Part shown: piece after piece, positions 1 through 64,000 of the stretch | Layout: each line of letters opens with the position of its first letter | Position numbering within the stretch: position 1 is the stretch's first letter | Assembly: GCF_030684315.1 (NCBI RefSeq) | Contig: NC_081384.1 | Coordinates: 18,700,818-18,764,817, forward strand | DNA length: 64,000 bases | From: Stegostoma tigrinum | Lineage: Eukaryota | Direction: 5' to 3' | The notes under the pieces: generated by a model | What the model saw: the letters and a program-made list of their open reading frames with translations, nothing else | Databases searched by the model: none | Told to the model about the DNA's origin: nothing | Made by a program: the position numbers and the translations under genes

Positions 1-159
1 AACGGAAATATGACTGATTCTGGATTGCCTCTGAAAAGACCCAACAAGTCTTTCAGTTCAAGAGTAAATAGGGATTACATCAGAAACAGCTTGGTCAACC
101 TCACTCTCATCCTGCAAAAGAGTAAAGAAAATAAAATTGAAATGGAATCCGAAGAAAGA

Positions 160-362
160 TTAGGATGAGGGTGTCACTGGCTCGGCCAGCATTTATTGCC
201 CATCCCCAACAGTTAACATTGCTGTGGGTCTGGAGTCACGTGTAGTCAAGAGCAGGTAAGGATGGCAGTTTCCTTCCCTAAAGGATATTAGTGAAGCAGA
301 TAGGTTTTTCCAACATTCAACACAGGATTCATGATCACCAATGGAACATTAATTCCAGATAT
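160..362 (-). mobile_element. SacSINE1-like DeuSINE fragment
   Basis: cattgctgtgggtctggagtcac...aggtaaggatggcagtttccttccctaaagga is the reverse of the Deu-domain core. Further copies at ~1160-1500, ~25440-25980 and ~49190-49460. Confidence 0.7.
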
Positions 363-369
363 TCCTCTA

Positions 370-775
370 CATTGGGGAAACCTAGCGGAGGCTTGGGGAC
401 CGCTTTGCAGAACACCTCCGCTCAATTCGCAACTAACAACTACACCTCCCAGTCGCGAGCCATTTTAACTCCCCCTCCCATTCCTTAGACGACACGTCCA
501 TCATGGGCCCCCTGCAGTGCCACGATAATGCCACCCGAAGGTTGCAGGAACAGCAACTCATATTCCGCTTGGGAACCCTGCAGCCCAATGGTATCAATGT
601 GGACTTCACAAGCTTCAAAATCTCCCCCTTCCCCACTGCATCTCAAAACCAGCCCCGCTCATCCCCTCCCACCGCCCCCCCGCCTCCCCACCCCCGCCCC
701 GGCATCCTAAAACCAGCCCAGCTCCACACTTCGTTATCTTGGATTCTCCAGCATCTGCAGTTCCCATTATCACCA
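370..775 (+). mobile_element. Penelope-like element 3' fragment (GIY-YIG C-terminus)
   Basis: Encodes QCHDNATRRLQEQQLIFRLGTLQPNGINVDFTSFK, near-identical to the 51158-52069 ORF. Ends with the same terminus ccagcatctgcagttcccattatcac. Confidence 0.88.
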
Positions 776-2218
776 AAATAAAATAGACAGTCTGGTTAAA
801 GTCATGAAGCACAAATAACTGAAAGAAAGCAAGCCGGACCAAGCTGGAATGCAAATATTTTAATGGATTGAAGTGGAACGTAACTTGATGCAATGGAGTT
901 GAAGATCATTGTTTCACACTGGGAATTAGCTTGCCCACTGGCTCAGACTGATGGGATAGAGTCCTCTATTTCTCACGATTGTAAAGACTGTGAGTGTAAG
1001 GAGTTAGTGCAAACCATAACCAGCTTGTAACGGGTGTGCATCCCCAGCACAGAACTGTCCAAATTTCAGCAAATTAGCATTTAATTCTGAAGGACTCCAA
1101 GGCTGCCTTGCATGGACATTAGCAACTGAAAAAGATTAGAGTTTTTACAAATTTATTCTTTCACCAAGTATTAGGATTGCTAACAGGGTTAGCATTTGTT
1201 GCCATCTCTAACTACTCTTGTACTGAAGGGCTTGTTTGGCTGTTTCAGAGAGCACTTGTGAGGCAATGACAATGCCATAGGCCAGGAGTCAAAGGCAGGG
1301 CAGACTAGGCATGGATGACAGATTTCTCTCTGAGGGACAAACATGAACCAGATGAGATTTTATGATGCTTGATGATAATTGTCACAGTATCTTTGCTGAG
1401 ACTACTTTTGTTCAAGATTTAGTAGCAGAATTTAAATTCCATCGGCTGCTAAACTAGAATTTAAATCTGTTTCTCCAGGCCATTAGTGTGGGCTTCTGGT
1501 AGCTTACTCATGTGGGACATGTTCAGATCCCATGTTATCAATGTGATCAAGAAGCCCTGTCAAGCACTGCTGTTACACCAGAGGCTCTAATGACCATAGT
1601 TTAACCTTTGGAAATGTGCTTCAACTGAGGAGGGGGGAAAAAAAAGTCTTCATAATCTGAAATTATGCTTCCTGCTCTACTACTTTCATCCAATTATGGC
1701 ACACTATTAATATACAAGGTATCATCAGATCAATGCAAAATATCCAATAGAATTAATGGAAAGGAAGATAAGTTGCTGAGGAGGGTTGACTCTGAAACTG
1801 AAAGCATCAGTTTCAGAGTGGAATACTTAATGTTGCCATATCCTATGTTCCTCAGAATGAATTTAATTAGCTCCTTCCAGAGGATACCAAAGACAAATCA
1901 ATTGATCATGATTAAAGGTATGTTTTCAGAATCAATTAATTCAAGAAACCATGTCATACTGATTTAAATCAAATTAATGGTGCTATGTTTTCTTCATGAG
2001 TTGAAATGACAACTATAAACACTAACAGTTTACATTTTATATTCAACATAGAAGTTGACCTATTTTTCTGGAAGGATAGTTAAAGCCTTCAGAGGTTGAC
2101 TTTCATTGCTAATATCTACAGCGGCAGCTGTATATTCCAGCTCCTAACACTGTCATCTCTCACCGTGACCAACATTCATTTGTTGGAATTGAGACTAAGA
2201 TGGTCTGCCGTAACTTAC

Positions 2219-2357
2219 AGCTCATCCAGATTGTTGTGCCGATAAATCCAATAGTTGGAGGCCTTCAGTCCTAAATCTTCTGTTGTGCCTTTGAGACCAA
2301 CAAAGACAAGGAATGATCCCATGCTATGCTGGACCATATCAAGCTGGGATCGAATGG
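2219..2357 (-). CDS. RETSAT: RETSAT-like exon 7 (139 bp); gene continues beyond the left edge of the window
   Basis: ctcatgcag|CC ... GAG CT|gtaagt. Encodes AIRSQLDMVQHSMGSFLVFVGLKGTTEDLGLKASNYWIYRHNNLDEL. No exon 8 recognised in 1-2218. Confidence 0.93.
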
Positions 2358-2754
2358 CTGCATGAGAAAAGCACTGTTTAGCATTATTATTGCTGTGTTC
2401 CACTACATGGCAAACCATACGCACTCTCCATATTTATGTCATGGATGGGATGAAAGTACCATATTAAGATTTAAGTAAGCAATGTCTTGTAATCTATCTG
2501 ACGCCTTTAGTGATAGCAGCAATATTCAGTGAAGTAAGGTCAGGCAGCCAGTCAGGTAGAGGAGTGTCTCTGTTAGTTAGTGATGAAATTAGTATAATGG
2601 AAAGGGATCTCCAAAGTTCATGAAACCAGGATGTAAACAGTTGCATAGAGATGAGAAATAATTCGGACAAGAAATCAAACATGGTATGGTAGAACTGCAA
2701 GGAAGAAATAACGGGAGATTGTTAGAAAGGCCTGATGGTAATCATGAGAGATTA

Positions 2755-3038
2755 GATTCCCTACAGTGTGGAAACAGGACCTTTGGCCCAGCAAGCATCC
2801 CACCCAGACCCATCCCTCTATAACCCACACACTCCTGAACATTATGGGCAAATTAGCATGGCCAATCCACCTAGCCTGGACATCTGTGGACTGTGGGAGG
2901 AAACTGAAGCACCTGGAGCAAACCCACACAGACACAGAGAACATGCAAACTCCACACAGACAGTTGCCCGAGGCTGGAATTGAACGGAGGTCCCTGGTGC
3001 TGTGAGGCTGCAGTGCTAACCACTGAGCGACCGTGCTG
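2755..3038 (-). mobile_element. HE1-like tRNA-derived V-SINE
   Basis: Minus strand gcacggtcgctcagtggttagcactgcagcctcacagcaccagg...gttcaattcc (A/B boxes), V-domain tgtgtggagtttgcatgttctc, and a LINE-like tail. Confidence 0.88.
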
Positions 3039-3744
3039 TCAATCTACATAATCTATATAACAACCGGAAAAGTCAGATTGAAAAACATAGCCTAAGAGAA
3101 GAATTCATAGAATGTGTTTGGAATAGTTTGTTGGAACAACATGTTCTGGAGCCAACCTACTACTGCTTCTAGTTTGTGGCAAGGCTTTTTATCAGTTAAG
3201 TCATTTGATGGTTTTCAAATTACAGAGAAACAGGAATATTGTTCTATTTATAGCAAATGATATATAGCCATTAAAGATCACTTGTTTAGCAATCCCATAC
3301 ACTCAAGAATACAATATATCGATTAACCACAGGGAAGCAAACTTCTGAAGTTGATAACAAGAAGATTGCTTTGGAAATAAAATCAAAATGACGGCACTTG
3401 AAAAAGGAGGAAGAGAGACAAAGACAAGATCCACATGGGCAGTGATTCAAACAGAGAAAGAGACCTACACTGCCCTCTGGCCCAGCAGTAACTCGCATAG
3501 CTGCTGCCTTTGCTGTCTGGTTTTAAGTATCTCTGGGCATCGGAACTTGTTCTTAAAAAAAAAACAGCGAAATTCACAACTGTCCTGGGAAAAACCTGTG
3601 AGTGGGGGCTCACAGCCGAGGAGCAGCTAATTGGCTTTTAAAGCGCAACCTTAATGTTTTATGTACGTAAATCAACAATAGTGAGCAGACTGGGTTTTTG
3701 TTTTTGATTTATATGTTGCTATTGAGCTCTGTCTCTTGATTCAT

Positions 3745-4027
3745 AGATTTAAGATGAGAGGAAACAGATTTAAAAGGAGCCTAAGGTGCGACTTCTTCAC
3801 ACAGAGGGTGGTGCATGTATGGAATGAGCTGCCAGAGGAAGTGGTGCAGGCTGGTACAATTACAACATTTAAAAGGCATCTAGATGGGTATATGAATATA
3901 AAGGGTTTAGAGGGAGTTCAGCCAGATGCTGGTAAAAGAGACGAGATTTATTTCCAATATCCGTTCAGCATGGATGAGTTGGACCGAAGGGTCTGTTTCT
4001 GTGCTGCACAGCTCTATGACTCTATGG
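3745..4027 (+). mobile_element. CR1/HER1 3' end fragment
   Basis: Encodes FFTQRVVHVWNELPEEVV...FKRHLDGYM. ctctatgactctatg tail. Confidence 0.85.
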
Positions 4028-4059
4028 TAGTATAATTGATAAAGCAGACAGCTTCTCAC

Positions 4060-4179
4060 CGGGTTTTGCTTGAATTTCTTTTGGTAGAAGATGTTCATAA
4101 GTGTTGAATATTCCAGCATCAGAGATCACTGAAGGGGCATATATACATTCTTCTTCTTGTCCTTTAGTTACAGCTACTC
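4060..4179 (-). CDS. RETSAT: RETSAT-like exon 6 (120 bp; not in the ORF track in this frame)
   Basis: Manual translation: ctctgtag|GA ... CCC G|gtgag gives GVAVTKGQEEECIYAPSVISDAGIFNTYEHLLPKEIQAKP (conserved S-[DN]-AG-x-FNTY motif). Confidence 0.93.
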
Positions 4180-4430
4180 CTACAGAGAGAAATGCTTAAA
4201 GTGGAGATGTTTCAAATGCAGTAAAGTAACATCACAAAAATGATTGGAACAAACACGTTGAAATAAAACTTGATTGGGAAGTGGAATACATTGTCCTGAT
4301 GAAAAACTGTTCTGCAGAATGTGACTTGATCAATGAATAGCACTTGGTGATTGAAGGCTGTAATGGCCTGCCTTTCTGACTAAGAGGTAGGAACTGAGGG
4401 GAAAGAAAAGTATCGTGAATTTAAACTTAC

Positions 4431-4628
4431 CAATAGCTTCCCCATCTTTGTTTATCAATATCCGTTGAACAGGAGCACGCACGAGAACAGCACCACCTGC
4501 CCTCTGTATGACTGGGATGATATGGAAGGCGATCTCGCTGGCTCCTCCTTTTGGATACCATGCTCCACGCTTATAATGATGTATCAGTAGTGCATTCATA
4601 ACAAAGCTGGTGTCTTTGGGAGCAACAC
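4431..4628 (-). CDS. RETSAT: RETSAT-like exon 5 (198 bp)
   Basis: cattag|GT ... ATT G|gtaagt. Encodes GVAPKDTSFVMNALLIHHYKRGAWYPKGGASEIAFHIIPVIQRAGGAVLVRAPVQRILINKDGEAI. Confidence 0.96.
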
Positions 4629-5734
4629 CTAATGAGGCAAATCATTTTTTTTTCCAAATGCACAATAACCACAGTACTAATCTTTTCAGAGTCATTATAA
4701 AGTATAAGAAAATTATGATATTTACTACAAATGTAGAATGCATACAGTCATGCAGTTGCTTTCATGCTTCTGTGATCAACACTGTAATGATGATCTTGCA
4801 TGCAAGTATTAAATTGTGCATACCCTCAGTTTAACAAACAATGTGCCATATCATTGCCCTGTAACATCCATCTCCAATAAAAGATAACCTAATCACTTCC
4901 CCTCATCATTCATTAGGATTACTACCTTTGAATATTTTACCAAAATCTTAGGTTACCAGACTGAACTGGACTAGCCATTTGGAGGTTGTGGCAGGTCAGA
5001 GTCCGGGAATCTGCAATGAATACTTCATCTCCTGACTCCTTAAAACTTCTACACCCTCCGTAATGCACAAGATAAGAGTGTGATATCCTCTCTAGCTGCT
5101 TATGCTGTGTCAGGAACATTCAAGAAGCATGGCACTGTCCAGGCAAAGAAATCCGCTTGATTGGCATTCCACGCAACACGATTGGCATTCCACGCAACAC
5201 AATTGGCACAGGTGACACATGGCTGTGGAGGATATCTTCTATAAAATTCACAGAAGTAAGTCCCTAAGGTTCCATTAACAACACCCCCCACGCTGTGACG
5301 GGTAAACACAGGATGCATTTGATCACTGGCAGCTGCAGATTCTGCTCTAGTCATTCTAATGTAGAAACATAATGCAGACACTTGATGTTGCTTTGGCAAA
5401 GGTTTTGGAATTTCCAAATGAACAGGCTGATGACTGTACCTTCAACACACAGCCTACAGCAATTCATGAAGGTGGTTCACTGTGGTCTTCTACAGGCCAA
5501 ATAGAAATAGCTAATAAAGAGGTTTTGGCTCAAGTGAGCTGTTTCATCTGGGATGACATTGAACATCTTGTGTATGTCATTTTCCAATTGGGCATGATGA
5601 GCATGAAGAAACTGACATGGAACAAAATATTTGGCCAGTAAAAGAAAAAGGTAGGATGTTTTTGATAGCATTTGCATTGTCAAATCCAACTGAACACACA
5701 CCCACACCAGCTCAACAGAATCAGTAGCTGTAAC

Positions 5735-5823
5735 AAAAACAAAAGTTGCTGGTAAAGCTCAGCAGGTCTGGCAGCATTTCTGAAGAAAAGATCAGTTCAT
5801 GTTTCGTGTCTGGTGACCCTTCC
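5735..5823 (-). mobile_element. ~90-bp Penelope-terminus-derived insertion, same family as 32137-32230
   Basis: 14-bp TSD tcagtagctgtaac (5721-5734) / tcagtatctgtaac (5824-5837). Degenerate hammerhead core ctgaggaagggtcaccagacacgaaacatg. Confidence 0.7.
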
Positions 5824-5937
5824 TCAGTATCTGTAACGTTTCATTGGTTAGTCTATCTTAAACACAAGGGCTTCACCTTTATTGACCTGTTAGCATGGGA
5901 GAGAAAGGTAATGAGAGAAATATAAGGTTCCTCTTAC

Positions 5938-6133
5938 CAGTAAATATGTAACAAAAGACTGCTCGGAGATCCTGGTTCTCTGTTAGTTCATTAACCACCT
6001 TTGTAAGGCTTGTGCTTGCAACCTTGAATATTGTAGAAATCCAATGGACCATGCCTGTCCTGACAAGGAATTTGGCTAATGGGAAGGGGATCATCTTTAG
6101 TACAGCAATCAGAGGTACTTGTTTTGAAACTTG
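5938..6133 (-). CDS. RETSAT: RETSAT-like exon 4 (196 bp)
   Basis: tttacag|CAA ... ACT G|gtaaga. Encodes QVSKQVPLIAVLKMIPFPLAKFL...ENQDLRAVFCYIFT. Confidence 0.92.
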
Positions 6134-7109
6134 CTGTAAAATAGAACAGAGATAACAAAATTCTTCCCAGTTAGTGTTCTGTGAATTTACTTCTATAACA
6201 TATTTCAATTATTTAGGGAAAATAATCCCTTTGAAGAATAATTACCTAAGGAATTTACAACTGCAATACCCCTGGTGTTCCTAAGTCAAACTATTTTTCA
6301 CCATTAAATTTGAATTAAAGGGGAAACAAACATGTTTCTTCATCATGTATCATTGTTACATTTCAGGTGTGTACAGAGCCATTTTTCAAGAGAGCAACAT
6401 ATTTTTAAACATCAAAGTTTAACAACAGCTGATCTGAATGCATTCAGTGTGCCAAAATTCTAGGATTGAAGGGAAATCATGTTTGTCAGATTCCTTGCTC
6501 TAGGTACTTTTTGGAAACTGAAGAAACATCAACCGAGGCTGAAGTCATCAATGGGAAAATAGCAATCCCATTGTTTGCCTTTGCCAATGTTCATCATCTA
6601 AAGGCATTGAGTTTTATGATTTTTAACCTTATCAGGATTTGCATTGTCAATTTTATTTTTAATATCAGCATTTAATGCAGCTTTTCTTTAAATGAAAAGT
6701 CTATCAGCCAATCCCCAAAACATTCAAATAAGATCGACATGCAATTTCACCTGACTCTGCTGATTTAAAAACAAGGAAGGGAGAACAAATCTCTTTTAAA
6801 ATGTTCAGATAGGGATGATGTGCAATAAATATTTTAAAACGTGCAAAGTGAGACCCTGTAGTGATTTTTGGCCTCTCCTCAGATTGTCACACTATAGGCA
6901 GATAAATTGGGCTGTATCACATCCAATCTCCAGAGTGTGATGGAGTAGCTGTGTTGGTGGTAGTCTAATAATCCAGAGACCCAGCTAATATTCTGGGCTC
7001 AAGTCACATTATGGAATCTGAATTCAAAAGGAAAAGAATCTGGAAGTAATAGTCTAACACTGACCATGAAATAATTGTTGGAGGCATTGGATACTGCAAA
7101 GGAGTCAAG

Positions 7110-7260
7110 GGTCAAGGACGTTCAGCTTCTGATCTTCGGGTAAGTATCCTCCAAGGTACACAACAATGCAACATCGCTGAGCAGAGGCTGATAGCCAAGT
7201 CCCATACCCATGAAGACGGCCTCAATCATGATCCTTGGTTCGTATCGTACCACAGGTGGC
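7110..7260 (+). mobile_element. Degenerate Penelope-like endonuclease C-terminal fragment (second subfamily)
   Basis: Translates to SASDLRVSILQG...IAEQRLIAK.HTHEDGLNHD, typical of the end of a PLE GIY-YIG domain. Followed by a CT/CA microsatellite. Confidence 0.55.
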
Positions 7261-7284
7261 CCCCCCCGCCCCAACAGTAAATAC

Positions 7285-7391
7285 TCACACACTCTCACTC
7301 TCTCTCACTCTCTCTCACTCTCTCTCACTCTCTCTCACTCTCTCTCACTCTCTCTCTCTCACTCTCTCTCACTCACTCTCTCTCACTCACT
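7285..7391. repeat. CT/CA-rich microsatellite running into an assembly gap
   Basis: (ctctctctca)n, resuming after the gap. Confidence 0.9.
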
Positions 7392-7927
7392 NNNNNNNNN
7401 NNNNNNNNNNNNNNNNNNNNNNNNNNNNNNNNNNNNNNNNNNNNNNNNNNNNNNNNNNNNNNNNNNNNNNNNNNNNNNNNNNNNNNNNNNNNNNNNNNNN
7501 NNNNNNNNNNNNNNNNNNNNNNNNNNNNNNNNNNNNNNNNNNNNNNNNNNNNNNNNNNNNNNNNNNNNNNNNNNNNNNNNNNNNNNNNNNNNNNNNNNNN
7601 NNNNNNNNNNNNNNNNNNNNNNNNNNNNNNNNNNNNNNNNNNNNNNNNNNNNNNNNNNNNNNNNNNNNNNNNNNNNNNNNNNNNNNNNNNNNNNNNNNNN
7701 NNNNNNNNNNNNNNNNNNNNNNNNNNNNNNNNNNNNNNNNNNNNNNNNNNNNNNNNNNNNNNNNNNNNNNNNNNNNNNNNNNNNNNNNNNNNNNNNNNNN
7801 NNNNNNNNNNNNNNNNNNNNNNNNNNNNNNNNNNNNNNNNNNNNNNNNNNNNNNNNNNNNNNNNNNNNNNNNNNNNNNNNNNNNNNNNNNNNNNNNNNNN
7901 NNNNNNNNNNNNNNNNNNNNNNNNNNN
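7392..7927. other. Assembly gap (536 N)
   Basis: Run of N. Confidence 1.
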
Positions 7928-8144
7928 TTCTCTCACACACACAGTCCCTCACAGTTTGACCTTCTCGAGAACACACGTGCACACTCTCCCTCTTTCACTC
8001 TCTCTTTCTCACACAGAGATACGGACACCATGTACATTCCATGTACAAAGAAAAGAAAAACCTGGAAGTGAGGCAATCCAGCTCAACAGACCCCCAGAGT
8101 TTAAAAACCAGGCAGGAAAACACACCAACGTGTTATCGGAGGCT

Positions 8145-8184
8145 GCACTGAGGATGTTACCCAGCAGGGTAACGAAATGTCTGC
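8145..8184 (+). ncRNA. Minimal type I hammerhead ribozyme motif in a Penelope-like 3' terminus (~8060-8260)
   Basis: GCA-CTGAGGA-T-GTTACCC-AGCA-GGGTAAC-GAAA-T-GTC-TGC: stem I GCA/UGC, CUGANGA core, perfect 7-bp stem II, GAAA and a GUC cleavage triplet. Confidence 0.72.
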
Positions 8185-8254
8185 GGAACAACAAACAAGC
8201 TTGGCGAGCGAACCAACCCCAACACCCAAAACGCGAGCTACAGATCTCCTCCAA

Positions 8255-8950
8255 AAACCTTAATGGTTATGGTTATTGGTAGTCAGTACTCCCAGCTGCA
8301 AGAAATCTCTGTAGGAGTTTCTCAGAGTAATCTCCCAAGCCCAACCAACTTCAGCTGCTTCATCAATGAACGTCCCCCCCAGGATAAGGTTAGAAATGGG
8401 GATGTGCAATTATCAGTGAACAATGTTCAGCACCATTTGTGGCTCCTCAGGTCTGAAACAGTCCATGTCCAAATGCAGAAAGGCCTGGTCAATATCCAGA
8501 CAAGTGGCATAAAGCCTGACATCATCCAAGGCAAAGCACCTCACTTGATTAGCACCACATCCCAAATATTCACTCCCCCCCACTACCAGTGTGCAGTAGC
8601 AGCAGTGTGTACTATCTACAAGATGCACTGCGGAGATTTACCAAGGCTCCTGAGACAGCACCTTGCAAAGCCATGTCCACTACCATCTAGAAAGACAAGG
8701 GCAGCAGATACATACCACTTGCAAGTTCCCCTCCAAGCTACACTTCATCCTGATTTAGAAATATAGCGTTGTTCTTTCAGTGTCACTGGGTCAAGTTTGT
8801 GGAACTCTCTACAAACAGATTTGTGGATTCACCTACACTAAATGGACTGCAGTGTTTCAAGAAAACAGATCACCATCACCTTCTGAAGGGCAATTGAAGA
8901 AGGACAGCAAAATGTTGGTCCAGCCCATATTCTATGAAAGAATATTTAAA
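8255..8950 (+). mobile_element. Degenerate L2/CR1-type LINE 3' fragment sharing its tail with the DeuSINEs
   Basis: SVGVSQSNLPSPTNFSCFINE (GVPQGS-like RT motif remnant) and a gaagggcaattg...tatgaaagaat tail. Related pieces at ~26300-26560, ~31680-32340 and ~47660-48760. Confidence 0.6.
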
Positions 8951-9454
8951 AGGAAGGACATAGGCTTGATAGTAATGCCTCATACCTTCCCCCAAAGCCT
9001 CAGCAGTCACCCTATTGCCTTGGACCACCTTTGATTCTCCCTGGCAGTTGCGTGAAGAGAGTTAAGGCATTTGAAAGTCACAAATAAAGGTCCTTCATAG
9101 ATACAGTTTAAAAATTGTGGAAACACTATTTCATTTGTTCCTTGGCGCATTAAATAATTCTTGGCTCTAAGATTCAGAAACTCTCACAAACCAGCAACGT
9201 GGCAATGACCAAATTATCTGCGTTTCGGTGATGTTGGTTGAGAGATAAATATTGAGCAGTATACAATGGAGAACTTCTTTGTTGTTCTATGAAACAGTGC
9301 TGAATGATCCCTTGTATCCACCTGAGAGGACAGTTGAGACCTCAACTGCATATCTCATTGGAAGAAAGGCTGGCGATATGGGGGCAAGATCTGTTTCCTG
9401 ACTCCTTGCTCATGGATTGTTTCAGAAAACTGAGCGCAAGTACTGAACACGTTG

Positions 9455-9790
9455 GGTGGCATGGTGGGTCCATGGTTAACACTGCTGCCTCACAATACTG
9501 GGGACTTGGGTTTGATTCCACTCAGTGTGGAGTTTGCACATTCTCCCAGTGCCTGCATGTTTTTTCTCCAGGTGCTCTGGTTTCCTCCCATACTCCAAAG
9601 ATGTACGGGTTAGGGTGGAATTGCCATGTGAAATTGCCCATGGTGTCCAAGCATGTTTAAGTTAGGTGGGTTAGACATGGGAAAAGCAATGTTTGTAAGG
9701 GAATAGGTCTGTTAGGGATACTGTTCAGAGGGGCAATGTGGATTTGTTGGGCCAAATTGCCTGTTTCCATACTGGAGGGATTCCATGAAC
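9455..9790 (+). mobile_element. HE1-like V-SINE
   Basis: ggtggcatggtgg...gttaacactgctgcctcac...gtgtggagtttgcacattctcc. Confidence 0.8.
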
Positions 9791-9939
9791 TTCACAATCA
9801 AACCTACCAACAAATGTTGCTCTGCGAGAGCAAGCCATCATCATTCAGAAGTAAATATTTGGAGGTCAGATGCCTTCAGTAAAGTCCAAAAGGACCTCCA
9901 AACTTCAACTTAGTACACCATTTCAACTTGGAGACATTA

Positions 9940-10262
9940 TTTTATTCAGTCACAAGATGATGGTATTGCAGACTAGGCCAGTATTCATTGGCAGTTAAGA
10001 GCCAATGACATTGTTTCGGTCTGGAGCCACATGTAGGCCAGACCAGATAAGGATGCCAGATTCCTCCCCTCAGGACATTAGTGAACCAGATAGGTTTTTT
10101 TCCTGACAATTGCCATCACTAGACTTTTTAAAAAAATTCTGATTCTTAGTGAGTTCAAATTGTCCCACTTGCCATGGCAAAATTTTGAACCCAGGTCCCC
10201 AGAACATTACCTTGGCCTCTGGAATAATAGCCTAGAGATAATGCCACCAGGCCATCAGCTCC
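9940..10262 (-). mobile_element. SacSINE1-like DeuSINE, near full length
   Basis: tRNA-like head (gctgatggcctggtggcatt...gggttcaaa on the minus strand) plus the Deu core. Confidence 0.72.
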
Positions 10263-11596
10263 CCTTCTTGTGCAGAAAATGTGGAGGACTAGGATAAAGT
10301 GGACCAGCAGGCATCTGAGGATCAGGAGAAAGAACAAGGCCCAGCAATGGTGCCAGACTCCACAATCCTATAAAAGAAACTAATCAATAAAATGACTTTA
10401 CTCATCTCTCCCTCCAATGCCAACTACAACTTTCACAACCACTGAGATGAGCCATGCTCTAGTCTTGAACTTGATCTGAATGCAAAGTGAATAAAGCCAA
10501 GTAGCAAGCTGGTTGATCACAGTTCATTGGAAATGCATTTTCACTGGTGTTGAGAACAATGAATCACCCCGTGCAAATCTAGTTTTTAACCTTAGGTACC
10601 TGATTGTATATTATGGTTGTGTCAGGAGGATATTTCCCAGTGGCAATGGACAGGAAGGTAGGGTCTGTTTAGATGAACCTTGGATGACTTTATTTTTGAC
10701 TTCCAGAAGCTCCAGCCTTTCAGGGCCTGGCAACATCTTGATGGTGCCTATGGCAGTGCCACCAGCTGGTTGTCTGACACTGGCACTAGTTGAGAAGTTG
10801 GTGTGAGAACAGATGCCTTGCCATCCTGAGAATGGGATGACACTATGGAAGTGCATGGGCCTGTATTCGCTTAGAGTTCGGAAGGATGACAGGTGGTCTG
10901 ATTGAAACATAAAATTCTAACAGGGACTGACAGACTGGATGGAGAGAGGATGGTGCAACTTAGAAACATTCTTGTAGAATTGCAGTTGGGTTACGGGGCA
11001 GAGGAAGGGCATTTGGCCCATCATGCCTGCACTGGCTTGCAAAATGGGTATGATTACCGAATGCTAGTGTCTTGTTTCGTGCCCACACCTTTGCATATTA
11101 TTTTTACCCAAATGTTAATAAAGTGGCTGCTTGAATGCTTCAACTGAATTTGCCTCCACCATACTTTCAGAGAATGAATTCCTTATCCTAACTACTTGTG
11201 AAGTGAAAAGTTTTTCCTCACTTCATTCTTGCTCCTTTAGTACATAACTCTAAACCAATGCTGCCTCCTTTTTGTTCTTTATATAGTGGACACTGTCTAC
11301 TCTGTCCAGCCCGATCATGATTTTGTAAACCTCTATCAGATCTTCTTTTTGTCATCTTTCCTTTAAGGGCAACAGTCCCGACTTCTTCACAATTTATTCT
11401 CGTAACTGAAGTTCCTTATTCCTGGAGCCATTCTTGTGAACCGTTTCTGAACTGTCTCTGCTGCAATCACACCCTTCCTATAGTGTGATGCTCAAAGCTG
11501 TATGGAATTGCCCAGCTGAGATTTCAACAATGACATACACAAGTTTGGTGCTATTTCCTTACTCTCACACTCAATGTCCCTATTAATAAAGTTGTA

Positions 11597-11818
11597 TGTA
11601 GTGATTGAAAAAATTTCAGCCAAGTGGGCCTTATAGAATATGAGTTCCCTGATTGGGGCTGTTAATCTGGTCTGATTAGGGAGCCCTGGCTGACAGATAA
11701 AAACAGGAATGTCAGAGGCTCTGTTCACTCTGAGAGCTGGCTCTGAGGAAGCTGGATCAGTGTCGAAGGCTTTCCATGTGTAAATAAAGGGTGACTGAGT
11801 GCCTCTGGAGTTATTTCA
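11597..11818 (+). mobile_element. Solo LTR (~220 bp)
   Basis: TGTA...TTCA termini, TATA-like gataaaaa and aataaa. Homologous to 16563-16790 in the opposite orientation. Inserted in an old minus-strand CR1. Confidence 0.62.
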
Positions 11819-12048
11819 GTGTGGATGTTGAATGCTTTATTTACTACTCTCTAACTGTCCGACCATTTTCAATGATGTGTGCACATATACACCCAAGCCC
11901 CCTTACTCCCGCAAGCCGAAATTCTAAGAACATTTAGTATCTCCAGCAAAATCCAGTTCAGCTCATTTCCAAAGGAAAGAATGACTTTTGTAACACTTGA
12001 AGTAATTAAAATTTGAACTCATCTGCAGAAATTGTGGACAATTCTTTC

Positions 12049-12074
12049 TTTATTATTATTATTATTATTATTAT
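12049..12074. repeat. (TAT)n microsatellite
   Basis: ttattattattattattattattat. Confidence 0.85.
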
Positions 12075-12228
12075 GGTCCTGACTTAACTTCTTTCCAGTA
12101 CTATACTATCCTTGGTGGAGCTTCAAATTCTTTTTATTTTAAGAAATCAAATGCATAACTTCACTTCTTTTCCACCAAACTGTATCCCAACACATCAGTC
12201 TATGAAAAATAATAACTGCTTATTCTAA

Positions 12229-12400
12229 GACATAGTAAGAACTGCTGATGTTGGAGTCAGAGATAACACAGTGTGGAGATGGAGCAACACAGCAGGCCAG
12301 GCAGCATCCGAGGAGCAGGATCCAACCCAAAATGTCAACTTTCCTGCTCCTCTGATGCTGCCTGGCTTGCTGTTGTCCTCCAGCTCCACAGTGTGTCATC
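12229..12400. mobile_element. Fold-back (inverted-repeat) non-autonomous element derived from the Penelope terminus
   Basis: ~60-bp inverted arms at 12261-12320 and 12342-12400. 15-bp TSD aactgcttattctaa (12214-12228) / aacttcttattctaa (12401-12415). Confidence 0.75.
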
Positions 12401-14031
12401 AACTTCTTATTCTAAAATAGTTTCATTACTTGAAACTTGTTTTCTTGGGAATGCTGCTTAGCACAAGTTACTCCATCAGAAGAATTCTTATCACTTGACG
12501 CATACTCGTCTCCCAAACAACTTCTCATCATACACTCAAAAACTAAAGTCAGACCCTGAAAGGTTCTCCCCCTAAGCCCTCTGGGTAGTGCCCCAGGAAC
12601 TCTGGGTAACTTCGTCTCATCTGGGTATTGCACTTCTAAAAGCCAATGGCTAACTCAAACACACAGACGAGCTCATGTACTTCAGTTTGAATGAAAAGAG
12701 CTTGAGCTCATAGTAAACAATATTAAACTGCAAAGATACAAATCTCACAGTTTTTCATACCCCCAAATACCCTTTGATGGCCTTCATCAAAAATCAGCCC
12801 CTGGCACCAAATTGTGAATTGCAACAAGAAGAATTCAGACAGCAGGTGTCCCTTTATTTTAATTCCCAGAAAACTTCAATTTTATTATTCTCTGATCTGC
12901 ATCATGATGTTTTAAGGAGTTTATTGATGGAAACAATTTTACCTGCTACAAACAGCATAAACATTTTGAAGTAAATCATGTGGAGTTGCTTAAATCGCAA
13001 CATTCTGCCAATTTTGTGATTTTAATATTTATGTATTCAGTTATTTCATGTATATGTTGAATTTAATGTTATATTCTCCACTATTCAACAAAACCTTCCA
13101 TCTTTACTGTTCAGAAAACTCTGAAGCACAGTAAATGGCCACCAGATGGCACTGATGGGCTACCTGAGGGAAGACCACAAGGTCAGGCTCAGGATATTTT
13201 GTTTTTTCCAACTGTATTGGAGACAAAATAATCTTACATAAGAATACAAATAACAAAATAGGCAGAAAATTTTGCATTGTGTAGATTTTGTGCTTTTTCT
13301 TAGATAGCTTTAATGAGAAATAGATGTCATACTCATGCTAAAGTCGATATTATGCTAAAATTTAATCCTTAGAGAAATAATCTTATTTCAAGATATATTG
13401 TAAATTAAATCCAACCAGAATCACAGAATACTCCAGCATAGAGGAGGTCATGTAGTCAATTATACTTGCACTGGCTGTTTGAGAGACTAGTTATGCTTAG
13501 ACCCATTTTCCTACATTTTTGTCTATCACCCTTTAAGTTTCTCATCTTCAGATAATATCTTTCAAAATTATTTATAGAATTAATTTTTTGTGTCTTTTCA
13601 AGTGAGTTTAAACAACTTAAGTTTAAATGAATTACACGTATGATACATATTATCACTGAAAAGTCAATGAGGTTGGCAGGATTAGGTAAACTTCGCGTGA
13701 GAGAAACAGACCAGAAATGTGGAGAGATGTGGTAGATCGAAATTCTGAGCAGGCTGTGGAATTTCAGACTAATTAAATCTTGGTGTTCTTAAGGCAATGT
13801 GTGTATATTAATGGATGAGATAGAGGCATTCTTGATTGGTAGGGGAATCAAGGGTTATTGGGAAAACAGAGCAAAGTGTATATGAGGAATGTCAGATCAG
13901 CCACAATCCTGTTAAATAGCAGAGGAGGCTTGTGGGGGTCAATGGCCCACTCCTGTGCCTATTACTCCTGTGCCTATTACTCGTATACCTATTTTATTGA
14001 TACAAAATTAATGAATATGTCACAACATTAC

Positions 14032-14273
14032 CTTTACAAGCTTCATAAATTTGTCTATTGCCTTTTCCTCATGAGGAAACTGCCTCTTTAAAGCATCAAT
14101 AAACTCTTGTTTCCCTCTGCGGAGTTCATATTTACGAAGGTTCTCATTTTTACCCAGGATAATTGTATCGTATTGATTGTCCATTTGAATCCATTCCAGT
14201 TGTCCATCGGTGATTTGGTCTATAATTACTCTCAGGAGTCCACATTCATGCATCTGCCCCACATAATGAATAC
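14032..14273 (-). CDS. RETSAT: RETSAT-like exon 3 (242 bp)
   Basis: tttacag|GT ... AAG|gtaatg. Encodes GIHYVGQMHECGLLRVIIDQITDGQLEW...QFPHEEKAIDKFMKLVK. Phase matches exons 2 and 4. Confidence 0.95.
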
Positions 14274-14859
14274 CTGTAAACATAGGAGATTTGCATCAGG
14301 AGAAATGATTTCTGGTATTTACCAAAAAACTCAGAGGGTTTGAATATTGGATTGGAACAGACACAGACAGAGCTTGAAAATTGTAATGCTGGCCCAACTA
14401 TGTCCTCTCGTTTTTGTTCTTTTTACCAGTGGAAACAGTTTCTCACAATCTAATTTTAAAAACCTGCTAATGATTTTGAAAATCTCTATCAGATCTCCTC
14501 TTAGCTTTCTCCTCTCCAAGATGAACTGTCTCAACTTCCTCGACCTATCCTCAAAGCTGAAGTTTCACATTCCTAGGAGCATTGTTGTAAATCACTCTGG
14601 TATTCTCTCCAAACTGTCCACATCTGTTTTGTAAGGTGGTATTCACAACTGCTGAGGTCTTATACAAGTTTAACATCACCTCCTTGTCTTGTACTCTATG
14701 CACCTCTCTACATTTTAAAAAAAGTTCTCATCTTCCGGAATCAGTATTGTCACAAGGTCTTATGCAAGTGCTGGAGGGTGGTAAACTGAGTGGACAGATC
14801 AGAGTCAAATTAATTTGAAAAGTAGAAAGTAAAATTGGAAGATACACGAAACTTAGGCC

Positions 14860-17100
14860 AGCAGCAAGTTGGGTGATAGGCAAAAAAAGTCGCGAGACAA
14901 CAAACATAGAGTTACTATATCTGAATCTATGGGGCATTTGCAATAAGGTTGATGAAATGTCATGCAAATAGTTGTGAATGGATATAATGTGAGTATGATT
15001 ATGGAAACATGGCTGCAAGGTGACCAAGTCTGGGAACTGAACTTCCAAGGCTATTCAATACTAAAGAAGATTGACAATAATGAAAAGGAGGTTGGATGCT
15101 ATTGCTTGTAAAACCTGAAATGAATGATATAGTGAGGAAGGACATTGGCTCAGAAGATCTAGATGAGAAATCAGTCTGTGTGGAGCTAAGAACTAAAAAG
15201 AGGTGTAAAATATTCATGGCAGTTGTCTGTCGTTCCTCTGAACAGTACACGATGGAATTAAACAGAAAATTACAGATGCAGGCTGCAAAGGAGGTCCATT
15301 AATCTGCGATGACATTTAGCTACACATAGACGGCAAAAACCACAGTGCAATAATACTTTGAGCTCCTAGAGTGTGTACCGGATTGCCTTTTAGACCATTA
15401 TGTTAAAGAAGAAACAAGTGCACAGGTTAGCCTTGATTTGATTTCATGCAATAAGAATGAGTTAATTAATAAACTTGTTGTCAGAGTTCCTTTTAAGAAA
15501 AAGTGACCATACATGATAGAATCCTTCATCAGATTGGAAAGTGAGCCAGTCCAAAACAAAACCAAAGTGCTAAATCTAAGTAAGGGATACTATGAAGGGA
15601 GGGGGCTGCAGTGGACCGAAAGGCATGACAGTGGACAAGCAATGTCTAATGTTTAAGGAACAAATACTTGCAGTTGTACCTACCTTTCTGATATAAGTGG
15701 TTCGCCCATGGTTAACAAAAACAAAGAATTGTTTCTGATCCAAAGACAAGTCACTTAAACTTGTTTGAATAAGTTGCAACCTGAAGCTTGGGAGCCTTTG
15801 ATATTTCAGTGAAGGAAGATCAAGTGATTGATTAAGAGGGTAAAATAGAGTATTGGTAGTAGATAGGGGAGAGAGCGTAGGAGTGAATGGGTCTTATTGG
15901 AGTGGAAGGAGTTACAAGTGTGTTATCACAGGGATCTTCAAATCTGCACACACATGCAACTGCTCAAGCGTTCCATGCTTGATGATTGCTGTGTTGACAT
16001 GGATCTGATCTGGGTTTGGAAATCTCTGCTGCGCACGTGCCATGGTCGACTCAGAAGAGAAAATAATAAGACTGAATGTTGTGGTCAGCTATTCACAATG
16101 TAAATCAATGACTTGGGTGAGGGAATCAAATATAATATTTCCAGCTTTGCGGATGGCAAAGTCCTCCATGAGATAGTGTGTGGTGAGGGGAAAGCAAACA
16201 GATTTCAAGGTGACTTAGATAAATTGAGTGAGTGGGCGAATGCATCACAGAGGCAGTGTAACATGATAAGCATGAAGTTATTGACTTTGGTTGGAAAAAC
16301 AGAACGGTAGTCTATTATTTAAATAGAGAAAGATTGTGAAATATTGAGGAAGAAATGGACCAGGGTGTCCTACTCACCAAAAGGAACAATGCATGAGCAG
16401 CAAACATGAAGGCTAACAGTCTGTTGGCCTTCAATGCAAGGCAGTTTGAGCTCAGGAGCAAGGATACTTTCCTGCAGCTGTACCTGGCTTGGTGAGACCA
16501 TACCTGGTTTGTTGCGTGTAATTTTGGTGTCCTTATCTGAGAAAAGGTGGAGTGAAGCAAAGTGAAATAACTCCTCAGAGCTAGATATCCTGTCACCAGA
16601 GCACCCTTTATTTATGCATGGAGAGTCCTTGAGACTGATCCAGTTCCTGCAGAGCCAGCCCTCAAAGCTTACAGGATGTCTGACACTCCTGTTTATACCT
16701 GTCAGCTAGGGCTCCCTGATTAGACCAGGTTAACAGCCTCAATCAGGGAACTCATATTCTATATGAGCCTGCCTCGTTACAGTTAATACACAACGGGTCA
16801 CTGGACTGCTCCCTGGGTTACAGGCTTACCATATGAGGAAAGCTTGGGTCAGCTAGGCCTGTACTTAGCAGGGTTTAGAAGAATGAGAGAAAAACTTTGC
16901 CAGAGTTGCTCAGCCTGGTGCAGATGCAGGGAATGATTATTCCCTGGCCTGGAGCTTGAGAAGGCTGTCACTTGATAAACTTAAAGAAATAGATGCGTTT
17001 TTAAACACTAAAAACATCAAAGGGTATGGAGTGGAAGTGAGAGTATGACATTGAGATTGAATATTAACTATGTGGTGGTACTGTAGCTTTAAGGGATGTG
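14860..17100 (+). mobile_element. Old CR1-clade LINE remnant (APE endonuclease and RT pieces)
   Basis: ETWLQG-like endonuclease piece near 15000, ISSFADGK...FQGDLDKLSEWA at 16113-16310, and a CR1-like 3' region. Confidence 0.7.
16563..16790 (-). mobile_element. Solo LTR (~230 bp), same family
   Basis: TG...CA termini and a 5-bp TSD caaag/caacg. Shares tagaatatgagttccctgattg and agggagccct.gctgacag with 11597-11818. Confidence 0.68.
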
Positions 17101-18487
17101 TTCTGCCCTGTTTCTCTTTGCAGAGGGATGCTATCACAATGGTGCAGAAATGATTCCTTCAGTCTGACAGTTGGTAAACAGCTTTGAGTTCTCCCTGGGT
17201 ATATATTTTTTCAAAGTAAGTAAAATGCTGTATGATCCTATGACTATGACTCTATGAATTATGAATGGGCAGAGTCAGGCTCAGGAGAACCAAAAGGACT
17301 TTTGTTTTGCTTTCAGTTAGTTGGCAGTTTTTGCTGTCCTCTAGAACTGAAAACTTGATTCTCTGCTGCTAAGGTGAAGTCTCGGAAGAGAAGATTCTCT
17401 CAAAAATTAATTTGGTGTTTTTTTTTCTCCTGGATTAGAGAGGGACAGCATGTGAGGCTAATAAAGTGTTGCTGAATTGCATTTGCCAATGGTGTGCTTA
17501 TGAGATGCTGCCTCCATTGGAGCAGTTGACAATTAGTTGCTAACTTTTATACTATCTTGTTAAGCATTTCAATAGAGCAAAGTTACGCCAATTTTTTTTG
17601 GTCTATTTTATCTGCATTGTAAGAATAAACTGTATTTTGATGAAAGCCTTATGGTGGACCAATTAGATTATATTTGGAACACAGAAGTTTTACACATGTC
17701 TTTTAAAAAAAAAGAAATTTAAGATTGCTCCATGGGGGGTGGGGGGGCTCTAATTTGGTCGAGAGCAGCTATAATCATGCTTCGTGTGAAGCATGCTTGA
17801 GGGGCTGAATGGCCTACTTCTTCTCCTGTTTTTTATGTTTCTATCTCTCCTCTGGCTCTTTTACCAAATTTTTGTGGTCCAGTTTTGACTGGCATTGGAA
17901 AAAATGCCTTTTTATTTATTCCATCCAAATCTCAAGAACCTTCAGAATTTTGATCATCTTTATTAAAAGCCCCCAAATGTGTGACACCCCGTTATTATAG
18001 AGACAAACACTTAGGATTACGGTTTGGTACAATCTCATTTGATTATGTTTTTGTTCATTTTGGCTTTTAAATGGTTTGAATATTTGTATTCTAACTGTAA
18101 ATAATAAATGGTTAAATTATTTATTCCCACACTGCTTCAGTGTATTGATTATTTGAAAAGAAAGAGATTCCTCAGCAGAGAGAGAGAGTCTTCTGTTAGC
18201 AACAACGGATTAAGGTAAATATTGAGAAAACAAACAGGGTAGTGGGGCCAAATTTGATAAGTTAATCATCCAACCAGTGTTATGTCAGGGAAATGCTTAA
18301 TTTGTGGAAGTTTTCTTCACAATAACTTTCTTCAGAAGATGAAGATTGTCTCTAGGTTTGTATAAAGACACGTAAATATCTTCTTTTACAATTTGTCGGT
18401 ACAGACAATAATTGAACAACTGACCATAAAGGAGATGTAAGAACATTCTCTACTGTGTACGTTTACCAGCTGAAAGATGGCAACTGA

Positions 18488-18759
18488 ATAGAGTCATAGA
18501 GTCATAGAGTCATAGAGTCATAGAGTCATAGAGTCATAGAGTCATAGAGCCATAGAGTCATAGAGCCATAGAGCCATAGAGCCATAGAGCCATAGAGCCA
18601 TAGAGCCATAGAGCCATAGAGCCATAGAGCCATAGAGCCATAGAGCCATAGAGCCATAGAGCCATAGAGCCATAGAGCCATAGAGCCATAGAGCCATAGA
18701 GCCATAGAGCCATAGAGCCATAGAGCCATAGAGCCATAGAGCCATAGAGCCATAGAGCC
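18488..18759. repeat. 8-bp tandem repeat (atagagtc)n -> (atagagcc)n, ~34 units; expanded CR1 3' tail
   Basis: Seen directly. It is the reverse complement of the (gactctat)n tail that ends other CR1 copies here (4012-4027, 46262-46280). Confidence 0.95.
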
Positions 18760-21070
18760 CAGAAACAGAACCCTCAGTCCAACTTGTCCATGCTGACCAG
18801 GTATCCTAAATCAATCTAATCTCATCTGGCAGCATTGGGTCCATATCCCTTCCTGTACATGGACCAATCCAGATGCCTTTAAATGTTGTAATTGTACCAG
18901 CCTCTACCACTTGCTCTGGCAGCTCATTCCATACATGCACTATGCTCCACGTGAAAAAGTTACCCCTTAGGTAACTTTTAAATCTTTCCCCTGTGATGCT
19001 CTTTATTTTTGGACTCGCCCCAATCTAGGGAAAATACCTTGTCTACTTAGCCTTTGTACGCCCCCCCGCCCCGTGAATTTATAGGCTTCTATAAGGTCAC
19101 CCCTCAACCTCCACATTCCAGGGGAAATAGCTTCAATCTATTCAGCCTCTCGCTATAGCTCAAACCCTCCAACCCTGGCAACAGCCTTGTAAATCTGGGA
19201 GACTGGAATTGCACACAGTATTCCAATAGTGGCCTAACCAATGTCCTGTACAGTTGCAACATGACCTCCCAACTCCTATAATCAATGCACTGACTAATAA
19301 AGGCAAGCATATCAATGGTTTCTTCACTATCTTATATACCTGCAACTCCACTTTCAAGGAACTATGAACCTGCACTCCAAGTTCTCCTTGTTCAGCAACA
19401 CTTCCCAGGACCTTACCATTAAGTGTGTAAGTCCTGCCCTGATTTGCCTGTCCAAAATGCAGCACCTCACATTTACCTAAATTAAACTCCATCTGCTGCT
19501 CCTCGAACTATTGGCCCATCTCATCGAGATCCCGTTGTACTCTGAGTTAACCTTCTTCACTGTCCGCTACACCTCCAATTTTGGTGTCATCTGCGAACTT
19601 ACTAACTATACCTCCTTTGTTCACACCAAAATCATTTATATAGATGACAAAAAAAAAGTGGGCCCAGTACCACTCCTTGTGACACATCACTGGTTACAGG
19701 CCTCCAAACTGAAAAGCAACCCTCCACCACCACCCTCTGGCTTCTGCCTTTGAGCCAGTTCTGTATCCAAATAGCTAGTTCCCCCTGCATTCCATATGAT
19801 CTAACCCTGCTAACAGTCTACCATGAGGAACCTTGTTGAATGCCTTACTGAAGTCCATATAGATCATGTCCACCATTCTGCCCTCATTAATCGTCTTCAT
19901 TACTTCTTCAAAAAACACAATCAAGTTAGTGAGACATGATTTCCCACACAGAAAGCCATGTTGACTATCCCTAATCAGTCCTTGCCTCTCTAAATACGTG
20001 TAAATCCTGTCCCTCAGGATTCCCTCCAACAACTTGCCCTTGATCGATGTCAGGCTCACAGGTCTCTAATTCCCTAGTTTTTCCTTACCACTTTTCTTAA
20101 ATAGTGGCACCATTCTAGCCAACCTCCAGTCGCTGGTAGCTCGCCTGTGGCTATAAAAGATATAAATATCTCAGCCAGGGGCCCAGTAATCACTTCCCTA
20201 GCTTCCGACAGAGTTTCAAGAGGTCTTCTGATGAGGTTCTGGCGATTTATCCACCTTCATGCATTTTAAGGTGTCCAACACCACTTCCCCTGTGATGTGG
20301 ACCATTTTTCAAGAAGTCACTATTTATTTCCCCATGTTCTAATTCTTCCACATCCTTCTGCACAGTAAACAATGAGGCAAAATACTTGTTTAGTATCTCT
20401 CTCATCTCCTGCAGTTCCACACATGGGCGACCTTGCTGATCTTTATGGGGGCCTATTCTCTCCCTAGTCACCTTTTTGTCCTAAATGTATTTGTAGAATC
20501 TGTTTAGATTCTCCTCAACCCAATTTGTCAAAGATGCATCATTCCCCTTCTTACTCTCCTGCTTTCCCTCTTAAGTATACTCTGACTGCCTTTATACTCT
20601 TCCAGGGAATCAATCAGTTTCTGCTGTCTATACCTGGCATATGTCTCCTTCTTAACCAAAACCTCAATTTCTCTAAATATCCAGCATTCCCTACGCCTAC
20701 CAGACTTGGCCTTTGCCCCAATAGGAACATATTGTCTCTGGATTCTCGCCATCTCTTTTTTAAAGGCTTCCAATTTTCCAGCAGATCCTTTACCCTCGAA
20801 AATCTGCCCCAGTCAACTTTTGAAAGTTCTTGCCTAATACTAGTGAAATTCACCTTCCTCCAATTTAGAACTTGAACTTTTAGATCCGATCTGTCCCTTT
20901 CCCTTATTATTTTAAAACTAATAGGATTTTGGTCACTGGCCCCAAAGTGCTCCCTCCCTGACACCTCTGTCACATGCCCTGGTCTATTTCCCAAGAGTCG
21001 CTCAGGTTTTGTACCTTCTCCATGAAGATACATCTACATATTCAATCCGATCTTGTACACACTTAACAAA
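18760..21070 (-). mobile_element. CR1-clade LINE (HER1-like), 5'-truncated and disrupted
   Basis: RT fragments GLIRDSQHGFLCGKSCLTNLIVFFEEV...YMDFSKAFNKVPH, MEFNLGKCEVLHFG and LQLYRTLVRPLLEYCVQF. Ends in an 8-bp tandem tail. Confidence 0.9.
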
Positions 21071-21214
21071 TGCCTCTCTATCCAAGCCATTAATGCTAAG
21101 ACACTCCCCCCAAAGCTCCTGTACTCTGCCTGTTATTTCTCTTTTCTTTTCTGTTTTTCTCTCTTTTTCTTTTCTCCCATTAGACCAAAGGTAAACACTG
21201 GAGGAGTGGTGGAT

Positions 21215-21575
21215 GTGGGCAGTGAGTCCCTGATAAGTGCAGGCAGTGAGCCCTAATCAGTGCGGGCAGTGAGTGCCAGAGCAGCGGGGACAATGAGTGC
21301 CAGAGCAGCGCAGGCAGTGAGTCCCGGATCAGTGCGGGCAGTGAGTCCTGGAACAGCATGGGCAGTGAGTCCCAGAGCAGTGCTGGAAGTGAGAACGAGA
21401 GCAGCACGGGCAGTGAGTCCCAGAGCTGTGCACTCAGTGAGTCCAAGAGCAGTGTGGGCAGTGAGACCCAGAACAGCACGGGCAATGACCAGTGCAGGCA
21501 GTGGGTCCCGGAGTAGCATGGGCAGTGAGTCCTGGAGCAGTGTGGGCAGTGAGTCCCAGTGCGGTGCAGGCAGCA
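21215..21575. repeat. GC-rich minisatellite, ~24-bp unit (gcagtgagtcccagagcagtgcgg-like), ~15 degenerate copies
   Basis: Seen directly. It produces the periodic AVSPRA/LWDSLP ORFs in the track. Confidence 0.9.
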
Positions 21576-23304
21576 ATTCCACAGCTATCCTCAGAGAGAT
21601 TCCAAGCAGCTATCCCTAGAGGAAAATTTAAGGGTTATCTCCAGAAGGGGATCCCGGAGTGCAATTCCAAGAGTCACCGACCCAGGCCTGTTCTGAATCA
21701 GAGGAACCAAAGACAACTGACCATGTCCAGCAGATTGAAGAACCGACAAACTCTTAAAAACCAACAACCAACTGATACCACAAGGCCTCAGACACATCCT
21801 GAGGTAAAAAATTGGGCCAACTAAACCAACAGATAGTGAGGAAAACCAAGTGCTCACCCAACAGATCCACTACACACCCTGCCATATCATCAGACTCTAC
21901 CGAGACTGAAGGCCTATGCAGTTTGAAGTCTTCATCCAGGCACAGGGTGTGGCAAGCAGGAGCAAAATTACTTCAAAATTGCGTTTTCCTAAGTGGTGAG
22001 ATTTACAACCTATTTTACAACTTAGCCAGCTGGCAGAGGAAAGCGGGTGGTGACAGTGTATGGTGCCCCAAAGGTAGGGACGCTGGTTAAAGTTGCTGTG
22101 TGTAAAACGTTTGTTTTAAGTTCTAATAGTGTTTAATCTAGCTAACATATATAATAGCATGACTGCTCTTGTATAATTGCTTGTGTTAATTTTGTTGTTC
22201 ATTGCATTCATCTTTAATTCTTCCTTTGATTACCTTTTGTATTGCAAATAAATGCAGAGATTCTTTGGCCCTGAGACACCTCTCTACTGCCTTCTTCATT
22301 TCACCTTCCCTAAATATGTCCAGCATCTAGAATATTGGGGTCTGGGCGTGATTGGAACCACCTAAAAATCAGCAAATTCCAGAGGGCTAACTACAACCCT
22401 ATAGACTTGACAGTCTTCAGAGGATATTCCAACATCAGTTGAATACAATTGAGCGCTGGATAGGAATTCCATACAGTGGACAGGAATTTTGGGATCATTG
22501 GGAGAAATGACTTTGAACTACATCACTTGCCCTTAGAAACAAAGTTTTCAATGTCAGAGAGAAGAAAAGATATAAAGCAGATGAAGGCCTTCAGTCAGAT
22601 GGGCCAGCCATCCTGAAGTCCAAATGCCATTTTCGTTGCTTCTTGGTTATTTAGTTCATCCATTCACAGACACCATTTACCAGTATGCACAATGAACTGT
22701 TATCTAAAGGTTTATCTCAAGGTCTTCAGTCCTTTCACTGCTAGCCAGACTTCTCTGACACAAACCCTTTCTGTCTGTATCCTAGATTCATGCTTCTGTC
22801 CTGTGTCACACTGAATTGAAATTATTCAGAATATCGTCTAGACCCTAACTTTTTCTTATTTTAGAGATAAGTGTAGAGTTAGCCTTCCAGATGCAATTTA
22901 ATTGGTCAAATTACTCAACATTAAGCGAAACACACTTTAATTTTCCACTACAGTTAAAATACAGGAAAAAAATAAAAATTAAAAAATAAAGAATTGACTT
23001 AACTATCGAAATGCTTAATAAAATAATACATATATTAAATATTACTAATTAATTGTTCCAGTATAGTAACATCCCATGAACTCAGCCTTGTCAAAGGCAA
23101 ATCAGTCAACTAGATTGTTTCACAGGCAATTCTCCAGTCCAGGAGGAGTAACTTTTAAGGGAAAAATCTGAGAGACCGAGTAGCATGGAGAGATGTAATT
23201 TAGCTTCCAAACCCAGCTTCAAGACCCCAGCAACTTCTGCTGAAGAACAAAAACTAAAAGTCCTGGTTCTGGGGGAGCTTGACATCACCCATTCAGGATG
23301 TCAC

Positions 23305-23875
23305 ATTACAGCTGTACAGGAAGTCTGTTTGGCCACTTTTGGAACCCACGTTCAATTCTGGCCTCCCTGCCATAGGAAAGATGTTGGTGGACTTGAAAGG
23401 GTGCAGAAAAGATTTACAAGGATGTTGCCAGGGTTGCAGGGTTTGATACTGAATAGGCTGGGGCTATTTTCTCTGGATCATCGGATGCGAAGGGTGACTT
23501 TATAGAGATTTATAAAACCACAGGGGGCATAGACAGCGTGAACAGCCAAAGTCTTTTCCCTGGGTTGGAGGGGGCCAAAACTAGATGGCATAGGTTTAAA
23601 GTGAGAGGGGAGAGACATAAAAGGGACCTGAGGGGGCAACATTTTTATGTGGAGGATGGTGAATATTCAGAACAAGCTGCGAGAGAAAGTGGTGGAGGTA
23701 GGTACATTTACTAATCTTAAAGGCATCTGGATGGGTATATGAATAGGAAGGGTTTAGAGGGATATGGATCAAACTATGGCAAATGGGACTAGATTAATTT
23801 AGGATGTCTGGTTGGCAAGGATGGGTTGGGCTAAAGAGTCTGTTTCCATGATATACATCTCTGTTTCTATGACTT
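23305..23875 (+). mobile_element. CR1/HER1 3' fragment
   Basis: Encodes VQFWPPCHRKDVGGLERVQKRFTRMLPGL, followed by a 3'UTR and tail. Confidence 0.85.
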
Positions 23876-24633
23876 TATTCAAGCTTCTCTGATTGTTCCA
23901 GCTCTTTTAAAAAAACACCCAAAGCCTCTCAAGCCATTTATTGGATTCAAATAGACAGATTGGTCTTAAAGTCTCTGTTCCAAAAACCATAACATTGTCA
24001 CTCTATTCATCTGAACACTTTCCTGAACCACTTTCCTATTCCTTCAAAAAGAAATCTTCTCAAAGATGTTCTCAATGTTTTCTTTTTCTTCTACTTGTTA
24101 CTCCTTGCCTGCTTCTTTCATTGTGAAGCTTTGTTGTATTATAACAATTTGTTCGAAGTCATTGTTCTTTCACACAATAGGAATAAGATTGATAATCAGA
24201 TCAAGGAAGGTAACCAATTAGTTTTCTAAATGAAAGAACAGAGACTAATCTTGAAGTAAATGAAACAAGATTACAACAGACGGAGGTCAGGACGTAGAGC
24301 GCCTAAACTATTTTCAAAAGGAATTAACTAAGGATATTAATAGCTCATCTGTTTCCATTGTTGTAATAAAAAAAGATCATGAAGCTACTATAGATAGGAG
24401 GTCAGTTAAGTCATTTGGTTGCATGGCTGGGTTGTGCTGCAGTGTAACACCAACATCACTAGTTGAGGTCACTCTGAAGGTCCTGCCTTCTGAACCTTCA
24501 CCTATGCCCGTAGCATGGTGACTCTCAGGTTAATCCACCACCTGTTTTCTCTCTCTGCAAGAGTAGCCTTCTGGGGCTGTGTGACTTTACCATAGAGGAC
24601 TCTGAAAATACAAACATGTTTGAAATGTCTTAC

Positions 24634-24816
24634 CAACATCAAACTCAAATCCCTTTTCACTGAAAGTATGACAGCAGCCTCCAGCCTGGTCATGTTGTTC
24701 CAACACTAGAACACGCTTGCCTGCTTTGGCCAGAACTGCAGCCACTGTCAGTCCACCAATCCCACTGCCAATTACAATGGCATCAAGGTGGTTGGGCACT
24801 TTGCCTGTGGAAAAAC
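24634..24816 (-). CDS. RETSAT: RETSAT-like exon 2 (183 bp), FAD/NAD dinucleotide-binding motif
   Basis: Acceptor tcttttcag|GT, donor G|gtaaga. Encodes [61 protein letters not shown] (GxGxxG Rossmann motif, CRTISO/phytoene-desaturase-like family). Confidence 0.96.
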
Positions 24817-27187
24817 CTGAAAAGAGAGGCAAAGGTAATGCTGTAATACTGGTGACAATATACACGGTATGCACTTTAACATTGGAGTAAAGCAGCCCAT
24901 TGCACATAATGTGCAGATCCTTCCTGGAGATTTCTAATGTCCAAAGTGTTGAAAGAATTCTTCCACATGCTGTGGAATAAACTGCTGTATCGAACTAAGA
25001 CGCAGTTCAAAAACCAGGTTGGATGAATGTTGGATGTACTTAGCATGAACTCAGTTGTAGCCAGGAGATGTATGATTTTGAGTTGCTCAGTTGGACCCTA
25101 GCAAATTCTTTTTAAATTAAACACAAAGTAATTTGTAACATGATAGAATCTTGCTGATCTTTCAGCATCATATATCAACTTTACCTGCAGGAGATCTTCT
25201 CTCATTAGCAATTCAGCACACAGAATTTTCTTAATAATACCTAGAAGACCTTGAAAGTTTTGATATCTTTGCTAGCTAACAACAAATGTGTAAAGGTGGA
25301 GGTTTGTCCGACAGTTCATTCGATGACAATGTGATATCCAAAGTCCCCTCCGAGGGCTCAATTTTGAGTTCACTGAACTCCAGTTCTTTTGGATTGTAAA
25401 TGTTTATTCACTTTTAAATCCTTCAGTTTTCAGACTTTTTTTCATGTGATGGGAAAATTGGTGGCATGGCCAGCATTTACTGCCGATTCCTAATGCCTTA
25501 GGGAAGGTGGTGGTGAGCTATCTTGTTGAACTGCTGAATCCAACTAATGCAGGTCGAGCCCCAGTGTTGGGCTTTTCAGTAGAAGCTTGAGATAACCAAA
25601 TGTTATCTGAGCCATAACAGTGGGCAATCACTTTGCTGTGGGCCCAGAGTCACATATAGATTGGTCCAACAAAGAACAGGAAATTTCTGACGTGATTTAT
25701 GCAAAAGAAACAAAAGGAGTTTTAAAGACAAACCAATAATTTCATGATGCTTTTCTTACTTGCTGTTGAGATGTAGGTGTTGTTGGTTCAGTATTTATTT
25801 CTCATTGCATAGAGGGCAGTTAAGAGTTGACCACAATTACCACAGCTCTGGAGTTACTTGCAGGCAAAATGAGGATGACAGATTTTCCTCACTAAAAATT
25901 ATAAATAAATCAAATGGTATTTTACAGCCATCAACAGTGATTACATGGTCTCCATCAGACCAGCTTTTTAATTCCACAGCCAACATATTTTTCACCTACA
26001 TATGATCCCCATTATCAGCTTTTCTTCTTTACTGGCTGACCATTACCCAGCCCCTTGTCTGCCTAACTGCCTTTCACTATCTCTGGGCTCCGACTCCATC
26101 TATCTGCTCACTCCTTCCCAACTTTACACACCACCCCACCTTCAGCAAATATACTAATCTCATCCTAGTTCTGAAGAAAGGTCACTGAACACAAATACTA
26201 ACTCTGCCTTCTCTCCACAAATGCTGCCAGACCTGCTGAGTTTCTCCAGCAATTTCTGTTCTTACCACAGATTTTGAGCATCTGTAGTTCTTTGTGCCCA
26301 GGACATTAGACTGTGTCTCTGGAATACCAACACAATGACAGTACCACTATGCCATGCCTTTTTCAATACCAACATTATGAATTGGCCCTGGAGCAATACA
26401 TTGAGCTGGCAGCTTTCCGCTCTCTTAATGGGACAATGTGGCTGGATCTTCATCAGTTTTATTGAAGTGGTTCAGTAAGGTGATTCACCACCAGTTTCTC
26501 CAGGGCAATTAGGGTTAGACATTAAATGCTGACTGTAATGGTCACATCTCATAAAAACAAAAGTCTAAAGCTGAAAGAGTTATAAAGAAAATCAACCTCT
26601 ACATTGATAAATTGATTTGGAGTTAAAGCATTTGAACTCAAGACTGCAACATTGGTTCAGGACCGTAGACTTCTCATTCAGTAACAGTATACCCAGCTCC
26701 CATTCCAGTTAGTGTCAAGATTCAATTGGATGGGTACAGAATTCTTGAACTGAAGAACATGATGGAAAGCATTTCTCTCCCTCTTTCAACACAAACTGGA
26801 AATACATATCTCTAGACATGTGGCTATCCAGCAATAGGAAGCCTTCAGGAAAGAAAGAGAGAAAATTGGCCCATGCTTTCTTTTGTAAAGAAATAACTTC
26901 CTAATATTGTAAGAAGATTCTAAATGTAAGTCAGGCTAATCAATATTTAAAATAGACTGGAACAGGAAACATGATTTTAATGCATGATTTGTGATGATGG
27001 GTTTACTTATTTGACGTTACAGAGTGCAGAATATAATATTCACTGCAGGTCAAATTCCAAAATTTATTGATAAACATTAACCTTTGTCAGATTGTAAAAC
27101 TGCAAAGTGGTATTAATTGTACTAACTGTAGGCAGGACACCTGTTGTCAGGGCTCTAGGTTGTACCTAGAATCTGTATCTAGGTTCT

Positions 27188-27500
27188 AGGGTGGCATGGT
27201 GGCTCAGTGGTTAACAGTACTGCCTCACAGCACCAGCGACCTGGGTTTGATTCCAACCTGATTTGACCGCCTGTGTGGAGTTTGCATGTTCTCCCACTAT
27301 CTGCTTAGCCTTCCTCCAGGTGCTTTGGTTTATTCCTTGGTCTAAAGATGTGCAGATGACGTGTGTTGGCCATGCTAAAGATTGCCCCAGTGCTGCGCAG
27401 GTTGGGTGTGATAGCCATGGTTAACGTGGGGTTATGAATGGGATGATCTTTGGAGGTTTGATGTGAGCAAATGCCTTTTTCTGCAATATAAGGATTCCAT
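27188..27500 (+). mobile_element. HE1-like V-SINE (absent from copy B)
   Basis: gggtggcatggtggctcagtggttaac...tgtgtggagtttgcatgttctccc. Confidence 0.82.
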
Positions 27501-29403
27501 GTTTTAACCTTCATCCAGTGCATAGTTACTGAGCAGTGTCATAGTAGATGCTGGGACTGCAGGGCCCCAAATAAAGATGTCTTCTCTACAGTTATGTTCA
27601 ATGAAGCCTGATGCTGTTAACTCACAGGACTGTAGCTCTCAGATTGCGACACAACGGCAATGATGAGCGGGCCTACAGATCCAGAGTAAAAGCTTCAAGT
27701 GAAACACAGTGGCCAATAAACCATGACACCATCCCAGAGCTGGGGAAAGTACCCAAAGTGAAACTCAGCTGTGATAGAGCTTGTCTAGTCATAGACTTTG
27801 AGGGATACCTCGCCACTTAACTGCAGAATGGCAAAAACAACATTGAAGTTGAGGAAAGCACAGGAAAGGCTCAAGGCAGAATGCATTGTTCGCAACTGGT
27901 AGAAATCTGTCTGTTACAGGAAGAAAGGTATGACAGATATGAAAACGTTCACAGAGGTAAGGAAGAAATGAATTCTCAGAAAATATACCGATACCCAATG
28001 TGAGAAAGAACAGGATCCTTTTCAATCCACAAAAGAACTTCACAGTAGAAACCTGTCTGACTTGATTTTATAGAATTGTAACTGCAAAGAGACACCCAGT
28101 GGTAAAGCTGCAGCGGAAACCCAGAAGATTAAACACTGACCACAGCAGAGTATGGGAGTCTCTGCAAGATGGGAGATGCAAAGTCAGGATGTCACATTCT
28201 GTCTGAGGGTGTGACAAGTCCACAGTAAAACATCATTTCCTCTTGGTACAGACCCACAGAACCAATTTTAGCATACAGAGATTAAAAAAGGAGCTGTGAA
28301 ATTAGCTGTGAGTTAGGTACTGCAGTGAACACAATAATCCCTTGGATGATGTACCATTGCCGAAGTCCTGAACCCGAAGGTCATCTGTTGGAGCTTATCA
28401 AGTAGAATAATTAGAATAAGATGCCGTGGCGTGCTACACTTTGCTGTAATGGAAAAGAGATTATGGAGATGTTGTACATAATTCCTGATCCCTTTTATTC
28501 TTCATTAAATGTAACTTTTTATCTAACTTTGGACATCCTTCAGTTAGTGGACAATGTAGACACGTCAGTCTTTCTATTGAGATCACACTCAATAGTTTTC
28601 AACCTGAAGTCCATCAATTTTCTCACTTCTTAGAATTGTCAATTCTGACCACTGCATCCACCGCCACCAAACCCCATCATGCACCCCATTATCCGTACCC
28701 CCACCCCCCTTGGCAGGTGGTGACGTTTGTAATTCAATTTTAAAATATCTTGAATTGAGAGTCTAATGATAATGACAAAACCATTGTCAATTGGCAGGAC
28801 TAACCCATTGAGCCCTTTGGGGAAGGAAATTGCCTTCCTTCCCTGCTCTGGCCTACATGTGACTCCAGACCCACAGCAATGTGGTTGACCCTTAAGTGCC
28901 CTCTGGGCAATAAATGTTGTCCTGGCCAGTGACACTCATATTCCATGAATGAGTAAGGCCTGAGGCCTCAATCCCAACCCCAAAGACTGGACTTCCCTGT
29001 TTCAGAGGGGGTTAGATTCAGTTCTACAGTAAGTAATGAATGCAACAACTGAAGGGTAAAGACAGCTGAGACAGAAATGTATTGGCCACTTCTCACATTG
29101 TTGAGACCCATATTTGACATTACCGATTAAAACCAGTTGAGTTCTGATCATATTTGCTCGCGTGTTACAGCCAGCTTTATCTTACATATATTTATCAATC
29201 AAAGTTGTTAAAACTATTGAGGAACAATTCAACCAGCCAAATTGTTTTAAGCATCAATTATGTGATGTTTTTGAATGTTGAAATGTCATAGTTCAGCCAC
29301 AATTGTGGCACAAACTTACTTTTGTTAAAGCTCTGTACTCTGTGTTATAAACTCGCATGTGCTTGAGCATATGGAAGATGAGAATCAAAGTTAAATGACA
29401 TAC

Positions 29404-29575
29404 CTTGCTTGAGGATTTTGTTCCTGGCACCTCTGTTCAGTACCAAATGTTGAGGAGGTTTTCTGACATCAGCAGCAAAAGGGTTTGCACTTGCACTGAG
29501 AAACAAATAGACTGAAATAACCAGAAGAAAAAGAAAGATGAGAAACAGAAAGAGCAACATACTGATGGAAACCAT
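29404..29575 (-). CDS. RETSAT: RETSAT-like all-trans-retinol 13,14-reductase, coding exon 1 (172 bp)
   Basis: ATG at 29575. Encodes a hydrophobic signal/anchor MVSISMLLFLFLIFLFLLVISVYLF followed by SANPFAADVRKPPQHLVLNRGARNKILKQG, typical of the RETSAT N-terminus. Donor AAG CAA G|gtatgt, phase 1. Confidence 0.93.
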
Positions 29576-29589
29576 TATTGACAGCAGTG

Positions 29590-29680
29590 CAGCACGGAGT
29601 CAAAGTCAAACAAAAATCATGAGTAAGGGCCAGACAAAAGGAGATAAGGACAGAGAGTAAAAGCAGAGTCTCACGCACAT
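29590..29680 (-). promoter_or_regulatory. Putative RETSAT-like proximal promoter/5'UTR
   Basis: Immediately 5' of the ATG. Contains GAGTCAAAGTCA (nuclear receptor DR1/HNF4-like), GTCAAACA (forkhead-like), TGAGTAA (AP-1-like) and AGATAAG (GATA). Almost unchanged in the duplicate at ~54077-54165. Function is inferred. Confidence 0.4.
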
Positions 29681-30669
29681 TTTTTTTTTACAATCTGCAA
29701 ATGAAAATTCTAAACAAAGAAATCTTCTTAGATCGTTTTAATGCCATTCCTTCTTTGCCAAAGGCTATAACATCTACACATGACTTGAAAACAACTGCCG
29801 TTTTTGGAGCAAATTATTTGCATTATTGTCAACAATTCAAATAAACCAGGACTCAAATGCTGTGACTTTTATTTTAGACAGGAGTTGTTGGTAATGATTC
29901 TGCTGCTATTCCACAGCCTTTATATTCATTTTTTGTTTCTTTACTGTCCCACAACTGTCATACAATCTCTCTTACCTTCAGTCTGAAGACCTTCCCGAAT
30001 GTTCTTTTCTTGTTGTCCACTTTCAGTGCCTTTGTACTTGCTTAGATCTATCTTCAACTTTTCTTACTCCCAGTGAAAGGTCAATGACATTTACAACCCC
30101 ACAGATCTTACCTAGTCTGCTGAGTGTTTCAGCATCTCCCACTTTAATGTCAATGACATATGTGACTCCAGTTCCGTAATCGTTGTAATGGAGTGTGATT
30201 TGATGGTCCTGCTGTTCATTGCATCTCCCTTCTGGAGTCCTTCAATAGCACTGGTGCTGGGGCTAACTGTGAAAAGCTGATCTGCAAAGACAACATTGAA
30301 CTGCACTTTCCAGGTGGAGGATTCAGTTTTAATTTGTTTTGTATTGTCATTAAAGGGGTAGTAACAGTCTCAAACCGAGGCCAGGAATTAGTTTTACTGC
30401 CCTTTAACTTTGGCAGCCAAACCCATTGTGTGAAGAGCCTGCTGATGTGGCAGCTGTGATCTGTTGCTACAATATGATGCAATGTGTTATTCTTTAACTG
30501 GAAGTAATTGTTTTCATAAATGGTTTTCCTTATGAACATATCGCTTTAGCTCTTGCAATCTGTCGTCAGCACAGAGGTGGGCTTTTTATCCATTTACAGA
30601 GGGTATTTGTACCTAATAAAGTGATGTCTGTGTTAGGTCTCATGACATAGAGCCTAAGTCTTCTTCCCA

Positions 30670-30980
30670 GGATGAGGAGAGTTCCAAACCGAGAGGGCAT
30701 GGGTTTAAGGTGAACGAGCAATGGTTTAAAAAGGACCTGAGGGCTATCTTTTTCATGCTGAGTGTGGAGTGTCGATGAAACAAGCTGCCAGAGGAAGTGT
30801 TGGAGGTGGGTACAATTGCAACATTTAAAAGGCATCTGGAAGTGTATATGAATTGTAAGGATTTAGAAGGATTATAGGCCAAATACTGCCAAATGGGATG
30901 AGGTGAGATTGGGATGTCTGGTTGATGCAGATGTCTTCGACTGAAGCATGTGGCTCCGTATCATTTGTCTCTATGACTCG
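30670..30980 (+). mobile_element. CR1/HER1 3' end fragment (duplicated at ~55150-55460)
   Basis: aagctgccagaggaagtg...acatttaaaaggcatctgga and a ctctatgactc tail. Confidence 0.8.
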
Positions 30981-32136
30981 AATGAAATAGCTTCAACCTA
31001 GGACTGAAGGATTCAGTGGATTTTTATTGCAAAACCTGGTATCTACTGCGTCCAGGGTCAAGTTGAGGAATCCAAATGTAAATTGTTGCACAGACCCCTC
31101 AGTGTGTCATGCTGCAAGAGCACTCAGTGAGACGGAGGCTGAGGCCTTCATACCATCAGGTAACATCTTGTGATATAGTGATGATATCATGACCATGTAC
31201 GTTAAAGGTATTTTGCATACAAGTTGAGACAGAACACAATATTGCCTTTGGCTACCCGAAATTCCAACTTGTTTAAGGAAATTGGGTCTTTTAACGTGGA
31301 ACTCATGCTCAACTATGTAAAGAGGGCTCTGATTGTGCTCCTTGGTGCTCGGGTGGCTCAGCCACACCCCCTCACACCCTGCTTCCTGTCACAATTCAAT
31401 TCCATTCTGCCAGTTTCTCCAACTGCATCACTTCTGCTCTGATTATACCACATTCCACTGAGCAGCCCTTGACAATGTTTTTCCGCAATCAAGGATTTAC
31501 TCCATTGTGATTGACAGGGCTTTCAGATGGATCTGACTTATCTCCCCCATTTCTGCCCCACATTCCTTCCTCTTCCTTTCAAACTGATACTAAATTTAAT
31601 GCAGAGAAATATGAAGTGCTAGATTTTAGCTGGAGGAATGAGAAAAGGTGAAATACAGCACTGAAAACCAACAACAGCTCAGCTACGTCCCTGTCTGGGA
31701 AGGCTCGTTTCACCTCTTTTGGAACTCTCCACTATCCTAGATGTCAGTCTATGCCGGAGGCAATGAATGCTATAAAGGGCTGTGAGCTCCAGCATAATTG
31801 CTAAAATAAGGAAGACTTGTGCGCCAGTACTCCAGATGCACCCCTGGACAACATATTCCAATTCAGCTACAACACTGGCGTCTACCCAACATCATGGAGA
31901 ATTGTCCAGATACTTCCTGTACAGAAAAAAAGTGAGACAAATACAACCTGATTAATTGCTGCCTCACACCCTTCTGGTCTTATGCATCATTAAAGTGGTG
32001 GAAGGGATCAACAAGAACTTTAAGGCAGCTCTTTCTTAGCAATGACCTGCTTCGTGACACTCCCTTTAGACTCTTTCACTCAGCTACGGACATTTTTTTT
32101 ATAGAGTTGGTTCAAACATGAACAAAGGAGTTGAAC

Positions 32137-32230
32137 AAAAACGAAGTTGATGGAAAAGCCCAGCAGGCCTGGCAGTATCAGCGAAGCAAGAAACAGAATT
32201 AACATTTCGGGTCCGACGACCCTTCCTCAG
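32137..32230 (-). mobile_element. 94-bp Penelope-terminus-derived insertion with hammerhead core
   Basis: 13-bp TSD aaaggagttgaac at 32124-32136 and 32231-32243. Minus strand begins CTGAGGA-A-GGGTC-GTCG-GACCC-GAAATGTT. Paralogue at ~56608-56702. Confidence 0.75.
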
Positions 32231-33719
32231 AAAGGAGTTGAACCTCCAGGGGTGATGTGGATGTGACTGCCCTTCACATCATGCCACTTTTAACCAAGTG
32301 TGGCAGGGACCTATCAAATTGACAATCAATAGGATTCAGAACTCTGCTGCCATGAAATTGTGAGAACTAAATCCCAACCAATGGTTCAGAGGTGCTGGGC
32401 TTCGTCGGGTGCACCGAGGGTCATGGTGTACGTGTGTGTATTTTTCGCTGATTTGTGGATGCGCAGCTCAAAGGTTATGCTGGTGTTCAGGACCCAATCC
32501 AGTCCACAGCATCTCGCCCCCATGCCAGCAAACTCACCACATGCTGAGCAGAAGATTTAGCTCTTGACTTTCTCAACAGAAGCATTAGGTATCCATTGGT
32601 CAGCTTCCTGAGCAGATGTGGGGATAACAACGTACGACTATCCCAGACCTGATAAGTGGAATGCTAGCCACCTGCCAACTGATACGACAGCTCATGTTGT
32701 GGTTCCATGGTCAGTATACTATGGGAGCATGCAGGAAAACAAGGGCACCGTAAGGTCGGCACCAAGTGAAAGCGCAACATTAAGTAATTTGTCTTTGCTT
32801 ATACAATTGGATGTGTTCAATAATGAATTAAGTGCAATTTCTTGCAGGATTCACACCACGAGGAGTACATGACATAACTTTACAAATAAATAGGTAAGTG
32901 ATGTATATTGGAGAAGTAATGTAAAAAGATGATGCTCAATAGAGCTCGAGTCTTCGCAAGCACTGACTCTCAATGTCTCTCTCTCCCCTCTTCTTTCTTT
33001 CCATGCAGGGCTCTCCTCATCACAGCCCCTGCTATACTTCCGAGTCTTACAGACCTCGATGCACGGCAACCGAAGGCCTGATACTTCCTGAGGCCTTTGT
33101 GCGCAGCAAGTGACCAAAACATCTGTCCTCACTCAAGATGTCGTAACAGTTACAGCTGAGACCAAAAATACTCCAAAATACACCAAAACCACTCCATACA
33201 AACTGGAGTAGAAGTTAGTCTATGATGACCTAGGAACATAGGAACATAAATAGGCCATTCAAACCGAAACTTACCTGTGTCTGGGGGCTAGTTAATGGAG
33301 TGAGGATAGAGTTCTGCCCTCTTGCAGCTGAAGCCATGTTCCGAAGCTGAACAATCGCTGAAAGTAGTGAAGGGACCTGTGTGTCCCCTGTTGGGACTAC
33401 ATGTCAAATTAACAGGCCAGATAGAACATAGGGCAGTACAGCACAGGAACAGGCCTTTCGGGCCATGACGTTGTGTTGAACATGATGCCAAATGAAACTA
33501 ATCCCCTCTGCCTGTCCTTGGTCACTATCCCTCCGCTCATGTGCTCATACCGAAGTCTCTTAAATGCCCCTATTGTATCTGAAAGCCTACGGGAACTGGT
33601 TTTCCCCGGCAGTCTCCCATCCATGTAGTACCCAGGCCTGAGTCTGCTTCACCTCCCAGGTCAGATGAGATTGGACATTTTCGGACTAATTGGCATGGGC
33701 AGATGGCTTTTCTCCCCGA

Positions 33720-33990
33720 AATCATAGAATCTCTACAGTATGGAAGCTGGCCATTCAGCCCCTCTAATCCACACTGACCTTCTGAAGTCCGTCCTGCCCA
33801 GAACTAGCTACTCTACCTTCCTTCTACAATCCTGCATTTCCCCGTGGCCAATTCAGCTACTTTGCACATCTTTGGACTTTGGGAGCAAACTGGAGCATCT
33901 GGAGGAAACCCGCACAGACACAGTGAGAATGGATAAACTCCACAAAAACAGTTGTCCGAGGGTGGAATCAAACCGGTGTCCCTGGCATGG
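33720..33990 (-). mobile_element. HE1-like V-SINE (duplicated at ~58200-58470)
   Basis: Reverse V-domain tttgggagcaaactggagcatctggaggaaacccgcacagacac. Confidence 0.78.
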
Positions 33991-36900
33991 TGTTTGATAT
34001 TATAACACCCATGAAGCATTCAACATGTTGCACTCAGCTTGGAATACAGCACAAGTGACACTGGGAAGTATGAGGTATGGAGGTCCATTGATTCCTGTAG
34101 TATTGGCTCCACTGGCAAAACTGAATAGAATCTCTAACCCAATGTGTTTCTCAGAAGCAAAAATTCTTAAATCACACTATAAATAAATTGAAAGAAATCA
34201 GCAGAATGTTATAAATCAATGCTGGAGAAATTATACATTTGAACAAAATGATTGGCATATTTAAATGATTTTTTTTAAACAAGCCATTTGCAGGAATGAT
34301 TTCCACAGCAGTTGTTGCTGGTATTTCAAAAGCGCAATTAATAAGACAAAATACATGGAATTCAGAAGGTTTTTCTCCACACAGAGACTGGTAAGAGTGA
34401 AACTTGCACCACTGCTGGGAATGGCTGATCCAATACACATGTACTTAAGAGAAACAAAGATACGTATGTGAGTGAGATGGGAATAAAATGTTACACTGGT
34501 GAATTTAATGAGAAAATTCATTTGAATATACAGCACAGAAACTGGCCTATGGAACCCAATCTAATCTTCTCTTTCATTGTTAGATGATCCCTGAAATTTT
34601 GTTTGATCCTTCAAATAAATCAAATATCAACAACTGTGTTTCAGTATTGAGAAGTCCTGACAGACAGATTACTTCACATTTTATTACCTCAGTTCATGGT
34701 GTGATTTGTGCATTGACAACTCCCATGCATTCAACTCATTGTTAACTGTTACCTATTTGCCAGCCAGCAAAAGCCAAATAAACTTATATACTGTATATTT
34801 GCAAGAAATATCAATAATTGTCAGAAATAACTTCAAATCTTCATTGGCTTTTTAACACGCGCTTTTTCTGTACTTTTCTTATTTTGTAGAGATTTACAAA
34901 GTAAAAGACAAGTGAATCTTAATTTTCTATGCCAGATATCTGACTGGGTTCTTTAAATATCTATTGTCTTTGAATAATTTCACTGTCATTTCTTATTCCA
35001 AGTTATGACAGTTAGGTTTGATTCAGTTGGTAACGCATTTGTCTCTGAGTTGAAATCTCATGGCGTCAAATGTCAATCATCAGAGTTTTGAGCACACGAT
35101 CAAGGCAAGATTCATGGATGGTGCACTGGTGGAACTGGAGGAGGTATAAATAAATCTTTATACCAAGGTACATACACTCCTCATGTGTAACATTATTGAA
35201 AGAACCTGAGCGCTCTCAGATTGCTAACTAACATTATTTTCTCAGGAAACATTGCTGGATTTATTGTTGGTTGAAGTCTATGCAATGCAAATTAGCTACT
35301 ACGTTTAACTAAATAAATATAGAACATACTAAACTCAGTCTGCAGGCTTTGATGATAAAACATAACACTGAATTAAACTCTGGGCTCCTTTTCCATCATA
35401 ACTGGATGGTGGGTGCTAATTGCAGGTTTTATTCTCCACTAGATATTAAATTATTTGCCCTAATTTGTATATGCATGGTCTAGAGTGAAGGTGCTCCAAT
35501 ATGAAATCACCAGGAAACATTCTAATCAGCGACTGGCTGTTTCAAAGGTCGCTGTAGCATTTTGCATTCACAGAAATTTGCATGAGTACATCGCGGGCTG
35601 GAATAAAGCTTATCAAGTGCTCCCAAGTTTGGTTGAAAGCCAGTGTTGTTTCTCCCAGCTCAACAGGCATGTGCCATTGTAGGCATCAGCATGAGGATTT
35701 GTGGAAGCGGAACGTTCAGCTTGGCCCTGATGTTGGATAATGCCTGAACTGAGAAGCAATCCTGATGCACCACCCACTACTGTTTGGTTCTCTTCTTGGC
35801 TGCCCCCCTGTTGTAGGTTGATGTCTACTCAGGGTTAAATGTTTCAGCCATGGCTCTTCATTCAACTGAACGTACTAATTTTTGACCTTCAGATCATTGC
35901 GTACTTGATGCATGATGTTCTTCCATCAACTTTGGCCGGAATGGGAATGGGGCTTGTTGATGGCGTGGGACAGGGAGGGGAATGGGACACATTGAGAAAA
36001 ACAGCTTTCTCTATCATTGCCACTCAGCTGTTTGGGGGAATACAAGCAAATTGGTTCCTGCATTTCTCTGATTATGACAGCGACCAAATTTCAAAACTCC
36101 TTCTTTGGGTGTAAAGTGCTTTGAGATAGCTGAGCTTGGGAAATGAGCCATGTAAAAGCACGTCCTTCTTGAGTCTGAAAGTGACAAGGATCTTGCTGCT
36201 GTTAATGAGATTTATATCAGAGCATAAGAACCAAGAGCAGGAGTGGGCAACTCACACCCTCAAGCATACTCCTCCATTCAATATGATCAAGGCTGAATTC
36301 ACCTCGGCCTCAACTCCACTTCCCTGCCTGGTCGCCAGATTTCTTCAAACTGGCGCTAATTAAATTTATCTATTTCCTCCTTTATATTTACTCAATGTCC
36401 TTGCAGCCACCATACTCTCTCGGGTACTGAATTCCATAGATTCACAAACCTTTGAGAGAAGCAATTCTTCCACATCTCTGTTTTAAATCTGCTACCCGTT
36501 ATCCTAAAACAATGAACTATTTGTTGTCTATGAAAGGCCAAAAATATCATTTCTACTTAATAGTTAAACCCTAATATTTTGCCGTATTCTGGTATTTTTG
36601 ATTGAAACAGGTCAGGTCTGTTGTTGCTTATGGTAACTGACAGAGTGTATTTGCACAGCGAACATCAGGTGCCGCTATGTTGCATCATCAGCTCAAAATG
36701 AGAGATTTCTTTCTAATTGGCATTTATCCACTAGACTGCTTGAAGATTTCCAAATCAACTTGTTCAAAAATACTAGTATATGCTCCTGAAGCAGGTGGGA
36801 TTTGAACTCCTGGCCCAGAGGTAGGGACACTACCTGAATCCAGCTGCAATCAGAGACACTTTACAATTATTTTCTAACCTATCTATTCAGTGATGCTATT

Positions 36901-37139
36901 GCATCTGGAGATGATGTGACTTGAACCCTGGATTTCTCATCCAGAAAAGAAGGCGTGTCACTGAACTTGAAACGTGAACTCTGTTTTCTCTCCACAGGTG
37001 CCGCCAGACCTTCAGAGTTCCTGTTACTGAATTAATATTGCAAGTTGCTTTACAATCAATTGTCATGAATTTATAATTGATGTACTTACATGTAAAATAC
37101 ATTTGGCCTCTTATCGGAAACATCTTATTAAATTGGAGA

Positions 37140-37640
37140 GGTTTGAGAAAAAATTTACCAAGATCTTGTCAGCACTAGAGGTTTTGATTTCCAGAGAGGA
37201 ACTGGATAAGTTGGGATGTTTTTCCCTGGAGAAAAGGATGTTGGTACTATATAAAGGTTTATAAAATCATGAAGGGCCTGGATATGATGAATAGCCAAGG
37301 ACTTTTCCCTTTGGTGATGATGGGGGCGGGTGGGAGCTGAGGTAGGTTGGTGCTTCAAAATGAGAGGGCATATTCTTAACGTGTGAGGAGAAGGATTGCA
37401 AAGGGACATTGAGAGGTAGCTTCTTCAAACAGAAGGTGGTTCGTATGTGGAAAAGCAGAGGAAGTGGTCGATGCGGGGACAATTCCAACATTTAAAAGAC
37501 ATTTGAACAGGTACATGAACAGGGAAGGTTTAGAGGGACATGAAGCAAACTTGGGTAAGTGAGACTAGTTTAGTTTGGTCAGCGTGGATCAGTTGGACTG
37601 AAGGGTCTGTTTCTGTGCTGAATGACTCGGTGACTCTGTA
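37140..37640 (+). mobile_element. CR1/HER1 3' fragment (duplicated at ~61630-62100)
   Basis: ttcttcaaacagaaggtggttcgtatgtggaa...aatgactcggtgactct. Confidence 0.75.
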
Positions 37641-40600
37641 ACTCCATTTGATTTAGACCCTTTCCCATTTCCCTGGCTCTCCCTCAGCTTTGAGGCTTGC
37701 ATTGCCCTTAACGGATTTTACCTGTAAATACATCAATTAGAAATGCAGGTGATTTTCTGAATGTGGTTAATAGATGAAAAAAAAATCTGTGGGAATTTGG
37801 TGAGGGGAACAAAAACATTCAGTTGTTTGTAAGAGCTCTTCTGGATAAAGAAAAAAGAAAACTAAAGTGCATGGGGGGGTGTTTGACACTTTTGTGGTAG
37901 TGTAGTGGCAGTGTCCCCAGTCTTTGAGCCATGAATGCCTCAGTTCAAATCCCACCCGATCTAGAGGCATATACTGAACAGGTTGAATAGGAAAATATGT
38001 AAAAATATGTTAGAAGCATATGACCATTAGAAATAAACACCATTTAACAGTACAAACTACTGTGACTCAATCTTACCAGAAGTTGATGAAGTGTCAGTTT
38101 TGTCAAGTTTCATAAGTTGGTATCTCACTGAGGAGGCTAGTGAATTTCACCAATGATTGTCCCAAACCTGCCTCAGTAGACAACTACCATGGCCCCTCAC
38201 TAGCATAATTCTCCAACTTACTCCTACCAAAGGTACCCACAAGGTCTCTTCATACAGTCCAAGGAGAGAATTTTGGCCCTGGTAGGCATTGAGTCAGACC
38301 CCTTGTGAGAATACATAAACCTCCACATTCTTTTGCCAATCAAGCATTATTATGCTACCTTCCCATTTCCCCCACTGTGAATGTCCTCCCCTTGATTGGA
38401 ACACTTTCTTTCTTTTGCCTTCTGTGGGTACAAGCTACAAGTTGACAGCCTCTGTTCTCAACAGGGCAGCTGCTCAAGACATTCTGCCTTCCTCCTCGAA
38501 TAAAGAGAGCACAGATGCCTCAGAAGAACAGCTGGCTGGGCTTGCTCTTCATTCACCCACCAGCACTGTTAAGAACATTTGAGAAATGTGGATATTCTGA
38601 CAAGAGGAGGTTGTTATGTTGATACCTAGGTCTCTATTTTTGGCAAAACTACTCTGCAGTACTTCTGTTTAACTCCAGCCTGTCTCTCTCCTCATTTGCT
38701 GTGCAAATACTTTCGTGATCGGTAATTCTTCTCAAGTCAATCCATGTCAATGACACCATCATATGTACAGGACTGGTTGTACACGTGAGTAAAATTATTA
38801 GCCTTCCATTAACATACTTTCAGAAATGTATTTATTTTTAGGAAACTATTTCCACTCAGCATGTGTGATTGGAAAGGATTATCGGTACTTTATGAGTTTG
38901 ATTACAAATAAGTCAGAATTTTCTATTCCAGCTTGGACCATTGGGCCATTCCATCTTAGATCATCTCATGCAGCATTATTCATTTACAAAAGCAAGAAAT
39001 AAACATTATTAGCAATTACCAATGTGACAAAGATTATATGTTTGAACATAGGGCTTGCAGATTGACAAAGTAAACATGACCAATTTCTGCTAGCACTAAT
39101 TATGATAAAAATGTTACCATAAACCACAGGATTTACAGATCAATATCTTAAAATTTTCTTGTTTACTTGAAATGTCAGCATTATTTGTCAACAAACTGTC
39201 ATGCTTGTCCAATCAGGCTTGAACTTTCTAAACATGTTAAAAAAGACTGTACAAATGATCAATTTTAATGTGACACATTAGAACAAATTGACAAAACAAT
39301 TAAAGGCTATATATCTTCAAAGTGTTTCATCTGTGTTGCATATTGCTTGTAACATCAAATCACAGAATCATCTCAGTTTCTCTACACAATGATATACAAT
39401 TATATCGGTAATGTTCCCAACATTGTCAAAGTAGAGCAATATTCTTGATCAGCATTTCCTTTTGAAAATATTCATGATATTCATTGCAGCAGTTTCTCAG
39501 TTATTGGGAGAGAGGAATATCCTCTGCTCATGGAAACAGACCAAACTTCATATTCCTTTTGAATCATATTAGACCATAAAAATCGGAATCAGTAATTTAG
39601 CCTCTCAAGTCTGCTCCACCATTCAATGAGATCAGAATTGCCATTTGAAAAAGACACTTCCAAACCTCTATCACCCTTTCACATAGACGTTTTTCCTTAC
39701 CTCTCTCCTGAAAGGACCTGCTTTGAATATTTAGGCTCAATGCCCCAGTTCTGGATTCCCAAACCAGGAGAAATCATTTTCTTTGCTAATCGGTTCCCCA
39801 TAATATCTCCAATGAAATCTCCTTTGAAACTTCTAATTTCCAAATTCAAGACTTATGACCCTAACTTGTTTAGTCCTGCCGTTTAATACAACCCTTGTGT
39901 GTCCAGATGGAGTTCTAGTAAATCTACTTTGCACTCCCTCAAAAGCTAACATACTGTGCATAAAGTTGGTGCCACCCTGTCTCAGAAACACAGTGTCCAA
40001 CTGAGGCTTTGCATAGCTGCAGCACAAAGAAAAACCTCTTGTGTTCTAGCTTTGAGTTATTAAGGCTAGTGCTATTCTGAGACCATCATTCAATGGGCAT
40101 ATCAGTTTATGATTAGATGCTTTGCTGTACAGGGCATGGTATTCCTGCCTTGAAGTCAGAAGCTCTGGGTTAAAATTCAATCTGAAGACTTGAAGGCCAA
40201 TGATGGTGTATTCACAATGTGGCCGGAAAAGTTGAAGATGACCCTGTAACGTCTTTCAATACTTCAAAAAGAAAGTTAACAAAATTGGGAGTGAATTCTC
40301 TTCAGCATTTGCTCAGGCCAAGTCTCACACAGGGACTTAATGACCAAAAGGAAGTTGGATTGTAATGGAGCATGAAAGATTTTGTACCAATCTGCAAGAC
40401 GTTCCAGTGGCAGGCAATAAAAGCAGGCAAGATTCCTGTTCCGCCATATTATGGAAGGAAAATTACCATCTCCATGTCATGATACTTGACTCTGGGCTAC
40501 AGTATATCTTGAAAAGTGTGTTCCCATAACAATACTCACTCTTGGATAATGTTATTTTTTCGGGGTGGAGAGAGAGAACGGATTATCTCAGTTGGTGAGG

Positions 40601-41443
40601 ATCAAAGCAGTCCCAATACCACAATGCTTGATCCCAATCCTGCTTGGGGTGGAGTCAGGTCATGAGCTTACTCCTACTGAGTGTTGGAGATTGTCGCAAC
40701 ATGAGACAGACATATCTTCAGTCAAAAAAATTGAAAAAGAGCAGGCAAACAATCTGCTGTGCCAGTTTTCCATTGAATTGATGAAGGTGAGATAAATTTT
40801 TGAAGGAGTAATTTGTGTGAGGCTGTAGGGTTTGGATAATGAAGAAAGTATATTCTCCAACATTATCTCTCTTTATTTCAGATTAGCAGCACCTGCAGTC
40901 TTTTGCCTTGATATTGATAAATGCCAAGATCTGAAATATTGTTTCTATCTTAAAAGATGGAGGTTCCTAGACTGTTACTCTGGATGTATTTTCTTCTTGT
41001 TAGTGACAGTGAGATAATGGTAGCCTTGTAGAAAATAATAAAGGAAACCGCAGAATCAAATTTACAGAGTGTTCCTTGAAGAGACAATCCTATACAGATG
41101 TTTTCGATTGTTAATTCCACTGCTGTACTGTCTAGCCAGATACGACCTGTATATTATGAACTGCTTCAGTCCTACCCATTAACCAACTCCAGCAACATAA
41201 CTGTTACTAACTGAATTATATTATGCAGCGGCTTTGACAAAACAAAGACAAGAATATTTTCAATAAATTTCAAAGTATATTTTTGGACACGTTGATTTCT
41301 GAACTTAACTCCACTTATTCTCCACGATCTCAATTTGCTTGGGCTGTTTAGTTAATTTCCTTTCCATATCAAGTTGAATTAAACTCAAGAGACATCAAAT
41401 GAACAAGCTTTCAAGAATAGAGGATATGTAGCTAATGGACCAA

Positions 41444-42511
41444 TTATGAATCATTTTTGTGCAGAAGAGGTGAGAGATCCGCAGGAATTCCAATCCATTG
41501 AGGTAAGAAAGCAGCCTCATATTTAAACACTTTTAGAAAAGGAGACTCAGGTAAAGTAAAGTTTGTGAGATAAATTGTCTCCCCACCTGCCAAGTAGCCA
41601 GCCCAGAAACCAAACGTTCCAATTGTCATTATTGTGTGGTTACAATGTGCAAGAATAGAAAAGTCAAAAGCCACAGTGGCCTGCTTTGGATCATCTGAAA
41701 AGTAAACATCTCCTTTGGAGTTATTAATGTTTTGCTTACACCAGTCCATTCCATTGCTTGTCACTGCAAAAACCACATTTTTGTATTTATTTCTGAAGTA
41801 GGCCATTGCTGTGTCTAAATATTTCTTATCAGCTATAACTCCTTTCCAAACATTTGGCATGACATGGACATAATCTCCCCTTCGAACATGAACACCAACA
41901 TAAGTCACATTCTTTCGCTCACCTCTAATGCGTCTGAGGAATATATCAGTCTGTTCTACGATAAAATCATGCAAAGTAAACTCACGAAGAATTTCTGACC
42001 GGATGTGATGGTAGAAAGTCCAGGAACATGGGTATCCTGAGAGCCGGACATAATCTCCTTCTATACTACGGTACGTATCCTCCATCCAGTCATGGAGTGG
42101 ATAATTCTTCCATTTTATTGCCTTTATCACACTGTCATGGAGGGTTGGAAGAGTAATTTTGAAGATAGGGGCCAGGTAATTGGCCATGGAAGGTAAAATA
42201 TATGCCTGATGGCCATTCAATTTTGCCAATGCATATAGTGTTGCATACTCCCCCATCTGGTTGCCAAGTCGTCCAATGGAGTTAATTGTCCAAAATCCCT
42301 TTGAAGAAATCATCGCCTGTGCAGAGCCATTTTCTGTTCCAAATTCCAATGAAGTGGTTGCATTTTTAAAAGGTTGGAAATAATTGGAAATTAGGCCATA
42401 TTTTAACTGATATTTATATATGACAGAAACTGTCATTATGAAAAGAAACAAAGATGTAAAGGCCAGCACTTTCACGACTGGACAAGCACAAGCTTTCATC
42501 AAATGAACCAT
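41444..42511 (-). CDS. FUT2: Galactoside alpha-(1,2)-fucosyltransferase, GT11 family (FUT1/FUT2/SEC1-like), 355 aa, single coding exon
   Basis: Intact ORF with an N-terminal TM anchor (type II Golgi protein). Motifs GRLGNQMGEYATL, GYPCSWTFYHH, YVGVHVRRGDY (GDP-fucose binding), CNHTIMTIGTFGFWAGYLAGG and EAAFLPQWIGIPADLSPL. Exact orthology among FUT1/FUT2/SEC1 cannot be fixed by eye. Confidence 0.95.
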   Translation of the reverse strand: MVHLMKACACPVVKVLAFTSLFLFIMTVSVIYKYQLKYGLISNYFQPFKNATTSLEFGTENGSAQAMISSKGFWTINSIGRLGNQMGEYATLYALAKLNGHQAYILPSMANYLAPIFKITLPTLHDSVIKAIKWKNYPLHDWMEDTYRSIEGDYVRLSGYPCSWTFYHHIRSEILREFTLHDFIVEQTDIFLRRIRGERKNVTYVGVHVRRGDYVHVMPNVWKGVIADKKYLDTAMAYFRNKYKNVVFAVTSNGMDWCKQNINNSKGDVYFSDDPKQATVAFDFSILAHCNHTIMTIGTFGFWAGYLAGGETIYLTNFTLPESPFLKVFKYEAAFLPQWIGIPADLSPLLHKNDS

Positions 42512-43959
42512 ATCCAGAGTCTCTTCACCTTATGATTAGAAGTTCACGATTTCCTGAAGTGGAGTTTCTGAAAATCCAGAAATTGCTTGTTAATATTACA
42601 ACAATGATGAAGGATAAGTTTCGAAATATTGCTGTAGGATTATTTATTTTGCAAAGGCCCTCTTGAGAAATGAGTATGATGCATTTTTGATAAAACAGAG
42701 GGCATAACAACTTAGTGCAAATGGATATAAAGTAACAAGATAGATATGGGACAAAAATGTAGCTTCACAGTTGGCATGTGGAGACTTGGGGAGAACCATT
42801 TAATTGTTAGATGTTACAGGCCTTACACTGTTTCAGGTTTGATTAATTTGATAACAGAGACTTTCTATTGAACGGAATCAGTTTTCTCCTCTATTTGCTG
42901 AAAGGTGAAGAGCAAGAAGTAAGCAAATGTACCATCCAGTGGAGGGTTTTCCAATGGAGAACATGGCTTTGTGCCTTTAATGGTCCCTCTACAGGTGTAG
43001 AGTAATGAACAGAAGTGATAGTGTCATGGCAAGAGCTCCCACTTTGTTGATGCCTCACTCGACCAAGAAATTAGTTACAGCGAATGCTTTCTATCTTGAC
43101 AGCACCCATGAAGCTTATACCTTTGCACCAGCTTTTCTTACAAGCAACCTTCAGGCCTCCTTTTTATATACTCATAGAAGCTTTTAGTGTGGGATTTTGT
43201 ATTTCTTGATCAGTTCATCTCATTTTCCAAATTCTCCTTTTTTTAAATTTACCCATTGCTGATTTTTAACATGTTTCTGATGTCCTGACTATGTATGAAA
43301 CTTTGCGGTGTTATTCATCTTCTCTTTCAATTTAATACCATCCTCAATTACTTTCTTTACCCCCAAATGGTGTAACCATTTTGTTGAATGCAAGTTTCTC
43401 AAAGGAATTGACAGTTTTGAAATAGCTTCTGAAATGTCTACCATCACTTCTCTGTCTTGGTTTCTATTTTGCCTGTCAACTGGTAAACCAAATTCCAAGG
43501 GGATGATCGAACATCCATGTTCAGCTAAAGCAGTCAGGAAAGCATCAGCTTTAAAGAAAAAAATACCATATGTTTTGTGCAACGATGACTGGAAGGGCAA
43601 GTGACTTGTCAGAATATAAAGGACAGCAGAGAATGGCTGAAAGGTTACTGTGGACTAATAAATTCGAGCATGAGGGAAAGCTCGCTGAAACCAGATAGCA
43701 GGAGTTTCCATGGATAGCAGAAAGCAAAAGTACAAGCAAAGTGAGTTTTGGTCATTTTGAGGGTGAGATTCGTGAGTTGGTAATTGAGTTTAAAGAAGTA
43801 GCAGATTGACTGAATAAATATTTTTGCTTTTTTTTTATTCTAGATAGTGCAAGAAAAAAGTCCAGGAAGAACTGCAAAACAGGAGCTGGAAGAAAGAAAA
43901 CTACATGGTAAAACTGAGAATAGACCCCTTTAAAATCAACAAGGTTATGTGTGTGTGGA

Positions 43960-46280
43960 AACACCATAGATGGGAGAGATACTAAGGGGATATTTCATGT
44001 GAGCATTTACCGTGAAGAAAGAAATGAAGGCTAGTGAGCTTGAGGAAATACGCATTGATCTTTCAAAAATAGTCCACATGAAGAACAGGAGGTGCCTCAG
44101 GTCTTAAAATCTATAACGGTGGATAAATCTTTGGCACCTGATCAAATGTATCCCAAGGTGCTGTGGGAAGCTAGAGAAAAAATTTCAAGGCCCCAAACGG
44201 AGATATTATATTATCTACAGCCATGGTTGAGACACCAGAAGACTGGAAGGTGGCTAATGTTGTGCCTTTGTTTTAGAAAAGCTGCAAGGTGAAATCTGGG
44301 AACAATAGGCTGGTGAATCTGATCTCAGTGGTGGCTAAGTTGTTAGACAGGATTCTGAGAGATAAGTTGTACGTTGCATTTGAAGAGGCAAGGACTGATG
44401 AGGCATAGTCAGCATGGCCTTATGCCTGGGAGATGGCATCTCATGAACTTTATTGAATTTCTTGAAGATATGTCCAAAAATAAAGATGAGGGCATAGGAG
44501 TAGACGTTGTCTACATTGACCTTAATAAAGCCTTTGACATGGTTCCACATGATGGTCTGGTCAGTAAAGAGATAATAGGAACGGCAGTTGCTGGAGAATC
44601 TGAGACAACAAAGTGTAGAAGAAGTTACCCTCTGCCCTCCAGACAAACCTCAGGGGATCTCTCGCCCACTGCAACTCTCTTGTAATGTCTTCGGCCTTGA
44701 AACTGCTCGACCATGTCCTGGAGCAAACCAGGTACTACAGCCACATCACGTTTCTTCGTACCTGCCTATGGAACCAGATCATTCCCAATGGACTACAGTC
44801 CACATTCAAGCCTTCCCAATTTATCCCCAACAGTGGTTTACCATCCCCCCCAGACCTCCCCCTGACTGAGGATGAATGGTCAGTCCTCAGTAAGGGGCTC
44901 ACCTTGGTCCTGCTCCACCCACACATCAACGAATACCGGTCAGGTTTGTTCATTGAGCAGTTTTTCTGCCGCATCCACCTACATATCTTCTCCTCTATCC
45001 ATCTTCGATCTGCCTCCCCCTCTCTCCCTATTTATTTCAGAATCCTCTCCCCCTCTCCCATTTCTGAAGAAGGGTCTAGGCCTGAAACGTCAGCTCTTCT
45101 GCTCCTAAGATGCTGCTTGGCCTGCTGTGTTCATCCAGCTCGACACTTTGTGGTCTGGTCAGTGAAGTTAGGTCACATGGGATTCAGGGAAAGCTTTCTC
45201 ATTGGACACCAAGTTGGCTTGATGGTAGGAGACAGAGTGCAATGGTGGAGCATTGCCTTTTGGGACTTGAGAGCTGTGACCAGCGGTGTTCCACAGGGTC
45301 TGGTGCTGCACCCAATGTTGTTTGTCATTTATATAAGTGGAAGAGAATTTTGGAGGCATGTTTCATAGTACCTGAATGATTAAGTAATGGGTGGTAAAGT
45401 GGACAGTGAAGAAGGTTATCTAATATTGCAAAGAGATCTTGATCCTTTGAGCCAATAGTCTGAGGAGCAGCAGATGGAGTTAAATTCAGATAAATGTGAG
45501 GTATTGCATTTTGGTCAGCAAAAAAGAACAAGATTTGTACATTTAATGACGTAGCCTTGTGTAGTTTTGTCAAACAGAGAGATCTAGGTGTTCAGGTACA
45601 TAGTTCTTTGAAAGTTGCATCACAGGTAGACAGGGTGGTGAAGTAGCCAATGAGCACGCTTGCCTTCATTGTTCAGATCATTGAGTATAGGAGTCGGGAC
45701 GTCATGTTGATGTTGTACAGAGCGTCGATGGGGCCACTTCTGGAATACTGTGTACAGTTCTCATCACCCTGCTAGAGGAAGGGTTTTCTTAAACTGGAGA
45801 GGTTTCAGACAGATTTGTTGGGATATGTGCCAAGAATGGAGGTTTTTAGTTATAAGGAGAGGCGAAATAGACTGGAACTTTTTCCACAGGGGCTTTAGGC
45901 ATTGATGTGTGATCTTATAAAAGTTTATAAATCATGAGGGCTATAGATAACATGATTAGTCAAGGCCAGTAACTCAGTGTGGTGAGTTCAATACGAGAGG
46001 GCGTATTTTTAAGGTGAGAGGAGGAAATATAAAGGGGACATTAGGGGAAACTTTTGCACACAGAGGGTTGTTTATGTGTGGAATGACTGCCAGAGATAAT
46101 GGTAGATGTGGGTAAAATTACAACATTTCAAAGACATTTGGGCAGGTACATGAATGGGAAAGGTTTAGAGGGATAAGGGCTAAATGCAGGAAAGTGGGAC
46201 GAGTTTAGTTTAGGAAACTTGGTCGGTGTGGATGAGTTGGATCAAACAGTCTGTTCCTCTGCTCTATGACTCTGTGACTC
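43960..46280 (+). mobile_element. CR1/HER1-like LINE, disrupted, containing a nested Penelope insert
   Basis: Encodes MRHSQHGL...VDVVYIDLNKAFDMVPHDGL and VTSGVPQGLVL.PMLFVIYI. 3' tail ctctatgactctgtgactct. Confidence 0.88.
44570..45150 (+). mobile_element. Internally deleted Penelope-like element with inverted terminal piece, nested in a CR1 LINE
   Basis: 17-bp TSD tggtctggtcagt(a/g)aag at 44553-44569 and 45151-45167. Hammerhead core CTGAAGA-AGGGTCTAGGCCT-GAAACGTC at 45064-45091. Confidence 0.78.
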
Positions 46281-46289
46281 TGCATCTAT

Positions 46290-47680
46290 AAATTAATGGA
46301 GTTGCGGGTTGATAATTCACCAGGTCCAGATTGACTTCATCCAGTGTCTTAAAAGCAATGGTTAATGAGGTCATACATGCTTTTGGGTTGATTTTATTAA
46401 ATTCTTTAGATTCAGACATGATTCATTAAGAGTGAATGTAGCAAACATAAACTTCCTGTTCAAGAAGGAGGGCGGCAGAAAGCAGGAAACTACAGGCCAG
46501 TTAGCCGATGTCTTTGGTGGGGAAAGTGCTAGATTTGCTCATTAAAAGCTCACTGGAAAAGCTGAAGCAATCAGGAAGAATCTTCATGTGTGAAAGGAAT
46601 ATTGTGTTTCACCAATTGTGAGTCTTTGCAACAGTGACAAGCACTGTGAATAAAAGCAAGCTGTCAGATAAGCCATACTTAGATTTCCAGAGAGCACTGG
46701 ACACAGTGCTCCATGAGAGATTATTGTGGAGAGTTGGAGCTCATAGTGTGGGGAGTAACATAGCAGTAAAGATGGAAGATTGGTTGACTGGCAGGAAATA
46801 AAGTGCATTTGTAAGTGAGTCTTTCTGATTAGCAATGCAATGAGTGGAGTCCTATAGGGATCTATGTAGGCACTCAAACCTTTTACAATACATTGGATTG
46901 GCTTAGACGAGTAGATGAAAGGGATGACAGTAAATTTGCTGATTACACAGATGAGATCAGAAAGTGTGTTATGAAGATAACAAAGTAAGTACTGACACAG
47001 ATAGGTTAAACGAGCGAGCATAAATCTGTCCGACTGAGTATAGGGAGGGCTAACGAGAAGTTGTTCACTGTTGCAGGAGGAATGGAAAAACAGAATATTA
47101 AATAAATGGAAATTGACTTCAGTATTCTAAACTGAAGAGGTGTTTACATGTTCTAGTTCCTGAATCACAAAATGCTAATGTGCAGATAAAGCGAGTGATC
47201 AAGAAAACTAATAGAATGCTATACTTTATTGCAAGAAGTATTGGACAGCAATGTTAAGGTGTTGATCTTCAGTGAGACAGAGCATTGCTGACAGTACATC
47301 CCAAATACTCTATTTTTATTCTTCTTTTGTAACAAAGCACTTAAATGCCAAAAAGGTAATTCAGAGACTCTTTACCAGGTTGGTACTTGGAATAGCAGCT
47401 CTCTTACGGGCAAACATTAAACAGCTTGTGCTTCTTCTCTTTCTGGAGTTTAAAAGAGCGAAACATTTCGTCTTGTCAGTGAGTACAGAGCTAGAGGGCA
47501 CTGTTTTGAAATAAGGGGTCACTCGTTCTCGACATTGACAAGAGGCATTTCTTTTCCAGAAGGCTGTGGGACCGTGGAAATCTTGACCTCAGAAAGTGGA
47601 GGAAACAAGGCCAGTGAAGATTTTTAAAGCCATGGTTGGTACATTATTGCTCAGTAAGTGAATCAAAGACTGTTTAATCA
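46290..47680 (+). mobile_element. Old degenerate CR1-clade LINE remnant
   Basis: Recognisable pieces ggaaactacaggccagttagcc (GNYRPVS) and aaatttgctgat (KFAD), with many stops. Confidence 0.6.
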
Positions 47681-48387
47681 TCCAGGAAAATTGGGCGGGT
47701 CCCATTAACTTCCTGTCTTGACCCTTGTAGGCAGTGGACAGGTTCTGTAGAGTCACGAGATAGGTTATTCACTGTAGTTTTGCTAGGTCACTAATCTCCT
47801 CTTGTCGCCGCTGTATACATCCAGTTCAGTTTCTGGTCGATGGTATCCTCCAATTGTTGATAGTGGGAGTTCAGTGATGTTAACATCATTGAATGTTAAA
47901 GGATGGTAGTTGGATTATCACATATTGCAGACAGTCTTTGCCTGGCATTTTTATGGCATGAATATTACATTTTACTTTTCCAAATCCGAATATTGTCCAG
48001 ATCAATTTACAGGGTGACCCTGACTGCTTCAGAATTTGAAGAGTCGTGAATGATGTTGAACATTGTACAATCATTCGTAAATGTTCTCACTTCTGACTTT
48101 ATGATGATGAAGCTCCTGAAGATGGATAGATTGAGGCCATACACTGAAGAAGTACTGAAGCAATGGCCGAGGGCTGAGATGACTGATCTCCAACAGCCAC
48201 GACCCTCTTCCTACATGCCAGGTTGTCTGCAACCAGTGGAGATTTTCCCCTGATTCCCATTTTGCTGGGGTTCTTTGGTGGTACTTTCAGTCAAATGTAG
48301 CCTTAATGTCAATGGTAATCACTGTCACTCCCTCTCTGGAATCCAGCTCTTTTGTCCATGTTTGAATCAACACTGTAATGAGGTCAG

Positions 48388-48658
48388 AGATAATAAGAAC
48401 TGCTGATTCTGGAGTCAGAGATAACACGGTATGGAGCTGGAAGGACATTTTCATTTTCTGAAAGAACAAGGTGTGGAGCTGGATGAACATACCAGGCCAG
48501 GCAGCGTCAGAAGAGCAGGAAAGATGACATTTCAGGTCTGGACCCTTCTTCAGAAATTCATTTTATGAAGGAGGGTCCCAACCCGAAACATCAACTTTCC
48601 TGCTCCTCTGATGATACCTGACCTGCTGTGTTCCTCCAGCTCTACACTGTGTTATCTA
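48388..48658. mobile_element. Fold-back Penelope-derived element
   Basis: 14-bp TSD tgtaatgaggtcag at 48374-48387 and 48659-48672. Inverted arms enclose two opposed, partly degenerate hammerhead cores (~48525-48595). Confidence 0.78.
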
Positions 48659-50886
48659 TGTAATGAGGTCAGGTTTTGAGAGACGCTGGATAAACCCAAA
48701 CTGGGCATCACTGAGCAGGTTATTGCTGAGCAGGTGCTGCTTGAAAGCAATCCTAAACTGTGCTCCTAACTCATGCCTCCACCTTTTAACTCTCCGGTCT
48801 CGTGATCTGTGACTCTCTCTCTTGGAACCATGATGTCTCTGCTTCAGGACCACACTTCTCATGTGAAAGGTCAGATAGTATCTCTACTCTCACTGCACCA
48901 AATTCCTTCACTTACCAAATTCCCTGATTGAGGCACTCGGTGTCACTGCTTGTATTCTTCAGCTTTGTGCCACGTGCTTGCTGTTAAAACATTCCAATAC
49001 ACAAATGATTCCACTGACAAGATAAAGCTGTACTTATGCTCTGAAGAACCTCAGGAACAAAATTAATTGAAACTGCAAGCGTTAGATTTGTTCATGGACA
49101 GTAATACCATGACATGACATGTTTACAACGTCAATGCTAAATTGTTTGAAAATTGATGGGGGTGATGCTAAATTCTCAAAATTCTTTTATTCATTCACAG
49201 GATGAAGGAATCAAAAGCCAAGTCAGCATTTATTGCCTATCCCTAACGGCCCAGGGGGCATGGTGTAGGAGTCACATGTAGGCCAGATCAGTTCAGGATG
49301 GCACTTTCATTCCCTGAAGGACACAAATGAACCAGATGGGTTCTTCTGACAATCTATTCATGGTCATCATAAAGCTCTTAATTCCAGATTTCTATTGAAT
49401 TCAAATTCCAACATTCAGCCACAGTGGAGATTTGAAACTTGGTCCCTAGAACACTGCCCTCCCTAAAGATTATAAATAAGTCAAATAGGATTTTACAGCC
49501 ATCAACAGTGATTACATGACCTCTTCAAGGCCAGCTTTTTAAGCCCACAGCCAACACATTTTCACCTACATATGACCCCCATTGTCAGCTTTTCTTCTTT
49601 ACTGGCTTACCGAATACCCAGCCCCTTGTCTGCCTAACTGCCTTTCACTATCTCTGGGCTCCGACTCCATCTATCTGCTCACTCCTTCCCAACTTTACAC
49701 ACCACCCCACCTTCAGCAAATATACTAATCTCATCCTAGTTCTGAAGAAAGGTCACTGAACACAAATACTAACTCTGCCTTCTCTCCACAAATGCTGCCA
49801 GACCTGCTGAGTTTCTCCAGCAATTTCTGTTCTTACCACAGATTTTGAGCATCTGTAGTTCTTTGTGCCCAGGACATTAGACTGTGTCTCTGGAATACCA
49901 ACACAATGACAGTACCACTATGCCATGCCTTTTTCAATACCAACATTATGAATTGGCCCTGGAGCAATACATTGAGCTGGCAGCTTTCCGCTCTCTTAAT
50001 GGGACCATGTGGCTGGATCTTCATCAGTTTTACTGAAGTGGTTCAGTAAGGTAATTCACCACCAGTTTCTCCAGGGCAATTAGGGTTAGACATTAAATGC
50101 TGACTGTAATGGTCACATCTCATGAATAAAAAAATCTAAAGCTGAAAGAGTGAGAACGAAAGTCAATCTCTACAATCCTAAAATGAGTAAAGTTAAAGCA
50201 CTTGAACTCAAGACTGCAACATTGGTTCAGGACCATAGACTTCTCATTCAGTAACAGTATACCCAGCTCCCATTCCAGTTAGTGTCAGGATTCAATTGGA
50301 TGGGCGCAGAATTCTTGAACTGAAAAACATGATGGAAAACATTTCTCTCCCTTTTTCAACAGAAGCTGGAAATACATATCTCTAGACATATGACTATCCA
50401 TCAATAGGAAGCCTTCAGGAAAGGAAGGGAGAAATTGGCCCATGCTTTCTTTTGTAAAAAAATAACAGCCCAATATTATAAGAAGATTCTAAATGTAAGT
50501 CAGGCTAATGAATATTTAAAATGGACTGGAACAGGAAACATGATTTTAATAATGATTTGTAATAATGGGTTTACTTATTTGATGTCACAGAGTGCAGAAT
50601 CTGATTTTTATTGCAGGTCAAATTCCAAAATCTAATGATAAACGTTAACATTTGTCACATTGTAAAACTGCAAATTGGTAGTAATCGTAATAACTGCAGA
50701 ATGGCAAAAACAACATAGATGTTGAAGAAAGCACAGGAAAGTCTCAAGGCAGAATACATTGTTAGCAACAGGTAGAAATCTATCTGTCACAGTAAGGAAG
50801 GTATGACAGATATGAAAACGTTCACAGAGTTAAGGAGGAACTGAATTCTCAGAAAATATACCTATAGCCAATGTGAGAAAGAACAG

Positions 50887-52480
50887 TGATAATGGGAACT
50901 GCAGATGCTGGATAATCCAAGATAATAAAATGTGAGGCTGGATGAACACAGCAGGGCCAGCAGCATCTCAGGAGCACAAAAGCTGACGTTTCAGGCCTAG
51001 ACCCTTCATCAGAGAGGGGGATGGTTTGAGGATTCTGGAATAAATAGGGAGAGAGGGGGAGGCAGACCGAAGATGGAGAGAAAAGAAGATAGGTGGAGAG
51101 GAGAGTATAGGTGGGGTGGGAGGGAGGGGATAGGTCAGTCCAGGGAAGACAGACAGGTCAAGGAGGTGGGATGAGGTCAGTAGGTAGGAGATGGAGGTGC
51201 GGCTTGGGGTGGGAGGAAGGGACGGGTGAGAGGAAGAACAGGTTAGGGAGGCAGAGACAGGTTGGACTGGTTATGGGATGCAGTGGGTGGAGGGGAAGAG
51301 GGTGGTTGTGTGGTGCAGTGGGGGGAGGGGACGAACTGGGCTGGTTTTGGGATGCGGTGGGGGAAGTGGAGATTTTGAAGCTGGTGAAGTCCACATTGAT
51401 ACCATTGGGCTGCAGAGTTCCCAAGCGGAATATGAGTTGCTGTTCCTGCAACCTTCGGGTGGCATCATTGTGGCACTGCGCGAGGCCCATGATGGACATG
51501 TCATCTAAAGAATGGGAGCGTGAGTGGAAATGGTTTGCGACTGGGAGGTGCAGTTGTTTATTGCGAACCGAGCAGAGGTGTTCTGCAAAGCGGTCCCCAA
51601 GCCTCCGCTTGGTTTCCCCAATGTAGAGGAAGCCACACAGGGTACAGTGGATGCAGTATACCACATTGGCAGATGTGCAGGTGAACCTCTGCTTAATGTG
51701 GAAAATCATCTTGGGGCCTGGGATAGGGATGAGGGAGGAGGTGTGGGGGCAAGTGTCGCATTTCCTGCAGTTGCAGGGGAAGGTGCTGGGTGTGGTGGGG
51801 TTGGAGGGCAGTGTGGAGCGAACAAGGGAGTCACGGAGAGAGTGGTCTCTCCGGAAAGCAGACAGGGGTGGGGATGGAAAAATGTCTTGGGTGGTGGGGT
51901 CGGATTGTAGATGGCGGAAGTGTCGGAGGATGATGCGTTGTATCTGGAGGTTGGTGGGGTGGTGTATGAGAACGAGGGGGATCCTCTTTGGGCAGTTGTG
52001 GCGGGGGCGGGGTGTGAGGGATGTGTTGTGGGAAATGTGGGAGACACGGTCAAGGGCGTTCTCGACCACTGTGGGGGGAATGTTGCGGTCCTTGAAGAAC
52101 TCGGATATCTGGGATGTGCGGGAGTGGAATGCCTCATCGTGGGAGCAGATGTGGCGGAGGCGGAGGAATTGGGAATAGGGGATGGAATTTTTGCAGGACG
52201 GTGGGTGGGAGGAGGTGTATTCTAGGTAGCTGTGGGAGTTGATGGGCTTGAAATGGACATCATTTACAAGCTGGTTGCCTGAGATGGAGACTGAGAGATC
52301 TAGGAAGGTGAGGGATGTGCTGGAGATGGCCCAGGTGAACTGAAGGTTGGGGTGGAAGGTGTTGGTGAAGTGGATGAACTGTTTGAGCTCCTCTGGGGAG
52401 CAAGAGGTGGTGCCGATATAGTCATCAATGTAACGGAGGAAGTGGTGGGGTTTGGGGCCTGTGTAGGTGCGGAAGAGGGA
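50887..52480 (-). mobile_element. 5'-truncated Penelope-like retroelement (RT C-terminal half + GIY-YIG endonuclease), young
   Basis: Frame is open from 52480 to 51158: LRYIDD RT motif, FLDL, and GIY-YIG NVVYCIHCTLCGFLYIGETKRRLGDRFAEH. 9-bp TSD aaagaacag at 50878-50886 and 52481-52489. The empty site is in copy A at ~28005. Confidence 0.93.
50983..51014 (-). ncRNA. Minimal hammerhead ribozyme motif in the 3' terminal region of the young Penelope element
   Basis: Minus strand reads CT-CTGATGA-A-GGGTCTAGGCCT-GAAAC-GTC-AG, with palindromic AC/GT stem III as described for PLE hammerheads. Confidence 0.65.
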
Positions 52481-53111
52481 AAAGAACAGGATCTTTTTCT
52501 AACCACGAAAGAACTTCACAGTGGAAACCTGCCTGACTTGATTTTATAGAATTGTAACTGCAAAGAGAAACCTAGTGGTAATGCTGCAGTGGAAACCCAG
52601 AAGATTAAACACAGACCTGTGCAGACTATGGGAGTCTCTGCAAGATGGGAGATGCAAAGTTCATAGTAAAACATCATTTACTCTTGGTACAGAACCCCAG
52701 AACCAATTTTAGTAAACAGAGATTGAAATAAGGAGCTGTGAAATTAGCAGTGACTTGGGTACTGGTATGTACACATTAATCCCTTTAGATGATGTACCAT
52801 TGCTGAGGTCCTGAATTCTCAGGCCATCCTTTGGGTCTTATTAAGTAGAGGAATAAGCATAAAAGGTTGTGGCGTGCTAGATTTTACTATAAACGTAAAG
52901 AGATTATGGAGATGTTGCACATAATTCATGATCCCTATAATTCTTCATTAAATGTAACTTTTTATCTAACTGTAGGCATCCTTCAGGTAGTGGACAATGT
53001 AGACACGTCAGTCTTTCTATTGAGACCACACTCAATCGTTTTCAACCCGAAGTCCACCCGTTTTCTCTCTTCTCAGAATTGTTAATTCTGATTACTGGCC
53101 ACCTAATCAGA

Positions 53112-53445
53112 GAGCTGATGGCCTAGTAGTCTTATTGCTGGACTATTAATCCAGAGCTTCAGGGCAATTGCTTGGAGATCCAGGGTCAAATCCTGCCTTG
53201 TCAGATGGTGACATTTGAAATTCAATTTTAAAATATCTTGAATTAAGATTCTGATGATAATCGTAAAACCATTGTCAATTGGCAGGACTAACCCATTGGG
53301 CCCTTTGGGGAAGGAAATTGCCTTCCTTACCTGCTCTGGCCTACATGTGACTCCAGACCCACAGCAAAGTGGTTGACCCTTAAGTGCCCTCTGGGCAATA
53401 AATGTTGTCCTGGCCAGTGACACTCATATTCAATGAATGAATAAG
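53112..53445 (+). mobile_element. SacSINE1-like DeuSINE (head replaced in the copy A paralogue, ~28710-28955)
   Basis: gagctgatggcctagtag...gggtcaaatcc head; ggaaggaaattgccttccttacctgctctggcctacatgtgactccagacccacagca core; tail gggcaataaatg...atgaatga. Confidence 0.75.
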
Positions 53446-53891
53446 GCCTGAGGCCTCAATCCCAACCCCAAAGACTGGACTTCCCTGTTTCAGAGGGGGT
53501 TAGATTCAGTTCTACAGTAAGTAATGAATGCAACAACTGAAGGGTAAAGACAGCTGAGACAGAAATGTATTGGCCACTTCTCACATTGTTGAGACCCATA
53601 TTTGACATTACCGATTAAAACCAGTTGAGTTCTGATCATATTTGCTCGCGTGTTACAGCCAGCTTTATCTTACATATATTTATCAATCAAAGTTGTTAAA
53701 ACTATTGAGGAACAATTCAACCTGCCAAATTGTTTTAAGCATCAATTATGTAATGTTTTTGAATGTTGAAATGTCATAGTTCAGCCACAATTGTGGCACA
53801 AACTTACTTTTGTTAAAGCTCTGTACTCTGTGTCATGAACTCGCATGTGCTTGAGCATATGGAAGATGAGAATCAAAGTTAAATGACATAC

Positions 53892-54060
53892 CTTGCTTGA
53901 GGATTTTGCTCCTGGCACCTCTGTTCAGTACCAAATGTTGAGGAGGTTTTCTGACATCAGCAGCAAAAGGGTTTGCACTTGCACTGAGAAACAAATAGAC
54001 TGAAATAACCAGAAGAAAAAGAAAGATGAGGAACAGAAAGCAGCACGCTCATGAAACCAA
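53892..54060 (-). pseudogene. RETSAT: Duplicated, disabled copy of RETSAT-like exon 1
   Basis: Near-identical to 29404-29575 over its 3' part, with the G|gtatgt donor intact. The start ATG is now TTG and small deletions near the 5' end give TTG GTT TCA TGA (stop) in the RETSAT frame. No exon 2 copy lies downstream of it within the duplicate. Confidence 0.88.
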
Positions 54061-57000
54061 ATACTCACGACAGAGCAGCACGGAGTCAAAGTCAAACAAA
54101 AATCATGAGTAAGGGCCAGACAAAAGGAGATAAGAACAGAGAGTAAAAGCAGAGTCTCACACACCCTTCTTTTACAATCTGCAAATGAGAATCCTAAACA
54201 AACAAAACTTTTTAGATCATTTTAATGTTATTCCTTCTTTGCCGAAGGCTATAACATCGCCGCACGGCTTGAAAGCAACTGGTGATTTCTGGAGAAAATT
54301 GTTTGTATTATTGTCAACAATTCGAATGAACCAGGACTCAAATGCTGCCACTTTTTTTTATGCAGGAGTTGTTGGTAATGATTCTGCTGCTTATTCCACA
54401 GCCTTTATATTCATTTTTTGTTTTTTTACCATCCCTCAACTGTCATACAATCTCTCTTGCCTTCCATCTGCAGACCTTCCCGAGTGTTCTTTTCTTGTTG
54501 TCCACTTTCAGTGCCTTTGTACTTACTTAGAAACAGGTCTATCTTCAACTTTTCTTACGCCCAGTGAAAGGCCAATGTCCTTTACAACCCCACAGACCTT
54601 GCCGAGTCTGCTGAGTGTTTCAGCATCTCCCACTTTAATTTCATTGAGATATGTGACTCCAGTTCCGTAATCATTGTAATGGAGTGTGACTTGATGGTCC
54701 AGCTGTTCATTGCATCTCCCTTCTGGAGTCCTTCAATATCACTGGTGCTGGGGCTAACTGTGAAAAGCTGATCTGCAAAGACAACATTGAACTGCACTTT
54801 CCAGGTGGAGGATTCAGTTTTAATTTGTTTTGTATTGCCATTAAAGGGATAGTAACAGTCTCAAACTGAGGCCAGGAATTAGTTTTACTGCCCCTTTAAC
54901 TTTGGCAGCCAAACCCATTGTGTTAAGAGCCTGCTGATGTGACAGCTGTGATCTGCTGCTACAATATGATGCAATGTAGTATTCTTGATCTGGAAGTAAT
55001 TGTTTTTGTCCTTATTAATATATCTCTTTAGCTCTTGCAATCAGTCGTCAGCACAGAGGTGGGCTTTTTATCCGTTTACAGAGGGTATTTGTACCTAATA
55101 AAGTGATGTCTGTGTTAGGCCTCATGACATAGAGCCTAAGTCTTCTTCCCAGGGTGGGGAGAGTTCCAAACCGAGAGGGCATGGGGTTAAGGTGAACGAG
55201 CAACGGTTTAAAAAGGACCTGAGGGCTATCTTTTTCATGCTGAGTGTGGAGTGTCGATGAAACAAGCTGCCAGAGGAAGTGTTGGAGGTGGGTACAATTG
55301 CAACATTTAAAAGGCATCTGGAAGTGTATATGAATTGTAAGGATTTAGAAGGATTATAGGCCAAATACTGCCAAATGGGATGAGGTGAGATTGGGATGTC
55401 TGGTTGATGCAGATGTCTTCGACTGAAGCATGTGGCTCCGTATCATTTGTCTCTATGACTCGAATGAAATAGCTTCAACCTAGGACTGAAGGATTCAGTG
55501 GATTTTTATTGCAAAACCTGGTATCTACTGCGTCCAGGGTCAAGTTGAGGAATCCAAATGTAAATTGTTGCACAGACCCCTCAGTGTGTCATGCTGCAAG
55601 AGCACTCAGTGAGACGGAGGCTGAGGCCTTTATACCATCAGGTAACATCTTGTGATATAGTGATGATATCATGACCATGTACGTTAAAGGTATTTTGCAT
55701 ACAAGTTGAGACAGAACACAATATTGCCTTTGGCTACCCGAAATTCCAACTTGTTTAAGGAAATTGGGTCTTTTAACGTGGAACTCATGCTCAACTATGT
55801 AAAGAGGGCTCTGATTGTGCTCCTTGGTGCTCGGGTGGCTCAGCCACACCCCCTCACACCCTGCTTCCTGTCACAATTCAATTCCATTCTGCCAGTTTCT
55901 CCAACTGCATCACTTCTGCTCTGATTATACCACATTCCACTGAGCAGCCCTTGACAATGTTTTTCCGCAATCAAGGATTTACTCCATTGTGATTGACAGG
56001 GCTTTCAGATGGATCTGACTTATCTCCCCCATTTCTGCCCCACATTCCTTCCTCTTCCTTTCAAACTGATACTAAATTTAATGCAGAGAAATATGAAGTG
56101 CTAGATTTTAGCTGGAGGAATGAGAAAAGGTGAAATACAGCACTGAAAACCAACAACAGCTCAGCTACGTCCCTGTCTGGGAAGGCTCGTTTCACCTCTT
56201 TTGGAACTCTCCACTATCCTAGATGTCAGTCTATGCCGGAGGCAATGAATGCTATAAAGGGCTGTGAGCTCCAGCATAATTGCTAAAACAAGGAAGACTT
56301 GTGCGCCAGTACTCCAGATGCACCCCTGGACAACTTATTCCAGTTCAGCTACAACACTGGCGTCTACCCAACATCATGGAGAATTGTCCTGGTACTTCCT
56401 GTACAGAAAAAAAGTGAGACAAATACAACCTGATTAATTGCTGCCTCACACCCTTCTGGTCTTATGCATCATTAAAGTGGTGGAAGGGATCAACAAGAAC
56501 TTTAAGGCAGCTCTTTCTTAGCAATGACCTGCTTCGTGACACTCCCTTTAGACTCTTTCACTCAGCTACGGACATTTTTTTTATAGAGTTGTTTCAAAGG
56601 AGTTGAACAAAAACGAAGTTGCTGGAAAAGCCCAGCAGGTCTGGCAGTATCAGTGAAGCAAGAAACAGAATTAACATTTCGGGTCCGATGACCCTTCCTC
56701 AGAAAGGAGTTGAACCTCCAGGGGTGATGTGGATGTGACTGCCCTTCACATCATGCCACTTTTAACCAAGTGTGGCATCAAGGGACCTACCAAATTGACA
56801 ATCAATAGGATTCAGAGCTCTGCTGCCATGAAATTGTGAGAACTAAATCCCAACCAATTGTTCAGAGGTGCTGGGCTTCGTCGGGTGCACCGAGGGTCAT
56901 GGTGTACGTGTGTGTATTTTTCGCTGATTTGTGGATGCGCAGCTCAAAGGTTATGCTGGTGTTCAGGACCCAATCCAGTCCACAGCATCTCGCCCCCATG

Positions 57001-60000
57001 CCAGCAAACTCACCACATGCTGAGCAGAAGATTTAGCTCTTGACTTTCTCAACAGAAGCATTAGGTGTCCATTGGTCAGCTTCCTGAGCAGATGTGGGGA
57101 TAACAATGTACGACTATCCCACACCTGATAAATGGAATGTTAGCAACCTGCCAACTGATACGACAGCTCATGTTGTGGTTCCATGGTCAGTATACTATGG
57201 GAGCACGCAGGAAAACAAGGGCACCGTAAGGTCGGCACCAAGTGAAAGCGCAACATTAAGTAATTTGTCTTTGCTTACACAATTGGATGTGTTCAATAAT
57301 GAATTAAGTGCAATTTCTTGCAGGATTCACACCATGAGGAGTACATGACATAACTTTACAAATAAATAGGTAAGTGACGTATATCAGAGCAGTAGTGTGA
57401 AAGGATGATGTTCAATAGAGCTCGAGTCTTCGCAAGCACTGACTCTCAATGTCTCTCTCTCCCCTCTTCTTTCTTTCCATGCAGGGCTCTCCTCATCACA
57501 GCCCCTGCTATATTTCTGAGTCTTACAGACCTCGATGCACGGCAACCGAAGGCCTGATACTTCCTGAGGCCTTTGTGCGCAGCAAGTGACCAAAACCTCT
57601 GTCCTCACTCAAGATGTCTTAACAGTTACAGCTGAGACCAAAAATACTCCAAAATACACCAAAACCACTCCATACAAACCGGAGTAGAAGTTAGTCTTTC
57701 ATGACCTAGGAACATAGGAACATAAATAGGCCATTCAAACCGAAACTTACCTGTGTCTGGGGGCTAGTTAATGGAGTGAGGATAGAGTTCTGCCCTCATG
57801 CAGTTGAAGCCATGTTCTGAAGCTGAACAATCGCTGAATGTAATGAAGGGACCTGTGTGTCCCCTGTTGGGACTACATGTCAAATTAAGCAGGCCAGATA
57901 GAACATAGAACAGTACAGCACAGGAACAGGTCTTTCGGCCCATGACGTTGTGTTGAGCATGATGCCAAATGAAACTAATCCCCTCTGCCTGTCCTTGGTC
58001 ACTATCCCTCCGCTCATGTGCTCATACCAAAGTCTCTTAAATGCCCCTATTGTATCTGAAAGCCTACGGGAACTGGTTTTCCCCGGCAGTCTCCCATCCA
58101 TGTCGTACCCAGGCCTGAGTCTGCTTCACCTCCCAGGTTCGATGAGATTGGACATTTTCGGACTAATTGGCATGGGCAGGTGGCTTTTCTCCCCGAAATC
58201 ATAGAATCTCTACAGTATGGAAGCTGGCCATTCAGCCCCTCTAATCCACACTGACCTTCTGAAGACCGTCCTACCCAGAACTAGCTACCCTACCTTCCTT
58301 CTACAATCCTGCATTTCCCCATGGCCAATTCAGCTACTTTGCACATCTTTGGACTTTGGGAGCAAACTGGAGCATCTGGAGGAAACCCGCACAGACACGG
58401 GGAGAATGGATAAACTCCACAAAAACAGTTGTCCGAGGGTGGAATCAAACCGGTGTCCCTGGCATGGTGTTTGATATTATAACACCCATGAAGCATTCAA
58501 CATGTTGCACTCAGCATGGAATATAGCACAAGTGACACTGGGAAGTATGAGGTATGGAGGTCCATTGATTCCTGTAGTATTGGCTCCACTGGCAAAACTG
58601 AATAGAATCTCTAACCCAATGTGTTTCTCAGAAGCAAAAATTCTTAAATCACACTATAAATAAATTGAAAGAAATCAGCAGAATGTTATAAATCAATGCT
58701 GGAGAAATTATACATTTGAACAAAATGATTGGCATATTTAAATGATTTTTTTTAAACAAGCCATTTGCAGGAATGATTTCCACAGCAGTTGTGCTGGTAT
58801 TTCAATAGCGCAATTAATAAGACAAAATACATGGAATTCAGAAGGTTTTTCTCCACACAGAGACTGGTAAGAGTGAAACTTGCACCACTGCTGGGAATGG
58901 CTGATCCAATACACATGTACTTAAGAGAAACAAAGATACATATCTGAGTGAGATGGGAATAAAATGTTACACTGGTGAATTTAATGAGAAAATACATTTG
59001 AATATACAGCACAGAAACTGGCCTATGGAACCCAATCTAATCTTCTCTTTCATTGTTAGATGATCCCTGAAATTTTGTTTGATCCTTCAAATAAATCAAA
59101 TATCAACAACTGTGTTTCAGTATTGAGAAGTCCTGACAGACAGATTACTTCACATTTGATTACCTCAGTTCATGGTGTGATTTATGCATTGACAACTCCC
59201 ATGCATTCAACTCATTGTTAACTGTTACCTATTTGCCAGCCAGCAAAAGCCAAATAAACTTATATACTGTATATTGCAAGAAATATCAATAATTGTCAGA
59301 TTTATAACTTCAAATCTTCATTGGCTTTTTAACACGTGCTTTTTCTGTACTTCTCTTATTTTGTAGAGATTTACGAAGTAAAAGACAAGTGAATCTTAAT
59401 TTTCTATGCCATGATACACTCCAGATATCTGACTGGGTTCTTTAAATATCTATTGTCTTCGAATAATTTCACTGTCATTTCTTATTCCAAGTTATGACGG
59501 TTAGGTTTGATTCAGTTGGTAACACATTTGTCTCTGAGTTGAAATCTCATGGTGTCAAATGTCAATCATCAGAGTTTTGAGCACACGATCAAGGCAAGAT
59601 TCATGGATGGTGCACTGGTGGAACTGGAGGAGGTATAAATAAATCTTTATACCAAGGTACATGCACTCCTCATGTGTAACATTATTGAAAGAACCCAAGC
59701 TCTCTCAGATTGCTAACCAGCATTATTTTCTCAGGAAACATTGCTGGATTCATTGTTGGCTGAAGCCTATGCAATGCAAATTAGCTACTACGTTTAACTA
59801 ATTAAATATAGAACATACTAAACTCAGTCTGCAGGCTTTGATGATAAAACATAACACTGAATTAAACTCTGGGCTCCTTTTCCATCATAACTGGATGGTG
59901 GGTGCTAATTGCAGGTTTTATTCTCCACTAGATATTAAATTATTTGCCCTAATTTGTACATGCATGGTCTAGAGTGAAGGTGCTGCAATATGAAATCACC

Positions 60001-63000
60001 AGGAAACATTCTAATCAGCGACTGGCTGTTTCAAAGGTCGCTGTAGCATTTTGCATTCACAGAAATTTGCATGAGTATATCACAGGCTGGAATAAAACTT
60101 ATCAAGTGCTCCCAAGTTTGGTTGAAAGCCAGTGTTGTTTCTCCCAGCTCAACAGGCATGTGCCATCGTAGGCATCAGCATGAGGATTTGTGAAAGCAGA
60201 ACGTTCAGCTTGGCCCCAATGTTGGATAATGCCTGAACTGAGAAGCAATCCTGATGCACCACCCACTACTGTTTGGTTCTCTTCTTGGCTGCCCTCTGTT
60301 GGAGGTTGATGTCTACTCAAGGTTGAATGTTTCAGCCATGGGTCTTCATGCAACTGAACATACTAATTTTTGACCTTCAGATCATTGCGTACTTGATGCA
60401 TGATGTTCTTCCATCAACTTTGGCCAGAATGGGGATGGGGCTTGTTGATGGCGTGGGACAGGGAGGGGAATGGGGCACATTGAGAAAAACAGCTTTCTCT
60501 ATCATTGTCACTCAGCTGTTTGGGGGAATATAAGCAAACTGGTTCTTGCATTTCTCTCATTATGACAGCGACTACATTTCAAAACTCCTTCTTTGGGTGT
60601 AAAGTGCTTTGGGATACCTGAGCTTGGGAAATGAGCCATTTAAAAGCACGTCCTTCTTGAGTCTGAAAGTGACAAGGATTTTGCTGCGATTAAAGAGATT
60701 TATATCAGAGCATAAGAACCAGGAGCAGGAGTGGGCAACTCACACCCTCAAGCATACTCCTCCATTCAATATGATCAAGGCTGAATTCACCTCGGCCTCA
60801 ACTCCACTTCCCTGCCTGGTCGCCAGATTTCTTCAAACTGGCGCTAATTAAATTTATCTATTTCCTCCTTATATTTACTCAATGTCCTTGCATCCACCAT
60901 ACTCTCTCGGGTACTGAATTCCATAGATTCACAAACCTTTGAGAGAAGCAATTCTTCCACATCTCTGTTTTAAATCTGCTACCCGTTATCCTAAAACAAT
61001 GAACTATTTGTTGTCAATGAATGGCCAAAAATATCATTTCTACTTAATAGTTAAACCCTAATAGTTTGCCGTATTCTGGTATTTTTGATTGAAACAGGTC
61101 AGGTCTGTTGTTGCTTATGGTAACTGACAGAGTGTATTTGCACAGCGAACATCAGGTGCTGCTACTTTGCATCATCAGCTCAAAATGACAGAATTTTCTA
61201 TCTAATTGGCATTTATCCACTAGCCAGCATGAAGATTTCCATATCAACTTGTTCAAAAATACGAGTATATGCTTCTGAAGCAGGTGGGATTTGAACTCCT
61301 GGCCCAGAGGTAGGGCTACTACCTGAATCCAGCTGCAATCAGAGACACTTTACAATTATTTTCTAACCTATCTAATCAGTGATGCTATTGCATCTGGAGA
61401 TGATGTGATTTGAACCCTGGATTTCTCATCCAGAAAAGAAGGCGTGTCACTGAACTTGAAACGTGAACTCTGTTTTCTCTCCACAGGTGCCGCCAGACCT
61501 TCAGAGTTTCTGTTACTGAATTAAAATTGCAAGTTGCTTTACAATCAATTGTCATGAATTTATAATTGATGTACTTACATGTAAAATACATTTGGCCTCT
61601 TATAGGAAACATCTTATTAAATTGGAGAGGTTTGAGAAAAAAATTTACCAAGATCTTGTCAGCACTAGAGGTTTTGATTTCCAGAGAGAGGCAACTGAAT
61701 AAGTTGGGATGTTTTTCACTGGAAAAAATGATGTTGGTACCATATAAAGGTTCATAAACTCATGAAGGGCCTGGATATGGTGAATAGGCAAGGTTTTTTC
61801 CCTTTGGTGGTGATGGCGGGGAGGGAGCTGAGGTAGGTTGGTGGATCGGCAAAATGCGTGAGGAGAAGGATTGCAAAGGGACATTGAGAGGTAGCTTCTT
61901 CAAACAGAAGGTGGTTCGTATGTGGAAAAGCAGAGGAAGTGGTCGATGCGGAGACAATTCCAACATTTAAAAGACATATGAACAGGGAAGGTTTAGAGGG
62001 ACATGAAGCAAACTCAGGTAAGTGGGACTAGTTTAGTTTGGTCAGCGTGGATCAGTTGGACTGAAGGGTCTGTTTCTGTGCTGAATGACTCGGTGACTCT
62101 ATAACTCCATTTGATTTAGACCCTTTCCCATTTCCCTGACTCTCCCTCAGCTTTGAGGCTTGCATTGCCCTTAACGGATTTTACCTGTAAATACATCAAT
62201 TAGAAATGCAGGTGATTTTCTGAATGTGGTTAATAGATGAAAAAAAAATCTGTGGGAATTTGGTGAGGGGAACAAAAACATTCAGTTGTTTGTAAGAGCT
62301 CTTCTGGATAAAGAAAAAAGAAAACTAAAGTGCATGGGGGGTGTTTGACACTTTTGTGGTAGTGTAGTGGCAGTGTCCCCAGTCTTTGAGCCATGAATGC
62401 CTCAGTTCAAATCCCACCCGATCTAGAGGCATATACTGAACAGGTTGAATAGGAAAATATGTAAAAATATGTTAGAAGCATATGACCATTAGAAATAAAC
62501 ACCATTTAACAGTACAAACTACTGTGACTCAATCTTACCAGAAGTTGATGAAGTGTCAGTTTTGTCAAGTTTCATAAGTTGGTATCTCACTGAGGAGGCT
62601 AGTGAATTTCACCAATGATTGTCCCAAACCTGCCTCAGTAGCCAACTACCATGGCCCCTCACTAGCACAATTCTCCAACTTACTCCTACCAAAGGTACCC
62701 ACAAGGTCTCTTCATACAGTCCGAGGAGAGAATTTTGGCCCTGGTAGGCACTGAGTCAGACCCCTTGTGAGAATAAATAAACCTCCACATTCTTTTGCCA
62801 ATCAAGCATTATTATGCTACCTTCCCATTTCCCGCACTGTGAATGTCCTCCCCTTGATTGGAACACTTTCTTTCTTTTGCCTTCTGTGGGTACAAGCAAC
62901 AAGTTGACAGCCTCTGTTCTCAACAGGGCAGCTGCTCAAGACATTCTGCCTTCCTCCTCGAATAAAGAGAGCACAGATGCCTCAGAAGAACAGCTGGCTG

Positions 63001-64000
63001 GGCTTCCTCTTCATTCACCCACCAGCACTGTTAAGAACATTTGAGAAACGTGGATATTCTGACAAGAGGAGGTTGTTATGTTGATACCTCGGTTTCTATT
63101 TTTGGCAAAACTACTCTGCAGTACTTCTGTTAAACTCCAGCCTGTCACTCTCTTTATTTGTTGTGCAAATACTCGCGTGATCAGTAATTCTTCTCAAGTC
63201 AATCCATGTCAATGACACCATCATATGTACAGGACTGGTTGTACACATGAGTAAAATTATTAGCATCCATTAACATACTTTCAGAAATGTATTTATTTTT
63301 AGGAAACTATTTTCTCTCAGCATGTGTGATTGGAAAGGGTTATCGGTACATTATGAGTTTGATTACAAATAAGTCAGAATTTTCTATTCCAGCTTGGACC
63401 ATTGGACCATTCCATCTTAGATCATCTCATGCAGCATTATTCATTTACAAAAGCAAGAAATAAACATTATTAGAAATTACCAATGTGACAAAGATTATAT
63501 GTTTGAACATAGGGCTTGCAGTTTGACAAACTAAATGTGAACAATTTCTGCTAGCACTAATTATGATAAAAATGTTACCATAAACCACAGGATTTACAGA
63601 TCAATATCTTAAATTTTCCTTGTTTACTTGAAACGTCAGCATTATTTGTCAACAAACTGTCATGCTTGTCCAATCAGGCTTGAACGTTCGAAACATGTTA
63701 AAAAAGGATATACAAATGATCAATTTTAATGAGACACATTAGAACAAATTGACAAAACAATTAAAGGCTATATATCTTCAAAGTGTTTCATCTGTGTTGC
63801 ATATTGCTTGTAACATCAAATCACAAAATCATCTCAGTTTCTCCACACAATGATATACAAATATATAGGTAACGTTCCCAACATTGTCAAAGTGGAGCAA
63901 TATTCTTGATCAGCATTTCCCTTTGAAAATATTCATGATATTCATTGCAGCAGTTTTTCAGTTATTGGGTGAGAGGAATATCCTCTGCTCATGGAAACAG

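Follow-up and report, generated by a model that had tools for sequence, protein, structure and literature searches.

Tandem triplication places orphan RETSAT exon 1 copies upstream of FUT2-like genes in the shark Stegostoma tigrinum

In Stegostoma tigrinum, a tandem triplication has interleaved copies of RETSAT exon 1 with FUT2-like genes and has left splice-competent orphan exons in front of FUT coding exons. One orphan, copy C, is joined to a FUT exon in a RefSeq protein model, so that orphan-exon-to-FUT splicing exists at the level of annotation. We favor, at a probability of roughly 45%, the explanation that the orphans are linkers taken up incidentally when transcripts run on from an upstream FUT promoter, and not promoters that were captured and selected. 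The analysis covered 64,000 nucleotides of contig NC_081384.1 (the window) and flanking sequence, into which the window numbering was carried past 64000 (extended coordinates).

RESULTS

The locus is a tandem triplication. Self-BLAST of the extended region showed three repeat units reaching past the window edge, with three copies of RETSAT exon 1 (A to C) alternating with three FUT2-like (GT11) open reading frames (F1 to F3), all of which are intact. Each unit starts within RETSAT intron 1 and runs through the neighboring FUT2-like exon, and the duplication puts the RETSAT promoter region and exon 1 upstream of FUT on the same strand. Unit 1 (25887 to 49457, minus strand; bounded by self-BLAST and junction alignment) comprises part of RETSAT intron 1, copy A with about 10 kb of upstream sequence, and F1 with 6.9 kb upstream of it. 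Unit 2 (minus strand) fills the window from 49458 to 64000 with copy B and continues to about 74005 in extended coordinates, with F2 beyond the window. Unit 3, at about 74004 to 96314 (extended coordinates), lies outside the window and contains copy C and F3. The initial annotation had described a duplicated RETSAT promoter and exon 1; the copies are real, but they belong to a triplication that extends beyond the window. At the junction between units 1 and 2 (J1, 49450 to 49465), junction alignment showed FUT upstream sequence abutting RETSAT intron 1 with about 3 nt of microhomology. The unit 2 intron copy alone carries a retroelement fragment (50700 to 52480, minus strand) with a 446-aa open frame and no Pfam match, which from its motifs we take to be Penelope/GIY-YIG-like. 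Unit 3 is without about 1 kb (equivalent to 40104 to 41077) that is present in units 1 and 2, and the AATAAA found 553 to 567 nt past the F1 and F2 stops lies inside this missing segment. Allele sharing among the units is mosaic along their length.

F1 (41444 to 42511, minus strand), the FUT reading frame of the initial annotation, encodes 355 aa in one uninterrupted exon and matches Pfam PF01531 at 356 bits (cut-off, 23.9). Its hydrophobic stretch at about residues 12 to 31, judged by eye, fits an N-terminal anchor; an internal donor follows position 41923, and the C terminus is 4 aa shorter than those of F2 and F3. The three copies share 96 to 97% protein identity and are predicted from sequence to be alpha-1,2-fucosyltransferases of the FUT1/FUT2-like GT11 type. 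In the protein collection, F1 is represented only by a 289-aa model starting at Met67, and no full-length F1 protein was found there. It is quite improbable that F1 and copy B are both nearly silent, as a young promoterless duplicate in which gene conversion with F2 and F3 preserves the open reading frame. The short F1 model and the mosaic allele sharing would suit such a duplicate, and mammalian alpha-2-fucosyltransferase paralogues are known to undergo conversion (PMC4398370). The pN/pS ratios among the copies (0.68 to 2.05) also agree with it, giving no signal of selection and no significant departure from neutrality, but the 26 changed columns among 1065 are too few for a powered test, and the F1 frame and all splice sites are intact.

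Copy A (29404 to 29575, minus strand) is an intact RETSAT exon 1, with Met1 at 29575, Met6 at 29560 (the RefSeq start), a donor after 29404 and a cryptic internal acceptor at 29511. Copy B (53892 to 54060, minus strand) has, as the initial annotation stated, lost its ATG and frame but kept the donor G|gtatgt: the Met1 codon is TTG, the Met6 codon is GTG and the net frameshift is 2 nt. Its cryptic acceptor at 53999 is intact, and a new out-of-frame ATG at 54052 opens a 31-codon upstream open reading frame (uORF) ending at 53957. Copy C is an intact, orphaned exon that still has Met6. The FUT internal donor, the exon 1 cryptic acceptor and the FUT acceptor are intact in all three units. The 33 nt preceding the donor are identical in copies A and C, and the nearest difference in copy B is 17 nt before the donor, so reads with a short overhang, whether from a B-to-F1 junction or from back-spliced A, might be placed on C to F2, a point against the linker reading. 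Use of copy B or C as an alternative first exon of RETSAT was rejected, since the RETSAT protein cluster consists of one protein with A-type residues. No outside donor was found for the odd ATG zone of copy B: genome-wide matches were to A and B only, and the second RETSAT paralogue does not resemble exon 1 at the DNA level. Contigs with the B-specific upstream letters matched 54105 to 54260 with 0 differences. The letters of the B ATG zone were in no contig among the matches listed, in contigs that collapse paralogues, and an assembly error in this zone may be responsible.

Copy C is annotated as a linker between FUT exons. RefSeq names the F3 protein isoform X1, the F2 protein X2 and a spliced protein X3 (XP_059494765.1), the last being a computed model. 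X3 was rebuilt exactly only by joining the F3 internal donor (90450) to the cryptic acceptor of copy C (75561) and the copy C donor (75454; all three in extended coordinates) to a 42567-type FUT acceptor; there were three such solutions, differing solely in which identical FUT copy comes last. The proposal that an orphan exon 1 donor is spliced to a FUT exon therefore holds in annotation for copy C, outside the window, but with the exon internal, entered through its cryptic acceptor from an upstream FUT, and with a 42567-type acceptor. This acceptor (ttttcag|AAACTC), 39 nt upstream of 42528, is the sole one linked to an annotated protein. From the exact rebuild, 42567 is the likely true acceptor of the F1 exon, whose 5' untranslated part would span 42512 to 42567 (minus strand). 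The AG initially put forward as the acceptor, at 42528, is present inside this part. It precedes the ATG by 17 nt and would keep the frame of a phase-1 donor, but the annotated protein fits the 42567 type only. In catshark, isoforms part 17 codons upstream of the Met, in keeping with the 42567 position. Overall, the initial interpretation is partly supported.

By running from RETSAT intron 1 through the FUT2-like exon, the triplication left orphan exon 1 copies before the extra FUT copies. In the favored reading, run-on transcripts from an upstream FUT promoter would take up the orphan exon as a linker and splice it to the next FUT acceptor. X3 would then rest on RNA reads and end in F2, and the missing proximal AATAAA of F3 would favor run-on. 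Copy B would presumably serve F1 at a low level, as C serves F2. Annotated proteins give no support to a B-to-F1 junction, with F1 present solely as the short model, which counts mildly against an abundant B-to-F1 transcript. Among the matches listed from four runs of one sample, none joined 53892 to a FUT exon; coverage of introns and repeats in these runs was DNA-like and uninformative on expression.

Avoidance of a fusion protein is not supported as the reason for the loss of the ATG. The initial annotation had offered this reason, but the RETSAT frame entering at the 42567 or 67036 acceptor meets a stop after 10 codons, so there is no fusion to avoid even with Met6 intact, and copy C, the one annotated as spliced, retains Met6. 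A RETSAT-FUT fusion frame arises only from copy C with a 42528-type AG, and none of the three proteins retrieved with the exon 1 peptide contains GT11. The loss in copy B would instead be decay of an exon that is no longer translated. With Met6 intact, a 62-codon uORF would end 24 nt before the FUT ATG. Copy B has three upstream ATGs, all with C or T at -3, and their frames stop 89 nt or more short of the FUT ATG. No candidate for a short protein from the copy C Met6 uORF was found among proteins of 30 to 132 aa.

The region upstream of copy B is not specially conserved. This duplicated RETSAT sequence (54061 to 54410, minus strand) is nearly identical to that of copy A at 54083 to 54170 and 13% diverged at 54171 to 54400 (31 events in 233 columns). 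The initial annotation had singled out the near-identical patch, and over about 85 bp upstream of the start of B there are indeed only one or two differences from A; however, 54% of 90-column windows in the 14.8-kb A/B alignment show two or fewer events, and the 3' part of exon B is equally alike (1 event in 134 columns). The patch is no more than background, and the outliers are its diverged flanks: the ATG zone, at 15 events in 50 columns, is the joint maximum of the alignment, and the proximal 230 bp are among the most diverged stretches of the unit. B-only changes number 10 in about 57 columns of the ATG zone versus 17 in about 230 neighboring columns (Poisson P of about 0.01, calculated by hand and uncorrected). 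This surplus, in an ATG zone flanked by two near-identical tracts, could reflect selection for the ATG-less state. A word at 54409, common to all three copies, is presumably TATA-like. With 10 kb of upstream sequence copied alongside it, the promoter would be expected to retain some activity, which speaks against the linker reading.

True promoter capture, the most probable of the alternatives, is nonetheless unlikely. Here the RETSAT promoter of copy B would fire, exon B would be spliced to 42567, F1 would be made in RETSAT tissues, and a weak-context ATG in place of the good-context Met6 would relieve repression by the uORF. Because copy B retains every splice site, such capture is feasible; the same type of junction is annotated for copy C, some X2 variants could be true captures that start in copy C, and the uORF positions above suit relief of repression. 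Of the roughly 30-kb gap between F3 and the next gene, only 91.1 to 96.3 kb (extended coordinates) is duplicated, so a native promoter may be absent from F1. Against capture stand the ordinary conservation of the upstream patch, the internal position of copy C in the annotated isoform and the lack of a full-length F1 model, though B-side reads of at least 18 nt are distinguishable.

A distinctly unlikely reading is that the units each carry a complete FUT gene, with a native noncoding first exon within the 5 to 7 kb of duplicated upstream sequence; F1 would have its own promoter and copy B would be an inert passenger. Consistent with this, all three frames are open, and unit 1 retains the upstream block in full (45466 to 49458 versus 92326 to 96314, 94% match by self-BLAST). 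However, F1 lacks a full-length model, and just 1 of 331 GT sites in 42568 to 49457 reached a rough donor score of 5 (a weak test), in sequence absent upstream of F3. Six N-terminal extensions from other sharks, used as tblastn queries, turned up no credible native first exon, CpG islands were not detected outside retroelements, and comparison with the sequence upstream of another FUT paralogue (C33) yielded repeat-type matches and no candidate exon.

DISCUSSION

The locus is another case of a known mechanism, supported at the level of annotation, with no such support for copy B in the window. Among the papers listed in literature searches, none concerned this RETSAT/FUT locus by title or opening of the abstract. 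ITCH-ASIP fusion by tandem duplication is described in human (PMC9771800) and quail (PMC6466734), with sheep as a further cited case. As in the shark, a partial tandem duplication sets a neighbor's promoter and first exon or exons upstream of a gene that tolerates any 5' exon, a likeness that favors capture. In ITCH-ASIP, the captured exons were originally noncoding, and capture was shown by 5' RACE and reporter assays; the shark locus differs in having a formerly coding exon, three units, annotated use as an internal exon only and putative promoter activity. In Drosophila yakuba chimeric genes, tandem duplication likewise shuffles exons and regulatory sequence between neighbors; that study treats population variants with RNA-seq (PMC5460883), whereas the shark locus is known here from sequence and annotation. 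The vertebrate FUT1/FUT2/Sec1 genes of GT11 share a single coding exon, an untranslated first exon, tandem paralogues and gene conversion (PMC4398370). Unlike them, the shark copies form a recent, lineage-level array interleaved with RETSAT exon 1.

The least probable scheme considered is a relay in which three alternative FUT2-like coding exons would be supplied, by way of orphan RETSAT exons, from a single native FUT promoter together with two RETSAT promoters that had been captured. Copy B would be held ATG-less against conversion for liver and gut translation of F1, and X3 would damp H-antigen synthesis like rabbit Sec1. The X3 product would be an anchored FUT stump without the HVRRGDY motif.

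In other shark species, fucosylated glycans of the H type are abundant in skin mucus (PMC10532229). A new promoter or leader acquired by FUT2-like copies could therefore alter host-microbe surfaces. The three exon copies form a natural series from coding first exon to leader exon: A is intact and coding, C is intact and orphaned, and B is de-coded.

An array of three FUT ORFs and three RETSAT first exons

A genome search recovered three near-identical FUT2-like ORFs at the locus (F1, F2 and F3; 100, 97 and 96% identical to F1) and three copies of RETSAT exon 1 (A, the true first exon of the full gene, and the orphan copies B and C). The simple duplication described in the initial annotation is therefore replaced by a triplication, while its FUT ORF was confirmed as F1 (41444-42511; 355 amino acids; PF01531 at 356 bits). 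The units span 25887-49457, 49458-~74005 and ~74004-96314, positions above 64000 lying in extended sequence on G000:C41, where position 1 is 18700818. Along the direction of transcription the order is F3, C, F2, B, F1, A and then the remaining RETSAT exons, which were mapped one by one to about -11200. The breakpoints lie in RETSAT intron 1 and in FUT upstream sequence. The junction of units 1 and 2 (J1) and the second junction (J2) are unlike: some 1.8 kb of FUT upstream sequence and 0.9 kb of intron are found at J1 but missing from J2. Allele sharing changes partner along the units, as expected under conversion or unequal exchange.

Upstream of the array, guanylate-kinase-domain exons start at roughly 121 kb (found in 3 of the 146 frames that were scanned; L013:6966-7166, L014:4655-4921 and L014:7059-7316, all on the minus strand). 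They probably close a gene that we infer to be of MAGUK type. Since the next gene's exons begin there, only about 5 of the about 30 kb upstream of F3 was duplicated. The pairing of FUT with RETSAT looks ancestral: the two carry neighbouring locus tags in Chiloscyllium punctatum, and their accessions also stand side by side in Hemiscyllium, which itself counts three FUT entries. Named proteins identical to sequence in the window carry the label Stegostoma tigrinum.

Divergence between units 1 and 2 peaks immediately beyond the 3' end of FUT, with up to 25 events in a 90-column window (extended 64250-65150 versus ~39800-40700). An inverted 325-bp copy (94% identity; extended 91584-91908 and 92684-93008) lies just upstream of F3 and has no counterpart there in the other two units.

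An orphan RETSAT exon is spliced to FUT in an annotated isoform

Compared with RefSeq proteins, isoforms X1 and X2 equal F3 and F2, respectively, with 0 mismatches each. A third, X3 (XP_059494765.1; 242 amino acids), consists of F3 residues 1-197, the copy C exon 1 peptide and ten more residues, and stops short of the HVRRGDY motif, which has a role in donor binding. When every GT and AG choice near the candidate sites was searched, exact X3 was obtained only by joining the F3 donor at 90450 to a cryptic acceptor at 75561 inside C, and the C donor at 75454 to a ttttcag|AAACTC acceptor. That acceptor exists in three identical copies (42567, 67036 and 91094), the nearest downstream being that of F2. 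The internal FUT donor, cryptic acceptor and FUT acceptor are intact in all three units. Copy C (extended 75454-75610) keeps Met6, the RETSAT start in RefSeq, and a frame open to the donor, with a few amino acid changes and no RETSAT exon 2 nearby.

The initial annotation had proposed B as a first exon spliced from 53892 to 42528. The X3 model supports the joining of an orphan RETSAT donor to a FUT exon, but for C instead of B and as an internal exon. The acceptor at 42528 is not upheld: the X3 rebuild gives the 42567 type, and two catshark isoforms that part 17 codons before the FUT Met, together with a white shark isoform carrying an ETP peptide in the corresponding position, fit a native acceptor located 50 to 56 nt, not 17 nt, upstream of the ATG. 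These isoform models, X3 included, presumably rest on RNA reads. Loss of the ATG in B had been read as avoiding a fusion protein; via the 42567-type acceptor, however, the RETSAT reading frame terminates 24 nt short of the FUT start codon, so that no fusion results. Frame computation yields a fusion (417 codons) only from C with a 42528-type AG, and none was found among the three proteins containing the exon 1 peptide. An internal donor in F1 (41923) and a cryptic acceptor in A (29511) also exist, so that a transcript continuing past F1 could be joined in frame to complete RETSAT; no such FUT-stump/RETSAT fusion occurs among the same three proteins.

We favor, at a probability of roughly 0.45, a run-on linker-exon explanation of the array. 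Transcription from a native FUT promoter would continue beyond F3, where a ~1-kb deletion (extended ~89600) has removed the AATAAA that follows the stop codons of F1 and F2 by 553 to 567 nt. Pyrimidine-rich codons of the RETSAT hydrophobic leader would provide the cryptic acceptor, so that the orphan exon becomes included and is passed to the next FUT acceptor. B could serve F1 likewise, probably less often than C serves F2, because F2 retains its proximal AATAAA. The start zone of B would have decayed. An own FUT promoter inside the unit is an unlikely alternative.

Copy B and its possible splicing to F1

Copy B (53892-54060) lies where the initial annotation placed it. It differs from A by the loss of Met1 and Met6 and by a 2-nt frameshift, and G|gtatgt after 53892 is kept. 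A new out-of-frame ATG at 54052 opens a 31-codon frame that closes within the exon. A and B differ by 3.7 events per 100 over 14,817 aligned columns. Contrary to the initial suggestion, the ~90 bp upstream of B is not specially conserved, since 54% of 90-column A/B windows hold two or fewer events; the outliers are its diverged flanks, namely, the ATG zone (15 events in 50 columns, the joint maximum) and 54171-54400 (31 in 233). B-only changes are in excess in a 57-bp start zone between two near-identical tracts (hand Poisson P of about 0.01, uncorrected, with the zone picked afterwards). Constraint on A alone, or selection on B, would slow homogenization there; assembly error is another possible source.

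Capture of a RETSAT-type promoter by F1 through B is doubtful, though somewhat more probable than an own FUT promoter. B keeps both its donor and a cryptic acceptor (53999), F1 keeps its acceptor, and the upstream ATGs of B are all in weak context, their frames ending 89 nt or more ahead of the FUT start codon. Short-overhang reads from B to F1 could also be wrongly placed as C to F2. Against this, the annotated orphan-exon splicing concerns C in an internal position, and the protein collection holds no 355-amino-acid F1, only a 289-residue model from Met67, which is mild evidence against an abundant B-to-F1 transcript. Five of the six other members of that model's cluster are likewise N-terminally short, so the truncation probably stems from a 5' end that no RNA supports; an internal acceptor is possible. 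That F1 and B are both near-silent we consider the least likely of these alternatives.

Related loci

Among the papers listed by literature searches, none concerned this RETSAT/FUT locus. Accounts of ITCH-ASIP describe noncoding ITCH exons joined to ASIP coding exons through tandem duplication (PMC9771800; in quail, PMC6466734). In the shark array the duplication likewise puts a donor promoter and first exon ahead of the recipient gene, and capture by an orphan exon would work in the same manner. For FUT1/FUT2/Sec1, a single coding exon preceded by an untranslated one is reported, as are tandem paralogues, conversion and a dominant-negative rabbit Sec1 (PMC4398370).

RETSAT intron 2 contains an 8-bp tandem array of 34 copies and a 24/48-bp minisatellite (18488-18759 and 21217-21573). 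On the opposite strand, some 500 kb away, is a second RETSAT paralogue (G000:C41:18223386-18230180, plus strand) whose exon 1 is more diverged (40% identity), and a fourth FUT2-like gene (67% identity) is located at G000:C33:15963153-15964031.
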